Shown piece by piece: positions 1 through 64,000 of a DNA stretch of 64,000 bases. This stretch comes from Phyllosticta citribraziliensis (taxonomy: Eukaryota). The position numbers were made by a program, and so were the translations under genes. Location: positions 1 through 64,000 of the forward strand of contig NW_027117343.1 of assembly GCF_038025025.1 (NCBI RefSeq), written 5' to 3'. The notes under the pieces were generated by a model. It ran no database searches and was not told the DNA's origin. It worked only from the letters and a program-made list of their open reading frames with translations. Within the stretch, counting starts at the first letter, position 1, and each line of letters begins with the position of its first letter.

Positions 1-88
1 CCTAACCCTAACCCTAACCCTAACCCTAACCCTAACCCTAACCCTAACCCTAACCCTAACCCTAACCCTAACCCTAACCCTAACCCTA
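1..88. repeat. Telomeric repeat tract (CCCTAA)n, left chromosome end
   Basis: Uninterrupted CCCTAA repeats (~14.5 units) from base 1; this is the TTAGGG-type telomere of filamentous ascomycetes, C-rich strand at the 5' end. Confidence 0.98.
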
Positions 89-3000
89 TTATAAGTATCT
101 AGCTTAGATACTTTAATATAGTATTTATCTCCTAGATTACTAAAGGTTTCCTAAGGAGGTACTAGTAGTAGAGGTACCTAATTATTTTCTTATTAAACTC
201 TTAGCTTATTAAGGCTAGATTAAATACCTTCTACTACTCTTTTTATAGTAGAGAAATAAGTATTATTAAAAGCCTCTATATTAGCCTAAATAGTAGCCTA
301 ATCTAGTATAGATTAAGTAGGATCTATAGTCTAAATAAGTAAAATAAATATAGATATATAATAGGTATATCTAATATTCTAATAAACTTAAATAGATAAA
401 AGTCTAAAAAAACCTAGAGAACCTTCTTTAGAAGTAATAAAGCTATAATAGTATTATCTAGGCTATTCCTATAAATAGGCTTAATAGCTAAGACTATTTA
501 GATATATAGATAATTTCTTTAAGTACCTAATTCTCTTATATAATCCTTAAATAGTTAAGTAATTACTTAGAGAGAAATTAGCCTCTAAATAGATATTACT
601 ATATACTAGAGCCTAGTCCCCTTAATATAATAAATATATATTATTATATAAGTATCTAAGGTAGAATTATAGCTAGTAGAGGTTATATAACTCCTAGGTT
701 TCTTAAAATAAAATACTAAAGTAAAAAGATTTAGCCTTATTTTAGTATTAATATAGAGGAAGACTACTATATAAGCCTATATTAAGAAAGATATCTCTAT
801 ACCCTTCTAGTCTATTTACTAGTAGGTTATAAGATATATATCTTAGTAGACTAGTAGTTTTAAATAGATAAAGAAAAGTCTTTTAAGTAAAAAAATAAAT
901 TTAGTAAAATAATTAAGAGTTAAAGAGTTATTACTAAAAAAGCTATTTAAAGAGATCTAAGGCCTTCTTATATATCTTTTTCTAGTACTAAGAGAACTAG
1001 TATCTATTATATAATAATAAATTAAAGTCTCTAACTAAGTATATTCTTTCTAGTAAAATAAATACTAGAGAGTTAGCTAATACCTAACTAATAACTAAAA
1101 TAACTAGAAAGAAGGTACTTTATTAATTAGTAATTTTCTTAACTACTAATAAAATATACTAGCCTAATTAATCTAGAGCCTAGTATCTAATAATAATTAT
1201 AAAAAGGATCTTTCTTCTTATATAATTATATAATAGTTATCTACTACTTATATAATTATATAGAGACTATATCTAAAGTAAAACTAACTTTCTAATAAAA
1301 CCTAGTTTTAATTAAATATTAAAGGAGTAAGGATTCCCTTATTAAAGTAAAGTTATTAAATAGATTATTCTTCCTAATAACTTCTAACTATAATAACTTA
1401 ATAACTAGTTAAGATATAGTAATTCTAAAAGATATTCTAGACTTCTACTATATAGAAGTATAGAACCTAAATATAAGGGTTTTAGTACTCTAGTCCCTAT
1501 TAAGTAGGTAGGGAGGTCCTAGCTAGGTCTTTATATAAAAAGGACCTATATATTAAAATAGATTAAAAGATAACTAAGCTTAAGGAGTATTACTATATAA
1601 TACCTTAAAGGCTATAGTATTTATCTAGAAGTTTTAGGGTTTATCTATTTACTAGATAATTTTTTATAAAAATATCTTATTTAAGTATTTCCTTCTCTTT
1701 TAAATATCTTACTAATAAGTTACTAGATTAGGATAAGAAATATACTATTTAAATTATCTAATTCTACTCTATAAACTTATATATTAAGCTTATTTAAAAG
1801 TTACCTAAAAAGCTCCTAATCTAGTAAACCTTCTTAAATAAAGGTTATTATACCTAGAGCTAAGATATACTTAGTATACTATTATACTTTAAAACTACCT
1901 AGATAAGCCTATATAGTTAGTTAAGATTCTTAGTATTAGTAAAGTAAACTTACTTATATAATACTCTCTATATTCTTATAGGAAATATAAAGTATTAACT
2001 TAAAGTCCTACTTAATAGGCGCCTTATTAGAACTAACTAGTAATACTATAATATAGATCTTACTATTACTACTATTATATAAACCTATAGATACTAAGTA
2101 CTTAGCTATTAAGACCTAATAAGCTATAGGATTATAATAATAGTATATATAAATAGGCTTCTTATCTTCTTCCTCTAAGATAGGCTATATAATAGTAAAC
2201 TAGTAATAATATAGTATAATAGTAAGAGAAGTAGACTAGCTAGTAGTAGGCTATATAGCTACTAATAATAAACCTTTTATAATAACTACTAATACTAATT
2301 ATATAGAACCTAATACTATAGAATAGTACTAGTAAAGTAATAAGCTTATAGCTATTTCTAGCTAAATAAGTAAAGCCTAGTCTAATTATATATTTATATA
2401 AGTATCCTTCTCTATAATTATATTAGTTAGAAAGATAGGATAATAAAGTAGTAAAATCTAGATATATAAAGCTACTTAATAATCTAGATAATAATTAGTA
2501 ATAGTTTTAAAGAGATAGACTTTACTTACCTTATATATAATAGTTCTAATAGATACTACTAGCTAAAATAGCTCTCTAAGTAAGTAGTAACTATAATAGA
2601 TTATAAATAATACTATATAATAATAACTTAAATAGATAAGTCTTATATAATAGTAAGGAATCCTAATAGACTAGACTATAATAAGTAATAGGTAGAGCTA
2701 GTATAGCTAGTATAATAAATATAGGACCTTCTTTATTACTCTTAGTAAAGTATAGCTCCTTTAAGCCTATATATAATAGTTAGTTTACTAGATTATAGCT
2801 AATTTAGACTAGATAATAATATACTTTAATAAGGAGCTTTAAATATAGCTAAAGTAAATAGTAACTTTCTATAGGTTATATAGTAATAGAAGATAGTAAT
2901 AGAGTTAATAGTATAGTAATAAAGCTAGAGTAACTAGACTAATAATTATACTTTATAACTATATAGAATACTTAAATTACTAAATTACTACTATTATATA

Positions 3001-5025
3001 TTATAAGACTATACCTATATAAGTACTTATAGCTATTAATTCCTATAATTTTAGCTTCTCTTTAGGGGGGGTATATTATTATAGATATATATATATCTAT
3101 ATAAGTACTAAGGCTAGTATAGATAAATCTAGTATTATATAGTTATAAGAAGTATAAGCCTTACCTTAAGTAGTAGCTAGCTATAGCTTAGGCTAAAACC
3201 CTTAGGCTAGTACTAGCTACTATAGCCTAGTACTAGCTACTATAGCCCTAGATAGATATAGTATAATAGCCTATTAATACCTTATCTTTATAACTTACCT
3301 AATAATAACTAAGGACCCTTATATAAAGGATAAAAGATAGAATAGTATAAAGAAAAGGCTAAAGAATATATAAGTAATAAGTATCTTTTATATTTTATTC
3401 TTTTAACTTATTAGATTTAATTAAGATATATATATATTCTCTAGTAGTTTACCTTTAGCTCTTATCTATATAATAAGAAATCTATAAGTTATAATATACT
3501 TATTATAAGGCTACTTTATATAATAGTCTTAATAGATACTACTAGCTAGGATAGCTCTCTTAGTAAGTAGTAACTATAATAGATTATAAGTAATACTATA
3601 TAATAATAGAATAGTATAATAAGTATTATATAATAGTAAGAAATCTTAATAAGTAACTAGCTAATAAGTAATAGACTATTAAATAACTAGCTACTACTAA
3701 TCTACTAGTATAGGGCCTTTCTTTTTACTCTTAATAAAGTATAGCTCCTTTAAGTCTTTATATAACTATTAGTTTACTAGATTATAGCTAATTTAAATAG
3801 GATAATAATATACTTTAATAAAGAGCTCTAGATATAGCTAAGATAGATAGTAATCTTCTATAAATTATATAGTTATAGAAGATAGTAATAGAGAAAAATA
3901 GTATAGTAATAAAGCTAGACTAATAATTATACTTTATAACTATATAGAATATCTAAATTATTAAAAACTACTACTATATATTATAAGTCTATATTTATAT
4001 AAGTACTTATAGCTACTAATTCCTATAATTTTAGCTTCTCTTTAAGGGGGGTATATTATAATAGATATTTATATATCTATATAAGTATTAAGGCTAGTAT
4101 AGATAAACCTAGTATTATATAGTTATAAGGTACTAGCTACTATAGGCTTAGACTAAATACTAGCTATATCTTAGGCTACTACTAGCTATTATAGTTTTAA
4201 ATAGATATAGTATAACTATCTATTAATATCTTACCTTTAGAAATAACTTAATAATAACTATTAACCCTTATATAAAGGTTAAAAGAGCTAGAAAGGTATA
4301 AAAAAAAGGCTAAAAAATAAATAAAAAGTAAGTATCTTTTATATTTTATTCTTTTAACTTATTATATTTAATTAAGATATATATATTTTTTAGTAGTTTA
4401 TCTTTAGCCTTAATCTATAAAATAAGAACTCTATAAGTTATAATAAATAGTTATTCTATATAGACTATATAATAACTACTCTTACTCCTTACCTATTAAT
4501 TATTAGTAGTCTATATTAATTTACTCTACTAGATACTATAATAATTTTCTACTAAATATTTAGTTATTTATTTATTTATACTTATTATTTATACCTAGCT
4601 TATTTTAGTTAGTTTAGTAGTTATTTTATTTCTATTTTATAGAGTCTATTAATTTACTACTAGTTACTATCTTTTATACCTCTTCTAGTACTAGTATTTT
4701 AGCTAGCTAAGTAAGTATATTAGTAAGTAGCTAGTCCTATCTATACTAGATACTATAATATATATACTATATAGTATATAATAAAGAGTAGTTATTATAT
4801 ATTTTATATTAAATAATTATCTATTTTTAAGCTAACTAAAAATAGCTAGTATATTTAATAATTCTAACCCTAAGTAGTAAGTATTAAGTATTATAAAATA
4901 TAAGTTATACCTAAGTATATATAACTCTTTTTTATTTAAAAAGATTTTAAACTACTTCTAGATTAAAATCTATTTTAAGAGTTTAAATATTAAGTATATA
5001 TAATCTATATACTAAACTTATATAG
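89..5025. mobile_element. Subtelomeric AT-rich block of RIP-degenerated repeat/transposon relics
   Basis: Extreme TpA enrichment with near-total absence of CpA/TpG and CpG by eye; the ORF track has nothing before 5308; abrupt change to GC-rich DNA at ~5026. Confidence 0.9.
2520..4445 (+). repeat. Tandem direct duplication (~2520-3496 and ~3505-4445), each unit ending in a putative PPT + RIPped LTR
   Basis: Matching blocks ~950-980 bp apart, e.g. TTAGCTTCTCTTTA(G/A)GGGGGGTATATTAT at 3051/4031, AGTATCTTTTATATTTTATTCTTTTAACTTATTA at ~3380/4331, CTATAAGTTATAATA at ~3482/4431. The G-run then TATT (RIPped TGTT) ... AATA (RIPped AACA) with an internal TATATAAAGG is consistent with LTRs; the duplication is firm, the LTR reading is inference. 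Confidence 0.7.
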
Positions 5026-5402
5026 GTCACGTGATATTACTGCCTTAGGCACGCACGTAGCGCTAGAGCCTCGTCGATAGGCATAAATACCTCGACGAGA
5101 CGACGCCGTAAATTAATAGCCTCGATTCTATAACAATGTAGGAGCTTTTAAGGATGAAGGAAACGTAGGAGCATTAAAGCGGCTACGGACCGAAGTACTT
5201 AGGAGTATCTAATTACATTTAAGCGTCTACGACGTCTAGTAATAGAGAGCATTCGACTCTAGATAGCTGGGCGTGTCACGACTTTCGCAATCGAGACTCG
5301 GGCGCAAATGATGGCTCGCACGCCCGCCGACGAGTTGGTATTCTACCTAGGTCCATGCCATGCATCGCCATCTCCAATTCTTTCAAGCTTTCCTCTACTG
5401 CC

Positions 5403-7884
5403 TCACTTCTCGGACAGTTCGTCGCGCATTTCGGCGACGACGTTCTTGATCCTCTCCTCCTTGCTAATCTGGTCCACCCTTACCAAGACCTTTTCGAAAT
5501 CATAGGTGTCCTTAGCGTGAGTCCGGAAGTCTTCGCCAAGGGTCAACACGGTGCCGACGCCGACCAGTGCACGGTACAGCGCCTCGCCCTCGTCGAGCTG
5601 GTTGATGATCTCGATCAGATCATACAGCAGCGTCATGGCGCGGTTGACGTCGTTGCTCGGGCTCGTCAGCAACACCGCGAAGTTGATGTAGAGCGTCGTG
5701 ATGGCCGTGATGAGGTTGCGGTTCGAAGAATGGGTCTTGATGAAGGGGCGGATCAACGGATGCAGTGTGTCGAAGGTGCCATCGACGACCGTGCGCCCTT
5801 CCTCTGTTGAGAAGAGGTTGGCAAAGATGCGCACTCCGAGCATGACATTGTTGGGCGGCGATTCGGGGGCAAAGATGCCGGCGTCGCGCAGAATGTCGAC
5901 GAGCGTCGCATTGCCAGAGGATGTGTGGGTGGCAAGAGCGGGCGTCTTTGCTGCAAACAAGCGAAGCAAGTCAAGTCCAGGGAGGCGCTTGTCGAGGGGC
6001 CAGGTGGTCGCAATCTTCAAGGCGAGATCGATGCCGGCCGGCGTCACATTTTTGGCACTCGGCGAGTCCAGCTGTTTGCAGACTGTGGAGAGTGTGCCAA
6101 CGTCGCTGGGGTTCAAAGATACATCCTTGCGCCCTTCCGAAAGCAGCTGCTCATTGATTTCGCCAATCTTCTTTTCAATCACTTTGAGGTTTGCCGAGTC
6201 AATTTTGAGGTATTGGGTTTGCGGGAGGATTTTCGGCTTGGAGACGGGTGGTGCTTGCTGGGGCGCCGGCGCATCGACTTCTCCAGGTCGATATCTCGAT
6301 TCGGTCCCCCAAGGATCTGAGCCTGGAGCTTGAGTGGCCGGTGCGGAACTCTGGCCAAGAGTCGCGCCCTGGGTGTTGGTGACGATGAAGTTTGCCACCT
6401 GGTCAAGATACGAGAGGGGTAGCTCGTTGTCCTCGATGAATTTGCGGGCAGCATCGTACGGGTTTTGCGAGAGGTTGTAAGGAAGCTTCAAGGGGGGCTT
6501 TCCATCTTCAATGTCGACGTCAAAAACATAGTCAAAGTCTTGGCCGTTGTGAGAAATCTTTTTCCCACTGCTGCCAGCGGCATCCACGACGGTGCCGACA
6601 TTGATCCACTGCGCAGCGGCAGTCGACCAGGTGTATGCTGACACATTGCCGTTGGCTTCTCGAATCATCTGAACCTGGCCTTCTTTGGTACCGGATTTGG
6701 CCGTCAAGAACTCCGGGCCGGGGAGGTTCTCCTTGTTGATGTTGCCGACTTGCTGCTGCGGAATGGCGCTGTCCTTGACGGCATCGTCAAATTCCTTGAT
6801 ACTTGCAGCATCTGCTTGGCGTTCGGGATCCCGGCTGAAGACTCGCACGATGCGGTCACTGGCGCCCGACACAATGTCTCCGTTCACCGCGCACACGGCC
6901 ACCGACCAGACCGAGATTGCCGGGTGTGTAATGGTTTGCACGCACTCGTCTCCCCTCCAAATCCTGATTGTGCGATCTTCCGAACTGCTGACCAGCTCTC
7001 CATTGGGGAGTGCGGCAAGCGAGTAGATGAAGTTTTCGTGGCCGTGCAGTTCCGCCACCTGAGTTCCTTCGATTGTCCAAAGTCGAATGATGCCGTCATT
7101 TCCAGCAGAAGCAAACTGCGCTCCGGAGGGATGATTCGCGGGCAGGCGGCATAGCGCACGAACGACATCGGAGGAACCTTGGATGGATCTGAGGAGCTTG
7201 CCATCGTGGGTAAAGAAGCGAATCTGCTTGTCGGCGCATCCTGATGTCATTGTCAGTCATGCAGGTGGTACGAATGGGGCGCGGCCCGAGGCGTCCTTAC
7301 CGGTGATGATTATCTTCGTGTCGTAGGCCAGCACCGCCCACACACTGCCTTCATGGCCGCGTAAGACGGCCGACGACTCCCAATTGCCCAATGTCCAGAC
7401 GCGCGCTTCTTGGTCCCAGCTGCCACTGACAATTGTGCGCCCATCTTGGCTCACGTCGAGAGCGCAAACGTTGTGCCCGTGGCCGAGCAGCAGAGCTTCG
7501 GCATCATCCTGCAGGGTCCGAGTTGGCTGACGGACGTCGATGATCGAGTCCTTGCCTCCCGAGACAATCAGCCCATCCGGGTATGTGGACGAGGGAGGGA
7601 CGAAGGCGAGGGCGTTGACAAAGGTGGTGCCGCGGGCGACGATGGTGCAGTCAAAGGTGGGCGGGGTGTTGGACGACAGCTTCCACAGGCGCACGGAAGC
7701 GTCTCGTGATGCCGAGACGACAAAGGAGGAGTGTGGAAAGGCTACGCTTCTGACCTGAGGTTGCACAAATGAAGATGGTGAGCGAGGCGGTCCCGGGCTT
7801 GGGCTTGGGTTGGGGCTTGGGGAGCAGACAACTCACATCGTCGTCGTGGCCCCGCAGCTGAGCGGAGAGCTTGAAGTCGCCCAT
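5403..7884 (-). CDS. DOA1: Doa1/Ufd3/PLAA ubiquitin-homeostasis protein (WD40-PFU-PUL)
   Basis: Starts MGDFKLSAQLRGHDDDV; WD40 repeats (GHGHNVCALD, GHEGSVWAV, GHENFIYSL); PFU motifs DYVFDVDIEDGKPPLKLPYN and YLDQVANFIVTN; C-terminal PUL region; GT-AG introns ~7755-7836 and ~7241-7300. Confidence 0.95.
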
Positions 7885-9223
7885 GGGCGGGCCAATAGAG
7901 GGGAGATGGGAGGAAAGGCAGACGAGGCCCAGACGGGAAGAGGGTGCAGCGAAGGATCGGAGGAGCAGGTGCTGCGTGCGCCAGCGGGGTGAGATGGCGA
8001 GAGGAAGCTCGAGTGGTGGTGCGCGTGGAGAGTCGATGGTGTGAGGTGTGGCTGCCAATGGTCACTGACGTACCGTACCGGGACGGAAGGTGCCGGGGGC
8101 GTCACGTGTGACGGGCGGAGGCGGAGGGAGGCGGAGGAGGCGGACCTGGCGTTGGCGGAGCGGAGGGACCTCGACCGCTCAGGAGGCCTCAGGCAAACCC
8201 GAAGACCGACGGGCCACGACTTGATTTGGCGCGGGTCGGATCAGGCGGCCACGTCTTTCCCTCGCTACATCCGCTCCCCAAGACTCACCACGCCCGAAGC
8301 AGCTAATCCCAGCCTCTCTGCGACCGACAAACCGGCTCTCCCGTGCCAGGCCAGCATCTCCCCCGTCTCGTCTGGGCCCATGTCGTCGTCCACCTCACCA
8401 CCCGGACACGGCCACACGGGCATGGCAAGCTCCAAAGCTCGGCCGGGCCCTCGCACGCTCGCATGCCCTGCCCACCGCACCGCACCGCACCCCATGGCCA
8501 TGCCGCGTCGCCAGTTTTGTTTCCCATCCGTCTCGCACCCACATCCAGCCAGCGAGGGCGAGGGCTCCTCCCGCTCGACAGGGCAAGCCTGACGCGCCTT
8601 TGCCGCTCGCCACGCTCGACTCTATTCGCAGCACCTGACAGCTGTCCCTCTGGTCTCGGTCCTGCGCCACTGGCCGCCGCTCACTGCTGCTACGGGCTGG
8701 CGCTTGTCCATCGTCTGACCTGGCAGCGCTGGCCTATGTCATTCGCCTTTGAGAGGATTGCGCAAGCTCTTTGGTGACTCTTCTCGTCGTCGTCGTCCAT
8801 GGTCGCAAATTGTTTTGCTTGGCCGTTGATTCAGCCCCGTCTGGGGACCGACGCCCGGCTGAGCCACAGCATGGACTTGGAAATTGGCAGCAAATTGGCC
8901 ATTTTGCATCCAGGACGCATGGCCAAGGGCGCCGTTGCAGGCCCTCCCTGATCCTTTACCCCTCATCCTTGCACTACTATCGTGCGCCACCATTGGCCTT
9001 CGACATGTTCCCGGTCCTGCCAGCATAACGCGCCAAGCCGCCTGTGACCCTGTCGATCTCCCCCACGACGCCTGCAGCCAGCTACTCGAGCCTGCGAGTA
9101 GATATATTCCCGCTCTCCCCACGGCCAAAAGACTCTCACCATTACCAACTCAGCACAACACCATCCAAATCCTACACCACCAAGACCCTCTTGCTCCCTA
9201 CTTCCCTCCACCACTCACATACA

Positions 9224-10390
9224 ATGGAGGCTGCCAACATTGAACTCCTCGCAGCATTCGCGACGTATGCTCCCCTCTCACCACCACCTCTACCTACGTC
9301 ACTGACTCTTCTCCCAGCCTCTACGAGAGCGCCAAGTACTCGGACCTCCTGGTCCAATGCGGTGACCGCAGCTTTCCAGTCCACAAGGCCGTCGTCTGCT
9401 CGAGATCACACTTCTTCGATGGCGCTTGCAGCCATCCGTGGAAGGAGTCCATCACCGGCATCATCGACCTCAGCGAGGATGACCACGAAGCCGTTGAGCA
9501 CATGATTCACTGTACGTTGTCCACGAAACAAGTCCTCCACAGCACTCGCTCACGCGCAATTTGCAGACTTCTACTACCTCGACTACCTGCGAACTCCGTC
9601 ATTGGCCAAGCTCTCTCGCCCCACGTCACCCACCTCGTCGAGGCGCTCGTCTTGCGAGAAGCGCCGTCCATCAGACCTTGTGTTGGCCCCGGCCCACGCC
9701 GAAGATCCTCTGTTGGCTCAAGCGCAAGCACAGGCGATCAGCAGTCCCGACAACTCGGCTCCTGCTAGTCCCCTTTCGCCATCCCCGCATTACCGCGCAG
9801 ACTACTTCTCCCCCGACACCAAGGCGCCACCTACGCCCGATCTCGACCAGACGTTTGACGAAAGCCTCCTAGACTCGTACGAGTCCGACTGCGAGGAAGA
9901 TGAGTGCGACGCCTTTCTCCAGCCGCCCAATCTCGTCGTCCACGCAAAGGTGTATGCCATAGCTGAAAAGTAAGCCTTTCCCGCCTCGTGATGCTTTTGC
10001 ACCAATTGCGCTGCGTGCATGGTCGCGGATTTTGCCTACTGGTTGAACCCCGCCACGCCACACCCTCGCCTCAATCCACTCGACAACATAGAACATCGAG
10101 CTGACTTGTCATTAATCAGGTATGGCATCACGGGGCTCAAAGATCTTGCGCGTTCCAAGTTCTCTGCTCAGGCTGAACACTACTGGTCGTCGACCGAGTT
10201 TGCCGACTCGATCCCAGAAGTCTACGAGACCACTGTCGACTCGGACCGCGGACTGCGCGATGTTGTCATCCAATCTTTCCGCGAGCACCCCCAGTTGGCA
10301 CGAAGCAAAGACATGGAGCTCGTCGTAAGAGACACCCCCGGGCTTGCCTGGGAGCTCTTCCGCCTGGGCTGGGGCTTGCCTGTATTCTAA
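9224..10390 (+). CDS. BTB/POZ-domain protein (multi-exon)
   Basis: Spliced translation YSDLLVQCGDRSFPVHKAVVCSRSHFFDGACSHPWKESITGIIDLSEDDHEAVEHMI ... HAKVYAIAEKYGITGLKDLA ... DRGLRDVV, typical of fungal BTB proteins; three GT-AG introns (~9265, ~9512, ~9970). Confidence 0.9.
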
Positions 10391-13300
10391 ATTCCGTTGT
10401 TTCATGAGGTGGATCCTCTGTACGCCTTTTGTACGCTTTCATGGGGATGATGCTTTTTTTGTTGGACCAAGATGTTAGAAGGAACTTTCATGAGCGACTT
10501 GGGGGGTGTTGGCCTGAGAAAATGGCGTTTTGCATGCGGTTTGGAGCTGTACTACACTAGGGTAGCGAGGCGTTTGGAGGCATTCTCGCTGGCGTTGTTG
10601 CTTTGCACCATCAACACATGATACCAATCAAGCCGGTCTTCTTCACTCCACATTTTCCACTTGCAGAGCGTGATGCAGCCCTTCCGTTCAACCGGCCAAG
10701 CAGCCCACAAGGAACGCCTGGTCTCTCAATCACACGTCCTCGTATGAGACAGCAGCACGGTTGGTTCGAGGCTGGGCAAGACCATTGCAGGAGTTTCAGA
10801 GCCCCGCACCCACCGATGGCCTGGCTCGACTCGTCGCCCCGCACGGTGCGCTTTGCTTCGTCGAGAAGGGGTGGGAGCACTGCCATGGCTTTTTGTGTAT
10901 CACGGCGCGCCAAGCGCCACCAACAGCCGGCAGACGTCTCGCTCGGGCTGCAAGCTTCGTGGCGCACACAAAGAACGTTGGCTCGACTCTGCGCGCAGCT
11001 TGTTGAGGAACGCAGGCATGTGGGTGGTACAATGCATTACACGAATGCGCGCCGCCGTCGACGCCGTCCAACCATTCGAGGCAGGGAAATAAAAAGAAAG
11101 GAAAAGGGGTATGTAGCAGACGAATAATCATGGGGGCCCAACTTGAGACCGCCCATGTACCAGGCGAGCAAAAAGGGTCGAATCACGTCCAGCGCACCGA
11201 GACAAAAATTCTGCTACCAGTTCTGCGCACCCACCACTATGTACGCCAATCGTCCAACAAGACTTTCGTCGCCATCGCCGCCGACATACTCGTGAACACC
11301 CCCTTGTTGCCAAATTTCTCGCCCGCATCAGACAGCGCCCCTCTCTCGGCATGCGGCCAGACTGCCGGACGGCGGCGGTGTGCGCCAGAAACGAAAGACT
11401 GTTTGCATCGCTCGTCGCACATGGCATGTCGAGATTCCGATGGTGGGCGAGCAGCCAGCCAGCCAGCCATGCGAAATCGTGCGCCAGAGAAGAGAAGAGA
11501 GAAAAATAACGCTCAACACATGCGCCAACGCTCAGGGGAGCCATGTGTGCGGTGAACAGGCAGTGTGTTGTCGTTGCTTCTGCTGCTGCCATGTCCTGCG
11601 ATGCTGCTGCGGAGCAACAAGTACCGGCTATTTGAGGTTTCAGTATCTGCAGCTGCAATGTACAGTCCAGCCAGACAGGCAGACCGGTTGGCGCGCTGCC
11701 GCTGCAACGCCCCAGCAGCAGCGGAGCGGCGGAACGGCGGAAACAGTCGCCAAAAGCGGCACAGCAGAATTCGACGAGTCTTTGATCAGTGCGTCGTGTA
11801 TGGAGAAATCAAAAAGTGTTCTGTGTGCATGTAGCAGTTCGGTCTGAAGAGTCTCGACCGGCCGACGACGACGGCGGACGGCGCACCAGCACGCCAATCC
11901 ACCACTGCTGCGCCTTTTGCGCGACGGGAATGAGAAGATTGGCGCATGCCCAGTACAATGCTCTTCTTGTCGCAGGCCGTGGATCGTGGGTCTGGTCTTC
12001 CGACGACTCGACGGGAGAATGCGTTTGATTGACTAACGGCATGGCTGACTTATCCGATGGCCTGACCAACTGACCGACGCGGGAGAGAGCCGCAAACCCG
12101 CCGCTTAGGCTTGGAAGTGCAATGCCGTGGGTGGGTTATGCCGTTGGCGCGGTGTAAATCCGCTGGCCCGCCGGATTTGCGGATGTGCTGCTTGCTGGTG
12201 TTGACGTGCGGATTTGGTTTGTTTTGCCTCAGGTCACGTCCATGACAGCGTGATTTTTGAGCCGCAAGTCAAGCCCAGGCCCGGGTAAGCTGATGGTGGA
12301 TGAGGGTTGAGAGGAACTCATGACTGCTTTTGCTTCAGACGAAGTAAGGGAAATACGGGGCCCGAAAAACCCTCTTGACTCTTCATCACGATGGCTGGAC
12401 TGGTGGGCAACACGTGATGTCGTAATCGAATCCCTCTAGATCTTTCCCTCCCCCTCGTCGTGATCAGTGACTTGACGCGGTGCAACCTGCCACGGCTCAA
12501 GGCTCGTACCACAACAGCCTGCCGCCTCAGTCCCCGATGGCAGGAGATCGACCCGCAAGACGACAACAGAGCGAGTAGAATGCTACGAAGTTCATGCAAG
12601 CCATGTCACCTCGACTCTTCTGTCTGTATTCTTAAATTCTTCGCCACCTCAACGGGTTTCGTCGTCGACGTAGTCGTCGTCACAATCTGTCGGTCGCCGG
12701 GCTTAGTTGCCTGTCGAAATCGAACAGCGGGAATCTCCGCAGGGGAAGGCTGTACGGTGATGTTTGCAACCCCGCGTCAACGTCATTCTTAAAAAGTAGA
12801 CCCACTTGATCCTTCAATCCGCCTGCCTGGTTTCGTTGACCTCGTCTGCATACGGTCGAAGCGACGAATCAAGGGAAGCGTGTGTGGCGTGGCGCGGCGG
12901 CGGACGCGAGGGACCGCTCCACCCCACAGCCCTACCCTGCCAGCGTGCGAGGGTCGACGCGCGTTCCAGACCAGCGCCCTCACAAAGCAAAGTCGATGTC
13001 GTCGAGTCGGCAGTCGTGAGACGATAGTCATGGCGATCGAAACATTTGCCAGCGCAGCCAAACGCATCGGACGGTGGTTGACGAAGCAAATAGAGGCTGA
13101 ATGAACCAAACGCTCGACTCTGGGCTCGTCCGAGCGACGCCCAAGGACGATGTGACTGCCACGACTGCCTGACTGCCTTGCCTCTGCCTGACCGCGCGAT
13201 TGTCATGGCGGTGCCTGGACACAACCTGGGTGGCCAAGGTAAACCAATGCATAGCGGACCGCCGGCGAGACGGCGAGGCGGCGCGGGAGCCTTTGCGCTG

Positions 13301-14987
13301 CTTGCAGGTGCAGGGGGCAGCGATATGCACCACCCACCGCACATCAATTCGGAGGAGCAATTCCAGCCACTCACGTAGCTGCTCTCCACGTCCTTTATCG
13401 GCCGTCTCGACCGCTGGACGTAGTGGTTGCTGTAGGCACCAGACAAGAGTGGTGGCGGGCCAATTTGTCGCGCTCTGGTTGGTGCTCCGTACCTTTTTTC
13501 TTTCTCCTACACCGTCACGTCGTCTACGCAGCTCCAAGTGCGGTGTATGCAGCCACCGTTTTAGTCTGCATGCAAGTGATAGGCCCACAGGTCGCCCACA
13601 TCAGGGGCGCGCGTCAGGGTCTCTGTTCTGTAACTGACGGCGTGGGGTGTCTCAGCGCGATGTCTATCAACCATCCATCCGCCCGCTGTGGGGCAAGATC
13701 CGCCGGCGCGAATGGCGAGCATTGGATGCGATGGACGGCCAAGATTGGACAGCTGGCCGTCAAAGAAGACGACGACGACAAAGAGGAGTGGTTCCAGGTA
13801 TGACGACGGCGCACGCCAACTTGCCTGCCAGCGAGCCAGTCAAACGTCAAACACGCGCCCAACGAGGAGGCTGTTCAGTGGGCATCCCAACCTTGGCCAG
13901 GCCAGGCCAGTAGCTCGTCAATTGGCAAGCCTCTAGGACCATGGTCGAATTGCAGAGAAGTGAATGACAGCGGCGATAAATCCGCAAGTCGTCGGCTGTT
14001 GTCCCAAACAGACGTGGAACCTACCGAGAGTGACGTCTGTTTGCCGGCCAAGTTGATGTAATTAGCCACCGTCATGATTGTTTGACTGCTGGCAAAGGGA
14101 AGACGCAGCGCGGGGCAGTACAGCGCCCACGCACGAACTGCAAGCTCCTACATTAGAACACATGTAGTTGGTCGTTGACGCCGCCTCGGCCGAGGAGGCT
14201 CGGGTCGGGCGGGGTGGCGTGGCGCGGCGGCCAAGCATCTCGCAGCACACCTTGCGCAGGAAAAGCAGCGCGCGCGGTGCAGTTGGAGCAGAGGGAAAAG
14301 AAACGATGAGGACGACTCTGGTGGCTGAGACGCCTTCGCTCACCGTATCCAGCGACGCGTGTGGTCCTTTGGTGGTTGATTGATTTGATCGAAAGACGAC
14401 GAAAAGGCGGCTGGACGCAGACAGGCGCGACGCTAGTTTAGCTTCGGTTCGGTGAGCGAGCGGGCGGCGGCCCGGCCGAGCTTGCACAGCCAACAGCACA
14501 CACAGCACAGTAACCGCCCGGTCACTTGGCTCTGATGAAGACTCATCTTGCTTGATCCGTTGACGGTTGTGTGGTTGACCCTGAAGGAAGGCGGGATTGC
14601 GGCTGTCATGTCCATCATTTGTGGGCTGATGATGCCATGGTGCACTATCACGGCGCCTACATGGCCCAATCCGCTGCCTGTGAGGCGCAACCCCAGCTGT
14701 GGCACAGCGACCCTCCACCAAAGAGAGCCTCATTGGGAAGCCAGAGGCCCGAGAGGAGACCAAAAAAACACTATTCCAGCCATCAGAGCCTCAAACAGCC
14801 GGGTCATTGCAAACAACTTTTGCCATGTTGACCCAACGCCGGGACGAAAGTGGATATCCCCGTCATGGGCGCATCAAGTCCTGGCCAAGGCCCAGCAGAA
14901 CGCGCGTTCTCGGCATGCTCCAGGCCCAGCAAGTCGTGGCCGACTGTCCTTTGCCTGGCGGAGGCCTCTGGGGGATCACCAGGCGGG

Positions 14988-15030
14988 AGCGGAGGTGGAG
15001 GCGGAGGCGGAGGCGGAGGCGGAGGCGGAG
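14988..15030. repeat. (GGCGGA)n hexamer microsatellite
   Basis: About 7 imperfect tandem GGCGGA units. Confidence 0.85.
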
Positions 15031-17705
15031 ACACCAAGCGAGCCAAGGGCGGACGACGTTTTTCCACTCCACTCCAATTCCCTTTGCTCGTCCAAGGAAG
15101 TCCCGCTGTCTCCGCCGTCTCATCGCTGCCCGTCTCCGTGCGACAGCAACAGCAGCGACTCAACCACCGCTCACTGCTCACGACCGCTTGCTCGCCTCTC
15201 TCTTTTTTCAAAACCCCCTTCGCCTCGCCACTTGCTCTGACATCCCTCGAAGCCACCGCGGAAACTTCCTGGCCATGTCAGCCCCCTAGTGCTCCCGCTC
15301 TATCGATTGTCCAGCATTCCTCCGCATCGCCGGCACGCTACCGCTGGCCACGGCTGACTGCAAATCTAGACTTCAGCTGGGCTGGCCAGCCCTTCACCTT
15401 TTGCCCCATCGACGTTTGATCATTCCATTCGAACCGTGGATTCGGTTGCGGCGCGCGTGCTCCTCAAGGCGGCTGACGAGAGCCAATTCCATCTTCATAC
15501 TTTTTCCTGTCTCATCCACCTCGCTACACTTGCGCCCTATATTTTCACTAGTAATTCCGTGGCTTGCATCTGCTCGAAAGAGCAACTGCTCCTGGAAGTA
15601 GCCGAATCGACGCCATTTCAAAGAGGTTTCGGTGGGGCGCGAAGCCTCGTTTTTCGCATCGACTTTGCGCCCTGCACTCCACTCCTCCACGTCCACGATG
15701 ATTACTCTAGCCGTCTTTCACGGCAGCAGGGAGTACGTTCCATGTTGAAATCGTGGCGCCCTTTTGTCTCTCGTTTTTCGTGCAAACAATTGAAAAGATT
15801 GCGCGTAATGAGACACCTCTGGAGGCGAGACACTTTGAGAAACAAAACCGCCATTACTGCCACACCATTATCGAGCAGGATAAACTCAAGCGGGGCGAAA
15901 TAGCACGTTCCCTGGGTCAACAACCATTTCCCCCAGGATAATCTTTCTCCCTTGTCTAGAGTGGTCAGCAAGCCTCATCCGCGCGCTACACCATGGTCAA
16001 ATTATTTCCTCGAACGAGACAAGACCGTAGCCTCTACATTCGCCAGCCTATCGCATTTCCACCTTCATCTCTGTCTGCTCACCACAGACCCCAGGATCTC
16101 ACACGTGTTACCCCACATTGAAATCCTTCCTTCCCGACAGCGGGTCCAGCCTCCTGCAACGCCTTGTCCTCATCAACTGGACCAACCACGCGCGCGCCGT
16201 CTCGCCCTGGCTCGCCTCATTCGGACTGTCTCCTCCGCTTGAACACGCCACGCGCACATTGCGCGCGAAACGCATTGCTGGTCTACACGGCCCAGTGTCC
16301 TCCAGAGCGACTGAGCTTTGGGTGCGTGCCGTCTTTCTCTCACTGCGGTTGCTAAACAATGCCCGGCTCGAATGGGCTTTGCATGAAATTGCGAACGCGT
16401 TTGGAAGATGTCGAGCCCTTCTCTACAACCGTCGACATGAGGCAAAACAACGTCGGGCTCTGTCCGAATACGATCCGCAACGCGTGTTCTCTGTTTCTCC
16501 ATTCCGGCACTGCTTGCCTCACTGTGCTTCACCATCGCCAAAACTGCGCTCTGATTCGCCCAGTGCACAGAAAACACTCTCATACACATGCATCTTTCCC
16601 CATTAATCCTCCCCATCGCTCGCCATGTCGCCGACTCGCCGATTTGCCGACCCACGCGATGTGCACCAAACACCGGGCCTGGCTCTAGACTCTTCGCACC
16701 GCCCTACGGAACGTCGCCCACCGAATACGACTGCTTCGGCACCTGTCCATTTGGCAATCACAACGTTGGACTGTTGCTCCGCCTCATCTTGCCGCACCTC
16801 TCGTCCACTTTCGAACCCAACGGCCGTCGCGTCGCCTTGCTTCGCCCAGCGCGCACAGTTCAACAACACACACTTGCTTCCTGGCTCAACGTCGAGCGTG
16901 CCCGTTGCGCGCTCCCTGTATATCCCTCGTCAGCCTGCCAGTGGGCTCGCGCCTAATGCTATTACGCGTCTAGGCTTGGTACGAGCCCATCGTCGAGTCT
17001 CGAGTGTTCAAGGAGAAGCTGGGACGAGATCGCTCCGCCGCACCGGGGTGATTCGAATACGTGGAAGATGTTGCCGTCGGCGTAGATTTGGAAAGAGAAT
17101 ATGTGGCCCCAGTGCTTTCCTCCCATGCGGCGGAGCGGTCAGTGCGGTGCATTGCTCTTGTGCTCAAGTCTTGGCCAGTGCCACGCCGCCCTCGCAATAA
17201 GGCTTCTCTTTTCCCTGATGAAAAGTATGGCCAAGCACAGTTGCACGCCGCGCTTGGTTCCGGGACTTGGCGCATATTCTGACTTTGGAGGTTCCCGTAG
17301 GTGCTGGAACCCTTGGGAATGCTGAGTTGATTATTTGCGTCGGTAAGTACCTTGCCACATTGTTAATGTCTTCTACGCCTTCGCAGCGTTCTTGGTCTCT
17401 TGCTTTGCAACCCATAGACAGAGAAACCGCGGTGTTCACGTCTTTCTTCATCAGTGCTCTGTGTTGGATCTGTCGCTGCCCTCATCATTCTGTCTTCTCT
17501 CCCGAAGGCTTTTGAGAATTGTTTCGAAGTCGGAAGGGCCTTGATGTGCAGCTATTGGTAAGTCATAATTGCGCCTTGCATCCGGCCATGGAACATCATG
17601 ACTTGTGCCGATGTAGCTCCTATCGCTTCTCTTCTTCGCCTCCATGATTGCTGTTGCAGGAGGATTTAAGCAGGTGGTCGCTTCTTGCATCAATCAAGTC
17701 ACTGG

Positions 17706-18548
17706 TCAAGACTGGTGCCTTCGCAGTGTACCATTGTTTGAAAGACGAGTCCTAGGATCATGTAAGCAATTCCCATCTCCCGCTTTGCCGAAGTGCTTGT
17801 GGACGACCCCGAATCCCCCTCTTCCAAGCTCTCCCAGGTTGACGTGGACTGATTTTCGAGAAGGCGTCTGGAATTTACTGGCAGGTTCTGTTGGCGGTTC
17901 GGCCGGATCCGTGAGACAAAGTCGTTGCATTGGAGGGCCTTCTTGTTCGCGCCGTTTCACCCAGCTCTTGAGATTTTCTTCGTAGTCCTCGATGTTTTTG
18001 CCGTGGTGGGGGAACTCAATTTTGAATCTGAATCCTGAGATACCGGGAACATTGATGGTGACGTGTTGCCAATATTGCTCTCCTGAAAGAAAGAGGATCC
18101 AGGTGAAATGGTGTCGGATCTCCTTCTCATTCTGTCCATCATACGCGACAGACATACCGTGAGGCGATACATTGTGCAATAGAATCCGATGAGACGCGTC
18201 AATGGTAATAAAGAAGTGGTTGCGGCTTACACCTCTCATCTTTGGTTTATTTGGGTCGTGAAGTACAACTTCACTGCTTGAGGAGGCGCCGAATCTCCAA
18301 CCAACGCCACGTTCTTCGAGGTGGTCGCTGAATCTGAGAAAGAGATTTCCAGGTGCTTTCCATGCTTCTTCAACATCTTCTTGGTCACAAGCTGGAGTCG
18401 GTTGCCGGCTGAAGTTTCTGACATCATCTGTCGCAGGGCCGGTCGATGGGAAATGAATTTGTAAGCCCTGATTTGCCTTGACTCCACAGGCGGCAAACGA
18501 GTGAGATTCAGTTGGCATCAAAACCGCAAAGACATCGGGATCAATCAT
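17706..18548 (-). pseudogene. Truncated paralog of the FHA-kinase (FHA-like domain plus Gly-rich loop only)
   Basis: Aligns with 21503-22390: MIDPDVFAVL/MFDSNVFAIL, GVSRNHF/GVSRLHF, DGQN...FTWIL, GFRFKIEFPHH/GFRFKISFPHH, LGRGGFGVV/LGQGGFGVV. Similarity then stops and there is no HRD/DFG/APE. Confidence 0.85.
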
Positions 18549-19384
18549 TCTCAGGATGTTGGAATTTCAAAAAAAGGCGTCTGAGTAATTGGTTGCCCCA
18601 AGAGAAAATAATGTATCAGAAGGCACATGTGAAGGTGTCGCTGGTCTAGATAGCGCCGTGGTCGGTTAATATCATTTTTCAAAGCATCGTGATGTGGTCA
18701 TAGCCATGCAGAATTGCCGCTGTGTAGACGCTGGCAGGCTCTGCGGCGCTTGTTAACACGCGATTTCTGAAAGGGAATATTTCCTTAATTGCTTCAATGC
18801 GACGTCGATCTCGGAGAGCTCTCCATCTTGGAAGCCAGAAGCGGCTCTGTGTGGAAGTTCATGTGACTCTTTCGGTCAAGGCGGCTATTCAGTGGTGCTG
18901 CAAGGGCCCGCTGAAGCTGCGGGTGAGAGGCGCAGGTCTTCATCTCTACAGCGTCGGTTCCAAGAAAAGCGCGACGAGGCAGCCACATGATGAGCTTGCT
19001 GTGACGAGATATCACTCATGCTTTCCGAGATTACGCGAGAGAAAAATTGTGCGTGGGCGGCTAATGACAGGTTTTGCGCGCTCGCGGGAGAAGATGGGAG
19101 GAGGCGGCGTAGATAGGGTGCATTGAGGGTGGAGGCCCGGGCCTGGTGAGTCTCAGGATGATGATTCGAACGCTCGCGAAGGAGTCAGCCGATGAGCGAG
19201 GGTCCAGGTGCGTTGAGGACGAGAAATTCCATGGCTTGGGAAGCGCTGCGCAAGACACGGCCGTTAAGATGTTGCTCTTGGTTGTGTGGTGGTGGGCGCT
19301 CAGGCGAAAGCAGAGGGTGCCAAGTCAGCCCCAGGATTCACGGTCACCGCCCTCAGATCACGACCCAGCTCCGATTCACTTGTG

Positions 19385-19597
19385 CGACCAATCAACCACA
19401 AGCGTGCTTCTGCAATGGTGACAACTGGTCACACCTGGAGTTCTGGACGTTTGTGGCTTGCGGTCCGCGTTTCCAATTCTCACATCCTGATGCGACCATG
19501 CGCGTTGCGCGTGGCCTTCTTCCCGCATCTTTCTCGACTTTCTCTCTATCTGCTTTCTTTGGTTATGGCTTTTGGAGACTGGCTCAGCGCTGATTGA
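19385..19597 (+). pseudogene. Duplicated promoter and 10-codon stub (MAFGDWLSAD*) of the triple-repeat partner gene
   Basis: Homologous to ~23234-23493, with an identical 27-mer TCTGCAATGGTGACAACTGGTCACACC (19409-19435 = 23256-23282); ATG 19565 encodes MAFGDWLSAD-stop versus MASGDWLSAEE. Confidence 0.85.
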
Positions 19598-19906
19598 GAT
19601 GCAAGCTTAAACGGCATAAAACAGGGGAAAAGCCATGTTCATCTATGAGTGTTGTCTCCGAGCGTAAGTCTCCTAGCATCCAGAGGCCACTAAAGGTAAG
19701 GAAATAACCAAGGAAATAGTGGTAACTGGTAAGGAGACCTCCATCCAATTCCCCGTTCTCGGTCCAAAACTGCGTGGCAAAAGGCGCAAGTCCCGGCAAC
19801 ACACTTGTGTAAGTGGAAAGCCGAATGCCTTTGGTCGCTGAGTGGACAAGTGATCCGATCCTGCTTCTGTGAAAGGACCGAGCGATTGACCACGATTTTG
19901 CGTCTC

Positions 19907-22390
19907 TTACTTCCTGCCCCAAAGCCGTGAAATTCCGCCAGCCTTCTTCTCTGGCATTTCGCGACTGTTTGTTGTGTGAGGCACAGACGCCGGGTTAGGT
20001 TGAAGTTGGTGGGCTGCGCGTTCCAGCGCTGCGGCGGACCTTGTCACCCTGGTAGTCGGGATACCTGGCTTGGTGACGCGCGATGTCTCAATCCTATCGT
20101 TCCTGTTGTTGGCTGGCACTGGACTCCGGCTCCGGTCTGAGCGCCCAGAGGGCGCTTGCACTGCGTGCCCAGTCATCGCTCCTTTTTGAGCCATCAACAA
20201 CTTTGGGTCTACGAAGTTTTTGGGACTCAAAGAGTTGTTTTGACGATTCATTGGTGTTTGGGCAGTCGGCAGAGACTTCAAAAATTGTTGAGTCTCTGTG
20301 CCGTAGTTCAAGTTGCTTTGAACTGCAGCAGATCCTTGTGGGGCCTTGGAGTTGCCCGGATGAATCTGGAAAAAGGCGCTATCAAAGGTCGCTTGGTCTG
20401 TGTGCGGTCGCGCAGTCTTTTGATCGCTGGTAGAAGCTTGTCCGGTCGAGACGTTCAACTTGTTTGACCGCGAGAACCCTGTGTAAGGATCTCTATCTGC
20501 ACTGTGGCCTATGGGTTGCTTGTTGCTGAGGTTGGTGGTTTGTTTCACAAAGTGCCTCGACGCAGTGGGGCTGCTTTGCATGCTGCCAGGGTTGAGAGAC
20601 TTGCCCGAAAGGTGTCTTGTCGTAGTGGCAGTGCCTCGCACGCCGTCGGATTTGAGAGACTGGTCCGATGGGTGTCTTGGAGGAGAGGGAGAGCCTTGAA
20701 CGCTGCCTGGGTTGAAGGATTGGTCCGCAATGTGCCTCAACATACTAGAAGAAAGCTGTGGGATCTCAGGTTCGGCGTTCGATTGTGCCGCGGGAATGTT
20801 CGGTTTTGGTCCCCCGTAAGCAGGACCGTTCTCATACTGTGATCCCGCAAGCTGAAAGAGACATTCAGCATGGCCAGAAAGCAGGCATTGGTTCGCATTG
20901 AGCCGATGCAGCGGGTCGGGCCGCAGCATGCTTGCCAGGAGGCGTTCCAAAGCACTGTTGCTTTTCTCCATTCGAGCTACCGCTGGGCGTAGTTTCTTTG
21001 CATATGGTATGACCTGTTTGAAGTCCGATCGTGGCGGATCACCCGGAAGCATTCTCAAAAGACACAGCATCGTGATCCCAGCCGACCAGATGTCAACAAG
21101 CGGGCCTTCATAGTTGTGGGATAATACCTCTGGTGCCGTGAAGAGTGGTGTTCCACAGAGAGTGATCATGTTGCTAGAAAAGTGCTTCGCGAATCCAAAA
21201 TCGGCAATGGCAATGCTCAAAGGTGATAGGCTCCTCAGGAGAATATTTTCCGGCTTTAGGTCCCGGTGCGCAAATTGGCGGCTGTGCATATGATCGAGCC
21301 CCATCAAAACTTGACGGAGAATGCTCACAATCCCATTGATGGCGGTTGGAGGAGGCGGATTCGTCTGTAGACTGCCGAGTGGGCAGTACTCCATGGTAAG
21401 TTTCGGCTTTGGGGCTGCCTCGTCGAAGTTGACCACTTGAACGACGTTGGGCTTTCAGGCTGTCAGCTAGGAGGTCAGAAAATTCCGCACATTCAGGCTT
21501 ACGTGCTTGTTCGCCATCATCATTTCGACCTCTTTTCGGAACTGGTCCATTTGGGACTTCGAATTCCTGATCAACTCTTTAACGGCGAATACTTGGCCAT
21601 CTTCCAGGTCAATGAGTCTGCGGACTACTCCGAAGCCCCCTTGTCCCAGTGGTCTGTCAATCGTGTACGTAGCTCGTCCCTTTCCACCGGAAATAGGCCT
21701 GCTTACTGCCGGAGTGATGTCGTCGGAAACCAATGCAAGTGTCGCCATCGATCGCGGTTGGATTTTGCTATTCCTCACGAAGTCTCTCAACTTTTGAATG
21801 TAGCCCGCGTCTCCAGAGTGATGGTGCGGAAAGCTGATTTTGAAACGAAAGCCGGTTTTCCGAGGGACTTGGATTGTGACCTCGTTCCAGTATTTTCGGC
21901 CAGGTTCCAGGGACAGGATCCAAGTGAAATTGCTTCGGATGTCGTTCGCATTTTGCCCGTCGAAACTGACTGCCATCCCCTTATCTGATGACATACGCAA
22001 TATGACCCGAAAATTGTCGTCAATCTTGATGTGGAAGTGCAGACGACTGACGCCTTCGACCACTGACTCTTTCCGCGTGGTCTGAAGTACAACGTCACAC
22101 TTTGTTGAAGAAACGCCAAAACCCCATCCTTCCCTTGCATCCTTGAGATTAGGCAAGTCGTCAAACCTGAGTAAAAGATTGTTTGGAGACTGGTTGAAAT
22201 CATCTTCGTCTACCTCTTCAGGTTGTAGATTCGCGGTTGACTCTCGACTCAGATCCCTAATCACTGCTGCCTCTGTATGTGGCGCTGGCGATTGCCGCAA
22301 ACGGTTGTTGGCTCGCAACTTGGAGGCTTGTATCGCCGCTTCGGAGTTGACCAAGGGGGTCAGGATGGCGAAAACGTTTGAATCAAACAT
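19907..22390 (-). CDS. FHA-like domain + Ser/Thr protein kinase (Chk2/Rad53-like domain order), ~810 aa
   Basis: GQGGFG, AVKEL, HRDLKPEN, DFG, CGTPLFTAPE and DIWSAG all intact; phase-0 GT-AG intron 21452-21502 joins the two ORFs (ANKH|PNVVQVV); N-terminal FHA-like FG...SRLHF; long low-complexity C-tail. Confidence 0.92.
20521..20740 (-). repeat. Coding 60-nt (20-aa) imperfect tandem repeat in the kinase tail
   Basis: RHIADQSFNPGSVQGSPSPP / RHPSDQSLKSDGVRGTATTT / RHLSGKSLNPGSMQSSPTAS / RHFVKQTTNL; the DNA aligns at a 60-nt period. Confidence 0.8.
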
Positions 22391-23255
22391 TTTCAAACTT
22401 TGAATGGCGTCCGATAAAGGCGGGGACGTGGGCAGGGACTTTCAATGAGTTGATGATAGGGCCTTGAAAACTAGCCCGGATTGTAGAAGGATTCGTGGTC
22501 GTTTGCGAGGATCAATCCCCTTAGGCATCTTGACAGAGCTCTATTTAACCCGAATCAAGTCTGATCAGGCTTGGTTCTTGGAACAGCGTCAAACAGGGCT
22601 CGACATGCCGCGTGAATGAACGCAAAAAGTGGATCTTGTCACGGTGAGGTTACTGTGTTGAAGACACATAGCCGCTCGCTCAGGCGGCTCAAGTGGCGCA
22701 GTTCCCTCAGGCGGTTAATGAGTGGTGTTGAGTGTTTCCGGTCACGTTGTAGAAGCGGCGCAGGTCCTCCATTCTCCAGCGCCTCTTCCAAAAAGGGCGT
22801 CATGTGCTAGCAACCATGACGAGTTCGCTGCGAAGCGACAACGCATCCGCTTTTCTGGAGTACGCGAGATTAGACTCCCGTCCCGGCGGCTATGCAATGG
22901 CTTTGCGTTCTCGAGAGAAAGCTGCGAGGAGGCGGCGTACTGTTTTGACGTGTGTGGCAAGTCATCGCTCGATGGCTCCGGAGCCTGGTGGAGAAATTGA
23001 GATGGAAAGGAACGACTGGAAGATGCGGCCAGAATGATGTTGGATGCATCGCAAGGCAAGAGCTGCCACGGTAGGATGACAACGACATGGAGACGGTGGT
23101 TTGTTGATGAAGCCAGGTTCAGGACACCGCGGAAGAGGGTGCGGAGGCAGGGCGACGCTTAGTCAGCGAAACCCCACGCACGTCGTGACGCTCAGAACCA
23201 GAAACGAACACAAGTCCGCGAACGCATTCTTTGGCCAATCAGCTACAAGCGCGCG

Positions 23256-23282
23256 TCTGCAATGGTGACAACTGGTCACACC
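23256..23282. promoter_or_regulatory. Conserved promoter element with GTGAC-N5-GTCAC inverted repeat, downstream of a CCAAT box
   Basis: 27 nt identical in both otherwise diverged copies of the divergent promoter; CCAATCA lies ~20 nt upstream in both. Confidence 0.5.
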
Positions 23283-23465
23283 ACGACGTTTGTGCTTCGC
23301 GGCGCGGCAAGCGCTCGCGCGCTGTGGCGTTACAACCTGAATGTCCCATGATTCCCGCATGTCCGCCTTTCAAAGTCTCGCATCCTGGCGCGACTTCAAT
23401 GCGCGTCGCGCGTCGACTTCCTCCCGCAGCTTTCTCGACTTTCTCTCTGCCTGCTCTCCTTGGTC

Positions 23466-26400
23466 ATGGCGTCCGGGGACTGGCTCAGCGCTGAAGAGTT
23501 GGAGCGCATGGACCGCAACGCTCTCGCCATGGATCTCGGGCTCTTTGACAAGACACTACAAAAAGCACCATACACTGCCCGCTTTATCCCTCCGGAACGC
23601 TTTCACACTCCCACTCCTTCCGATCAAGCCTCGCCTCCATTTGTCAATGCAGAAAGAGAAAATCGGGGTCGCTTGGCTTGGGAGAACAAACACCGGCAGG
23701 CTCTTGAAGATCAAGGTTGTCCTCCATGCTGCCCCAGCAATGTCCAGTTCCCTTACAACAGTCCGCCAGCTGAGTATGAAGGCATCGTCAATTGGTGGAA
23801 GAGCAGAGGCCAACCATACATTCTTGCGTCACAGCTAGAAGATTGGGAGGATTTCTGCGAATGGCGCAAGGATGCTCGACCACAGTTCAAGCACCATTTC
23901 CCCATCTACGTGGACAAACTTCGCGCGAGACGTGAGCACTTTGGTCTGGAAGGTGAGGTTCATTTGAAACGCAAGATTCGGCACCAAAGTCGGTTGCAAA
24001 ATTGGATTGAATTCCAAGATTACCACCATCGAATCCAGGCATATCGCGAGATGGAAAGTGAGGAGGCACAAGCGAAAGAGGATCGCAAAATCTTGTTACA
24101 GTGGATCGAGGAGCAGCGCAAAAGAATGGTCGCTGAAGAGGCTGAAGCGACGAGGGACCAGATGAGAGCAGGACTACTGTAAGACTCAACCATATTCAAG
24201 CCCTTGTGGCCCATGCTGACAGTGTACCTTCCTCCAGACGTCCCCTTCAACACCAATCGGATTCTACCGACCTCTCTTCTGAAGACTCGTTTGATCCTGA
24301 AGCCTTCTCAGAGGCGGTCGGAAGAAGTCTGGCGCGTATTGCTCGTCCTCTAGATCTTGATGCCTTGGACCAACGCTTGGAAAACGCGTCCACCCCTCGC
24401 TGGGCCTCTCCTGGACGCTTTGTTACACCCGAGCACTTGACACCCGAATCGCAACGAACGCGCACTGCAAGTCCTGACAATCCAGAGCGAAGACGTCAGT
24501 GGGGCGTAGCTCTGGAAAACAAGGCACGGAAGACTCTCGAGGATAGTGGATGTCCTCCATGTTGTCCTATTGATATCGAATACCCTTACAGAAGGGCTCC
24601 CAGACGCTATATCGACATTATGAAATGGTGGAAAACTCAGTCTGAGGCAATTTTCAAGGAGCGCAATTGGATCCACCAGGCCCACCTAAAAGACTGGGAA
24701 AAGTTCTGCAGATGGCGCAATCAGCGTCGACCACAGCGATCCACTAGACAGGCTTTCAGTAGCTTTCTGGACGAATTTCGAGAAAGAAGAAGACAGTTTG
24801 GCCTGGAAGGTGAAGTTCACCTCGAAGCGGAGGTCGAAAACCAGACACAACTACAGAATTGGATCGAATATCAAGACTTTCATCATCGAGTGCAAGCACG
24901 TCTTGAGCAAGAACCCTACAAAGACTGGGTCGAACAACACAATGCCGTGCTGCCCTGGATCGAAGAGCAGCGCAAGATCATGGTTGCCCAAGAGGAAGAA
25001 GCGAAATCTGGACCAACGACGGAGCACGCGGCATGGGTTGACTACGCGATCTCACGTTTGGTCCGCGAAGGCAAGTGAGTGTATCCCGGATAGCGGCCTG
25101 CAGTGGATCAAGTTCAATTCTGACACAAATCTTACAGCACGGTCTCTCTCCCTGACGATGTTGAGCGTACAGAAGAGCAAATGAACGAATTGGTAGCAAG
25201 ACTACGGTAAGAGTGCGGCGCTTCAAATCCCTCGTGTCAAATGCTGACCTGGTGTATTGAAGATCTTCTCCCAGTCTTGTACCGGAAGAGAAATCGCATC
25301 CTCCCGACCCAGATGCCTTGACCACAGCCTTGGAAATCGCCTTGGCTCAACCGTATACCAGACCCGCTTCTCCTGGAGCTGCCTCTTCTGGGAGTGGCGA
25401 GACAACTCCCGATCCCAATTCAGAGGGAGCACTAGAAGAGCACTTGCAATACTGCCGAGAGAATATGGTCCACGAAAACGAAGCTCGGAAGCGAATGGAA
25501 GAAATTGGATACCCTCCATGCTGCCCTGCCAACTTTGAATTCCCGTATGACGACAATCTGGGCGAATACGAAGACATAATCAAAGCTTGGAAAGAGGTTG
25601 GCCGAGACTATCGTGTCCTTTGCGTCCAACTTACAAATTGGTCAGAGTCTCGCAGATACCGGAAGCTGTATCGGCCAAAGCACTTGACAAGGGCCGCCTT
25701 TTCCCGCTACCAGGACGAGCTACGATTGAGGCGACGTAAACACAGGCTGCAGGGTGATGTCAGTCTTGCAGCTGATGTAAACAGCCAAACCTTTTTGCAA
25801 AATTGGATCGAATACCAAGACCACCATCTCCGGAGGTTCGAGCAAGCTGAGAGGAACCTCGAACAAGCGAAAAGGGAGTACGGGCCTGGCACGTTTGGAT
25901 ACTTCCGGAACCTTGTTGAGACTCATTGGGTCTTGTCGCAATGGACAGAGGAGCAGCGCAAAATCATGGTTAACGAAGAAGCCGAAACCAATGCTGCAGC
26001 GGAGACACGACCGGCCCCAGTCCCCACAGAACAAACGAAACAATCGCGAAGTCAAAAAAACTCCAGCAGAAAGAAGACAGCGGTGGCGAAATCCATCTCG
26101 CTGGAGCGTAACCCTCCATCCAGGAAACGCCGCCACCAACCGCAACTTGAGGAAGCCGACGCGGACGCAGACGCGCCTCCAAGCAAAATCAGGCGCACAT
26201 CCAAGGCATCGCAGGCACCCAAAGCAAAGACTTCAAAGAACACCGGTGCTCCTGCTCCTCGTCGCAGCACCCGCCAACCACCAGAAAGTTCTCAAACAGC
26301 ACAAAGGGCGACCAAGAACACGACGAGAGAACCGGCCGCGGCAAGCGGAGGTAGCAAAACTACTCGCGAAAGTGCTCGTCAAGTACAGCAAACCGGCAAA

Positions 26401-27090
26401 CCAGCAAGAAGAGGGCGTAGGAAAGCACAGGAAACGGCGGAACCGGCGAAGAAGACGACAGAATTTACTGCCTCGAATGAAACTGCAACCACTGCAGGCC
26501 GTAGAACTCGACAGGCACCGCAGACTACCGAGCCAGGGCAAACAGCGCCCGCGAAGAAGACCAATGGACCCGCCGCCGCCTCCTCCTCAAATGCCCCCAT
26601 AACTGCCATCGCAGCGACAACATCCGGCCGCAGACCACGCACTCGCCTCGCACAACAAGCCCCCGAGCAAGCACCATTGCCAAACCCTCCCAAAACGAAG
26701 ACGGAGAAACCAGGCCTCGCGAACACAACAGCAAGCACGAGAGCAACCCAGTCATCTACCAACCCTCAACACCACGAGCAGGCCCCGGAGCCGGTCGCAG
26801 CAACAACAACGCCTGTACGCCGCGGACGGACGAGCAAGTCACGCTCAGCCGCCACCGGCGCTACCGCCGCAGCTGTTGAAGCAAAATCAGAGCCAGCACC
26901 AGCGGCAGCGGCGGCAGTTGGACAACGGGCGCCTGTTCGAAAGACGCATCCCAAGCCCGAGCCGGTGCAAAATACGACACGAGGCGCGCGATCTACGAAG
27001 CAGGCGCAAGAAGCTGCAGCGGCAGCGCCGCCGCCGCCGACGACGACAAGGCGCAGCGGACGGACGGGTGCGAGGACGGGCAGGAGATGA
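23466..27090 (+). CDS. Uncharacterised ~1148-aa protein: three tandem G(C/Y)PPCCP...QNWIE(F/Y)QD domains plus a basic low-complexity tail (4 exons)
   Basis: Exons 23466-24178, 24238-25074, 25138-25206, 25263-27090. Introns 24179-24237 (GTAAGA..GCTGAC..CAG), 25075-25137 (GTGAGT..CTGAC..CAG) and 25207-25262 (GTAAGA..GCTGAC..AAG) are all phase 2 and join the three track ORFs in frame (3447 nt). Confidence 0.85.
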
Positions 27091-28538
27091 GGAAGAGGCG
27101 AGAGCGATAATGAGGTCGGGGGAGTTGGAGGAGGAGCGGGAGATACAGGGACAAGGCAGCAGTAGACGAGGTCGTTTTTTGTCGGGATGTAGTTGGGTCA
27201 TTTGACTTTCCAATTCCTTTCTTCTCCAAAGACATGCCTTTCTCTTTGTCCATAAGATGTACATGCACTGCGCTTCTCCAGGTCCCATGCTGGGATAAGA
27301 GGATCTGGTCTGTCTGTCGCGTCGGCGCAAACCGCAACAACGCTGCTTTGTGTGCGCAGGGTGGATAGATCCGCCGGGGCGAAAAAGGTCGGGAGCAGTC
27401 AAAGTGCAAGACGGAAGACGCAGAGCATATGGACCAGAGACGACGGTGTGGGGGCGAGGGAAATCAGGGTATATTTACTTCATTGCGTTGCTATACAAGG
27501 TAGGTACATAAATGGTAGCGGTCTGATCTATTCCGCAGCTTTCAATTTCAACAGGAGCTGCTTTATCCACCTCCTCCTCTTCCTCCCCATGGACTCAAAA
27601 TCCGCATACCGACTGAAAGAAGTTTGAAGAAGGGGGGGTCGTGACACTTGAAAGAAGAGATCAAAGATGAAGGAAGGCTAAATCGCTAAGTAAATGTCCA
27701 AAGGAGAGAAGTGTGGTGCAAGAAGAAGGAGAAGAAGCGACAAGTTGCAAAGACGAGAAGGTAGTGGTATCTCTCTAGTAGGTGGTGGTGTCGGTAGTGT
27801 TTGAATGTAAACAGGAGAAGAGAAGGTCGAAGGAAGGAAGGAAGGAAGGAGTCGTCGTGGTCGATTCAATGCAATTAAGAGTTGAGTGAGATGCGAATGG
27901 TAAATTGGATGCCGATGATGCCGACGCTGAATGGAAAATGGAAAAATGCACATGAATGGCTTGCGCTGCCCAGTCTCACGCAAGTTCTGCCATGTCGCTG
28001 TTGTCTGCCGCGGCGGGCTTGGTGTTGACTGGTCTTTGGGCTGGCAGAAAAAAAAGTCTCGTCTGGTACCGCAGTGGTTTCGCGCCATTCTGCGATGAGT
28101 GAGACGTCGACGACGGGGCCTTGGTCGTGAAGTGTCGAATTCTGTCCTGTGGGCCATACCAAGGACCCTGGTTGCTCAGTCTGACTTCGGCGACTGTCGG
28201 ACAATGGTGCTGGTGGCTGATTGGCGGGCTCGCTCTTGATCAACTGAGCCCCGCCTCGGTGTCACGACCGATACAGTACAAAAGTACCTGTCCTCGGGCG
28301 GACTCTAGTCGGTTCAATTGAAAACCTGGACCTTGACAAACGAGGGGTGACGACACTTTTCGCAGCCAACGTGGGTCGCAACCGTCACGGTCTCGGTAGC
28401 TGCATCGACAGTGTGAGCATGCTCCCTCCGATTCACACACAGCGCCGGTCTCTTGGGCCTCGACAGGTCGAAAAGCTCGTGGTCAGACTGCCGCTTCAGG
28501 GCCCGAGGCGTCTCACCGCCGACGCTGTGTCTTGATTG

Positions 28539-29243
28539 TCAAAAGTCTTGCACCCCCGTCTCGCCGGTGATGGCGGGGGTTCCCGGTCCCGAGTGCACCA
28601 ACGCAGGGTCCTCTCCGTCGAAATACTGGTCCTGCGCCGTTCGCTCTTCCTCGGCCACATCGTCCCACTCGTCACTCTCGTCGACCTCCTCGTAGCGAAA
28701 GTCGCGGTCCTCGCCGCGCAAAAAGCGCTGCGTCATGTCGTCCCGCCACCGCGCCAGGCCCTCTTCCTTTGTCATGTTCGCCAGCTCGTCGGCCTCGTCC
28801 TCGAGCACTTGGATCTCGCCGTTGGATCTCCGCCTGACGGCTACGCTGCTGCCATCTGGGTTGTGGAGGGCGGCCAGCTTGGCCTCGGAGCGCAAGAGGT
28901 CGGCTTCGAGCACGCCGCTGTAGCCCTTGGCGCGGCCTTCGGCCTCGCGTTCGGCAGGAGTCTGGAATCGACGGACAAGACGGTCGTAGAGGAGCGGGTC
29001 GGCCAGCTCGAGGCCCGAGTTGAAGTATTCGGGGTGGGTGTCGAGGTAGCGCTTGCGGCGGTTCTTGACGCGGATGCGGTGTTGGCGGGCTTTGGCTTGT
29101 TGGTCGTCTCGCGAGAGGTGGTGTTGTATTTCGGAGGTTTGTGGGGTGGAGAGGCTGGCTGCTGATGCGGCATCGATCTGCATGGGCTCGGGGTCGTGGG
29201 CGTGCATGGTGTCTGGAGCAATGGTGCGGTCGAGAAAAGGCAT
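28539..29243 (-). CDS. CCDC97-like (DUF2052) coiled-coil protein
   Basis: RIRVKNRRKRYL, ADPLLYDRLVRRFQ, MTQRFLRGEDRDFRYEEVD and AQDQYFD motifs; single exon. Confidence 0.85.
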   Translation of the reverse strand: MPFLDRTIAPDTMHAHDPEPMQIDAASAASLSTPQTSEIQHHLSRDDQQAKARQHRIRVKNRRKRYLDTHPEYFNSGLELADPLLYDRLVRRFQTPAEREAEGRAKGYSGVLEADLLRSEAKLAALHNPDGSSVAVRRRSNGEIQVLEDEADELANMTKEEGLARWRDDMTQRFLRGEDRDFRYEEVDESDEWDDVAEEERTAQDQYFDGEDPALVHSGPGTPAITGETGVQDF

Positions 29244-29817
29244 GTCCGTCGCGGTGGGCTGCTCCTACGACTGGACGATGTTGGTTGGGAGTGGAGGAGG
29301 AGTGAAGGACGCCGTGGACGGAAATGGGAGAGTCAGAGTCGTTTGTAGGCGAGGGTCGGGTCGGTGGAGACGGTGGACAGGCCGGTGAGGGACGGGGAGC
29401 GTGTGAGTTGCGATGTGCAGAGCAGGCGACCCGAAGCGGCGACGGTGATGTCAATCAGGCCCACCGACGCCGCCGTCCCGACATCCGACCTGAACCCTGG
29501 GCTGCATCTCAACCCCTGCATGCACCCGACCACCACCCAGGACCCTTCAACACCATGGCCGCCGCTCCACCACGCCTCGACAACCACAACGACCCCTCGC
29601 CCTCCTTTGGCCGCTCGCTGCTCCTGTCGCTCCACTACTGCTGCTCCTTTTTTGTCATGTTCTACCGCATCCTCTGCTGTCGCTTCTAACCCAACCTTCA
29701 CCCTCCCATCTCGCCTTTGATACCCCATCCGTCTTGTTCCGCCCGCCAGCTGTCCTTTTAACCACAACTATAAATATCACCACATCACCACCTCTTTTCG
29801 GACGTCCCCCTCCCCAC

Positions 29818-29841
29818 TTCTTCTTCTTCTTCTTCTTCTTC
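29818..29841. repeat. (TTC)8 microsatellite upstream of the spermidine-synthase-like gene
   Basis: Direct reading. Confidence 0.9.
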
Positions 29842-29890
29842 GCTCGCTCACAGTCCTGGGTGCTGGCCGCCCGTTCCTCTTCTCCCCGCC

Positions 29891-31585
29891 ATGGCCGCCA
29901 AACAAAAAACCGTCCGCAAGCCCAAGTCGGCCGACTCGTCCTCCACCAATGCCGCGCCCTCGCCGCTCGTCGCCATCACAAAGGCCTCCGCCCTCATGGT
30001 CGTCGCCGGCGTCGCTTCAGCCGTGTCTCAGCTGACTCTCTCCCCCGTCTACGGCAGCATCCCGGCCTCCATCTGGCACTCCAAGGCCGTCCTCTCCTGC
30101 CTCCTCGTAGCCGTCGTGTCCAAGGGTGCCCTCAAAAACGTCCTGGGCCCTCGGACCAGCCGCTGGATCCCCGTGTTGGCCTTTTGGAGCCAGCCGATGC
30201 AGGCGTTGCTATTTCGGTACAGTGCTAGTCTCGGTGCCATCTACGGCCCCGTGGTCACTGAAGCTTTGACCCTTTTCCCTGTTCTGCTGCTGTCAATCTA
30301 TTGTGCCATTGATCTTCTCGATACTTGCAAAATTTCGAGCTTCAACTCCACCTTTGCTGAGATCATCTCTCCCTTGGCTTGCTACGTCACCTTTTCATCC
30401 GCCGAAAACTTCGTCACTGGTCTGCTGCCCCCGTTGATGGGCAGCAACCCTTTCCTTACCCGATCCGGACTTTCTTTCCTGGTTGCCGCTCTCTACGCTG
30501 TCCTGTCTCCTTCCGCGCTTCTGCTGTTGATCCTGCCGGCTCTTTTCCACTCTGTGCGGCTCAACCCGCACTTCCCCGGCTCTGCCAACTTTGCCGTCTT
30601 GAACCAGACCCTGAACGAGCACAACTACACCATCCTCGAGCGCCGCGAATCCCTTACCGGCTATGTATCGGTCCTCGAGTCGCAGGAGAGCTATTTCCGC
30701 ATCCTTCGCTGCGACCACAGCCTGCTCGGCGGCGAATGGAAGGTGACGCCTGCGCGCATGGAGAGCGGCCAATGGCATCCCGAGCCCATCTACTCCGTCT
30801 TTGCAATGCTCGAAGCCGTCCGCCTGGTCAAGACGGGCCCAGCAGATGAACAGCGCCCCGACAGCGAAAAGACGGCCTTGAACATTGGCCTCGGCATAGG
30901 CACAGCCCCGGGAGGGATGATGCGTCACGGCATCAATACCACCATCGTGGAGCTCGACCCAGCCGTCCACGCCATGGCGACCAAGTACTTTGGACTCCCC
31001 AGCAACCACACGGCCGTGATATCCGACGCGGTGCCGTACGTCGCGTCGACGGCCGCCGAGCGCCCGGGCTCCTTCAACTACATCATCCACGACGTCTTCA
31101 CGGGCGGCGCCGAGCCGGCCGCGCTCTTCACGTTCGAATTCCTCGCAGGCCTCAAGACGCTGCTCAACCCGACCGACGGCGTCGTCGCCATCAACTACGC
31201 GGGCGACCTCAAACTGCCGACGACGCGGCTCGTCCTGCACACGATCCACGCCGTGTTCCCGTCGTGCCGCATCTTCCGCGACCACGAGCCGGCGCAAGAA
31301 AAAGACGGCAGCGACTTCATCAACATGATCGTCTTCTGCCGGCCCGTCGCCGAGCCGATCCGCTTCCGGCAGCCCGAGGAGCCCGACTTCCTCAACAGCC
31401 GCGTCCGCGAGCGCATGCTGTTCCCCCGCTCCAGCTGGGAGGTGCCGTTCACGCCCGACGCCGACGCCGACGTGCTGCGGCGCGGTGGCGAGGCGGTGCT
31501 CGAGCGCGGCCACCAGAAGAGCGCTGTTGAGCATTGGGGCATCATGCGCATGGTCATTCCGGCCGCCGTGTGGGAGCTGTGGTGA
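29891..31585 (+). CDS. Membrane-anchored spermidine-synthase-like SAM-dependent transferase
   Basis: N-terminal hydrophobic helices; LRCDHSLLGG; SAM-binding ALNIGLGIGT, IVELDPAVH, YIIHDVFTGG. Confidence 0.88.
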   Translation: MAAKQKTVRKPKSADSSSTNAAPSPLVAITKASALMVVAGVASAVSQLTLSPVYGSIPASIWHSKAVLSCLLVAVVSKGALKNVLGPRTSRWIPVLAFWSQPMQALLFRYSASLGAIYGPVVTEALTLFPVLLLSIYCAIDLLDTCKISSFNSTFAEIISPLACYVTFSSAENFVTGLLPPLMGSNPFLTRSGLSFLVAALYAVLSPSALLLLILPALFHSVRLNPHFPGSANFAVLNQTLNEHNYTILERRESLTGYVSVLESQESYFRILRCDHSLLGGEWKVTPARMESGQWHPEPIYSVFAMLEAVRLVKTGPADEQRPDSEKTALNIGLGIGTAPGGMMRHGINTTIVELDPAVHAMATKYFGLPSNHTAVISDAVPYVASTAAERPGSFNYIIHDVFTGGAEPAALFTFEFLAGLKTLLNPTDGVVAINYAGDLKLPTTRLVLHTIHAVFPSCRIFRDHEPAQEKDGSDFINMIVFCRPVAEPIRFRQPEEPDFLNSRVRERMLFPRSSWEVPFTPDADADVLRRGGEAVLERGHQKSAVEHWGIMRMVIPAAVWELW

Positions 31586-32367
31586 GCGGGGTCTCCGTGC
31601 GCTGGTAGGTCGAGTCGACGGCGTTTCGCGGCGGTGTAGATATCAAACTACAAAATTCCCATGGCTTTCTGCGTTGGTGGGCTTTGTTAAAATTTTGTTG
31701 TTTTGTCGGCGTTTGTTTCCGTCTGGGTGCAATATTCGCCTCGGCGAATTCAAAATAAGTAAATGTAGACACGCGCGTGGATCCGTAGTCTGAACTCAAC
31801 AAGCCACAATTTAAAAAAAAGAGCTGCTCGCGCGCACAGCGTGGAGAATCTTGATCGAGTCTACTGACGACCTACGTACGTCGACTGCAAAGCATAGCCA
31901 CATCTCATCTAAACCACGCATAACCGTTTGTCTTTACGTTTCGTTTCATCTCGTCTCGTCTCTTCATGCGCAAAACCCCGTGTATGTAAATATGTATGCA
32001 ACTCTTTTCGACCCGACGCCTGGCAAATCGATTGCAAGAAACTCCGACACCGGCGGCGCATCCGCTCGTGCCGCCCATGTGTATACGTACTACATAGTCG
32101 AACCAGCAGCTCGCCACCTGCCGACCTGTCTGCAGTAGTGGAGACGAGACGAGCGGGCCGTCAGGTAGGACAGCAGACAGCCAGTGCGGCGGACGAACAG
32201 ACGGCCGGACGGACCACGAACCACCACCGAACCAACGCCTCGACGCACCGCTCGCCAGCGACACCATGAGCGCGCACCGCTTCCGCCAAGCCGTCGGATC
32301 GCGTTCCGACGACACTCCTTGTAGTCCGTATGGCGAGGACCCTGAGTTTGTAGGGGAAGGGGCTCGC

Positions 32368-33481
32368 TTAGAAGCAAAAGACTTGGTCCTCGAGCTTCGA
32401 GACGGGGCGAGCCTTGGTGTAGCCCAGGTTCTCCGTGGCCTTCTTCATGGCCGACACCATGGGCGGAGGACCGCAGACGAGGATCTTGACGTCGGAGGCG
32501 GGGGCGGGGAATTTTTCCTAAGACTGTGTCAGCGAGTGAAGATTTGGACTTTTTGAGGGGACATTCGCACCTTGAGCATGTCGGCCGTGACGAAGCCGAC
32601 GCCGCCGGTCCAGCCCTCGGGCGGGTTGTTCAGGACGTAGTGAACGCGGAAGCCGCTGTCCTTCTTGGCCAGCGCGTCCAAGTCCTCCTTGAGCAGAATG
32701 TCCTCCTGGTTGACGTTGGCAAAGACCAGGTCGACCTCGGTGCGGTCGCCGGCCTGGCGGCCGCGCTCAATGGCCTTGATGATCTGCAGCATGGGCGTGA
32801 TGCCCGTGCCGCCAGCAATCATGCCAAAGTGGCGCACCATGTTGGGCGTGTAGACCATGGCGCCCTTGGGGCCCTTGACCTTGATCTTGTCGCCAATCTT
32901 GAGCGACGCGACGTACTTGGAGATGTTGCCCGTGGGGTATGCCTTGATGAGCAGGTCGACGCGGCCGACGTCCTCGTCCGAGGAGACGGGAGTGTAGGAG
33001 CGCACGACTTCCTTGGTCTGGCCGGGCAGCATGGTGCCAATGGAAAGATGCTGGCCAATGGGCAGGCCGAGGATGTCGTTGGAACGGGGGAGAGCGAAGC
33101 GGTAGCTAGAGAGGCTCGGTCAGTTTGCGTCCAGACTCACAGCCAGCGGTGACTTACATGGCCGTGTTGTGGCTGAGGACCGTCTTCTCGGTGAGAGGAA
33201 TCTCTTGGAAGACATCAGGCCTCAGGAACCTGCCCGGCTCTGTCAATTGGTGTGTGAGCTTTCCGCAAATCTCGTGTTGAGCTCCAAGAGCTCTGGTGGG
33301 GTGGCTGTGGACGGGGCGTACGGTTGCTAAAAACCTTCCATCCGCCCAGCGCCGCGGCAATGAGCACGGCGAAGGGAGCCCATTCCTTCTTGACGATGAG
33401 AGTGCCGACAATGAGCAGGGCCGACGGAATGTAGACGCCGTGGACGTATTGCGGCGCGAACGCCCCAGCAGAGTTGGACAT
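32368..33481 (-). CDS. CBR1: NADH-cytochrome b5 reductase
   Basis: N-terminal anchor [54 protein letters not shown]-terminus DQVFCF; three introns. Confidence 0.93.
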
Positions 33482-33851
33482 TTTGGCGTGTCGGCGGTTC
33501 AACAAGCTCCGAGGCGGAAGGTGGGTTCGGTTGCGGTGCGATTGAGGAGGACTCGACGACGGCGACGGCGGCGACGAGAGAGAGTTGAGGAGGTCGGTGA
33601 ATAAATACCTTGTTGGCACTGGACTGCAGAGGTCAGAGTCAGGCCAGCGGAGCGGTTGAGATGGATGCGAAAAGCGCGCGCGTGTGGGGATGGGGAACTG
33701 CGAGGCCGGCGCTTTTTGGCCACATGGGGCAACGAGATCCGCACGGCAGGCCAACCCGCCCAAGCTCCAAGCTCCACGCTCCAAGATAGATACGTCCATC
33801 TCTCACGCCTCGTCCATCAACGCTTCAAATGCACACTGGTTCCCTCCGACC

Positions 33852-34665
33852 ATGAGCGGAATCGCCCCGTCTGCAGGAAACCCAGTCCCGCCCGACGACA
33901 ATGACGACTCCTACGCCAATGCCTCCATCGACCACATCCATGCCGAGCACCCACATTTAACCGTACGCCATCCACCACGATCCCTCGGCCACTGATTCCC
34001 GCACCCCCTTGACCCCTTCCTACCCCTAGTGATACGTACTTACCCCTCTCCAGCCGCTGGACCTCCAAATCCTCTCTCTCCCCTCCGACGACCATTACAC
34101 CCCACACACCTGGTCAAACCTGCAACAGCTCCTCGGCTCCAACTCGCTGCACCTGCTGGCCCGCTCGCCTTCTCAGCTACGAGCCTACCTCGCCTGGACA
34201 CGCCGGATCCGCGCCGACTACGGCTCGCTCACAGATTACATCCTCGCCGAGCGCCTGCACTGGACCCCGCTGCCAGACGACGCGGAGGGAGCGCCGCCCC
34301 GCTTCCAAGTCCAAAACCCGACGCCCTTTGCCGACCCGGCCGACTATGCCGTTCTGCGGAATGACTGGCCGTACGGTCTGGAGGCGGGCATCACGCATCT
34401 CTGCGTGTGGCTCAAGACTCCGACGCCCATCAGGCCGGAAGACGGCGACCTGACGGACGAGGCGCGAGCCCTGGTTGAAGAGTTTGTGACGCGCGAGTTT
34501 CGGCGTGCCGTTGGAGAGGTGGATGAGGAAGGCAGGGGGGAGAAGGGCGAAAAGGTGCTGTGGTTCAAGAATTGGGTTGCTCTGCAGAGCGTCCGAGGCG
34601 TGGATCACGTGCATGTGCTTGTGAGAGGAGCAGAAGAAGAGGTCCTGCGGATGTGGCTGAATTAG
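33852..34665 (+). CDS. DUF3605 / GIG1-like HIT-fold protein
   Basis: Spliced (intron ~33963-34053): YILAERLHW, LRNDWPYGLEAGITHLCVWLK, WFKNWVALQSVRGVDHVHVLV. Confidence 0.85.
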
Positions 34666-34981
34666 GAATGATGTTGCTGGGCCTTAGATGGTGAGTCGGG
34701 TTGTTAACCTGCTGTTCATATTTTCTTTTTCCACATCCTTTTTGCGAGGCGAGTCACTGCCCCACAGATTCGGAGCCTGGAAATGAGCTCCATTGACCAT
34801 GAATGACTTGTCGTTTTGTCCATTAGATCACCTCCTAGAAGAGCTGGAATCAGTCTTTACTTCCTCTGGTTTGAGCTGCTTCGTGGCAAGGGCGCTCGTT
34901 TCCTCCACCACAGAACCACGTTATAAAAAGTCACAACGCGCTCCCTAATAGCTGTCTTAGCAAGCCAATCCACCTCCCGCA

Positions 34982-35887
34982 ATGTCTCTCAAAACCTTTA
35001 CAATGGCCAGGGGACTCCCCGACCGATTCCACTTCGTCACAGCAGCTCGCCCCACCACAGCCGTCACCTCCACTTCCCTATCAGACGCACACGAGCGCTC
35101 TCAACCCCTCGGCGCCAACGGCTATTCCATCTACACCACCTCCGAGCTCGCCCCCTTGATCCACGAAGCCCTCTGCTTCTACCGCGCCTACCACACTTAC
35201 TTCAACAGCGGGGACCCGTAAGCCATCGAGTGCCGCCGAGCCGGCCAACCCCGCATCTTCCTCGACTTCTACGCCGCCCGGGATTGGCAGATGACGATGG
35301 AGCCCGTCGACCTCGCCGACTCGCAGTACGGCCCTGGCCGCGTTTGGAAGCGGACCGAGGCGCTTTACGCGGGCGCCACCGCCTTTTGGGACCTTCGCAA
35401 CATGCCTGACGAGCCTACCTGCATCGTCGACATTGTCAGGAGACGAGCGCCAGACGGAGACTTTCTGATGCGGAGCGCAGAGGACGCGGAGCGCTTCATC
35501 GGCGAGCTCAACTTCAGCACGAGGCCGCGAGCCTTTGACTTGCGGCGACGAGGTCGCTTCGAGTTGCCAGAGCACGAGCAGCCCAACGGGTACCTGGAGA
35601 GGTGCTATGCGGACCCTAACCGCTTCATGGACGCGGCTGGGGAGGCTTGCCGCGTCCACGGCACAGACGCCGTGTCCGCCAATGTGTGGATATGCTTCTG
35701 CGACTTTGCGTTGAAGTGGTGGATCATGGCAGAGCCTGCAGAGAAGATGAGACTGCTCGAGGCAGCGAGCATGGACGAGTGGCGCAAGGCTCTCGTGGAC
35801 AATTTGAGCCATGCGAAGCTTTGTTGGTGTGAAGGGCAGAGAGATGATTGTTCGACCTGCCTTGGGCTGGGGTTTTGGGATCCGTGA
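34982..35887 (+). pseudogene. Orphan gene (~300 codons) interrupted by one in-frame TAA at 35219-35221
   Basis: ORFs 34982-35221 and 35291-35887 are in the same frame with protein-like codons between them (AIECRRAGQPRIFLDFYAARDWQ); TATAAAA at 34922. Confidence 0.6.
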
Positions 35888-36195
35888 CTGGAAAGTGTTT
35901 GGCTGTTTTGTGGACGATGTGTAGGGCAAACGGGGGCATTCGAGGTTCAAGAGGAGAAGTGTGGATGAGAAGAGTTTGTATGCCTCCTTGCTCAGAGATG
36001 CCACTCTTGGAAGCACTGATGTAGAAAACCCGAGGACCCCGTCCATTCATCCACCCGTACAATCAACCTGGGTCACCTCCAACCGAACGCAGCAGCGTCG
36101 AAACCGCTTCCACCACTCCCCACAAGAACCTGTCCATCCATCCATCCATCCATGATTCCCACTTCCCCTTCCCCTCCCTCCCCTCCCAACTCCCC

Positions 36196-36933
36196 TCACT
36201 GGAAACCACCCTCGACGAAGATTCCCTCCACCTCCTTGACCGCCTCCAAGATCTCCCTCACGTTGCCGCCCACATCCGACAGCGCCTCGAGCAGGTGGTC
36301 GACCTCCGGATCGGCGAAGCGATCCATGCGACGCACGACGCTGCGCGCCTCCTTCGCCTCGCGGCTGACCTGCTCCAGCGCGTCCTGGACGGCCTCCATG
36401 TCGGCGACGGTGACGGTCGTGATGTCGGCATCGTCGATGATGCCGTCGGGGCCGCTGCCCGTGGTGCTGGTGCTGGTGCTGGTGCTGCTGGTGCTGGTGC
36501 TGGCGACACGCGGACAGTCGTCCAAGTACGCCTCGCGGGCGACGAGCTGCGCCTTGCGCGCGACAACAGCGGGATAGTGCCAGAAGCGCAGCGTGGCCGC
36601 GAAGAAGGCGTCGGCGGCGGCAGCCAGACGGACGGGGTCGGCGGCGCAGGGGTCGGTGGCCGCGAAGGGCGGGCCCTGGACGGCGAGGAAGGCGCCGGTG
36701 GCGTCGTAGTGCTCGAAGAAGAGCGGGAGGGCCGCGAGAGAGCGGATGGTGGTGGTGGTGGTGGCGCTGGTGGTGGTGCTGGCGGCCGGCTGCTTGTGCG
36801 CCGCGTTGTAGATGAAGTGGAGGCGGTAGGCCTCGTGGAGGAGCTGGTCTCGTTGGCCGTGGGTGTAGGAGGGCAGGCCGCCGCCGGAGAGGTCGGCCGC
36901 CGCGAGAACGCCGTCGGTGACGGGGAGCGACAT
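36196..36933 (-). CDS. Hypothetical protein with Thr/Ser tracts and a C-terminal coiled coil
   Basis: Strong GC3 codon bias; probable start MSLPVTDG at 36933; heptad-like C-terminus DMEAVQDALEQVSREAKEAR. Confidence 0.7.
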   Translation of the reverse strand: MSLPVTDGVLAAADLSGGGLPSYTHGQRDQLLHEAYRLHFIYNAAHKQPAASTTTSATTTTTIRSLAALPLFFEHYDATGAFLAVQGPPFAATDPCAADPVRLAAAADAFFAATLRFWHYPAVVARKAQLVAREAYLDDCPRVASTSTSSTSTSTSTTGSGPDGIIDDADITTVTVADMEAVQDALEQVSREAKEARSVVRRMDRFADPEVDHLLEALSDVGGNVREILEAVKEVEGIFVEGGFQ

Positions 36934-38149
36934 ACTGGTGGTGATGGTGGTGTTGGTGGTGGTGTCTGTATCTGCAGTCAGCTTGGGAGCGTTCATGGGA
37001 TGAGGATTGACCAACTGTTGGGGAACGGCGCGTTCTCAATGGGCAAAGGGCAGGCGAGATCGTGGCGTTCGCGCACGAGAGAGAGGTGCTGTTCAGGTCA
37101 GAGGCGTCAGTGAGTTCTTGAAGCGTCTGTCACCGCAGCTCACTGAGGCTCAGTGAGTGCAAGTGGTGGTTGCTTACCTGGTGGTGATGGAAGGGGGCGT
37201 TTCGTCGGGTGGAGGAGGAGCGGAGAGGAAGACGAAAGGGCAAGCTTTTAAAGAGGAGGAGGGTCTTGATGGCGTGTGCTGCAGTCATCGGCTCGGCGCG
37301 CCGTCGTGAAGCTGGGGTAAGAATGGCTGTTCACGATGGTGTTGTTGGCGACATCATGGACGAGATTCATGCGGTCGACAATGGGACGACAAAAAGAAGG
37401 GGCAGTCTGGTATGGCGATGGATGATGGATTCAGGGGAATGTCTATAGATTGCAATGGGATGGGCGTTCTATCTTCCAATCCTCTAACGCCCTCTAGACC
37501 CCTACTGCAGAGCAAACACTTCAAGAAACAAAGAACACCAGCACACCTATTAACCCAATCATCACACATACTCCAAAGACCAATCTAGAAGCTTCTATTA
37601 CCACCATGTACGCAGCGCTCGAATGCTCCCTGCGCGGATCATTACGCCGTCAAAATCACCAAATGCACTTCCGTCAAAATGCTCGCACGAAAACGCTCAC
37701 GAATAAAATCGAAAGTACAGGTAGTGGCGTTCTTTTCGCGCCGCGAATCTCGTACGTGATGTCTAAAAGTGCGCACAAAGTGCGCGTGGTGAGTGTCTTT
37801 CGCAACTGCAATCGCGGCGCAATTCGATTTTTCTGATTTCATGACTTCGCGGCCCGCGCCGCAAAAGCCAGTAAGTCCATCAGTACACTGTCCGCCATTA
37901 AGCTCCCGTTCACGCAGTCTTTCGTCAAATTATCACCGTCACTTGCTTTTCTTGCGTCTTGAGATTTACGAAGACTGCGCAGCCAGTCTGCGCCGACGAA
38001 GTAGAAAGGTACCTTAGCATTGACAGCAGAACCGCACGGCGGCAACAAGACTCGACGTCTTAAGGACAGCAAGCAAGCAATCTACGTATGCGTAAATGCA
38101 ACATTCAAGCTCTGCCTGCGATACCATCCAGTAGCTGGTCCATCAACAC

Positions 38150-38455
38150 AGCAGCAAAAGCAGAAGCAGCAGCAGCAGCAGCACAACAACAACAACCCGC
38201 CCAAGGCTCGTCAAAAGCAGCGTCTACCTCTGCCTCGGCCTCTGGCACTCTCATCCCATCCATCAATCCGTCACACTTACGCTCCGCCTCCTCCTCCTCC
38301 TCCTCCTCCTCCTCCTCCTCCTCCACATTTCTCCCATCTGTGCCATCCATCGTCAGTCAGCCTCATCAACCGCCCTCGTCCCTTGCATCACCTCCGCTCA
38401 GCCAGCGAAGCGAGGCATGTGCCCATGCCCGTGCCCGTGCCTGTGCCCGTGCCCG
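38150..38455. repeat. Cluster of microsatellites: (CAG)n/(CAA)n, (CCT)~12, (GTGCCC)n
   Basis: Direct reading at ~38150-38195, 38288-38323 and 38427-38455. Confidence 0.85.
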
Positions 38456-39210
38456 CGCCGTGGTATGTGCCAAGGGACCGACTGACGGGGGGCCGGGGTG
38501 TGTGGGGTAAGGTAAGCTACCTACCTTGGGTAGAGCCGGACGCGGCGCGCGGCGGTGGCGGCAATTCGTGTCAAGGGACTGGGCGGCTGCGACGCCGGGC
38601 GCGGGATGACGTTTGCGGGAAGGAAATTTTTCTTTCTTGCGTTCGCCTTTTTTGGCCGCTCGACAGGGCTGCGTTGAGGCTGACTTTTGAGTGCCCTCGA
38701 GCTGCACGTGAAGACGGGCTAGCGAAGTGGTGAGCTTGGCGGCTCAAGATTGTTTTGGAGCATGGCTGTCGCGAGGATGTAAAAGAGGCTCTGTTGGACG
38801 TTCAAGTAGGCACTGCAGGTTAGCAAGATTCCTCATTATCCATGCATTAGACTCCATTCTATCCAGTGGTAAATGTACAGGGAAACTCCTCATCGGATCC
38901 AGTCCATGATGTCTAACCGCCTCATTGATTGTTCTGGGCCATGTGGCTACCTTGACATCTCACCCTCCCATACCCATCCCATGATGAATTTATTTGCTCT
39001 TTCAAGACATCAGCCTGTCTCAGAAAGCCAAGGCTTTGTCTAGCCCTCAGATTCCGTTGAAAGAAGCAATTTTTCTTGACGCCAAAGAGCAACCCAGTGT
39101 CCAATCATCTCGTGAGTGCGACCAAAGCCTAAACGGACGTGTCTCGTTTCGGCAGGCCAGAAAACTCTTGTCGTATATCGTTCGTGTGCCGATAGCCAAT
39201 TGTTGGAGGC

Positions 39211-40822
39211 TTAAGTGACGGTGTATCCGCCGTCGACGCGAAGGTCGGCGCCAGTCACGTAGTTCGACGCGTCACTCGACAGGTAGGTGACGGCGCCCAT
39301 CAGGTCCTCTGGCTGACCCATCTTGCCCTGAGGGATCAGAGAGATCCACTTGTCGCGCAAGTCCGGGTTCTCGTCCAAGATCTTCTTGGTCCTGTGAGAC
39401 TGTCAGTCGCAACTCGACGAGAAAGAGGGTAAGCCGTCTGCAATGAAACTTACAAGGCCGTAAGCATGTAGCCGGGCGAGATGCAGTTGACCCTGATGCC
39501 AGCGTGGGCCCACTCAACCGCCAAGGAGGAGGCCAGGTGGCGCACCGCAGCCTTCGCCGCGTTGTAAGGCGCCTGCGGCTGGGGAACGTTGACAATGGCA
39601 CCGGACATGCTGCCAATCATGACAATCGAGCCGGGCGCCTTCCTCTCCAGCAGGTGACGCGCAACACCGGTCGCAAAGAGGTATGTTCCATCAACGTTCA
39701 CACCCCACAGCTTCTGCATGCGGTCGTGGGGGTAGGAAATGGCATCGAAATTCTCCGTGAAGCCAGCGCTGGTGACGAGGTTGTCGATTTTGCCATGGGC
39801 AGCCTATAAACAAAAGTCAACGATAGGTTCTTCATACGAGACAGTGTGGAGGAAAGGCAAGGGACGGGTAGCAGCTTAAATAGCTTCGTGTAATGCCTCC
39901 ACAACAGAAGGATTGCTCGGGTGAAGCAAGCTTGCTGTTGCCGGAAGCTGAACGCGAGCCCCAAGCCGCCACCAAAACTTGACAAATTTGTGTGACAACG
40001 GCAGGAAAACGTACCAGGACATCGGCGATGGCGGCATTGACAGACTCAGGGTCGGCAACGTCTGCGTAGTGGGCGGTCACGGTAGGAACGCTACATGTTG
40101 ATTCATTGTCAGCAATTGGCGCTTGCAAGGCTCAGGAATGTGGAGGTAGCACAAGGAGGGGTCGAGGGGCTCGTAAACGCGCGCCCAGCAGGCTAGTGAA
40201 GCTGCACCCGGGTGGGAGGCGAATCCGGAAAAAGCAACCTCACGATGTGTAACCTGGGGTGAAAGGACAAGGGGCGCACTTACACGTCGGTGTGGTGGTT
40301 TTCCTTGCGGAAAGTCTCCATCAGGCCCTTGGCCGAGCGCTCAGCTTCCTCCTCTGTGTAGGATCATGGTCAGTAGAGAAGGTGAAGCTTGGGTTGGTGG
40401 GTCTTACTGTGCATGTCGACAATGGCGACGTTGGCGCCGCTGTTGACCAGGGCTTGAGCCATGACGAGTCCGAGACCGCGAGCACCGCCGGTCACGATGC
40501 CGGTGCGACCCTCGAGCGAAAAGCTGGCGAGAGTGCGCTTGAAGTGCCATCCGGCGCGGCCCTGGGCAGGACGGCTGGAGGGGAGGTACTCTTCACCTGG
40601 GTATTCGTAGCGGACAGACTCGTCGGTGCGGGCAAACTGGCCACCCTCCTCGGCAGCTCCGGCGTTCTTGGGGTCGTCCTTGGAGGACTTGTCGCTACGG
40701 CGAGCAGAGAGAGAGAAGCATCGCTGGTGAGCTGCGGTAGGGCGGGCGGCAGAGGATGCGAGGTTGGCAGAGCGCGGGGCGGTGTAGCGAGCAGCTCTGG
40801 AGAGCATCTGTGGGCGAAACAT
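39211..40822 (-). CDS. Short-chain dehydrogenase, D-arabinitol 2-dehydrogenase-like, with mitochondrial presequence
   Basis: MFRPQMLSRAARY presequence; IVTGGARGLG; MIGSMSG; catalytic YNAAK; IRVNCISPGY; DGGYT end; several introns. Confidence 0.88.
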
Positions 40823-40939
40823 GGTGTCGAGGTGGGAAGGGTGTGGTTTGGAGTGAGAGGTGGAAGGTGGAGAGGAAAGAGAGGTCAATTGGAGTGTGGG
40901 GAGGAGGGAGATGGTTTTGTAGCTGGAAGGGAGAAGGAC

Positions 40940-40969
40940 GAAGAAGAAGAAGAAGAAGAAGAAGAAGAA
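40940..40969. repeat. (GAA)10 microsatellite in a divergent promoter
   Basis: Direct reading. Confidence 0.9.
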
Positions 40970-41210
40970 GAGAGGGAGCTGGAGCTGCAGCTGTCGAGTC
41001 GCGGCGGATGACGTTTTGGGTGTGCAGTCCAGTTGTGACGGGCGGGAAGGAGCTTAGGTTCGCTGCCCTACCACTGCTCCTTCCCCGGGCGGCGCTGTGG
41101 CCACTGATTGGCGGGCCCCCCTTCCGTTGGCTGCCCTGCCCTCTGCCCTCCCTCTGCTCCATAACATCACTCCCGCCCACTCCGCTCCACCTCCTGTCCT
41201 GTCCACCACC

Positions 41211-42644
41211 ATGACGCCCCCTCTCAACCTGTACCTCTTCACCTGGAACCTGGCCCGCAACCTCGTTGATCCTCGTCAGCTCGCCGTCGATTTTTTTCGC
41301 GCCGCCGCCCCCTCGCGCTCAGGGTCCAGCTCGCCCTCTGGCTCTGGCTCCGGCTCCACCACAACAACGCTCCCTGACGTCATTGTCCTGAGTCTGCAAG
41401 AGATCGCCCCAATCGCATATGCCTTTCTCGGTGGCCACCTGCTGGACCCGTACCTGAGTCGCATCATCGACACCTTGCCGCTCGCCGCCAAACACCACGG
41501 CGCGAGCCCAGATACCTATCGTCATGTGCTGACCAAATCCCTGGGCCTGACGGCCATCATGGTCTTTGCGACTCCCGACGCCGCCGACCGCATATCCTGG
41601 ATCCAGACTGCCGGCGTCGGCGTCGGCCTCTGGGACATGGGCAACAAGGGTGCCGTAGGAGTCCGTCTGGGACTGCGCCCCGAGCCCGACACCGACCTGC
41701 AGGAAGACGTCGAGCTGACCTTTGTCGCCGCGCACCTGGCGCCCATGGAGCCTGCAGTAGCCAGGCGCAAAGAGGACTGGGAGGCGATAGCGCGCAACCT
41801 CGTCTTCGAGGCCGACGCCGAGCACGCTGCAGCCAAGGCGGGGGAACCTGCAGTAGAACGCGGCGCTCGAGACGGGGACGACCAGCAGCCCTTGATATCA
41901 AAAGACTATGCCTCGAGCGCTGCAACCGCCCTGCACGGCATCTACTCGCCGACGGCTCACGTCTTTTTCGCTGGCGACCTCAACTACCGCACCAGTGACA
42001 CGCCCCCCTCGCCACAGGACCACCATTCGTTCCCCCAGCTAGAAGCATCGCCCGACTCACCACTGCACTATTCGCATCTCCTGAAGTCAGACCAGTTGGC
42101 TCGCGAAAAGGCCGCTGGCCGCGTCTTCCAAGGCTTCGTCGAGGAACCCATCACCTTTCCACCAACATACAAGTTTTCATTTAGTAGACGACCGGTCCCT
42201 CCTCCGCCATCAGAGACTCCGTCTCCCGAGCCCGAATTGACGACATGGCCCTGGGCCAAACATCGCTTCCCCAGCTGGTGTGATCGCATTCTCTTCCTCT
42301 CGTCTTCCAGTCCCTCAAACGACAGCAGCAGTAGCGACTCGCCTCTCCAGCCTCACTCCTACACGTCTCTCCCCATCCTCGCATCCTCTGACCACGCACC
42401 CGTCGCCCTGTCCCTCTCCCTCATCCCCAAGCCCGTCACACCGCCATCTGACCCAGCGCATCCGCGCAACAAGCCGCCGTTCCCGCTTAGCCCGGACTGG
42501 AAGCAGCGCCGCGACGCAGCGCGAAGGAAAGAGGTCGTCGTTGGCGTGCTGTCATGGCTGGCCTTGACGTGGGAGGGCAACGGCGTGTTGCTGGCCGTCA
42601 TTGTCGGCTGGGCTGCCGTATGGGGTGTCTTGGGAAGCAGGTAA
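41211..42644 (+). CDS. Inositol polyphosphate 5-phosphatase with C-terminal membrane anchor (Inp54-like)
   Basis: TWN, LSLQE, GNKGAVGVR, AAHLA, FAGDLNYR, FPPTYK, PSWCDRIL and SDHAPV motifs; hydrophobic C-tail. Confidence 0.92.
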   Translation: MTPPLNLYLFTWNLARNLVDPRQLAVDFFRAAAPSRSGSSSPSGSGSGSTTTTLPDVIVLSLQEIAPIAYAFLGGHLLDPYLSRIIDTLPLAAKHHGASPDTYRHVLTKSLGLTAIMVFATPDAADRISWIQTAGVGVGLWDMGNKGAVGVRLGLRPEPDTDLQEDVELTFVAAHLAPMEPAVARRKEDWEAIARNLVFEADAEHAAAKAGEPAVERGARDGDDQQPLISKDYASSAATALHGIYSPTAHVFFAGDLNYRTSDTPPSPQDHHSFPQLEASPDSPLHYSHLLKSDQLAREKAAGRVFQGFVEEPITFPPTYKFSFSRRPVPPPPSETPSPEPELTTWPWAKHRFPSWCDRILFLSSSSPSNDSSSSDSPLQPHSYTSLPILASSDHAPVALSLSLIPKPVTPPSDPAHPRNKPPFPLSPDWKQRRDAARRKEVVVGVLSWLALTWEGNGVLLAVIVGWAAVWGVLGSR

Positions 42645-43605
42645 GTTTTTACGTTGAGGTTGGGATTGTCAAGCGTTGCGACGGGGAGGGATTAATGGAT
42701 TGGGATCGAGGCTGGGACGTGGTGGCTGGCTTTGCGGGGTGCGAATGAGCACCGCAGAGTCGCAAGCTTCTGACAGACGGGACGGGACCGGGAATGTCGA
42801 AATGAAGATGAGAGGATCGTGATCTTATCAGCCCTTTACGTATCAATCTTGCCTCACAGACAAGACAGACTCCACGCCCCAAAAAAAAAATATCAAACAA
42901 CGTACGATGAGATGAACACTTTTCTTGCTCTATCAATCCGAAGGCTTGTCACATGTGCAGGTAATGAACAAGGCAGGACAAGGCAAGAAAGCGACGCTGC
43001 AGGCTCGAACGAGTGAGGCAGGGCAGAGCATCTTGATCTTGACGTTTTACACCACGGCGCAAAGCAGACGAAACGTGAAAATGAACGATGTGAAGAGAAG
43101 AGTTTTCTATCAATGACAAAGATACCTCGCTCAAGTCCCCACCTTGCTCCTACTTCTCCAGCTCCTTCCTCCCGCTTTCCCAAAGGCAGAGAGCTTCATC
43201 CACGCATCCATGCGTTTGAATACTCTCCCTGCTCCCGTAGACAGCTTGGCGGACGCGTCGCCGTGGGCGTTTGGTGGAAAGTGGTGGAGAGCAGGGAGTG
43301 GGATGCTGCGGTGAGAGATTTTGTGTTGTGAGATGTGGTGGTGGTTGAGGCATGCCGTCGTGTAGGCAGGCTTTGCTGCCTGGTTGCCATGATCGATGCA
43401 GAGCGGAGTCAACCATGGATGATGGAGGACGTAGAGAGTGGAAGGGAGGGAGGAGAGAGGGGCGAGGGAGACAGCGGAGGAGGAAGGACGACGAGTGGCG
43501 GCCAAGGTAGAGAAGAGCCAGGGAGCAGAAGAGACGCAGGCAGCAAAGGCAGCGAGGTGAGACGTAACGTATGAATGGATGGACGCTCAACACCACACCA
43601 CATCA

Positions 43606-46065
43606 TCACTTCCTCTTCGCCTCCTCCAGCACGACATCCTCTCGCTCGCCCGCACCAATCTCGCCCTTTTGCACCTTCTTGACCTCGCCATCAGCCTCCA
43701 CAACATCATCCAGCTCCTCGCCATCCTCAACGTCCTCCTCCTCGACCTCCGTCACGGCCTCGGCCTCCATCTCCTCACGCTCGCTGACCCGCGGGCCCCG
43801 CTCGCCCTGCACGACCTCGCCGCCGCTAATCTGCCACTCCATGAGGCGCGCGAAGGCGCCGCCGCTGCGGCTCAGCTCGTCGAACGAGCCCTCCTCCGCC
43901 ACGCGCCCGTCGTTGCCGAGACACACGATGCGGTCCGCGCGCTTGATGGTGCTGAGCCGGTGCGCGATGCTGATGGTCGTGTTGTTGCCACGCAGCAGCG
44001 CCGTCAGCGCCTGGTTCACCAGCGTCTCGCTCTCGGCGTCGAGCGCCGACGTCGCTTCGTCGAGGATGAGGATGTCCGGGTTCTTGAGCAGCGCGCGTGC
44101 GATCGCAATGCGCTGCTTCTGGCCGCCCGAGAGCTGCGTGCCTCGAGCGCCGACCGAGGTCTCAAGACCTTCGGGCTGCCGTCGTCGTTAGCGTGATGTT
44201 GCCATTCGATGAGCTATTGGTGTACTTACAAAGTCTCCGATGAACTGGCAGTTGGCCTTGCGTGCGGCGGCAATGATTTCAGCCTTTGTCGCGTTGGGGT
44301 TGCCATAGGCAATGTTTTCGGCAATGGTGCCGGAAAAGAGCACCGGTTCCTGGCCGACAAAGCCAATCTTGCGGCGCAGCTGTTTGGCATTCATCTGCGT
44401 AATGTCCTTGCCATTGATGGTGATGCGGCCCTGATTGGGGGTGTAGAAGCGGAGCAAAAGACTGGCGACGGTCGACTTGCCGGCGCCGCTGGGTGCGACG
44501 ATGGCGACATTTTTGCCTTCGGGAATCTCGAAGGTCAAGTCTTGAAAGATGGATACAGCCGGCCTCGTTGGGTAGCTAAAGTCAACGTGTTCGAAACGGA
44601 TGGGGCCGCGAGCTGACTTGACGGGGTCGCCGACTGTGGGAGGCAGCGTTGGGTTGCGGTCTTGCAACTCAAATAAACGGCTGGCTGCTCCAACGCCCTT
44701 CATCAACTCCGAGTAGAATCCGGAAAGACCAAACATGCTTGAGCCAGCATACGCGGTGTACATCAAAAAGGACGAGAGGTCTCCGATGCTGATGGCGCCA
44801 GATTTGACCATGGCACCGCCAACGTAGAGAACTCCGAGGATGGTAAAGTTGCCCATCAGCCCGGTGCTACCGAAGAATGAGGCCGCAACAATGGCTTCTC
44901 TTTTGCCCAATTCGAATATCTTCTTGACCTGGCGGTTGTATCGGCCGACCTCCTGGGCTTCTCCGGCAAAGGACTGAGTTGTGCGGACGTTTCCAAGGCG
45001 CTCCTCGGCGATTTTCGTCAAAGTTCCGAGGTTCTTCTGGATCTTGCGGCTGATATTGCGCATGTAGCGCCCGAAGAGAAAGGCAGAAACGGCCACGGGT
45101 GGGAACATGATTCCAAGAACGCCGGTGAGCTTCAAAGATACCCAACCCATCATACCGAGACCGGCCGCACCGCTGACCAAAGACCGAAGTCCATCTGAGA
45201 GATTCTGCGTGATGCTCTTGCCGACAATGATTGTATCCGATCCCAGGCGAGAAATCAAGTCTCCCACTCTGTTGGCGTCGAAAAACTCGGCATTTTGAAT
45301 GAGCGTGCGCCGGTAAAGCTGGGATCGTAACCGCGCGACGACTCTCTCGCCGACAATTCGGAGGAGAATGATGCGTCCGTAGTTGGCTCCGGCTCCGATG
45401 ACGAGGACTCCGGCCAGGGCGGCGTAAAAGGTCGTAACATCCAGCCCAAAGAGCAGTTCCTTGTTGCCTTCGGGAGAGGTTGCAATGTCGATAATTTTGC
45501 CAATCGAAAAGGGTATAGACATGGTTACAGCGGAGGATATCAGCAGAAAGACAAAGGCAATGCCGAGGGTTTTGGCTTCTGGGCCGGCAATCTTGACGAG
45601 TCGCAGAACTTCGCTCATTCCACCTTTTTTCCCGCCCCTACTCAGCTTTGCGCTGAGATCAACTTTGGCTGCCTGCGCAGCCTTTTCCGACTTTGAAAAG
45701 CCGTTGTCATCGTCGTCATTGTCTTCCTGGTCCTCTTTTGCCCGGTCCTTCATCTCATCCTTGTACGACTTTTTAGATTCGGCATATTTCGCAGAGACGG
45801 AGAAGGGTCGTATCGAGGTGGATGCGGTCCAGACGGACGTGTTGAACGGCGCGGAAGACAAGATGCGTCCGCGGCTGAGGTGTGACGTCGACGTCCGCCA
45901 TGCAGCTGCGGTAAGTGGGGAGGCAGAATTGGAAAAATTCCTGGGGTTGGCGAGCAGAGCAGCGACTGATCGAGCAATTGGACCGTCGACGGAGTGTCTG
46001 GAGGCTTGAGAAACAAGTCCCCGACAGTTCCAGGCGCGCTGGAACATGGAGGTTGATGCGCGCAT
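43606..46065 (-). CDS. MDL1: Mitochondrial half-size ABC-B transporter
   Basis: Presequence, transmembrane domain, Walker [26 protein letters not shown], Walker [18 protein letters not shown]; intron ~44176-44229. Confidence 0.9.
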
Positions 46066-46541
46066 TGTTCAGCCAGCGAATTACCGACGGGCGATGCAGA
46101 GAGGACGGGTGGATGCAAGCAGTGGGAACGAGGTGAACATGATGCTACCAGTGCGAAGGTGAGCTATGCGAGCGGGCTGGCGGCTGCAGGCATGGGCGGT
46201 GGTGTGGACAAAAAGTTGTAGAAGCCAAGACGGTGGTGATGCGATCATACCAGGTCCAGGTCCAGGTCCAGGGACGGGGACGGGGACGGGGAGTCAGCTC
46301 CAGTCGTCGGCCGCATCAGGGTCCGACTTCTGCGGAATCGCGCAGAAGCAACGCAGTAGTGGCCCCGCGCCGCCCTAGCTGGCAGCTCCTCTGCTGCGAC
46401 AACTTCTCCCCATCCACCACCACCATCTCCTCCACTGCTTCTTCTCGCAGTTTGTGCTTTATTGCCTCTCGTCATCCAACCATTGTCTTCTAGCGTCACC
46501 TTCTACTGCGCATCCCCGTCGCAAACGCCACCTGCATCACC

Positions 46542-48159
46542 ATGCCAATCGACTACAGCAAATGGGTTTGTCTCGCAGTACCCCTCTGCAATCCCCCGTC
46601 TGACAAGCGTGCAGGACCAGCTGGAGCTCAGCGATGACTCCGACGTCGAAGTCCACCCCAATGTCGACAAGAACTCCTTCATTCGCGCAAAGCAGAGCCA
46701 AATCCACATGGAGCGAGAGCAGCGAAAGCATCGGATCGTCACCCTCAAGTACGAGCGCATAATCAATGACGGCCTCTTGCTGCGAATCGACAACCTCCTC
46801 ACGGCACTCAAGTCGCACAAGGATGCTTCCAACCCGGACAATGTCGACCAGCTCGTTTTTCAATCCCTGCTAGAGTCCGCCGACCCTTCAGCAGACTCGC
46901 CGCCCCCGCCTCCCGAGGGAGTACACACCCACATCAAGGAAAGGCCGACGTGGTCTAGAATGATGGCTTCGCTGGTCGATGAAGTCAAGAACCAGGTTGA
47001 CGAGAAGAAGCCAGCGCCCGAGCAGCGCTACGATACTTTCATAGAGCAGTTGGGGGAGGAAAAGAAGAAGGTTGCTGGCCTACAAGGACAATTGCTGACG
47101 GCGCTGGCCGAGCTGGAAAAGGAAGCAGCACGCCATATTACCAGCGACGACCTCAAGACCGGCTTCGACTACTCCAACGTCAAAAAGGCCGCAGAACAGC
47201 CCTCTACTGCGGGCTCGACCCAAAACGCCGATTCTGTCGAACTGCTGAACCCCAGCAGGCCTACTATTTCAGGTCGCGCGGATACTGGCCAGTCATCCGG
47301 CGCAGATGCCGACATTGAAGACGGCGCAACTGTGGACGACGACCCGGACAACGTCGTGGCCAGCAAAGACGCCAAGGAGTTTGCAAAGATTCCCGTGGGC
47401 GACTACCGCACATGCCTGCAATTTCTTTCGGACCACCCCCACATCCTCAAGGAAAGCGAAACGGACGGTCTTTTAGTTGAGGCTTTTGATGCCGAACTGG
47501 AGCAAAAGCACAAGTACTCCCACCAGTGCGTGCATCAAGCACTTCTTTTGCAATACTGCCGCCAACTGGGCCGCGATGGAGTACAGCTCTTTTTCAAACG
47601 GCAAGTATCCGCGCTCCAACTCAATCTCCTTTTCTAACGTAAAGACAGCATCACGACCAAGGAGCACCAGGCCCAGAAGCTCTTCTTGGATGACGTCAAC
47701 AACACGTACGGCCGCATCCGCACGCGGGCGGCAGAAATCAGAGAAGAGCGCAAGAGCAACCCGCAGCAAGAAGGTGTTGAACAAATTCAATTGCACGCTG
47801 TCGACCCCAACACCACCATCAGCATCCGCGTACCGCCTGCAGTGGACGAGTCCAACCCCGAAACCACATCGGAGGAGGCCAACGCTGCGCGAGCCATTTT
47901 TGATTCGTTCCCGCCCGGCCTGCAGAGAGCACTGCAAAGCGGCAGCCTAGACGAGGTCAACAAGGTCTTGGCCAAGATGAGTGTGGACGAGGCTGAGCAG
48001 ATTGTGGAGCAATTGGGCGACGGGGGCATGTTGAGCTTGGAGGAGGGAGTCATTGACGCCACGACCGAGGAGGGCCAGGCAAGGGTGAAGGAGATTGAGA
48101 GGACAGGACGTATGCCGGGCGAAGTGGAAGAGACGGAGCTGGCTGCAGACCCCGAGTGA
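46542..48159 (+). CDS. CDC37: Hsp90 kinase co-chaperone Cdc37
   Basis: MPIDYSKW|DQLELSDDSDVEVHPNVDKNSFIRAKQ; HQALLLQYC; SFPPGLQRAL; introns 46566-46614 (GT-AG) and 47601-47648 (GC-AG). Confidence 0.95.
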
Positions 48160-48802
48160 GGTTTGGCCTGTCTTGGATGACGCGGTCAGCATGGCAAATG
48201 TTTCATCCTGGGCGTTGATCAAGAGGGACTCGCAGGCTTTCACGATCAAAGAACATCACTAATAGAATACATGATCACACACAAGTTCAGCTTGTTGGAG
48301 AGGACAATGTAGAGCAAGGGGTGCACCTGAGCTTGGCAGCAATGCTACCCCTCTCGCAAGCCATTTACTGAGTTGCATCCCGTCGCCATGACCGGGGGGT
48401 TGATGTGTTCGAATCATGATTGGCACACGCCTAGACATGCTCTGACAAAAGGCCACGGTTGAAACCAGGACAGAAAGTGTTTACTTGGCCGCTCCACCTC
48501 ATGCCGTGCTGCCCTGGGTCGTCCGGGTGTTTGGCGCAGGGAGTGAAACCTCCGAGATTCAGCCGCTCGCAGTCGTCACAACCAACCGAACCGCGGCGGA
48601 CGTCAGGTCAACCTCCGCCAACCCAACCTCAGCTGTGCTACTCTCCTCACTCAACAAGCCGGACGCGCTGCCGACCACATTCCTCTCCGCCTGGCGCATA
48701 CTATGAAGCGTCAGTTGCGTCCTTGCCAGTCAAGGCCGCCAACTCTTCGCTGACAGCCAAGCTACTGCAGCTAAATGAGCCCCTCTGTTCACGTCTCCCA
48801 CC

Positions 48803-51800
48803 ATGTTCAACATCTCCAATCTGGTAGCGAAAGCCCAGCAGTTTATTGAGCCGTCACTGTCCCTGTCTACCACAAACTCAGGCCGCCCTTCGAAAGCCAC
48901 CCTCTTCCGCCACCAATTCCGCCTCCCGGAGAACCAGAATCCCCTGCAGGAGATCACCGCCGAGCTCACCCTCGTCGCGCCTCAGTCCACTCGCGGGGCA
49001 CAAGATGGCGCATCAAGCGCCGAAGCTCGCCAGGGGAGTCATTACATTGGAAAGCTGCATCTCAGCGAACAATACCTCTGCTTCTCGACGCAGGGCAGCA
49101 GCTTCCTGTCGAGCGCAAGTCTGAGTTCCAGCTCCGCCTTTACCGGACAGACACACGGCGCAGGCCCGGCTGGCAACGGCTTCACCCTCCCACTTTGCAC
49201 CATTAGGCGCGTCGAGCGATTGCACAGCCAGAGTTACATGTTTGCCCTGGCCATAACGACGATAAACGGTCTCATCGATACGACCAAGGCGAAAAAGGAC
49301 GGCGTAGTGCCGCAGAAGCTGACCATCCAGCTGGCTGGCACTCGGCAACAATGCGAAAGGTTCTGCGACGGCCTCAAGCGCGGTTTGCGGGAAGGCGTCA
49401 AGGATGTCGAGAACTTGAAGGCGGTGATACAAGACTGCTACTCGGAGTACTTGTTATCGGAAGACGTAAAGCCCAAAGAAGGAGACAAGGAGGATGAGCC
49501 CAAGAGACAACCGCCAGATACCGGTCTAGGAACCCAGTTCAAATACCCTGGTAACCCCCGCAAGCTGCGAGAACCTACCAAGATCAGACTGTGGCGCGAG
49601 TACCTCCGCGAGAACGGCCGCAACGCGACTTTGATGCGCCAGCCAACTTTCCACAAGCTCATTCGCGTTGGTCTCCCGAACCGTCTGAGGGGCGAGATCT
49701 GGGAGCTCACCTCGGGCTCATTCTTTCTCCGCCTGCAAAACCCCAAACTCTATGAAGAAACCATATCCAAAAACGTGGGGCGAGAGTCCCTGGCAATAGA
49801 CGAGATTGAAAAAGATCTTAACAGGAGTTTGCCCGAGTATCCCGGCTTTCAGAGCGATGAGGGAATCAATCGTCTTAGACGCGTCCTTACTGCCTATAGC
49901 TGGACCAATCCCCGGGTTGGATACTGCCAGGCCATGAACATCGTCGTTGCTGCGCTCCTCATGTATGTGTGACCTGTGACTTTGAAGCACTTCCGCTGAT
50001 ATCAGCAGATACATGTCCGAATCGCAGGCCTTCTTCATCCTCTCCATTTTGTGTGACCGGTTGCTTCCAGGATACTACTCGACAACCATGTACGGAACCC
50101 TTTTGGACCAGCGCGTATTTGAGTCTCTTGTCGAGAAGACGATGCCGATTCTTTGGGAACACCTCGTCAAGCAAGACATTCAACTCTCCGTTGTTTCCCT
50201 ACCTTGGTTTCTTTCCCTCTACATCAATTCCATGCCTCTGATATTTGCGTTTCGTGTTTTGGATGTCTTCTTCCTTGAAGGTCCCAAGGTTCTCTTCCAG
50301 ATTGGTCTGGCAATCCTCAGGATCAATGGCGAAGAGCTGCTGGACGCAACCGACGACGGAACCTTCATCTCCGTCCTCAAGACTTACTTTGCACGCCTGG
50401 ATGAGTCGGCACACCCCAAATCGGACAATCCCAAGCTGCGCGCAGTCACGAAGTTTCAGGAACTCATGGTCATTGCCTTCAAAGAGTTTGCAGGCATCAC
50501 CCAAAACACAATTTCGGAACAGCGGGCCAAGCACAAGGACGCGGTGATGGAAAATATCGAAAACTTTGCAAAGCGCACCTCGCTGCGCAACCTTGGTCCC
50601 GACAGCAAAAAACTCAGCGTGAACGACCTCGGCTTCCTGTACGATAGATTCTACGGCGTCCTTTACGGACGCCAGCAGAGGGCTCAGTTGGCAAAGCAAG
50701 AGGAAGAACGCAAAGAGAGGGCCAGTAAGATGAGAGCTTCTCAAATCATTACAGGATTTTCCTTTGGAAGCGACGTTGAAAAAGGCCGTGTAGCCCTTGG
50801 ACCCAGTCCTACGCAAATGGACTATGATGCATTCAGAGAGTTTTTGGCCGGTAAGACTTCCACCACACTTGATCTTGCATCATTTCTGACATTCGCAGGA
50901 ATTGCAAGATGGGCCGTCACGGATTCGCCAACCTCTCCTCAAGATCCTCAACAACCGCAATCGTATTGGAACAAGGCAAAACCCAGTCTATCTCCTTGGG
51001 GCAGTGGCCCCGAGCCTACGGATCACGAGTTCATGCAACGTCTGTTTAGGCATTGGGACAAGGATGGCAACGGTCAACTGAGTCTTCAAAACATCGTTTC
51101 TGGTTTTGCAGCAGTCAAAGGATCCAAAGACATCATGGCCAACATTGCCTACTTTTTCGACCTTTACGATGACGACAAGGACGGCAAAGTTGATCGCGAG
51201 GGCATTCTCAGAATTTCAGAGGCGCTTCTTTTCCTCACTCGCCGTGGCCTCGAGCTTCGGTCAGCATCAAGTTCAACCGACGCTTTGCAGCCCGCAAACC
51301 CAGTGGAACCCGAAAAGGAGAATGATGACGAGGCCATTCTTAACAGTATATCGGCATTCATTCGCCGGTGCTTCGAATACGCCGACCCAGGACATGATAT
51401 CAACAAAGCAGCTCAATCCGCGGTTAAGGACACGGCCGACGCAGTCAACGACTTCAGCATCGGCGACGAAGACGACGAGGACAATCTTATCGACGTCGAT
51501 GATGATGCTTCGGCCAAACCTGACAGCAAACCAACCATCAACACTCAAATTACTGTTCCAGAGTCGTCCGCAAAATCCCCAACCTCGCCAAAGCCGGACG
51601 TAACGTCGGCCAACCTCGCTCTCGACCCTGCGCATCCCCTCTACATCACCCTCCCGACTTTCCGCATGGTCATCCTCGCCGACGAAACCCTGGAGCACTT
51701 CTTCGACCGCGCCTTTTCCAACTCTTTCCGCCTCTCCGACATCCCCATTGCTCCAGCCGCAACACTCACCACCTTTGCCAACGCCGGTAAAGTTTCTCCT

Positions 51801-52283
51801 CCCGGCGGCGGCTCAACGCCAACGGCGTCGTCTGGCCTGGGAAGCGGGCTCCCAACGGTCCCGTCAACGGGCGGCGTCGTCCCGCCTGGAAAGGGGCTCC
51901 GCGGCATGTTGGACAACATCGTCAGCGACGGCATGCGCGTGGCGGCCGAGGTTAAGCGCCGCATGGACGAGGCGCAGCGCGAGATGGAAACGACGGGCGG
52001 CAAGGCGGGCCAGGACGACGACGAAGACGGCGACGAGGAGGGCGGAGGTGCCGAGGGCGATCGCGACCTCCTCGAGGGCGCCGAGGCTGCGGACGTTCAG
52101 ATGCACGAGGAGAAGAAGGGGCACGAGCAGAGTCTTATCGATGCGGGTGAGGGCGGTGGTGGTGGTGCTTCGGCGGGAGCCAGTAAAGACGACACAGGCA
52201 AGCTGGACGCGAGTGGTAGGGCGAGGAGTGGGAGCGCGGCGAGCAAGCGCGTCGTCGAGTTTGACCGTGGGTCGACGTTGTAA
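48803..52283 (+). CDS. GRAM-TBC-EF-hand Rab GTPase-activating protein (Gyp2/Mdr1-like)
   Basis: GRAM-like GKLHLSEQYLCFS; TBC IEKDLNRS and GYCQAMN; EF-hands DKDGNGQL and DDDKDGKVD; introns 49963-50008 and 50851-50898. Confidence 0.92.
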
Positions 52284-53529
52284 TTCTACTGAGTGAGAGA
52301 GAAAGAGTGTTTTCGACATGCCTACACACCTGCCTACCTTCTCATAGCGTCATTCATCTTCTTTGGCCTGTCTGTTCGTTTGCCTGCCTGTCTGTCTACC
52401 TGTCCGCGTTTTCCCCAGCCTAGCCCGTCCACGGTCGGTCAGGTTCGTTCGAGTGTGTGGTGTTTGGTCTTGTTGTCGTTGCTGACGTTGGATCGCAGAG
52501 CTAGCTGAGCGGGCGGCAGACAAGAGTGGACGACGGACCACACAGACAACACCGTATCCAAGACACATTGGGTATGCAGCAGCCTCTTTATTTCTCCATT
52601 TCACCCCATCGCTACTCGTTTCTCTTCTCTGTCTAACGTAAGATATGTACAGTGGGAGGTGCGCAAGCGCCGTCACAGTTATTTGCCGCGACGATTCCAT
52701 TCCACACGCTTCTGTTCCATGAACCAGCCCTTTGGCGGACGACAACGGCAATGAGGACTAGCCTTGTTTTCAGAAGCCTCTTTGTTTCTCCTCCATCTCC
52801 GCCTGGGTTTCTTTTCCTCTCACCATGTGCAGGGCGTGGTGTGCAAACGCCGTCCGGGTTCTTTTGCCGCCACTTTTCGTTTCATCCACTGCTTGCTCGA
52901 TGACTTTGAGGACGTGGGGATGAGGGCTGCGCCGCGATGATTATTGATGGATGCTGCACTTGACACAACGTGTTAGCTGGCCGTCATGCCCCGGATGACA
53001 CAAAAACAGGAGTTTGAAGTATCTGGCCAAACAATGAGGGTGGGGAGGAGAAGGCGCAGCGGCAAGGACGAACTGAACAGACTGATCTACCCCGACCAAG
53101 GACTCAGGCTCACTCGACTCACTCCTGCCCAGTGTCGTGCAGTCCGTATACACGCGAAGGTCGTGACAAATATGCCTTCTGCCTGTGTGTGTGCGACGCC
53201 TCTTTCGTCAGCCGGCGCTTTGCTCCCGCGGGAGGGACGCTTGCAACGAGAGGATTTGAGAATGGAATCAAGAGATACGGAAGGGGACAAAAGTGCTAGG
53301 GACAAGAAGTTGTGGGGTTGGTTGGGGTTGGACGAACCTCCGGCGACGCGTCGACACAACTGGGCCTCTGGACGACAATGCGGTGTTTTCCGCAACGAAC
53401 CAGCCCTTCCCGTGGAGCAGACCCATCGTACACCATCCTCATGGCTAGGCCGTCCTGCTGGATCGCGACAACCCCGCCCAGCATGGCTCCACCGACTAGC
53501 GTTCTGCCGGAGAGCCGGGAGCCGGTCCA

Positions 53530-53940
53530 TCAGCAATACACATCGTGCTCCGATATGTCCGAATCCCCAAAAGTGGCTCCCGCATCGGAAAGGCACACCT
53601 GCTTGTTGTAGTTGTCCGAGTCACAGCCCCTCGATAGCCGCCATACGGTGTGCTCGGTGAGACAGGTGCACACCTTGACGGGCGGGTTGCCCATGAACTT
53701 GGGAGCGGTCCTGACAGTCACTGGCGTCATTCCGTCCCTGCCAACGCAGAAGTCGAGAGCCTTCTGGTGGACGAGGCTGGCGAACGCGTTGCATCGATCC
53801 GCACAAGACTCGGCGGTGCCGATACCGACCACGAGGGTGCACTCTGCCTGCATCTGGTTGCAGCCCTTTGCGGCGTGCGCGTTGCGCACTGAAGCCAGAA
53901 AGAGCATGAAAATGCAGAGTAGGCGATTCATTTTCGGCAT
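53530..53940 (-). CDS. Small secreted Cys-rich protein A (candidate effector, LARS-like)
   Basis: Signal peptide (MPK)MNRLLCIFMLFLASVRNAHA; 10 Cys in the mature part; VCTC..VWRL; ends in Cys; start at 53940 or 53931. Confidence 0.8.
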   Translation of the reverse strand: MPKMNRLLCIFMLFLASVRNAHAAKGCNQMQAECTLVVGIGTAESCADRCNAFASLVHQKALDFCVGRDGMTPVTVRTAPKFMGNPPVKVCTCLTEHTVWRLSRGCDSDNYNKQVCLSDAGATFGDSDISEHDVYC

Positions 53941-54633
53941 CTTTGGTGGTGATTGACGGGCGTTGGCAAAGATGTGATGAGGATGAGCGTGGTCTTGAGG
54001 ATGCAAAGTAGAAGATGGAGGCACTGCCTTTTCTGTCCACATCTGGTATGTTCCGCCGTAGTTTTGTACCCTGCCTGTTTCTGCTGACCTGATGAAGCTC
54101 TGCCTGTCCATCCGCCGAACTCTGTTCGCCCCATCCTTTACATGATCACTGAACTATGTTGGGTATGCTGCTGGCCTTACCGCTACATTTTCTTGATAAA
54201 CTAGGTTTAATGAAAGCGGAAAATTGACACTGAACACTAAGTCCTCCGAGGAAACGAAAAGCCATAGTGGAATCTGAGGAAGCTCAGTTGACTGAGGGCG
54301 TGCAGTGGTCCGGCGGCGCTTATCACATCACTTTTACGGTTACGAGACGGCTACCCTGGGCCATGAGAAAACGGCAAAAGCTTCAATTATCCTCTGCAAG
54401 GACAGGTAGACTCACCGTTTGTTTCGGATTCAGCTGAAATTCAAAGTCATCTCTTTTTCCACATGGCAGGCTATGAGGCATCTCACGGGGACTGAATTCC
54501 TACGCGCCAAGTTGCTTGTTAGGTACTTGTACCTGAGTCTCCTTTTCAAACTGCTCGACCAAACCGACCGTCTCTCCCCACATACGCGAGCCTCTCGTTT
54601 CAACCATTTTCAGTCCATCGTTTTCCACGCGCA

Positions 54634-55038
54634 ATGCAGCTCCTCATAGCATTGCTGGCGCTCCTCACCCTCGCGCCCATCGCCTCCGCCGCAGACTGCA
54701 AGCACGTGCGAGTGCAATGCCTGCGCGCCATCATCACGACAGAAGACTGTGACGACGCCTGCAACGACTTCCACGAGCAGATCAACGACTGGGAATACGA
54801 CCACACTGCCGACCCGTGCGGCGGCAACCTGTCCCCCGCCGTCGTGCTATCCAAAGACGTGACGTGCCCCTGCACCGGCATCAGGCTGTGTGCGTGTTCG
54901 GGGTCCCGCGTGGCTTTCAAGGTGCGCAAGGCAGTTGGAGGCGCGGACTGCAGCAACGATGCCTATGCCAGCCGCAATTGTCCTGCCAACTCGGATATGG
55001 CGAACGGCGCAGTTGTCGACGATGATACGGACTGTTGA
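54634..55038 (+). CDS. Small secreted Cys-rich protein B (candidate effector, LARS-like)
   Basis: Signal peptide MQLLIALLALLTLAPIASA; 12 Cys; CPC..LCAC; ends in Cys; strong GC3 bias. Confidence 0.88.
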   Translation: MQLLIALLALLTLAPIASAADCKHVRVQCLRAIITTEDCDDACNDFHEQINDWEYDHTADPCGGNLSPAVVLSKDVTCPCTGIRLCACSGSRVAFKVRKAVGGADCSNDAYASRNCPANSDMANGAVVDDDTDC

Positions 55039-55972
55039 TGGAAAGGCGGTCTCATTACTTTCTCCAAGCTCGTACGCCACACGCCTACCGGACTTGATCG
55101 CCAGAGTGGTTAGCAAGATGGTTAAAAGGGCGGGCACAAGCTGTGTGCGAATGCGAATGCGAATGGAACCGCCAAGGGAAGCTGTGGCAGATTTCTTCAG
55201 TCAAGCAATGCAACTCCGGCAGCACTGCACGGCTACAACTCCAAGTTATTGCGTGCACATTTGGTGTTGGGCGTCTGGCTATGACAGACCAAATAGATGT
55301 TGAGCAGATGGGCCGTCGACCAATCAGAACCAGAGTTTTACGACCCGCCGCGCACTTCTCGCTTTCGCATTCGGTCGAGCGGCGTACAACCTTATTGATT
55401 TACCAATACCAAGTCTTGTCCATGGCTGCAAAGCTTCCTTATAGTCGCACACGTTGATCTCCGATTCTTTACTTTTCTCGGCATCTTGACCCTGAATTCT
55501 TGGTTTCTGGGATGGACTTTCCTCTTTGGGCGGTCGTTTGGTTACGCCTTCCGATGCTTGCGTTGCCCAGCGGTACCGCTCACCTTGTTGGTAGCTGCGC
55601 GGCTCTAGCTCAAGAGGTCGGCCACGATAAGGGGATGAGAGTTTTGGTAAACGTAGCCGCTTTTGATTTGAGTGTCTGCCAGGGGCGGCGAATATGTTCA
55701 CCTTTTGCTAACTGTTAGTCTGTCTAAGACGCAGGAACCAAACCTAATCCGCACTTTTCATTCTGGCGCTTCTTCATGCCGTGTAAGGTGGCTATTCTAA
55801 CGGACGAGCGGCTCTTCCCAGTCGGCACTTTGGTATCAGCCGGCATTTCTCATCAACGCCGGGATCAATTAAACAAGAAACAAGCCTTGCATCGAGAAAG
55901 CTTGTCCTCCTTTACACCATTTATCAAATTCGTCCGATGGCCTCAGCGCTTTTTGTCCGTCCCCAGCCGTGT

Positions 55973-55996
55973 CCCCCCCCCCCCCCCCCCCCCCCC
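55973..55996. repeat. Poly-C homopolymer (24 nt)
   Basis: Direct reading. Confidence 0.9.
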
Positions 55997-56530
55997 TTAT
56001 TTTCGATGCTCGAACGTCGTCTTCATTGCCCCGCCGTAGTTCACTTTTCCTATGTGTTGTGGCTTTTCTGTGCTGTGACTTTCTGCACGGCATGAATCAT
56101 TTGAATGATTAACCGCGGTCCACGTTGGAAATTACGGGTCGCTGATTGAACATGCTTGGGGAAACAGAGTAAGTCGGAAAGAGGAATTGATTTTGGTTTG
56201 CACGTCCGCCAGGGGCTGACTTCCTGGCATCCGGGTGATACTATTTACTCCGGAGGTTTCCATGCTCCAATCTACTTCCATGACACCACATATGATATTG
56301 CGAGAAATCCAGCAAACCTTTTGACGTAGACGAGCCAGAGGGAACCGGCGAGACTCAGGCCTGCGGTTCAGGCTGAGATGTCTGTCCTTGAGGAGCTGAT
56401 CGATTCGCGAGCCAGATCATCGGTATTGGATAATCATGGCTGAGAGGCTATGGATTTACTGGTTGCGGACGGCTCGATCCGTCGCATTTGGATTCGTATT
56501 GTTGGGTGGAAAACTGACGCAGCCACTCCC

Positions 56531-57093
56531 TCATCCGAACTGCTCCCAGTCGGGCTCCTCCAAGGCCTTTGGTTGACCGGCCGAGTGGTCAGTGGCCATC
56601 ATCTCCAGCACTTCCCTCTCCGAAGCCTCCACCACCTCCACATCGTCAAAGTGCTCCGGGTGCTCGAGAGCGCTAGCGCCCTCGCCCCCCTCTTCTTCTT
56701 CGCCGCCCGCACCTCCGCTCTGGACCTGGACCTGGCCCGGGTCCTGGTTCTCCTCCTCCTGGCCGTTGTTGACCTGGCCATCACCCGGGGCGTCCTCCAT
56801 CTCGACGTCTCCATCCTGGTTCTCCTCCCCCTGGTTCTGGCCCCCCTTGCACGACTTCCTCATGTGGCGCTGCAAGGTGTAGTAGTCGTCGGACGACATG
56901 GAGCAGCCGCCGCACTGGTACACCTTGCCCTCAGGGTGTGCCGCTCGGTGGTGCTCGATCAGGCGCGGATGGCTGGAGAACTGCTGCTGACAGATGCGGC
57001 AACGCTTCGGGTGCTCGTGGTTGGTAGCGTTGCTAGCTTCAGCAATTGTCAGCAAGTTTCTCGAGATCAAGGATGGACTGTAGACTCACCCAT
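56531..57093 (-). CDS. Zinc-finger paralog 1 (one C2H2+C2HC module, acidic tail)
   Basis: ATGG, intron 57037-57089, then MASNATNHEHPKRCRICQQQFSSHPRLIEHHRAAH..YQCGGC..RHMRKSC. Confidence 0.82.
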
Positions 57094-58138
57094 TGCTGAG
57101 GTTGTAGAGCTTTTTAGATTTGATTCGGTGAAAAGGGAAAAGAGACAGAGGTTCCAACGGGCTGCGCTTCCAGTGTCAGTAAATGTTGTTGTGTGAGGAG
57201 GCAGTGCATATCCGTTACCTTGAGCGTGTGGATGGCGAGACTGAGGGCTCAAATCCGTGATCTGATCTCAACGGTGCTTCGAAGATCACTCTCAAGAGCT
57301 TGTCCGAAAGTCGAACCGGTGCTCAAGCTCAAGATGGTGAGGTTGGTGTTGTGATCCGGCTGAGCAGAGGTTGAGGAATCAGTGGTGTTGAGAGGGAGAG
57401 GAAGATGCGTCAAAGAATCGAGGCGTTGGCTCAAGGTAGTCGAGGAAAAGAATTTTGAAGTCACAATATTTATCTGGCGCCAGAGTGCGTTGGCGTGCCG
57501 GAGGCTTGAAGTCCTGAGGAAGGTGCGGCATCATGGGTACCGCCTGCTCCAGCGCCTGCGGCCACAAAATAAACCGTCTGGTGTTGACCATGCTCAGGAA
57601 TTGCAGATGCTGTGTAAATAGAAAGAGGGAAAATTGGTGGCCGTATACAGATGAAAGAGTTCTGTTCGAAAAGTCACGATCTTGATTTGTTGTCATTTTT
57701 GGTGTTGCACGCCTTGCCAAAGTCTGGCCTCTTAACCACTTCGCGCAATGGCAAGAAGCTCTTTTGAACGAGCACCCAAGTATGGCCGAGTGCCAACGAG
57801 AGAGCTCGAGTACTTTGCAATGCTTGAAACGAATGCTTGCGCCTCTGCCTAATTGTCCTTCAGAGCCTCACGAAGCCCGTCTGTGTCAAGCTTCTTCCCG
57901 CTGCTGTAGTAGACTGCCTTCTCATGGATTCGCTTGCGGTAATTCATGTCTAAGACGACGTAAGACCAATGAGCATGGCAGCCGTGCATCAAGTTATCAA
58001 CCTCCTGACTGCCATTTTCAACGCTACTATTTTTTTACCACTACTCTATGCCCTGGCCTCAACACGGACCTTTGCCTGCATTACACATTAACAACTTCCA
58101 TACCCTCTGTCACGCAGGTGTGGATCGCTGCTCACCTT

Positions 58139-58369
58139 CTACTCCCGCGGCTCACTACCCATGAACCAAGTGGTGGCCTCAGTAGTGGAGGCACTCTCCT
58201 CAGCATCTTCAGGGTGGACCCAAATGCAGCCAGCGTCGATGTAGGCACAATCGGTACAGGCACCGCCAAACATGATGCCATCATCCTCGCAGTCCGTCCT
58301 GCGGGTCACCTTCTTGCAAAACATGAAAATGCCACCATCCTTCGACGAGCAGGCCTTGCAGGGCTTCAT
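58139..58369 (-). CDS. Small Cys-rich ORF (76 aa), DUF3716-like Cys pattern; ATG overlaps the stop of zinc-finger paralog 2
   Basis: MKPCKACSSKDGGIFMFCKKV...FGGACTDCAYIDAGCIW; coding-like composition; TGATG junction at 58367-58371. Confidence 0.45.
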   Translation of the reverse strand: MKPCKACSSKDGGIFMFCKKVTRRTDCEDDGIMFGGACTDCAYIDAGCIWVHPEDAEESASTTEATTWFMGSEPRE

Positions 58370-59447
58370 CACCACTCCATATTCTCTAAGTCTTCTACTG
58401 GCAGGCCGATATTCGGGCAGCAAGGCGCGTGGGGGTCGGTCATCAGCTCGAGCAGCTCCGCAGCGTAGCTGGGGTCGTCGAACTCGGGAGCCTCCTCCAC
58501 CTGCTCCTCCACTTCATCCTCCTGCTGACTCGCTTCTTCTTCGCCAGCAGAAGCCTCAGCCTCGGCCTCCACCTCTTGAGCAGCTTCCTCCCCCTCATAT
58601 ACCTCATCCTCCTGGTCCTCCTCCTCCTGGTCCTCCTCGTCTCCATCCCCGCTGGCGTCATGCTCCTCCTGCTCGTCTTCCACAGACGCCTCCGTTCTTC
58701 CTTGGCAGGTCCTCTGATGCCTAACCAAGCTGCTCGCATGAGTCATGGCTGATCCGCAGTGCTGACACCTGTGGACCCGATCACTTCCATGTTCGGCGCG
58801 GAAGTGTCGTTGGAGGCTTCTTTGTGTTTGAAGGTCCTCGCCACAGATTCTGCACGTGTGGCGCCAGTGCCGGGTGCTGGTGTCAGTCGAGTTTGAGGGA
58901 GGACGGACTGCTTCGGACGCGCTGCTGGAGCCGGACGGCGAGTGTGAGGGAGGATGGACTGCTTCGGGCGCGCTGCCGGAGTCGGACGTCGAGTTTGAGG
59001 GGAGGGCAGCTTCGGAGCCGCTGCTGGAGTCCTCTTCGCCCATGTCCTCGGATTCGTCGTGGTCCTCATCGGTATTTACGTCCTCCACTTCGACCTCGCT
59101 GCTTGGGTCGTCCTCGCTACTCCGGGCGTCCTCGCTGGCCTGGGCGTCCTTGCTGCTCTCCTCCCCCTGAGTTCCCGCTGCCGGCGGAGCGCGATTTGCC
59201 GGACAGTTCTGGCGCTGGTGTCTCCGGAGGGTGCTGAATCGGCCAAAATCCGCGCCACAGGCCGCACATCGGAACGGCTGGTTTCCCGCGTGGTTGGCTT
59301 CGAAGTGCGTGATGAGGTCTGCACGCCGCGTGAAGTCCAGCCCGCAGATGCGGCAGCGGTTGGGGTGCTGAATGTCCGTCGTGTTGGAGGCTGCAAAGGC
59401 GGATTAGTACGTGATCTGGGAAAAGGGGCATGCGGAGACTTACCCAT
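58369..59447 (-). CDS. Zinc-finger paralog 2 (two C2H2+C2HC modules, acidic linkers)
   Basis: ATGG, intron 59391-59443, then MASNTTDIQHPNRCRICGLDF..HFEANH..FRCAAC..RHQRQNC, in frame with ORF 58369-59088 (CRIC..HFRAEH..CQHC..RHQRTC). Confidence 0.85.
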
Positions 59448-60782
59448 TGTGCAGCAGTTGGATGACTGTTGAGATGGGAGAAGGGGGTATATTGGAGAGA
59501 GTCGATACGAGGCCAACGAAGCCTTTATACAAGTCGCTGCAAGGTAATGATATCAGCAATCTGCCAGGACGCACGCTTGGGCGGAAAGGTGGGCGGGAAG
59601 GTAAACTTACAGAGTATGAACCAAAGCCTCTGAGGCAATTGAAAGTGTCCAGATGGTATACTTCGAGCTCAGGGGGCGCGGGCGGGCGAGCGGGCGGGCG
59701 AGCGAGCGAGCGAGCTATACTCGGACGTGGTGGGCAATGGTTTTGAGGCGAGGATGAAGGCGAGTGTCGATGGTGTGAGTGCAGTGTGCTGGAAGCCGTA
59801 GCAAAGCAGTACCTGAGGATTAATGATGGAAACAAAGAGACAATGAGGAAGAAATCTTCAAAGTTTTGTTGTGTGCGGAGGTTCCTGTGTGTCGGAGGTG
59901 TGAAGTGTCGAGGCAGGTAGGCGTCGTTGCAGGCGCAAGCACCAGAAGCGAGAGCACCGGAACCGAGTTCAACCACCACCGTAAGCGAAGGTAGACGACT
60001 TCCCAAACTGGACGAATGTCTCTTCACTCACTCTGAGAATCTCAGAAATGAAAGAATCAACTCGCCATCTGTCTTTGCCTGCCATTCTTTCCCGTGAAGC
60101 TCGGGCATTGTCCTTCTTTACATACTGCTCCCTACACTTCGACCACAGTCGTCAACCTCCCTCGTCAACGACCATGGCTTGAAGTCTTCTTCTGCCAGAG
60201 TTGCCCTCCACATGCGTCTTCAAGACCTGACTTTGTAACATCGTTCCTCGTCTTCGCCGCGTAAAGAGTGGACAAAAGGCTGTGGAACGACCACGTCTTG
60301 TCGCATTCGAAGGCTCGTCTTTTAGAATGCCGAAGCGTTTTGGCCGTACATGGACTAATTTTTACGGAGCAAGCGTATGGTTTGAAGGTCCAAAGCTTCA
60401 TCGAATGTCAAAGACAGTCTTCCGCGCCACCGGAAGACTTCTGAAAGAAATACAAGCGTGGAGCGCAAGTTGTTAGAAACGGCTAGGAGCAACGACAATA
60501 ATTTGGCTATCTACTGGGCAATGTGAAGAGGTCCAGGAATCATTCGAAGTGCCTGTCACTACCTGCTGCGCGGAAGTTTCAGGGAAAGCAAACTTCAAGC
60601 AAATGGAATCTTCCACTGCATTCCACCTCCGAGGCTCAAGACCGAAACAAAAGGAAGTCTTTGATGAGTGTACAACTAGGGGTCTTCATAGCCCTGTGTC
60701 TTTGGTCAGCTTGGCCAAATTGATTTGCAGTGATGCAAAGTAGAAGGAGAAGAAGATCAAACTGACCTGACCGGAATCCGCC

Positions 60783-61439
60783 CTACTCGTTGTCAGAACT
60801 CGACTCCGACTCGTCGTCGTCACTGTTGGCTTGCTCGTAGTCGGCAGAAGCGTTCTGCTCCACCTGCTGCGAGTCAAAGCCTACGAGAGACTCATCGTCA
60901 GCTTCGGACTCCTCTTCGTCCGAGTCCTCCTGCTGGCCCTCCTCCTCCCAGTCCATCTCATCGACATCTTCGTCCTCCGAGCTGGACTCCTCGGCTTCCT
61001 CAGCCTTCAACTCCTCCTGCGCCCGGACCAGCCTGGTCGCCAGCCTGTTCATCTGGGTCATAATTTTGCTGACCTCCGCCCGAAGCTTCCTCTTCCGCGC
61101 TTTCTTCTCGGCGCGCGCCTGCTCCGCCATCATCGCCTCCTCCTCCTCCTCGAGCCTCCTGATCTCCGCCTCCTCCACCAGCCTCTGTGCCTCGTCCTCC
61201 GCACGCCAGCGGGCCTCCTCCGCAGTGGTCGTCGCCCCTCTGGTTCGACAGCCCTCCCGCAAGTGGCGAAGCAGCTCCCTGTGGTGCATCGTGGAGCACC
61301 CCTCGCACTCAGGGCAGACGTAGGCTTTGTCGTGCGGGTGGGAAGCCTCGAAGTGTGCCTTGAGATCTTTGTGTTTGGTGCATTGGAGGCTGCACAGGCG
61401 GCAGAGCATCGGGTTCTCGAGGTCCGTGACGTTGGACAT
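60783..61439 (-). CDS. Zinc-finger paralog 3 (one module, coiled coil, acidic tail)
   Basis: MSNVTDLENPMLCRLC..HFEASH..YVCPEC..RHLREGC; EAE/EEE-rich helix. Confidence 0.85.
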   Translation of the reverse strand: MSNVTDLENPMLCRLCSLQCTKHKDLKAHFEASHPHDKAYVCPECEGCSTMHHRELLRHLREGCRTRGATTTAEEARWRAEDEAQRLVEEAEIRRLEEEEEAMMAEQARAEKKARKRKLRAEVSKIMTQMNRLATRLVRAQEELKAEEAEESSSEDEDVDEMDWEEEGQQEDSDEEESEADDESLVGFDSQQVEQNASADYEQANSDDDESESSSDNE

Positions 61440-62518
61440 GGTGCGTTGGAAGTGGGTTGAGGTGAGGTTGGAGGAAAGTCTGGTTCTCGTCAGTATCAGC
61501 CTTTTGCGGAGAGGAACTTCAAGTCTTACGAGTTCGAAGCTGCTCCGGTGAGAGCAGAAGCTGGATAGCCGGTATATACTGGGATCTCCGTCGTTTGACG
61601 AGGATATACGTTCCAGAGATGGAGCTATACGTGAGGAGGGAAAGCCGTCGCGTGTGGGAACCGTTGGATTGGCTGGTTCTGCAAGATGAATTAGAGAGCG
61701 AGGGGGCAAAAGAGATGCAAAAAGCTCAAGTACCTTCGTTTGAAAGAGTTTTGAAGGGCTGATTGCAAGATAGCGGTGCGACGCGGCGATGTGGGCGGGA
61801 GCTCTCAGCGTGGGAGGATGGTGTTTTGGCAGTGTGCAACGGCAGCTGCGACAACTTGAGAGAAGCTTTTGAGAGAGAATGCTTTCGGTAAGGAAAAAGA
61901 CGAAGTTTTGAACGAAGTTGTCTGTGAGGTCGCCGAAAAGTGTGGTGTGTTGAGGTGTTGAAGTGTCGAGGTGGGCGGCGTTGAGTCGTTGGAGGGTCGA
62001 CGAGCGCCGGCGGCAACACTTGAAATTTGCCAGGTCAATTTTAACACCACGAGTGTCAAAATTGCTGCAAGTCAGCGGCACCAGACAGCCTTTGGATTTC
62101 CTGGTCGAGACAGGCAGGACGAAATTGGACGCGAGCTTGGAGTTGAACTGTCTGGTACCCGTCCGCAGGCGCTCATCTGCACCTTCGACTTCCTTCGCTT
62201 TGAGGCGGCGGTCTGTCGCCAGTCTTGATCTATTCAGGTTTGATTTGGGTCTTTCTTGCAAAGAGGCATGTAAAAAAGAAGAACAAGAAAGAGATTGAAG
62301 CAAAGGACAAATTCGAGCACATCCATGTTGCTCTCGAGCCCAGGGGCTAACCAATTCCCTACATGGCTGGATATCCAAGCAATGCTGGAAGTCAGCGTCC
62401 CCCAAACCACTAGATCTGCTATCTAGTCGCTTTGGATACCCTCTTTCGTACCATCTTTCCCCTGCCCTTGATTTCCAGCCCGTCAAGGTACCTCTCCTGC
62501 TCACCAACCATGAGGATA

Positions 62519-63651
62519 CTACTCCCCATCACCGTCACTGTCATCTTCTTGATACTCCCCGCCGTACTGCTCCAGCATGTCCTGGTCTTCCTCCATTTCC
62601 TGATCCTCCTCGACACCGCCCTGCAGCTGCTCTTCAATCTCGACCAGTCTGGTAGCCTGCTCATGGAGCTGGATCCTCAGCTGTCGAGCCTCTGCCTCCA
62701 GTGCCTGCTTCCTTCCACCACCGCTGATGCCTCCCTGCTCAGCCGTAGCCACCTCATGAGCTGTCGATTTCATCGCGGCAGTGGGCTGGGCTTCGTGTTG
62801 CTGAGGGCTGAACGCCTTTTCGATCGCTGATTCGACCACGCCACCCAGATCTTCCTTCAACGAATGGACCAGCTGCTGCTTGACCTCCTGCAACATGAGG
62901 TCGGTGAGGAGGAATTCTCTCTGGAGCTCTTCTGACGGCGGAGGTGTTGGTGACAACGGCGGCTGGCTCGGAAGAGCACGAACATTCGTCGGCTGCGCGA
63001 GTGGCGTCAGTGAGCGTGGTCCAGCCTGGTTTTGCGTCGTCGATGCGCTTCCCACTTGCTCCGTATGCGCAGCTTCACCATCACCAGTGCGGCCATCCTC
63101 CAAGCCTCCATCCTCTTGCGACTGAGTGTTATCTCCACCGCAGTTGTATTGAACGTGCTCCAAGAATTTCTTGACTGTGCTCCTGCCGTGTCCACATCCA
63201 CCGCATTTGAACAGCCAAAGTTCGGGTCTATGCTGGTCGAAGAAATGGTATCCGAGGTCCTTCTCATGAGCCGCCAAGTAGCCGCACATCCTGCAAGTGG
63301 TGCGCCAGAATGCCGACTGCATGTTGGTGACTGCATCGGACGGATTGTTGTTGGACTCCGCGGCGAGCTTGAGCTGCGCGATCTCCTGCGCAGCGTTGGG
63401 CCTGCTGCAAGGTCCTTTCATGTGCCTCTTGAGATGGTCGAAATTGTTCGTCATCGCCGAGTAGCATACAGGACAGCGGTAGGGTTTGGTGTCGGGGTGT
63501 TCTTCCTTGCAATGGACGACCAGCTTCGTGTGGTAGAAATACTCGACGCCGCAAATGCGGCAGCAGGTCGGGTTGGCCAGGTCGGTTGAGGCTTCAGCTT
63601 CTCTCTGTCAGTGGATTGCGCTGGGCATTGAGCGGATGGGGTCTTACCCAT
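62519..63651 (-). CDS. Zinc-finger paralog 4 (two modules, coiled coil, acidic tail)
   Basis: ATGG, intron ~63598-63647, then MAEASTDLANPTCCRICGVEY..HCKEEH..YRCPVC..RHMKGPC, then CRMC..HFFDQH..FKCGGC..EHVQYNC. Confidence 0.85.
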
Positions 63652-64000
63652 GACGAAACGGGAAGCTTGACGTGTGGATAGCTGGTGTTGTGCGAGAGTG
63701 AAGGAGTGAGAGGTTGTGCCTTGAACGTGGCCGCGTTTGGTCGCGTGGAGGATGACCTGAAGCGCAAGTGAGTGGAGAGTAGTTTGAGGCGTTGGGGAGC
63801 TGACTGAAGTGGGTTCGGAGAGGGAGAGAAAAGTGCCTTGAGGTTGAGCTAATGCAGATAGCTCGCAGTGCTGGCGAAGCAATCTGGAGCGCGACAAAGT
63901 GGCGAGGAGGTTGAAGCGTCCGAAGCTCAATCGATGTAGGCGCAGAGGAAGGGAAGAGGCAGAGGGGCGACGAGGTCAAAGCGAGGTCACAGAGACGGCG

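Follow-up and report, generated by a model that had tools for sequence, protein, structure and literature searches.

A divergently transcribed FHA-kinase gene and an unannotated partner gene in Phyllosticta citribraziliensis look like a conserved two-gene module of ascomycete fungi

FHA-kinases lie at the heart of checkpoint signalling in DNA damage and meiosis, and Rad53, Chk2, Mek1 and Dun1 dock via their FHA domains on primed phosphothreonines of chromatin-associated adaptors. Phosphothreonine binding by an FHA domain relies on Arg in the 'GR' motif, on Ser and His in 'SxxH' and on Asn in 'NG'. Arginine-anchor peptides of the LANA type bind the acidic patch of the nucleosome, and the tail of the partner family described below bears a likeness to them. 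Among fungal genetic conflict systems, Spok proteins include a kinase-like domain. Here we analyse a window of 64,000 nucleotides of Phyllosticta citribraziliensis (contig NW_027117343.1), in which an FHA-kinase gene, kinase A, and a partner gene lie head to head, and in which part of the same arrangement recurs as a second cassette. An earlier sequence-only reading had placed the four start codons of the two cassettes at 22390, 23466, 18548 and 19565, and these, like all its other coordinates, agree with the ORFs and the sequence. The kinase gene of the first cassette is organised as follows.

19907..22390, minus strand: kinase A gene, ORFs plus one intron, ATG at 22390, protein of 810 aa
22390..21503, minus strand: exon 1, carrying the FHA domain, the Gly loop and the VAIK lysine
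21502..21452, minus strand: intron of 51 nt, seen as a CT..AC joint in an RNA contig
21451..19907, minus strand: exon 2, the remaining kinase domain and a disordered tail
20549..20728, minus strand: three tandem 60-nt units in the tail (repeat search, family D2, 63-70% identity)

In a Pfam profile search, kinase A scores 121 bits with the Pkinase profile PF00069 (E 7.7e-35; cut-off 31.7), and every catalytic motif can be read in its sequence (LGQGGFG, FAVKE, HRDLKPEN, DFG and TAPE), while the 60-nt units encode a repeated 20-aa motif, a matching repeat stretch being visible in the tail of the orthologue P0178. The FHA profile PF00498 scored 16.0 bits (E 0.017), under the Pfam cut-off of 20.7 bits. 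An AF2 model of aa 1-237 (mean pLDDT 74.4) gave 16 matches at E<=1e-3 when compared with the PDB by Foldseek, the top one being Rad53 FHA1 (5t2s_A, E 1.5e-4, prob 1.00), with the FHA domains of Mek1 and Chk2 lower in the list at weaker E-values. In the predicted structure the N-terminus is an FHA beta-sandwich fold, and kinase A is, as read from its sequence, a Ser/Thr kinase with an N-terminal FHA domain and intact catalytic motifs. The Ser and His of 'SxxH' are kept, as GVSRLH in kinase A and as GVSRNH in kinase B, its paralogue in the second cassette. The 'GR' arginine is substituted in all 14 aligned sequences of the FHA-kinase family, and kinases A and B have K and H, respectively, in place of the 'NG' Asn, which is kept in P0194 and P0267 (STNG); since the former is missing family-wide and the latter is replaced in both kinases, phosphothreonine binding may be atypical. 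The family also shares a conserved N-terminus of its own, M-x-D-x-N-V-F-A-V-L-T-P.

The partner gene and the region that separates it from kinase A comprise the following features.

22391..23465, no strand: divergent intergenic region between kinase A and partner, 1075 nt between start codons
23235..23494, plus strand: partner leader block and first 10 codons, homologous to 19388-19593
23466..27090, plus strand: partner gene, ATG at 23466, four exons, CDS of 3447 nt, 1148 aa
23466-24178, 24238-25074, 25138-25206 and 25263-27090, plus strand: partner exons, giving a spliced CDS without an internal stop
23634..24161, plus strand: partner domain unit 1, aa 57-232 (phmmer bounds)
24470..25012, plus strand: partner domain unit 2, aa 316-496, clustering with P0003 unit 2 (69% identity, support 99)
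25444..25998, plus strand: partner domain unit 3, aa 601-785, clustering with the second unit of P0175 (45% identity, support 95)

All three introns are present as GT..AG joints in RNA contigs, and the protein matches P0001 (NCBI, Phyllosticta citribraziliensis) exactly save for one exon model. It consists of three copies of an unannotated all-alpha domain followed by a basic disordered tail that ends in RRSGR, and the triple repeat noticed in the sequence-only reading is borne out by a protein identity of 40-45% among the three units (DNA repeat families D1, D4, D5 and D7). In the AF2 model of the partner, pLDDT exceeds 90 across aa 60-237, which are helical throughout, the mean for the domain being 86.6. 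Unit 1 pairs with unit 1 of P0003 in the unit tree (61% identity, support 96). P0175, the closest relative of unit 3, is a partner-family gene of P. citricarpa numbered across the kinase from the main partner; by its place in the tree, unit 3 is orthologous to a unit that belongs to a separate gene in a sister species.

Searches with the partner domain retrieved 290 representative clusters at E<=1e-3, 153 of them at E<=1e-10, and all three units of the window's partner align to the family, whose named members come from several ascomycete classes. The unit measures about 175 aa, is all-alpha and carries a G-C-P-P-C motif, together with a W..W..F/W series, NWIE[FY]Q[DN]YH and WIE[EQ]QR. A TPP[PLV]D.E motif stands ahead of CPPC in 39 of 58 assessable units, 27-28 aa upstream in 37 of these 39; it is degenerate in the three units of the window (SPPF, TASPD and TTPDP). 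Family members contain one to three domain copies, then a long basic disordered tail with a conserved terminal arginine motif, TRSGRxSKPPxRW in most relatives. Of 150 representatives, 50 have the pattern S[GSTNA]R-4-P-2-[FWY] within their 40 C-terminal residues and 74 have a looser one; the partner in the window has retained RRSGR and lost the proline/aromatic part. Across the 75 members scanned, no Pfam domain family accounts for the sequence, a single member having a weak match to DUF1706 (E 3.4e-4), and searches for the partner domain brought up no related sequence of solved structure, no clear fold match and no description in the literature searched. By these shared signatures the partner domain is a real, previously unannotated protein family. 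The name 'ankyrin 2,3/unc44', suggested in the sequence-only reading, is not borne out, given that no ankyrin Pfam match turned up among the 75 members; all members looked up, from 30 clusters, are called 'hypothetical' or 'uncharacterized' and none 'ankyrin', a name that may exist elsewhere in the family.

That the two genes form a unit had been suggested on the grounds of their linked duplication and joint decay. The suggestion stands on another footing, the conserved divergent synteny of the pair and not joint decay. Of 28 metagenome loci, eight carry an FHA match that precedes the partner domain by 0.65-1.7 kb and is encoded on the other strand, in the same head-to-head orientation as in the window, and a kinase domain follows the FHA domain in seven of the eight, the remaining locus (L008) being cut by the contig end. 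After dereplication, the head-to-head pair is found at 7 of 12 assessable distinct places; another of the 12 (L007) carries a kinase remnant without FHA, and at the other four a partner-family gene has no kinase within ~5-10 kb upstream, which indicates that the partner can exist alone. Paired members occupy several separate branches of the partner-domain tree, with three unpaired partner copies placed as sisters to paired members. In three other Phyllosticta species the kinase and partner-family genes carry adjacent accessions, which record order and not orientation: KAK7605729 (partner), KAK7605730 (kinase) and KAK7605731 (partner-family) in P. paracitricarpa, the run KAK7543109, KAK7543110 and KAK7543111, with the kinase beside partner-family genes, in P. 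citricarpa, and KAK7511704 (kinase) and KAK7511705 (partner) in P. citriasiana. P. capitalensis has three partner paralogues with other genes interleaved, of 335, 572 and 689 aa among the accessions of one assembly and 561, 620 and 247 aa among those of another, and partner genes across the genus have one, two or three units; by such comparisons the locus has undergone repeated rearrangement within Phyllosticta. Taken together, kinase A and its partner look like a two-gene module, transcribed divergently, that ascomycete (Pezizomycotina) fungi have conserved.

The second cassette lies beyond the 3' end of kinase A.

17706..18548, minus strand: kinase B, FHA-only paralogue of 280 codons, ending 22 codons past the Gly loop
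18549..19564, no strand: second-cassette intergenic region, 1016 nt between ATG 18548 and ATG 19565
19565..19597, plus strand: partner stub, ATG and nine codons, then TGA (stop at codon 11)
19593..19594, no strand: breakpoint at which partner homology ends sharply
17343-17454, 17558-17616 and 17762-17863, plus strand: three introns of a spliced transcript (GT..AG joints in RNA contigs, GTAAG donors)

The spacings of ~1.07 kb and ~1.02 kb reported earlier thus correspond to 1075 and 1016 nt. Kinase B shares 102 of 261 residues with kinase A (39%, BLASTP E 8e-49), and the homology ceases right after the Gly loop. As the sequence-only reading held, the kinase domain is lost from this point: tblastn (E<10) found no kinase core downstream, and the HMM of the kinase family, run with filters off over the six frames of 15000-18000, matched the Gly loop and no core. 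PF00498 scored 15.9 bits in kinase B (E 0.018), under the same cut-off of 20.7 bits. In the RNA contigs, which are unstranded, the plus-strand spliced transcript runs antisense to the final part of the kinase B ORF, and an ORF scan of its spliced form gave no convincing ORF; transcription of kinase B itself from the minus strand is presumptive. The partner half likewise ends as described, with ten codons, 8 of 10 residues identical to the partner start, and then the TGA; past the breakpoint there are 313 nt before the 3' end of kinase A.

Homology of the region next to the partner, earlier called a homologous promoter, is evident, and its nature as a promoter has to be qualified. Sliding identity and blastn give 60-68% at 18860-19110 and 80-92% from 19381; the segments 19388-19435 and 23235-23282 are 92% identical, 19463-19593 and 23361-23494 are 82% identical (blastn, E 5e-33), and the repeat search lists the same leader as D3 (85% over 96 nt) and D6 (92% over 48 nt). 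The block at 23235..23494 includes a CCAAT and the palindrome GTGACAACTGGTCAC. RNA contigs end at 23062 and 23239, leaving just 23063-23238 of the intergenic region uncovered, and such contigs do not fix transcript starts or ends; since the partner contig begins at 23239, the 80-92% block may consist largely of 5' leader together with the opening 10 codons. Such identity misfits one ancient duplication, because synonymous sites between the two kinases are saturated. Any one of three causes would suffice for it, namely gene conversion, strong constraint or a partial copy made later.

The second copy might be nothing other than one random segmental duplication of ~1.9 kb, with neither piece functional and with ends that fell by chance after the kinase Gly loop and in partner codon 10. 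The sharp right boundary at 19593/19594, the lack of any trace of a kinase core on the left and the similar lengths of the two segments, ~1.80 kb (17796-19593) and ~1.88 kb (21617-23494), are in its favour, and the stub is indeed best seen as a duplication breakpoint, as the sequence-only reading had allowed. Kinase B speaks against extending this to the whole cassette: its frame is open for 280 codons (P = 1.4e-6 at local base composition), it retains the six invariant columns of the family, and its identity to kinase A is 55, 63 and 34% at codon positions 1, 2 and 3, a pattern of second > first >> third with saturated third positions. Divergence is also uneven, from 34% identity at third positions through 60-68% in the mid-intergenic part to 80-92% in the leader, which is unexpected from a single neutral event. 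We therefore regard this account of the cassette as improbable. Together with a protein of identical sequence in a public collection, these observations make kinase B look like a long-maintained FHA-only gene retained by purifying selection, and the earlier claim that both halves are disabled and decayed jointly does not hold for it. The second cassette is, on this comparison, an old, partial duplicate, composed of an FHA-only gene and of the partner leader and 10 codons cut at a rearrangement breakpoint.

As to what the pair does, we tentatively propose, as possible rather than probable, that the kinase is co-expressed from a shared promoter with a nuclear, chromatin-tethered substrate or scaffold. 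The shared promoter would provide both proteins together, the terminal arginine motif would anchor the partner on nucleosomes, a primed phosphothreonine of the partner would be the docking site for the FHA domain, and the targets of the docked kinase would be the partner itself or chromatin proteins close by; FHA-only kinase B could serve as competitor or decoy. The two genes may instead be merely co-regulated neighbours around a bidirectional promoter region, their proteins neither touching nor acting on each other. Promoter architecture alone can conserve divergent pairs, and the family is free of a kinase at 4 of the 12 assessable places. However, the arrangement persists although intergenic sequence is not conserved among distant loci (no 9- or 10-mer is shared by more than 3-4 of 6 locus groups), the cassette duplication copied both gene starts together, and the kinase is numbered beside partner-family genes in three Phyllosticta species, and we consider mere neighbourhood unlikely. 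The sequence-only reading had also raised a selfish or conflict system, a toxin with its antidote, a spore killer or a non-self-recognition pair, whose copies duplicate and decay. Congeneric identity of 54% for the kinase and 61-69% for partner units may amount to sizeable divergence; Phyllosticta species vary in how many partner genes and repeat units they have; truncated copies exist (the stub, the FHA-less kinase of L007 and FHA-only kinase B); and partner genes have split off from the pair repeatedly in the partner-domain tree. Against this, orientation is constant on several separate branches of the family tree, the several ascomycete classes represented are easier to reconcile with long vertical retention than with a young driver, the neighbours in the window have housekeeping roles (Doa1-like, Cdc37, RabGAP and an ABC transporter), and kinase B is conserved and not decaying. 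Pfam scans found no toxin, nuclease, HET or NACHT domain; specifically, no HET, NACHT/NB-ARC or WD/ANK/TPR family was matched in the six gene pieces (E<=0.1) or the 75 partner-family members (E<=0.001). A conflict system of this kind is accordingly judged quite improbable. A variant that we hold to be rather improbable is an ancient, fast-turning ascomycete conflict module, in which a sensor or 'bait' protein tethered to chromatin would be policed by a dedicated checkpoint-like kinase in the service of genome defence, meiotic drive or non-self recognition, and in which spun-off partners, FHA-only and kinase-only genes would be arms-race debris and decoys. The overall explanation that we favour, as a somewhat probable one, is a conserved two-gene module beside an old, partial second cassette, the kinase possibly having a chromatin-tethered substrate or scaffold.

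If so, this would be an extra, lineage-wide FHA-kinase travelling with its own partner gene, and the pair would be a candidate kinase-substrate or kinase-scaffold couple in fungi whose signalling is very sparsely known. The partner domain, with at least 290 clusters and neither a Pfam model nor a recognisable solved fold, could be named as a family and studied. Should its C-terminal motif bind nucleosomes, it would be a fungal addition to the few acidic-patch binders. The locus also shows paired genes duplicating, losing halves and swapping repeat units, a turnover that bears on the origin of kinase decoys and FHA-only regulators.

Like Rad53, Chk2, Mek1 and Dun1, kinase A has an FHA domain followed by a kinase domain, and its predicted FHA fold is closest to Rad53 FHA1; the structure of the Mek1 FHA domain with Hop1 pThr318 (5yyz) is among its fold matches, and Rad53 gives a weak sequence match to exon 1 (E 0.012). 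Those kinases are of CAMK type. The best 60 of 804 solved-structure matches to the kinase A domain are ULK1, AMPK, STK24/25, CDPK, PAK, MARK and similar kinases, the leading ones at E 1e-22 to 1e-18, and Rad53 and Chk2 are absent from these 60. In contrast to Rad53 and Chk2, with their SQ/TQ cluster ahead of the FHA domain, kinase A has no SQ/TQ in aa 1-70, and its family differs from the checkpoint kinases in the missing 'GR' arginine, in its own N-terminus and in its fixed pairing with a novel partner gene.

According to PMC6776904, arginines of CENP-C and aromatics 7-8 residues further on bind the nucleosome acidic patch, R717/R719 with Y725/W726 in rat and R521/R522 with W530/W531 in human. 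The TRSGRxSKPPxRW motif of the partner family likewise has Arg, an aromatic 8 residues on and a basic disordered tail, a likeness to what is described there that is confined to a short sequence motif; Phyllosticta partners keep RRSGR without the proline/aromatic half, and the cupin and other CENP-C domains are absent from the partner. By analogy of layout, kinase B may resemble TIFAB, an FHA-only regulator that opposes its FHA-bearing relative TIFA, since it is an FHA-only paralogue that lies next to a complete FHA protein; the weaker fold matches of the kinase A model include the TIFA/TIFAB heterodimer (8wwy), and an Atlas cluster of ~240-aa ascomycete FHA-only proteins has a score of 0.95. 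Like Spok, wtf and het/NLR loci, the pair shows turnover in copy number, truncated paralogues and divergence among closely related species. Unlike those loci, the pair comprises two genes and not one, with no nuclease, HET, NACHT or other death domain found, and it is instead widely conserved, with a fixed arrangement.

The head-to-head pair in the window consists of an FHA-kinase gene (kinase A) and a neighbour carrying three copies of an unannotated all-alpha domain (the partner), and it is accompanied by a second copy of the same arrangement, made up of kinase B and a partner stub:

22390..21503, minus strand: kinase A, exon 1
21502..21452, minus strand: kinase A, intron of 51 nt
21451..19907, minus strand: kinase A, exon 2 (product of 810 aa)
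23466-24178, 24238-25074, 25138-25206 and 25263-27090, plus strand: partner exons (product of 1148 aa, without internal stop)
18548..17706, minus strand: kinase B, 280 codons
19565, plus strand: ATG of the stub, 10 codons followed by TGA

The four introns, one in kinase A and three in the partner, were recovered as exact joints in contigs of two public runs, which are not on record as RNA yet both show spliced joints. One exon model aside, the spliced partner is the NCBI P. citribraziliensis protein P0001; its three domain units display a mutual identity of 40-45%, and its C-terminal part, about 360 aa long, is a basic tail of low complexity. Representative clusters of the family defined by this domain number 290 at E<=1e-3, falling to 153 at E<=1e-10 and to 7 at E<=1e-30. 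The majority are single-unit proteins of 200-500 aa, and the named members of the family belong to Phyllosticta and to lichen-forming and other ascomycetes, including Peltula, Pyrenodesmia, Lignoscripta, Seirophora, Lobaria, Gyalolechia, Sclerophora, Trypethelium and Chlorociboria. No Pfam family explaining the domain was found in 75 members, which gave one weak DUF1706 match (E 3.4e-4), nor did Pfam match it in a search of six gene pieces of the window; NCBIfam returned 0 matches, and a profile built from the family alignment had none at E<=1 among the sequences of solved structures. The AF2 model of partner unit 1 is all-helical, with a mean pLDDT of 86.6 and values above 90 from residue 60. 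Foldseek against the PDB gave a best E of 0.61 and nothing at E<=1e-3, and the best VIA-align wide score (Z 6.4), in a range common for helical proteins, concerned only the terminal helical hairpin (residues 172-237). These comparisons barely covered the front half of the unit (residues 57-168), and a new fold is not claimed.

Exon 2 of kinase A matches the Pkinase family (Pfam, E 7.7e-35), and the translation holds the Gly loop, the VAIK lysine, HRDLKPEN, DFG and TAPE. The Pfam FHA match of the N-terminal region is weak (E 0.017, 16 bits against a cut-off of 20.7). A model of residues 1-237, obtained with AF2 from a 14-sequence alignment (mean pLDDT 74.4), retrieved FHA domains in Foldseek, with 16 matches at E<=1e-3 headed by FHA1 of Rad53 (5t2s_A, E 1.5e-4, prob 1.00) and with the FHA domains of Mek1 and Chk2 lower in the same list at weaker E-values. 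Word-indexed searches found 0 matches for exon 1 at the 'longer' lengths and, for residues 1-250 of the P. paracitricarpa kinase orthologue P0178, only the query itself; both blanks say little, the index having missed even P0178 in the first case. The FHA-kinase family of kinase A, which has a conserved N-terminus, is also present in Xylographa and Peltula. Three tandem 60-nt units at 20549-20728 (minus strand) encode a 20-aa repeat in the kinase A tail, and the P. paracitricarpa orthologue has both this repeated stretch and the C-terminal end GGISRLWGRK in common with kinase A.

In order to establish how often the two genes occur together, metagenome contigs were scanned with a 14-sequence partner alignment, which yielded 28 loci carrying the domain. 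An FHA homologue was detected in eight of them (L001, L002, L003, L006, L008, L014, L022 and L023; tblastn with five FHA-region queries), always on the other strand than the partner, upstream of the partner domain, with 0.65-1.7 kb between its start codon and that domain. In 7/8 the kinase domain comes directly after the FHA domain, L008 being cut by the contig end. After grouping by sequence and flanks, and excluding L027, L028 and short duplicates, 12 distinct assessable places were obtained, seven of which are paired; close relatives among the latter are L003/L006, L022 and L023 (86-89% nt identity in the domain). Four places (the L011 group, L019, L024 and L026) are unpaired even though 4.9-10 kb upstream can be inspected in them, and in the remaining one, L007, the second kinase exon is present and the FHA exon is missing. 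The second kinase exon (L007:726-1995) lies about 560 bp from the partner gene, with the FHA/Gly-loop exon missing or degenerate, a mirror image of the FHA-only kinase B of the window. In a quickly built partner-domain tree, assessed by SH-aLRT only and with several open forks, paired members occupy several separate branches and the nearest sisters of paired members include three unpaired ones (L011-L014, L026-L008 and L024-L001), a pattern consistent with an old pairing that repeatedly shed partner genes. The partner gene of L014 (9387-11046), with about 0.45 kb upstream and 0.5 kb downstream, shares 89-91% nt identity with L011, L013 and L009, so that this type of gene occurs in two unrelated genomic contexts, with the FHA-kinase in L014 and without it in the other; here the partner gene by itself was recently duplicated. 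The unpaired gene also lies in a 2.6-kb segment whose orientation with respect to both flanks differs between L011:8781-11370 and L013:8803-11364, from different assemblies, the segment being inverted; no inverted repeats were found at its ends.

Within Phyllosticta, the closest kinase is P0178 (831 aa; its 54% identity to kinase A exon 2 covers 100% of that exon), whose accession number falls directly between or beside those of partner-family genes, accessions giving order only and not orientation:

P. paracitricarpa: KAK7605729, KAK7605730, KAK7605731; KAK8180041, KAK8180042, KAK8180043
P. citricarpa: KAK7543109, KAK7543110, KAK7543111; KAK7539131, KAK7539132, KAK7539133
P. citriasiana: KAK7511704, KAK7511705

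P. capitalensis has three partner paralogues with alternating accessions (e.g. KAK8230895, KAK8230897, KAK8230899), and in Peltula the one partner-family gene looked up sits on a contig other than that of the FHA-kinase. The two-gene system proposed in the sequence-only reading is supported by the head-to-head pairing at 7/12 metagenome places and the adjacency of Phyllosticta accessions, and kinase and partner are likely to constitute a conserved functional unit.

The same reading described a second copy with the kinase domain lost after the Gly loop and the partner halted at codon 11, and here coordinates and searches agree. No kinase core was found beyond the Gly loop of kinase B by tblastn at E<10, and a family kinase HMM run with filters off on the six frames of 15000-18000 recovered the Gly loop only; homology to the partner leader and start stops exactly at 19593|19594. 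The joint decay attributed to this copy, on the other hand, does not fit kinase B, in which the frame is open, replacement sites are held and invariant columns are kept. Kinase B shares 39% identity with kinase A over residues 1-258 (E 8e-49), and over 249 aligned codons the identity is 55%, 63% and 34% at positions 1, 2 and 3. Such saturation of synonymous sites with held replacement sites implies that the split is old and that both copies evolved as coding sequence. The chance of an open frame of 280 codons at this composition is 1.4e-6, all six columns invariant in the 14-sequence family alignment are retained (6/6), and the exact 280-aa protein has an entry in the public protein collection. 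Based on these features, kinase B looks like a maintained FHA-only gene. Contigs cover it, and an Atlas cluster of ascomycete FHA-only proteins of about 240 aa, with a score of 0.95 when compared with the FHA region of kinase A, is noted as a lead only. RIP was rejected as the source of the kinase A/B divergence, GC being alike in both copies and the differences not dominated by transitions. On the plus strand, 17343-17454, 17558-17616 and 17762-17863 are GT..AG introns of a spliced transcript that overlaps kinase B in antisense, at the 3' end of its ORF; no convincing ORF was found in this transcript (nothing above about 100 codons across the junctions).

Identity along the duplicated segment ranges from 34% at third codon positions through 60-68% in a mid-intergenic block to 80-92% in the 200-260 nt beside the partner start, and a single neutral event cannot explain divergence this uneven. 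Gene conversion, a later partial copy and strong constraint on the leader are all possible explanations for the high-identity block. Since the partner RNA contig begins inside it (at 23239, four bases from the block start at 23235, although contigs cannot fix transcript ends), the block may be leader rather than promoter. No deeply conserved intergenic motif was found; CCAAT and a palindrome occur only in the two window copies. A 31-codon upstream ORF inside the high-identity block (23399-23494 and 19498-19593) runs across the partner start codon as far as the TGA at the breakpoint. Its peptide, read by eye, is less conserved (21/31 residues) than its DNA (85%), and conservation at the peptide level is improbable.

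The locus also shows turnover of the partner. In a repeat-unit tree, each of the first two units of the window's partner groups with its counterpart in the P. citriasiana partner P0003 (support 96 for unit 1, 99 for unit 2). Unit 3 falls with the second unit of P0175 (support 95); the two-unit P0175 is a gene of its own, and accession order in P. citricarpa places it across the kinase from the main partner. These groupings indicate that repeat units moved between neighbouring paralogues. The stub stands where a second partner gene of this kind would be expected, but its 10 codons are nearest to the window's own partner (8/10 identical). Housekeeping genes flank the locus (5406-7256, 28542-29264, 34033-34662 and 41058-52280), among the flanking genes being a Doa1/PLAA-like WD40-PFU-PUL gene, a CCDC97-like gene, DUF3605, an endonuclease/exonuclease/phosphatase-family gene, an ABC transporter, Cdc37 and a RabGAP-TBC gene with EF-hands. 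An AT-rich block occupies positions 1-5000 (GC 0.19-0.26 against 0.50-0.65 elsewhere) and ends abruptly near 5000; situated about 12 kb away from the locus, it has the look of a repeat island degraded by RIP.

Turnover of this kind within Phyllosticta would suit a conflict system, as the sequence-only reading had suggested with a toxin-antidote, driver or non-self recognition pair; however, the pair arrangement is wide and fixed, the neighbourhood is a housekeeping one and no toxin or death domain was found, and we regard this explanation as quite improbable. Improbable too is a random 1.9-kb duplication of which neither piece is functional, against which the selection signature on kinase B argues. 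It is unlikely, if less so, that kinase and partner are co-regulated neighbours whose proteins do not interact. A complex prediction that combined partner unit 1 and the FHA region of kinase A, run without alignments and without controls, scored 0.00 and carries no verdict on this point. Congruent kinase and partner trees would likewise say little, since syntenic orthologues are congruent with or without an interaction.

Two short motifs are conserved in the partner family, both being degenerate in the window's own partner. TPP[PLV]D.E stands upstream of a CPPC motif in 39/58 assessable units, at a spacing of 27-28 residues in 37/39, and could plausibly be a proline-directed phosphothreonine site readable by an FHA domain, which we take as a lead. 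The family C-terminus, TRSGRxSKPPxRW, was found in the last 40 aa of 50/150 representatives with a strict pattern and of 74/150 with a looser one, and is shrunk to RRS[GTI]R in Phyllosticta partners. We hypothesize that the shared promoter would co-express the kinase with a substrate or scaffold that is nuclear and tethered to chromatin, that the FHA domain would dock on the primed partner, and that the kinase would then act locally. The FHA-only paralogue may be a competitor at these docking sites. Taken as a whole, from co-expression to local kinase action, this mechanism is put forward tentatively, as possible rather than probable.

With regard to known systems, the nucleosome-binding regions of CENP-C combine arginines for the acidic patch with aromatic residues 7-8 residues on (PMC6776904). 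The C-terminal motif of the partner family has the same layout, arginines followed by aromatics 7-8 residues later, and is a candidate CENP-C-like nucleosome binder, retained as a lead. Kinase A resembles Rad53, Chk2 and Mek1 in layout and in FHA fold. In contrast to these kinases, its kinase domain is best matched by ULK1, AMPK and MST-type kinases (best 60 of 804 solved-structure matches), and it has neither SQ/TQ sites ahead of the FHA domain nor the FHA 'GR' arginine; on these grounds it was not filed as a checkpoint-kinase orthologue. In the literature covered, in part through abstract openings, neither the pair nor the domain nor its motifs were found described. What is known is the FHA-kinase layout; what is new is an FHA-kinase signalling module with an unannotated partner family.

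Follow-up and report, generated by a model that had tools for sequence, protein, structure and literature searches.

A four-exon gene of Phyllosticta citribraziliensis encodes three tandem copies of an unnamed helical module and a basic tail with an HMGN-like terminal motif

The vertebrate HMGN proteins, the tardigrade protein Dsup and the yeast protein Dot5 have in common a short Arg-Arg-Ser-x-Arg motif within a disordered basic region. According to two published reports, the motifs RRSARLSA of HMGN, RRSSRLTS of Dsup and RRSARIAT of Dot5 bind the acidic patch via these arginines, and in Dot5 both of the leading arginines mattered (PMC12487698, PMC13347269). In CENP-C/Mif2, a self-associating cupin domain is combined with a short motif that is basic first and aromatic a few positions on, and a review describes the basic residues of the CENP-C motif as binding the acidic patch and its aromatic residues as binding the CENP-A tail (PMC5371998). 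Modular genes of the classical exon-shuffling kind have one module per exon, equal phase on both flanks and a variable copy number. The typical exon class of animal extracellular modules is 1-1.

The gene that we compare here with these systems lies in a 64-kb window of Phyllosticta citribraziliensis DNA (the window is the whole stretch that was analyzed, 64,000 nt), in which three open reading frames constitute one expressed gene of four exons (Table 1). Its spliced CDS of 3447 nt, with a single, terminal stop, encodes 1148 aa from exons of 713, 837, 69, and 1828 nt; each of its introns is in phase 2 and has a CTRAY branch site, and exons 2 (837 = 279 × 3) and 3 (69 = 23 × 3) are symmetric, 2-2. 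A 5833-nt contig from sequencing run X1 covers positions 23239–24178, 24238–25074, exon 3, and 25262–29228, with joints at 24178/24238, 25074/25138, and 25205-6/25262-3, and skips 59, 63, and 56 nt with GT..AG ends, which are all three predicted introns. Junctions 2 and 3 are also present in a contig from run X2, which belongs to a different study. Both runs are only presumed to be RNA; we took them to be RNA-derived since the introns of this gene and its neighbor are missing from their contigs. The initial annotation had predicted that three canonical introns fuse the ORFs in frame and that repeat 2 lies on an 837-nt exon between phase-2 introns; contigs from two studies join at exactly these GT..AG introns, and the exon lengths and phases were checked, so that both predictions hold. 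Its further statement that retention of any intron gives an immediate stop is also correct (CTG TAA, AAG TGA, and CGG TAA) and unremarkable, since this is automatic for any phase-2 intron that starts with GTAA or GTGA. Upstream ATGs that are out of frame, such as one at 23341, occur in the 5' leader, and at its other end the X1 contig runs on to 29228, over a convergent CCDC97-like gene.

Table 1. Features of the three-repeat gene and of its truncated duplicate, in window coordinates
Feature	Coordinates	Strand	Details
Truncated duplicate of leader and first 9 codons	19388..19594	+	92% and 85% identical blocks
5' leader	23239..23465	+	Run X1 contig begins at 23239, with adaptor letters ahead
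CDS span	23466-27090	+	ATG 23466; stop 27088-27090
Exon 1, 713 nt	23466..24178	+	ATG; repeat 1 of type A (aa 1-236)
54-nt in-frame GT..AG stretch	23716..23769	+	Removed as an intron in P0005; encodes 18 aa, GCPPCCPSNVQFPYNSPP
Intron 1, 59 nt, phase 2	24179..24237	+	GTAAGA..CAG, branch CTGAC at 24216
Exon 2, 837 nt, 2-2	24238..25074	+	Repeat 2 (type B, aa 250-516) and start of linker, PTTEHAAWVDYAISRLVREG
Intron 2, 63 nt, phase 2	25075..25137	+	GTGAGT..CAG, branch CTGAC at 25120
Exon 3, 69 nt, 2-2	25138..25206	+	Linker mini-exon, TVSLPDDVERTEEQMNELVARL; resembles the exon 1 end (last ~20 codons)
Intron 3, 56 nt, phase 2	25207..25262	+	GTAAGA..AAG, branch CTGAC at 25244
Exon 4, first part	25263..26034	+	Repeat 3, of type C (up to aa 797)
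Exon 4, second part	26035..27090	+	~350-aa basic tail and stop codon
Internal RRSTR motif, aa 873-877	26260..26274	+	HMGN-like
C-terminal RRSGR motif, aa 1136-1140	27049..27063	+	8 residues from end; at site of the family's conserved C-terminal motif

The fusion of the ORFs is not new, since the public model P0005 already joins them at the same three introns. P0005, an uncharacterized protein of P. citribraziliensis, has 1130 aa and equals our spliced model minus 18 aa. The missing residues are those of the 54-nt stretch listed in Table 1, which encodes the conserved GCPPCCP motif of repeat 1; it is unspliced and read straight through in the X1 contig, and X2 has no cover over 23272–23839. The useful correction is that the deposited P0005 loses 18 residues of the most conserved motif of repeat 1.

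The protein consists of three paralogous copies (A, B, and C) of an all-helical module of ~180–250 aa, followed by the tail. Alignment of the three repeats gives 42–47% identity and 69 invariant columns, with pairwise tblastn E-values of 1.6e-53 (R1-R2), 1.6e-27 (R1-R3), and 2e-30 (R2-R3). The invariant columns include the motifs on which the initial annotation had based its description of three tandem unknown domains, one per large exon, and that description stands. Repeat 3 reads GYPPCCP where the others read GCPPCCP, and tblastn found no fourth copy within the 64-kb window. The tree joins R1 and R2 to repeats 1 and 2 of P. citriasiana, respectively (94/93 and 99/99), and R3 to repeat 2 of P. 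citricarpa (100/99). Between the repeats dN is 0.43–0.59, well below dS, which is 2.5 or undefined (saturated). As types A, B, and C group with their counterparts in other Phyllosticta and dS is saturated, the duplication is ancient, not recent.

The module defines an unnamed and undescribed family of the Pezizomycotina that is widespread but patchy, with 290 cluster representatives at E ≤ 1e-3 and 153 at E ≤ 1e-10. Most members have a single module, and those with names are ‘hypothetical’ proteins from lichen-forming and other Pezizomycotina. In a Pfam-A scan of each repeat and of the tail no model reached the gathering threshold, among 116 family members no Pfam family recurred (six unrelated families, one member each), and the ESM Atlas returned only ‘hypothetical protein’ clusters of Ascomycota, of low recognition value. 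True homologues in Peltula (P0012), Pyrenodesmia (P0013), Lignoscripta (P0014), Chlorociboria (P0077), and Nemania (P0097), with E-values of 1e-28 and weaker and about 26–35% identity in the family alignment, share with the window protein the motifs G-C-P-P-C-[YC]-P, DW..FR, RRRR.GL.GD, NW.EFQ.YH, and WIEQQR as well as a basic tail. However, they have one module each, whose hairpin often contains a long inserted coiled coil, whereas the Phyllosticta proteins have 1–3, and they carry a full C-terminal TRSGRISKPPxRW motif, which is shortened at the Phyllosticta terminus. A metal or redox role for the CPPC cysteines was considered and rejected: the cysteines lie outside the columns conserved at 90% or more (the G and both P lie within), repeat 3 has Y in place of the first, and lichen-fungus members read GRPCYP or GGIPSYP.

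The AF2 model of the module, built with 116 sequences, consists entirely of helices (pLDDT 83.8, pTM 0.67, with core residues 80–260 above 90). Its best Foldseek match had an E-value of 0.45 (none ≤0.001), the best VIA-align match against 48,161 chains had a Z of 5.8 (rmsd 4.7, 66 aligned, hairpin 200–267 only), and a profile search of PDB sequences gave no convincing match (best E 0.67), misses that do not prove a new fold for a prediction that has no solved anchor. What emerges is a sizeable fungal family with a confident predicted fold that lacks a name, a Pfam model, and, in these searches, a structural relative.

On balance we lean slightly towards the following reading of the whole: one four-exon gene encodes a probably nuclear protein in which an old array of modules that would pair with one another is joined to a tail that would tether it to nucleosomes. 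The 1148-aa protein is probably nuclear, and its ~350-aa tail is basic, rich in Ala, Thr, Pro, and Arg, with RKRR and RRGRR clusters. Both RRSGR at the C-terminus and the internal RRSTR have the HMGN-like form RRSxR, with arginines at positions 1, 2, and 5, and have T or Q at position 6, not L or I, although such strings can arise from composition alone in a tail rich in Arg, Ser, and Thr. By analogy with the arginine anchor of HMGN, Dsup, and Dot5, we propose that this disordered tail with its RRSxR end would tether the assembly to the nucleosome acidic patch. The resemblance is by motif only: outside the motif there is no homology to these known proteins. Here the motif sits at the C-terminus of a protein with a large helical module, and most family members have T, not R, at its first position.

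In the alternative view the tail would be generic, a basic and disordered stretch for the nucleus or nucleolus (NLS, RNA/DNA binding) whose RRSxR strings stem from composition and are unrelated to the acidic patch. The tail is indeed of low complexity, with many R, S, T, A, and P and several basic clusters, it has no Pfam match, and the end of the window protein, RRSGRTGARTGRR, has no aromatic residue and lacks the P-x2-aromatic half of the family motif. Set against this, 67 of the 153 family proteins have an xRSxR motif that begins within their final 30 aa, compared with a rate of 0.017 per 30 aa in their other parts, so that a motif found at the extreme C-terminus in distant members is ~26-fold enriched relative to the rest of these proteins; the longer form RSxR-x4-P-x2-[WFY] occurs in 44/153 (48/153 with a strict regex), and all six long-tailed Phyllosticta proteins (P0002 and P0005–P0009) end in RRS[GTI]R. 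Moreover, long lichen-fungus members read RRS[ST]RISKKP, close to the HMGN string, which continues past RRSARLSA as RRSARLSAKP. We therefore regard the generic tail as somewhat unlikely and retain the nucleosome tether. If the motif does bind that way, a fungal lineage-specific class would join the small HMGN-like set of HMGN, Dsup, and Dot5, and hundreds of ‘hypothetical proteins’, many from lichen fungi, would gain a testable function.

CENP-C/Mif2 offers a second comparison, in that a self-associating domain would again be combined with a short motif, and the spacing of RSxR-x4-P-x2-[WFY] in the family is one that we take to match the CENP-C consensus. The differences are that the dimerizing domain is a cupin there and all-helical here, that the order is reversed, with the domain first and the motif last in this family, and that against the two aromatic residues of CENP-C there is one in the family and none in the window protein, which leaves the latter without a CENP-C motif. 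None of 116 family members gave a CENP-C Pfam match.

For the origin of the array we propose an old tandem duplication in which the repeat exon would have been copied together with its downstream phase-2 intron, an account that rests on comparisons of sequence. The global alignment of introns 1 and 3 scores 9 (shuffles −1.4 ± 3.6; 7/2000 reach 9), and with 90-nt flanks the local score is 28 (shuffles 11.1 ± 1.8; 0/1000 reach 28), a modest likeness between short introns to which shared splice and branch signals contribute part. For the upstream exon flank alone the observed score is reached by 22 of 1000 shuffles, and intron 2 resembles neither of the other two. Introns 1 and 3 with their flanks may well be paralogous, and it is plausible that the duplicated unit was exon plus intron. 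The expansion by exon duplication that the initial annotation had suggested is thus plausible in view of the intron likeness and of the 1–3 repeats in relatives, but it is ancient, and the shorter relatives are not simple exon-2 skips. Like symmetric-exon modular genes, the locus has a module per exon, equal flanking phase, variable copy number, and introns that may have been co-duplicated; it differs in its 2-2 phase, in being a compact fungal gene with 56–63-nt introns, and in that the junctions of shorter relatives fall inside exons. It would represent a compact fungal example of intron-carrying module duplication and repeat-number change.

The protein models give three repeats in the window gene, two in P0006, P0007, P0008, P0009, and P0156, and one in P0001, P0002, and P0003, numbers that come from the gene models of others, which can hold spurious in-frame introns, as in P0005. 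The junctions in the shorter relatives follow the conserved WIEEQRK segment, which points to unequal recombination rather than loss of whole exons, and we propose that copy number would still be changing among relatives, most likely by unequal recombination at the DNA coding for WIEEQRK-MV, the most conserved stretch. When the opening repeat in P. citricarpa and P. citrichinaensis was tested for a chimera, its body was about equally like types A and B, and only the last ~40 columns, the linker, were clearly B-associated, so a ‘Lepore-type’ junction in this repeat is plausible. Should the varying repeat counts of Phyllosticta species and strains instead be artefacts of annotation or assembly, all orthologues would have three repeats. 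P0005 demonstrates that pipelines create false in-frame introns, and one P. citricarpa/paracitricarpa locus has three models, P0156 (612 aa), P0157 (267 aa), and P0018 (342 aa). Yet P0156 is collinear as A-linker-C, without room for a B body; in P0006 the B body is followed at once by the orthologous tail, which is 51% identical to that of the window protein; and in P. citrichinaensis, the closest relative, the first repeat of P0001 is only 50–53% identical to R1 or R2 of the window protein next to a linker that is 91% identical, a pattern that a missed exon would not give. We consider such a general artefact unlikely and keep to the view that copy number differs by recombination.

A complex prediction for the cores of R1 and R2 scored 0.63 (the median of 0.75, 0.63, and 0.62; best control 0.00), a mark reached by 51/78 solved complexes and 2/108 mismatched pairs. 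The runs share at least 82% of contacts with partner pLDDT of at least 78, of the 46 residues that R1 contributes to the interface 38 align to residues in the R2 half, and the contacts are reciprocal, from the NWIE helix of one to the WIEEQRK helix of the other. The score is the model's own confidence, obtained with ESMFold2 without family alignments for two paralogous chains, and the test can be passed by close relatives of a true partner and does not tell which repeats pair or whether they do so in cis or trans. The prediction for repeats 1 and 2 has them meet at the two motifs of highest conservation, LQNWIE[FY]QD-H and W-EEQRK-MV, which in the models would form a self-complementary helical-hairpin surface, and it is this predicted surface that accounts for the conservation of these motifs. 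With such a surface, single-module relatives would homodimerize, whereas a cis pair of repeats 1 and 2 in the window protein would leave repeat 3 available for pairing in trans.

A different view of the repeats makes them independent modules on a string, each with its own external partner, such as a kinase, and lets intron retention yield isoforms of one or two repeats. The repeats have diverged to 40–49% identity while keeping a common core, each retained intron brings an immediate stop, some sister-species models end at such points (P0001 ends in ...ARLR, and P0157 reads into intron 2), and a kinase gene lies divergently upstream. However, the complex prediction places the conserved motifs in the repeat-to-repeat interface and not on a free surface, which speaks against the earlier suggestion that the diverged repeats recognize different partners, and the idea that these are different kinase paralogs came only from the neighboring gene, to which we found no functional link beyond adjacency. 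The stops upon retention are automatic from phase 2 and a GTAA or GTGA start, and the RNA contigs include no intron-retaining joint or contig and no exon-skipping joint, though contigs cannot show absence or reveal rare forms. Separate partners for each repeat and truncated isoforms are therefore doubtful, and pairing between repeats is the reading that we prefer. The broadest generalization, a long shot at present, would make these proteins chromatin tethers of the Pezizomycotina with a new self-pairing helical fold and an HMGN/CENP-C-type C-terminal arginine anchor, in which Phyllosticta, through exon-plus-intron duplication, made a cis pseudo-oligomer out of a trans homodimer and still swaps or deletes cassettes by unequal recombination at the WIEEQRK stretch; if it were true, the mosaic, fast evolution between sister species (linker 91%, repeat body ~50%) would suit a role in genetic conflict, such as genome defense or centromere or meiotic drive. 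That the three ORFs, separate as they are, are three independent genes with their own mRNAs and fuse by coincidence is refuted to near certainty by the contigs from two studies that bridge the junctions at exact GT..AG borders, by the lack of a start codon where the repeats of ORFs 2 and 3 begin, and by P0005, which is likewise fused.

The start of the gene has a truncated duplicate elsewhere in the window (Table 1), which ends in a stop after MAFGDWLSAD and lies beyond the divergent kinase gene.

Between 23352 and 27090 on the forward strand lie three long open reading frames, each in another frame, which the initial annotation had joined through three introns into one gene (table). All three introns carry good fungal signals (GTAAGA/GTGAGT donors, YAG/AAG acceptors) with a CTGAC branch site 13-22 nt before the 3' end, and joining the exons by their coordinates (713, 837, 69, and 1828 nt) gives a 3447-nt coding sequence for 1148 aa with a single terminal stop. 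Because all three introns are phase 2, as computed from the coordinates, exons 2 and 3 are indeed symmetric (2-2), as had been claimed. It is also correct that retention of any intron gives an immediate stop, but this follows automatically when a phase-2 intron opens with GTAA or GTGA and carries no extra meaning.

Coordinates of the gene's signals and introns and of the neighboring kinase gene
Feature	Position	Strand	Description
Protein-kinase gene	19907-23062	-	divergent; Pkinase E 5e-35
Start codon	23466	+	first in-frame ATG
Extra 'intron' of public model	23716-23769	+	54 nt, in-frame GT..AG; removed in P0005
Intron 1	24179-24237	+	59 nt, phase 2
Intron 2	25075-25137	+	63 nt, phase 2
Intron 3	25207-25262	+	56 nt, phase 2
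Stop codon	27088-27090	+	

Two public sequencing runs from different studies (X1 and X2), their type recorded merely as 'RNA?', match this stretch, and their contigs were compared with it over 21000-29500. A 5833-nt X1 contig covers 23239-24178, 24238-25074, exon 3, and 25262-29228, its joints omitting 59, 63, and 56 nt, each gap bounded by GT..AG, and an X2 contig has the second and third joints. We take both runs to be RNA-derived because the neighboring minus-strand gene is also spliced in their contigs (joint 21451/21503, CT..AC). The contigs thus favor one spliced mRNA on the very check, RNA-seq or cDNA across the three junctions, that the initial annotation had named as decisive. The X1 contig starts at 23239 with adaptor letters ahead of that position, which suggests a leader of ~227 nt, and at its 3' end it runs on into the convergent gene and is hence uninformative for the mRNA end. 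Within the leader (23341-23465) are upstream ATGs, all in poor context, the first of which (23341) opens a 165-codon out-of-frame ORF overlapping the start codon; they may dampen translation. Intron 2 (25094-25120) and the tail-coding region (26475-26501) share a 27-nt inverted repeat, 81% complementary, that is probably due to chance.

The gene is real, expressed, and present in the public annotation, so that the fusion of the three ORFs is not new. Its public model, the 1130-aa database protein P0005 ('uncharacterized protein J3D65DRAFT_353036 [Phyllosticta citribraziliensis]'), matches repeat 2 at 100% identity and equals exactly the 1148-aa product minus the 18 residues GCPPCCPSNVQFPYNSPP; it therefore shares the three introns and adds a fourth, in frame. 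This 54-nt segment is not skipped in the X1 contig, which is continuous through it with no gap, and it encodes the GCPPCCP...PY motif of repeat 1, the most conserved in the three repeats and across the family. For these reasons the three-intron model is the better one, and the public gene model is corrected here. Both the structure of the gene and the assignment of its repeats to the family are near certain; of the initial annotation as a whole, the observation was right and the interpretation partly so.

The three units, R1 to R3, are bounded by HMM at aa 1-236, 250-516, and 539-797 and align with 42-47% identity and 69 invariant columns, among which the motif string originally read from the DNA is present. 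Pairwise tblastn E values are 1.6e-53 (R1-R2), 1.6e-27 (R1-R3), and 2e-30 (R2-R3), and the same search found no further copy within the 64-kb window. No Pfam family was found for the repeats or tail, or among 116 relatives, the best E of a profile against all PDB sequences was 0.67, and matches in the ESM Atlas were solely to 'hypothetical protein' clusters of Ascomycota. Searching exhaustively with repeat 1 as the phmmer query gave 290 cluster representatives at E<=1e-3, of which 153 reached E<=1e-10. Those that have names are hypothetical proteins from Pezizomycotina, both lichen-forming and other (Peltula, Pyrenodesmia, Lignoscripta, Seirophora, Lobaria, Psora, Sclerophora, Caloplaca, and Lepraria; Chlorociboria and Nemania; several Phyllosticta species). 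Most have one module in 250-500 aa, and P0005 is the sole protein with three stretches matched by phmmer. A typical member begins with a TPPP-type proline-rich stretch and G-C-P-P-C-[YC]-P, followed by DW..FR, RRRR.GL.GD, and NW.EFQ.YH, a variable and sometimes very long coiled-coil insertion, WIEQQR, and a basic tail. With the family alignment, AlphaFold2 gives a confident all-helical model of repeat 2 (pLDDT 83.8, pTM 0.67; residues 80-260 above 90), for which the best Foldseek match in the PDB had an E of 0.45 and the best of 48,161 chains in VIA-align a Z of 5.8, restricted to the terminal hairpin. The predicted module would have no recognizable structural relative, although a new fold is not thereby proven. 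What is recognized is an unnamed Pezizomycotina family with a confidently predicted fold that nothing solved matches.

When the cores of R1 (aa 45-232) and R2 (aa 65-262) were modelled as a complex, the median score was 0.63 (runs 0.75, 0.63, and 0.62) against a best of 0.00 for three controls, with contacts agreeing between runs to at least 82% and partner pLDDT of at least 78. Of solved complexes, 51 of 78 reach the mark, as do 2 of 108 mismatched pairs. This score is the model's own confidence for paralogous chains without alignments and cannot tell which repeats pair, and it supports, but does not show, R1-R2 binding. The predicted interface is pseudo-symmetric (38 of 46 interface residues in R1 have an R2 interface residue as their alignment partner) and includes the CPPC loop. 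Its tightest contacts are reciprocal, W213, I214, Q217, and R218 of R1 (WIEEQRK) facing W208, I209, and Q212 of R2 (NWIEYQ), and W180 of R1 facing I241 and Q244 of R2, which would explain why the WIEEQRK and NWIE-type motifs are the best conserved. The prediction suggests that single-module relatives may homodimerize and that the three repeats may pair within or between chains.

Basic and low in complexity, the tail (~350 aa) has RKRR and RRGRR clusters; RRSTR occurs in it at aa 873, and RRSGR, at aa 1136, lies 8 residues before the end. Of the 153 family proteins, 67 have an xRSxR motif beginning within their last 30 residues, against a rate of 0.017 per 30 residues in the rest of their sequence, and 44 have RSxR-x4-P-x2-[WFY]. 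The typical form is TRSGRISKPPxRW, long members from lichen fungi have RRS[ST]RISKKPxR[FY], and all six long-tailed Phyllosticta proteins end in RRS[GTI]R. In spacing, the family motif may resemble the CENP-C consensus. The family architecture, a pairing module plus motif, is analogous to that of CENP-C, whose motif has basic then aromatic residues and requires a C-terminal dimerization domain for recruitment, according to passages of PMC5371998. Passages of PMC12487698 and PMC13347269 describe arginines of HMGN (RRSARLSA), Dsup (RRSSRLTS), and yeast Dot5 (RRSARIAT) as binding the nucleosome acidic patch, and in one of these two papers many more proteins are said possibly to do so. Because of the predicted pairing and the resemblance of the tail motif, we put forward the testable hypothesis of a self-pairing scaffold that would be tethered to chromatin by a nucleosome anchor, a functional role that is possible but on balance doubtful.

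In a tree of 19 repeat units (support as value pairs) there are three old types. In type C, R3 groups with repeat 2 of P. citricarpa P0156 (100/99). Type B holds R2 and its counterpart in P. citriasiana, the second repeat there (99/99), together with several units from P. capitalensis (97/91). In type A, R1 groups with repeat 1 of P. citriasiana (94/93), and the first repeats from P. citricarpa and P. citrichinaensis join these two more loosely. Between repeats dN is 0.43-0.59 and dS is saturated at about 2.5 or undefined, and since dS is saturated the triplication is ancient. Introns 1 and 3 align with a score of 9 (shuffles -1.4 ± 3.6; reached by 7 of 2000) and, with 90-nt flanks, a local score of 28 (11.1 ± 1.8; reached by none of 1000); neither intron 2 nor the kinase-gene intron resembles them. 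Mini-exon 3 (PDDVERTEEQMNELVARLR) aligns with the final ~20 codons of exon 1 (AEEAEATRDQM-RAGLL), a flank whose score alone is reached by 22 of 1000 shuffles. This similarity lends moderate support to the expansion by exon duplication proposed initially, in which the duplicated unit would be 'repeat body, short tail, phase-2 intron'. The window's first 5000 nt are very AT-rich (GC 0.23-0.36 vs 0.51-0.62 elsewhere), which would fit RIP-degraded repeat DNA; that active RIP made newly duplicated repeat exons diverge faster is speculation.

Public protein models of relatives differ in repeat number. The arrangement A-B-linker-C-tail of the 1148-aa spliced model contrasts with A-B-tail in P. citriasiana (P0006), A-linker-C-short tail in P. 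citricarpa (P0156), A-linker in P. citrichinaensis (P0001, a model that stops at the intron 3 position), and one or two repeats in P. capitalensis (P0002, P0003, P0007, P0008, and P0009). P0002 and P0007, from two P. capitalensis strains, are near-identical in first repeat and tail and differ by one repeat; the modules of P0007 are joined by four tandem ASDGENAAE copies, a linker that P0002 lacks together with the second module. In each shorter form the switch from one unit to the sequence downstream of the next comes directly after WIEEQRK-M, whose coding DNA is the longest conserved inter-repeat stretch (56 nt, 73-77% identity), and unequal recombination there could change repeat number. That the differences are gene-model artefacts is a live alternative, since public pipelines create false in-frame introns such as the 54 nt of P0005, but artefacts hardly explain P0001. 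In that protein, from a species that passages of PMC9073689 present as closest to P. citribraziliensis, the linker is 91% identical to that of the spliced model (40/44) and the preceding repeat body just 50-53% identical to R1 or R2. Judged by sequence, the locus looks mosaic or cassette-like and fast-evolving.

The suggestion that diverged repeats recognize different kinase paralogs found no link to kinases beyond the divergently transcribed kinase gene nearby; the downstream convergent gene is CCDC97-like. In the kinase gene, three tandem 60-nt units (20549-20728, minus strand; 63-70% identical) give the protein's C-terminal part a 20-aa triple repeat. On the far side of this kinase gene, 3.85 kb upstream of the three-repeat gene, 19388-19594 is a truncated direct duplicate of the latter's leader and first 9 codons (23235-23494), with blocks 92% and 85% identical, beginning at a CCAATCA box and closing with MAFGDWLSAD and a stop, so that the kinase gene lies between the two leader copies. 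The upstream copy is transcribed, since an X1 contig and a loose end match it, and it may be what remains of a lost paralogue or of a segmental insertion.
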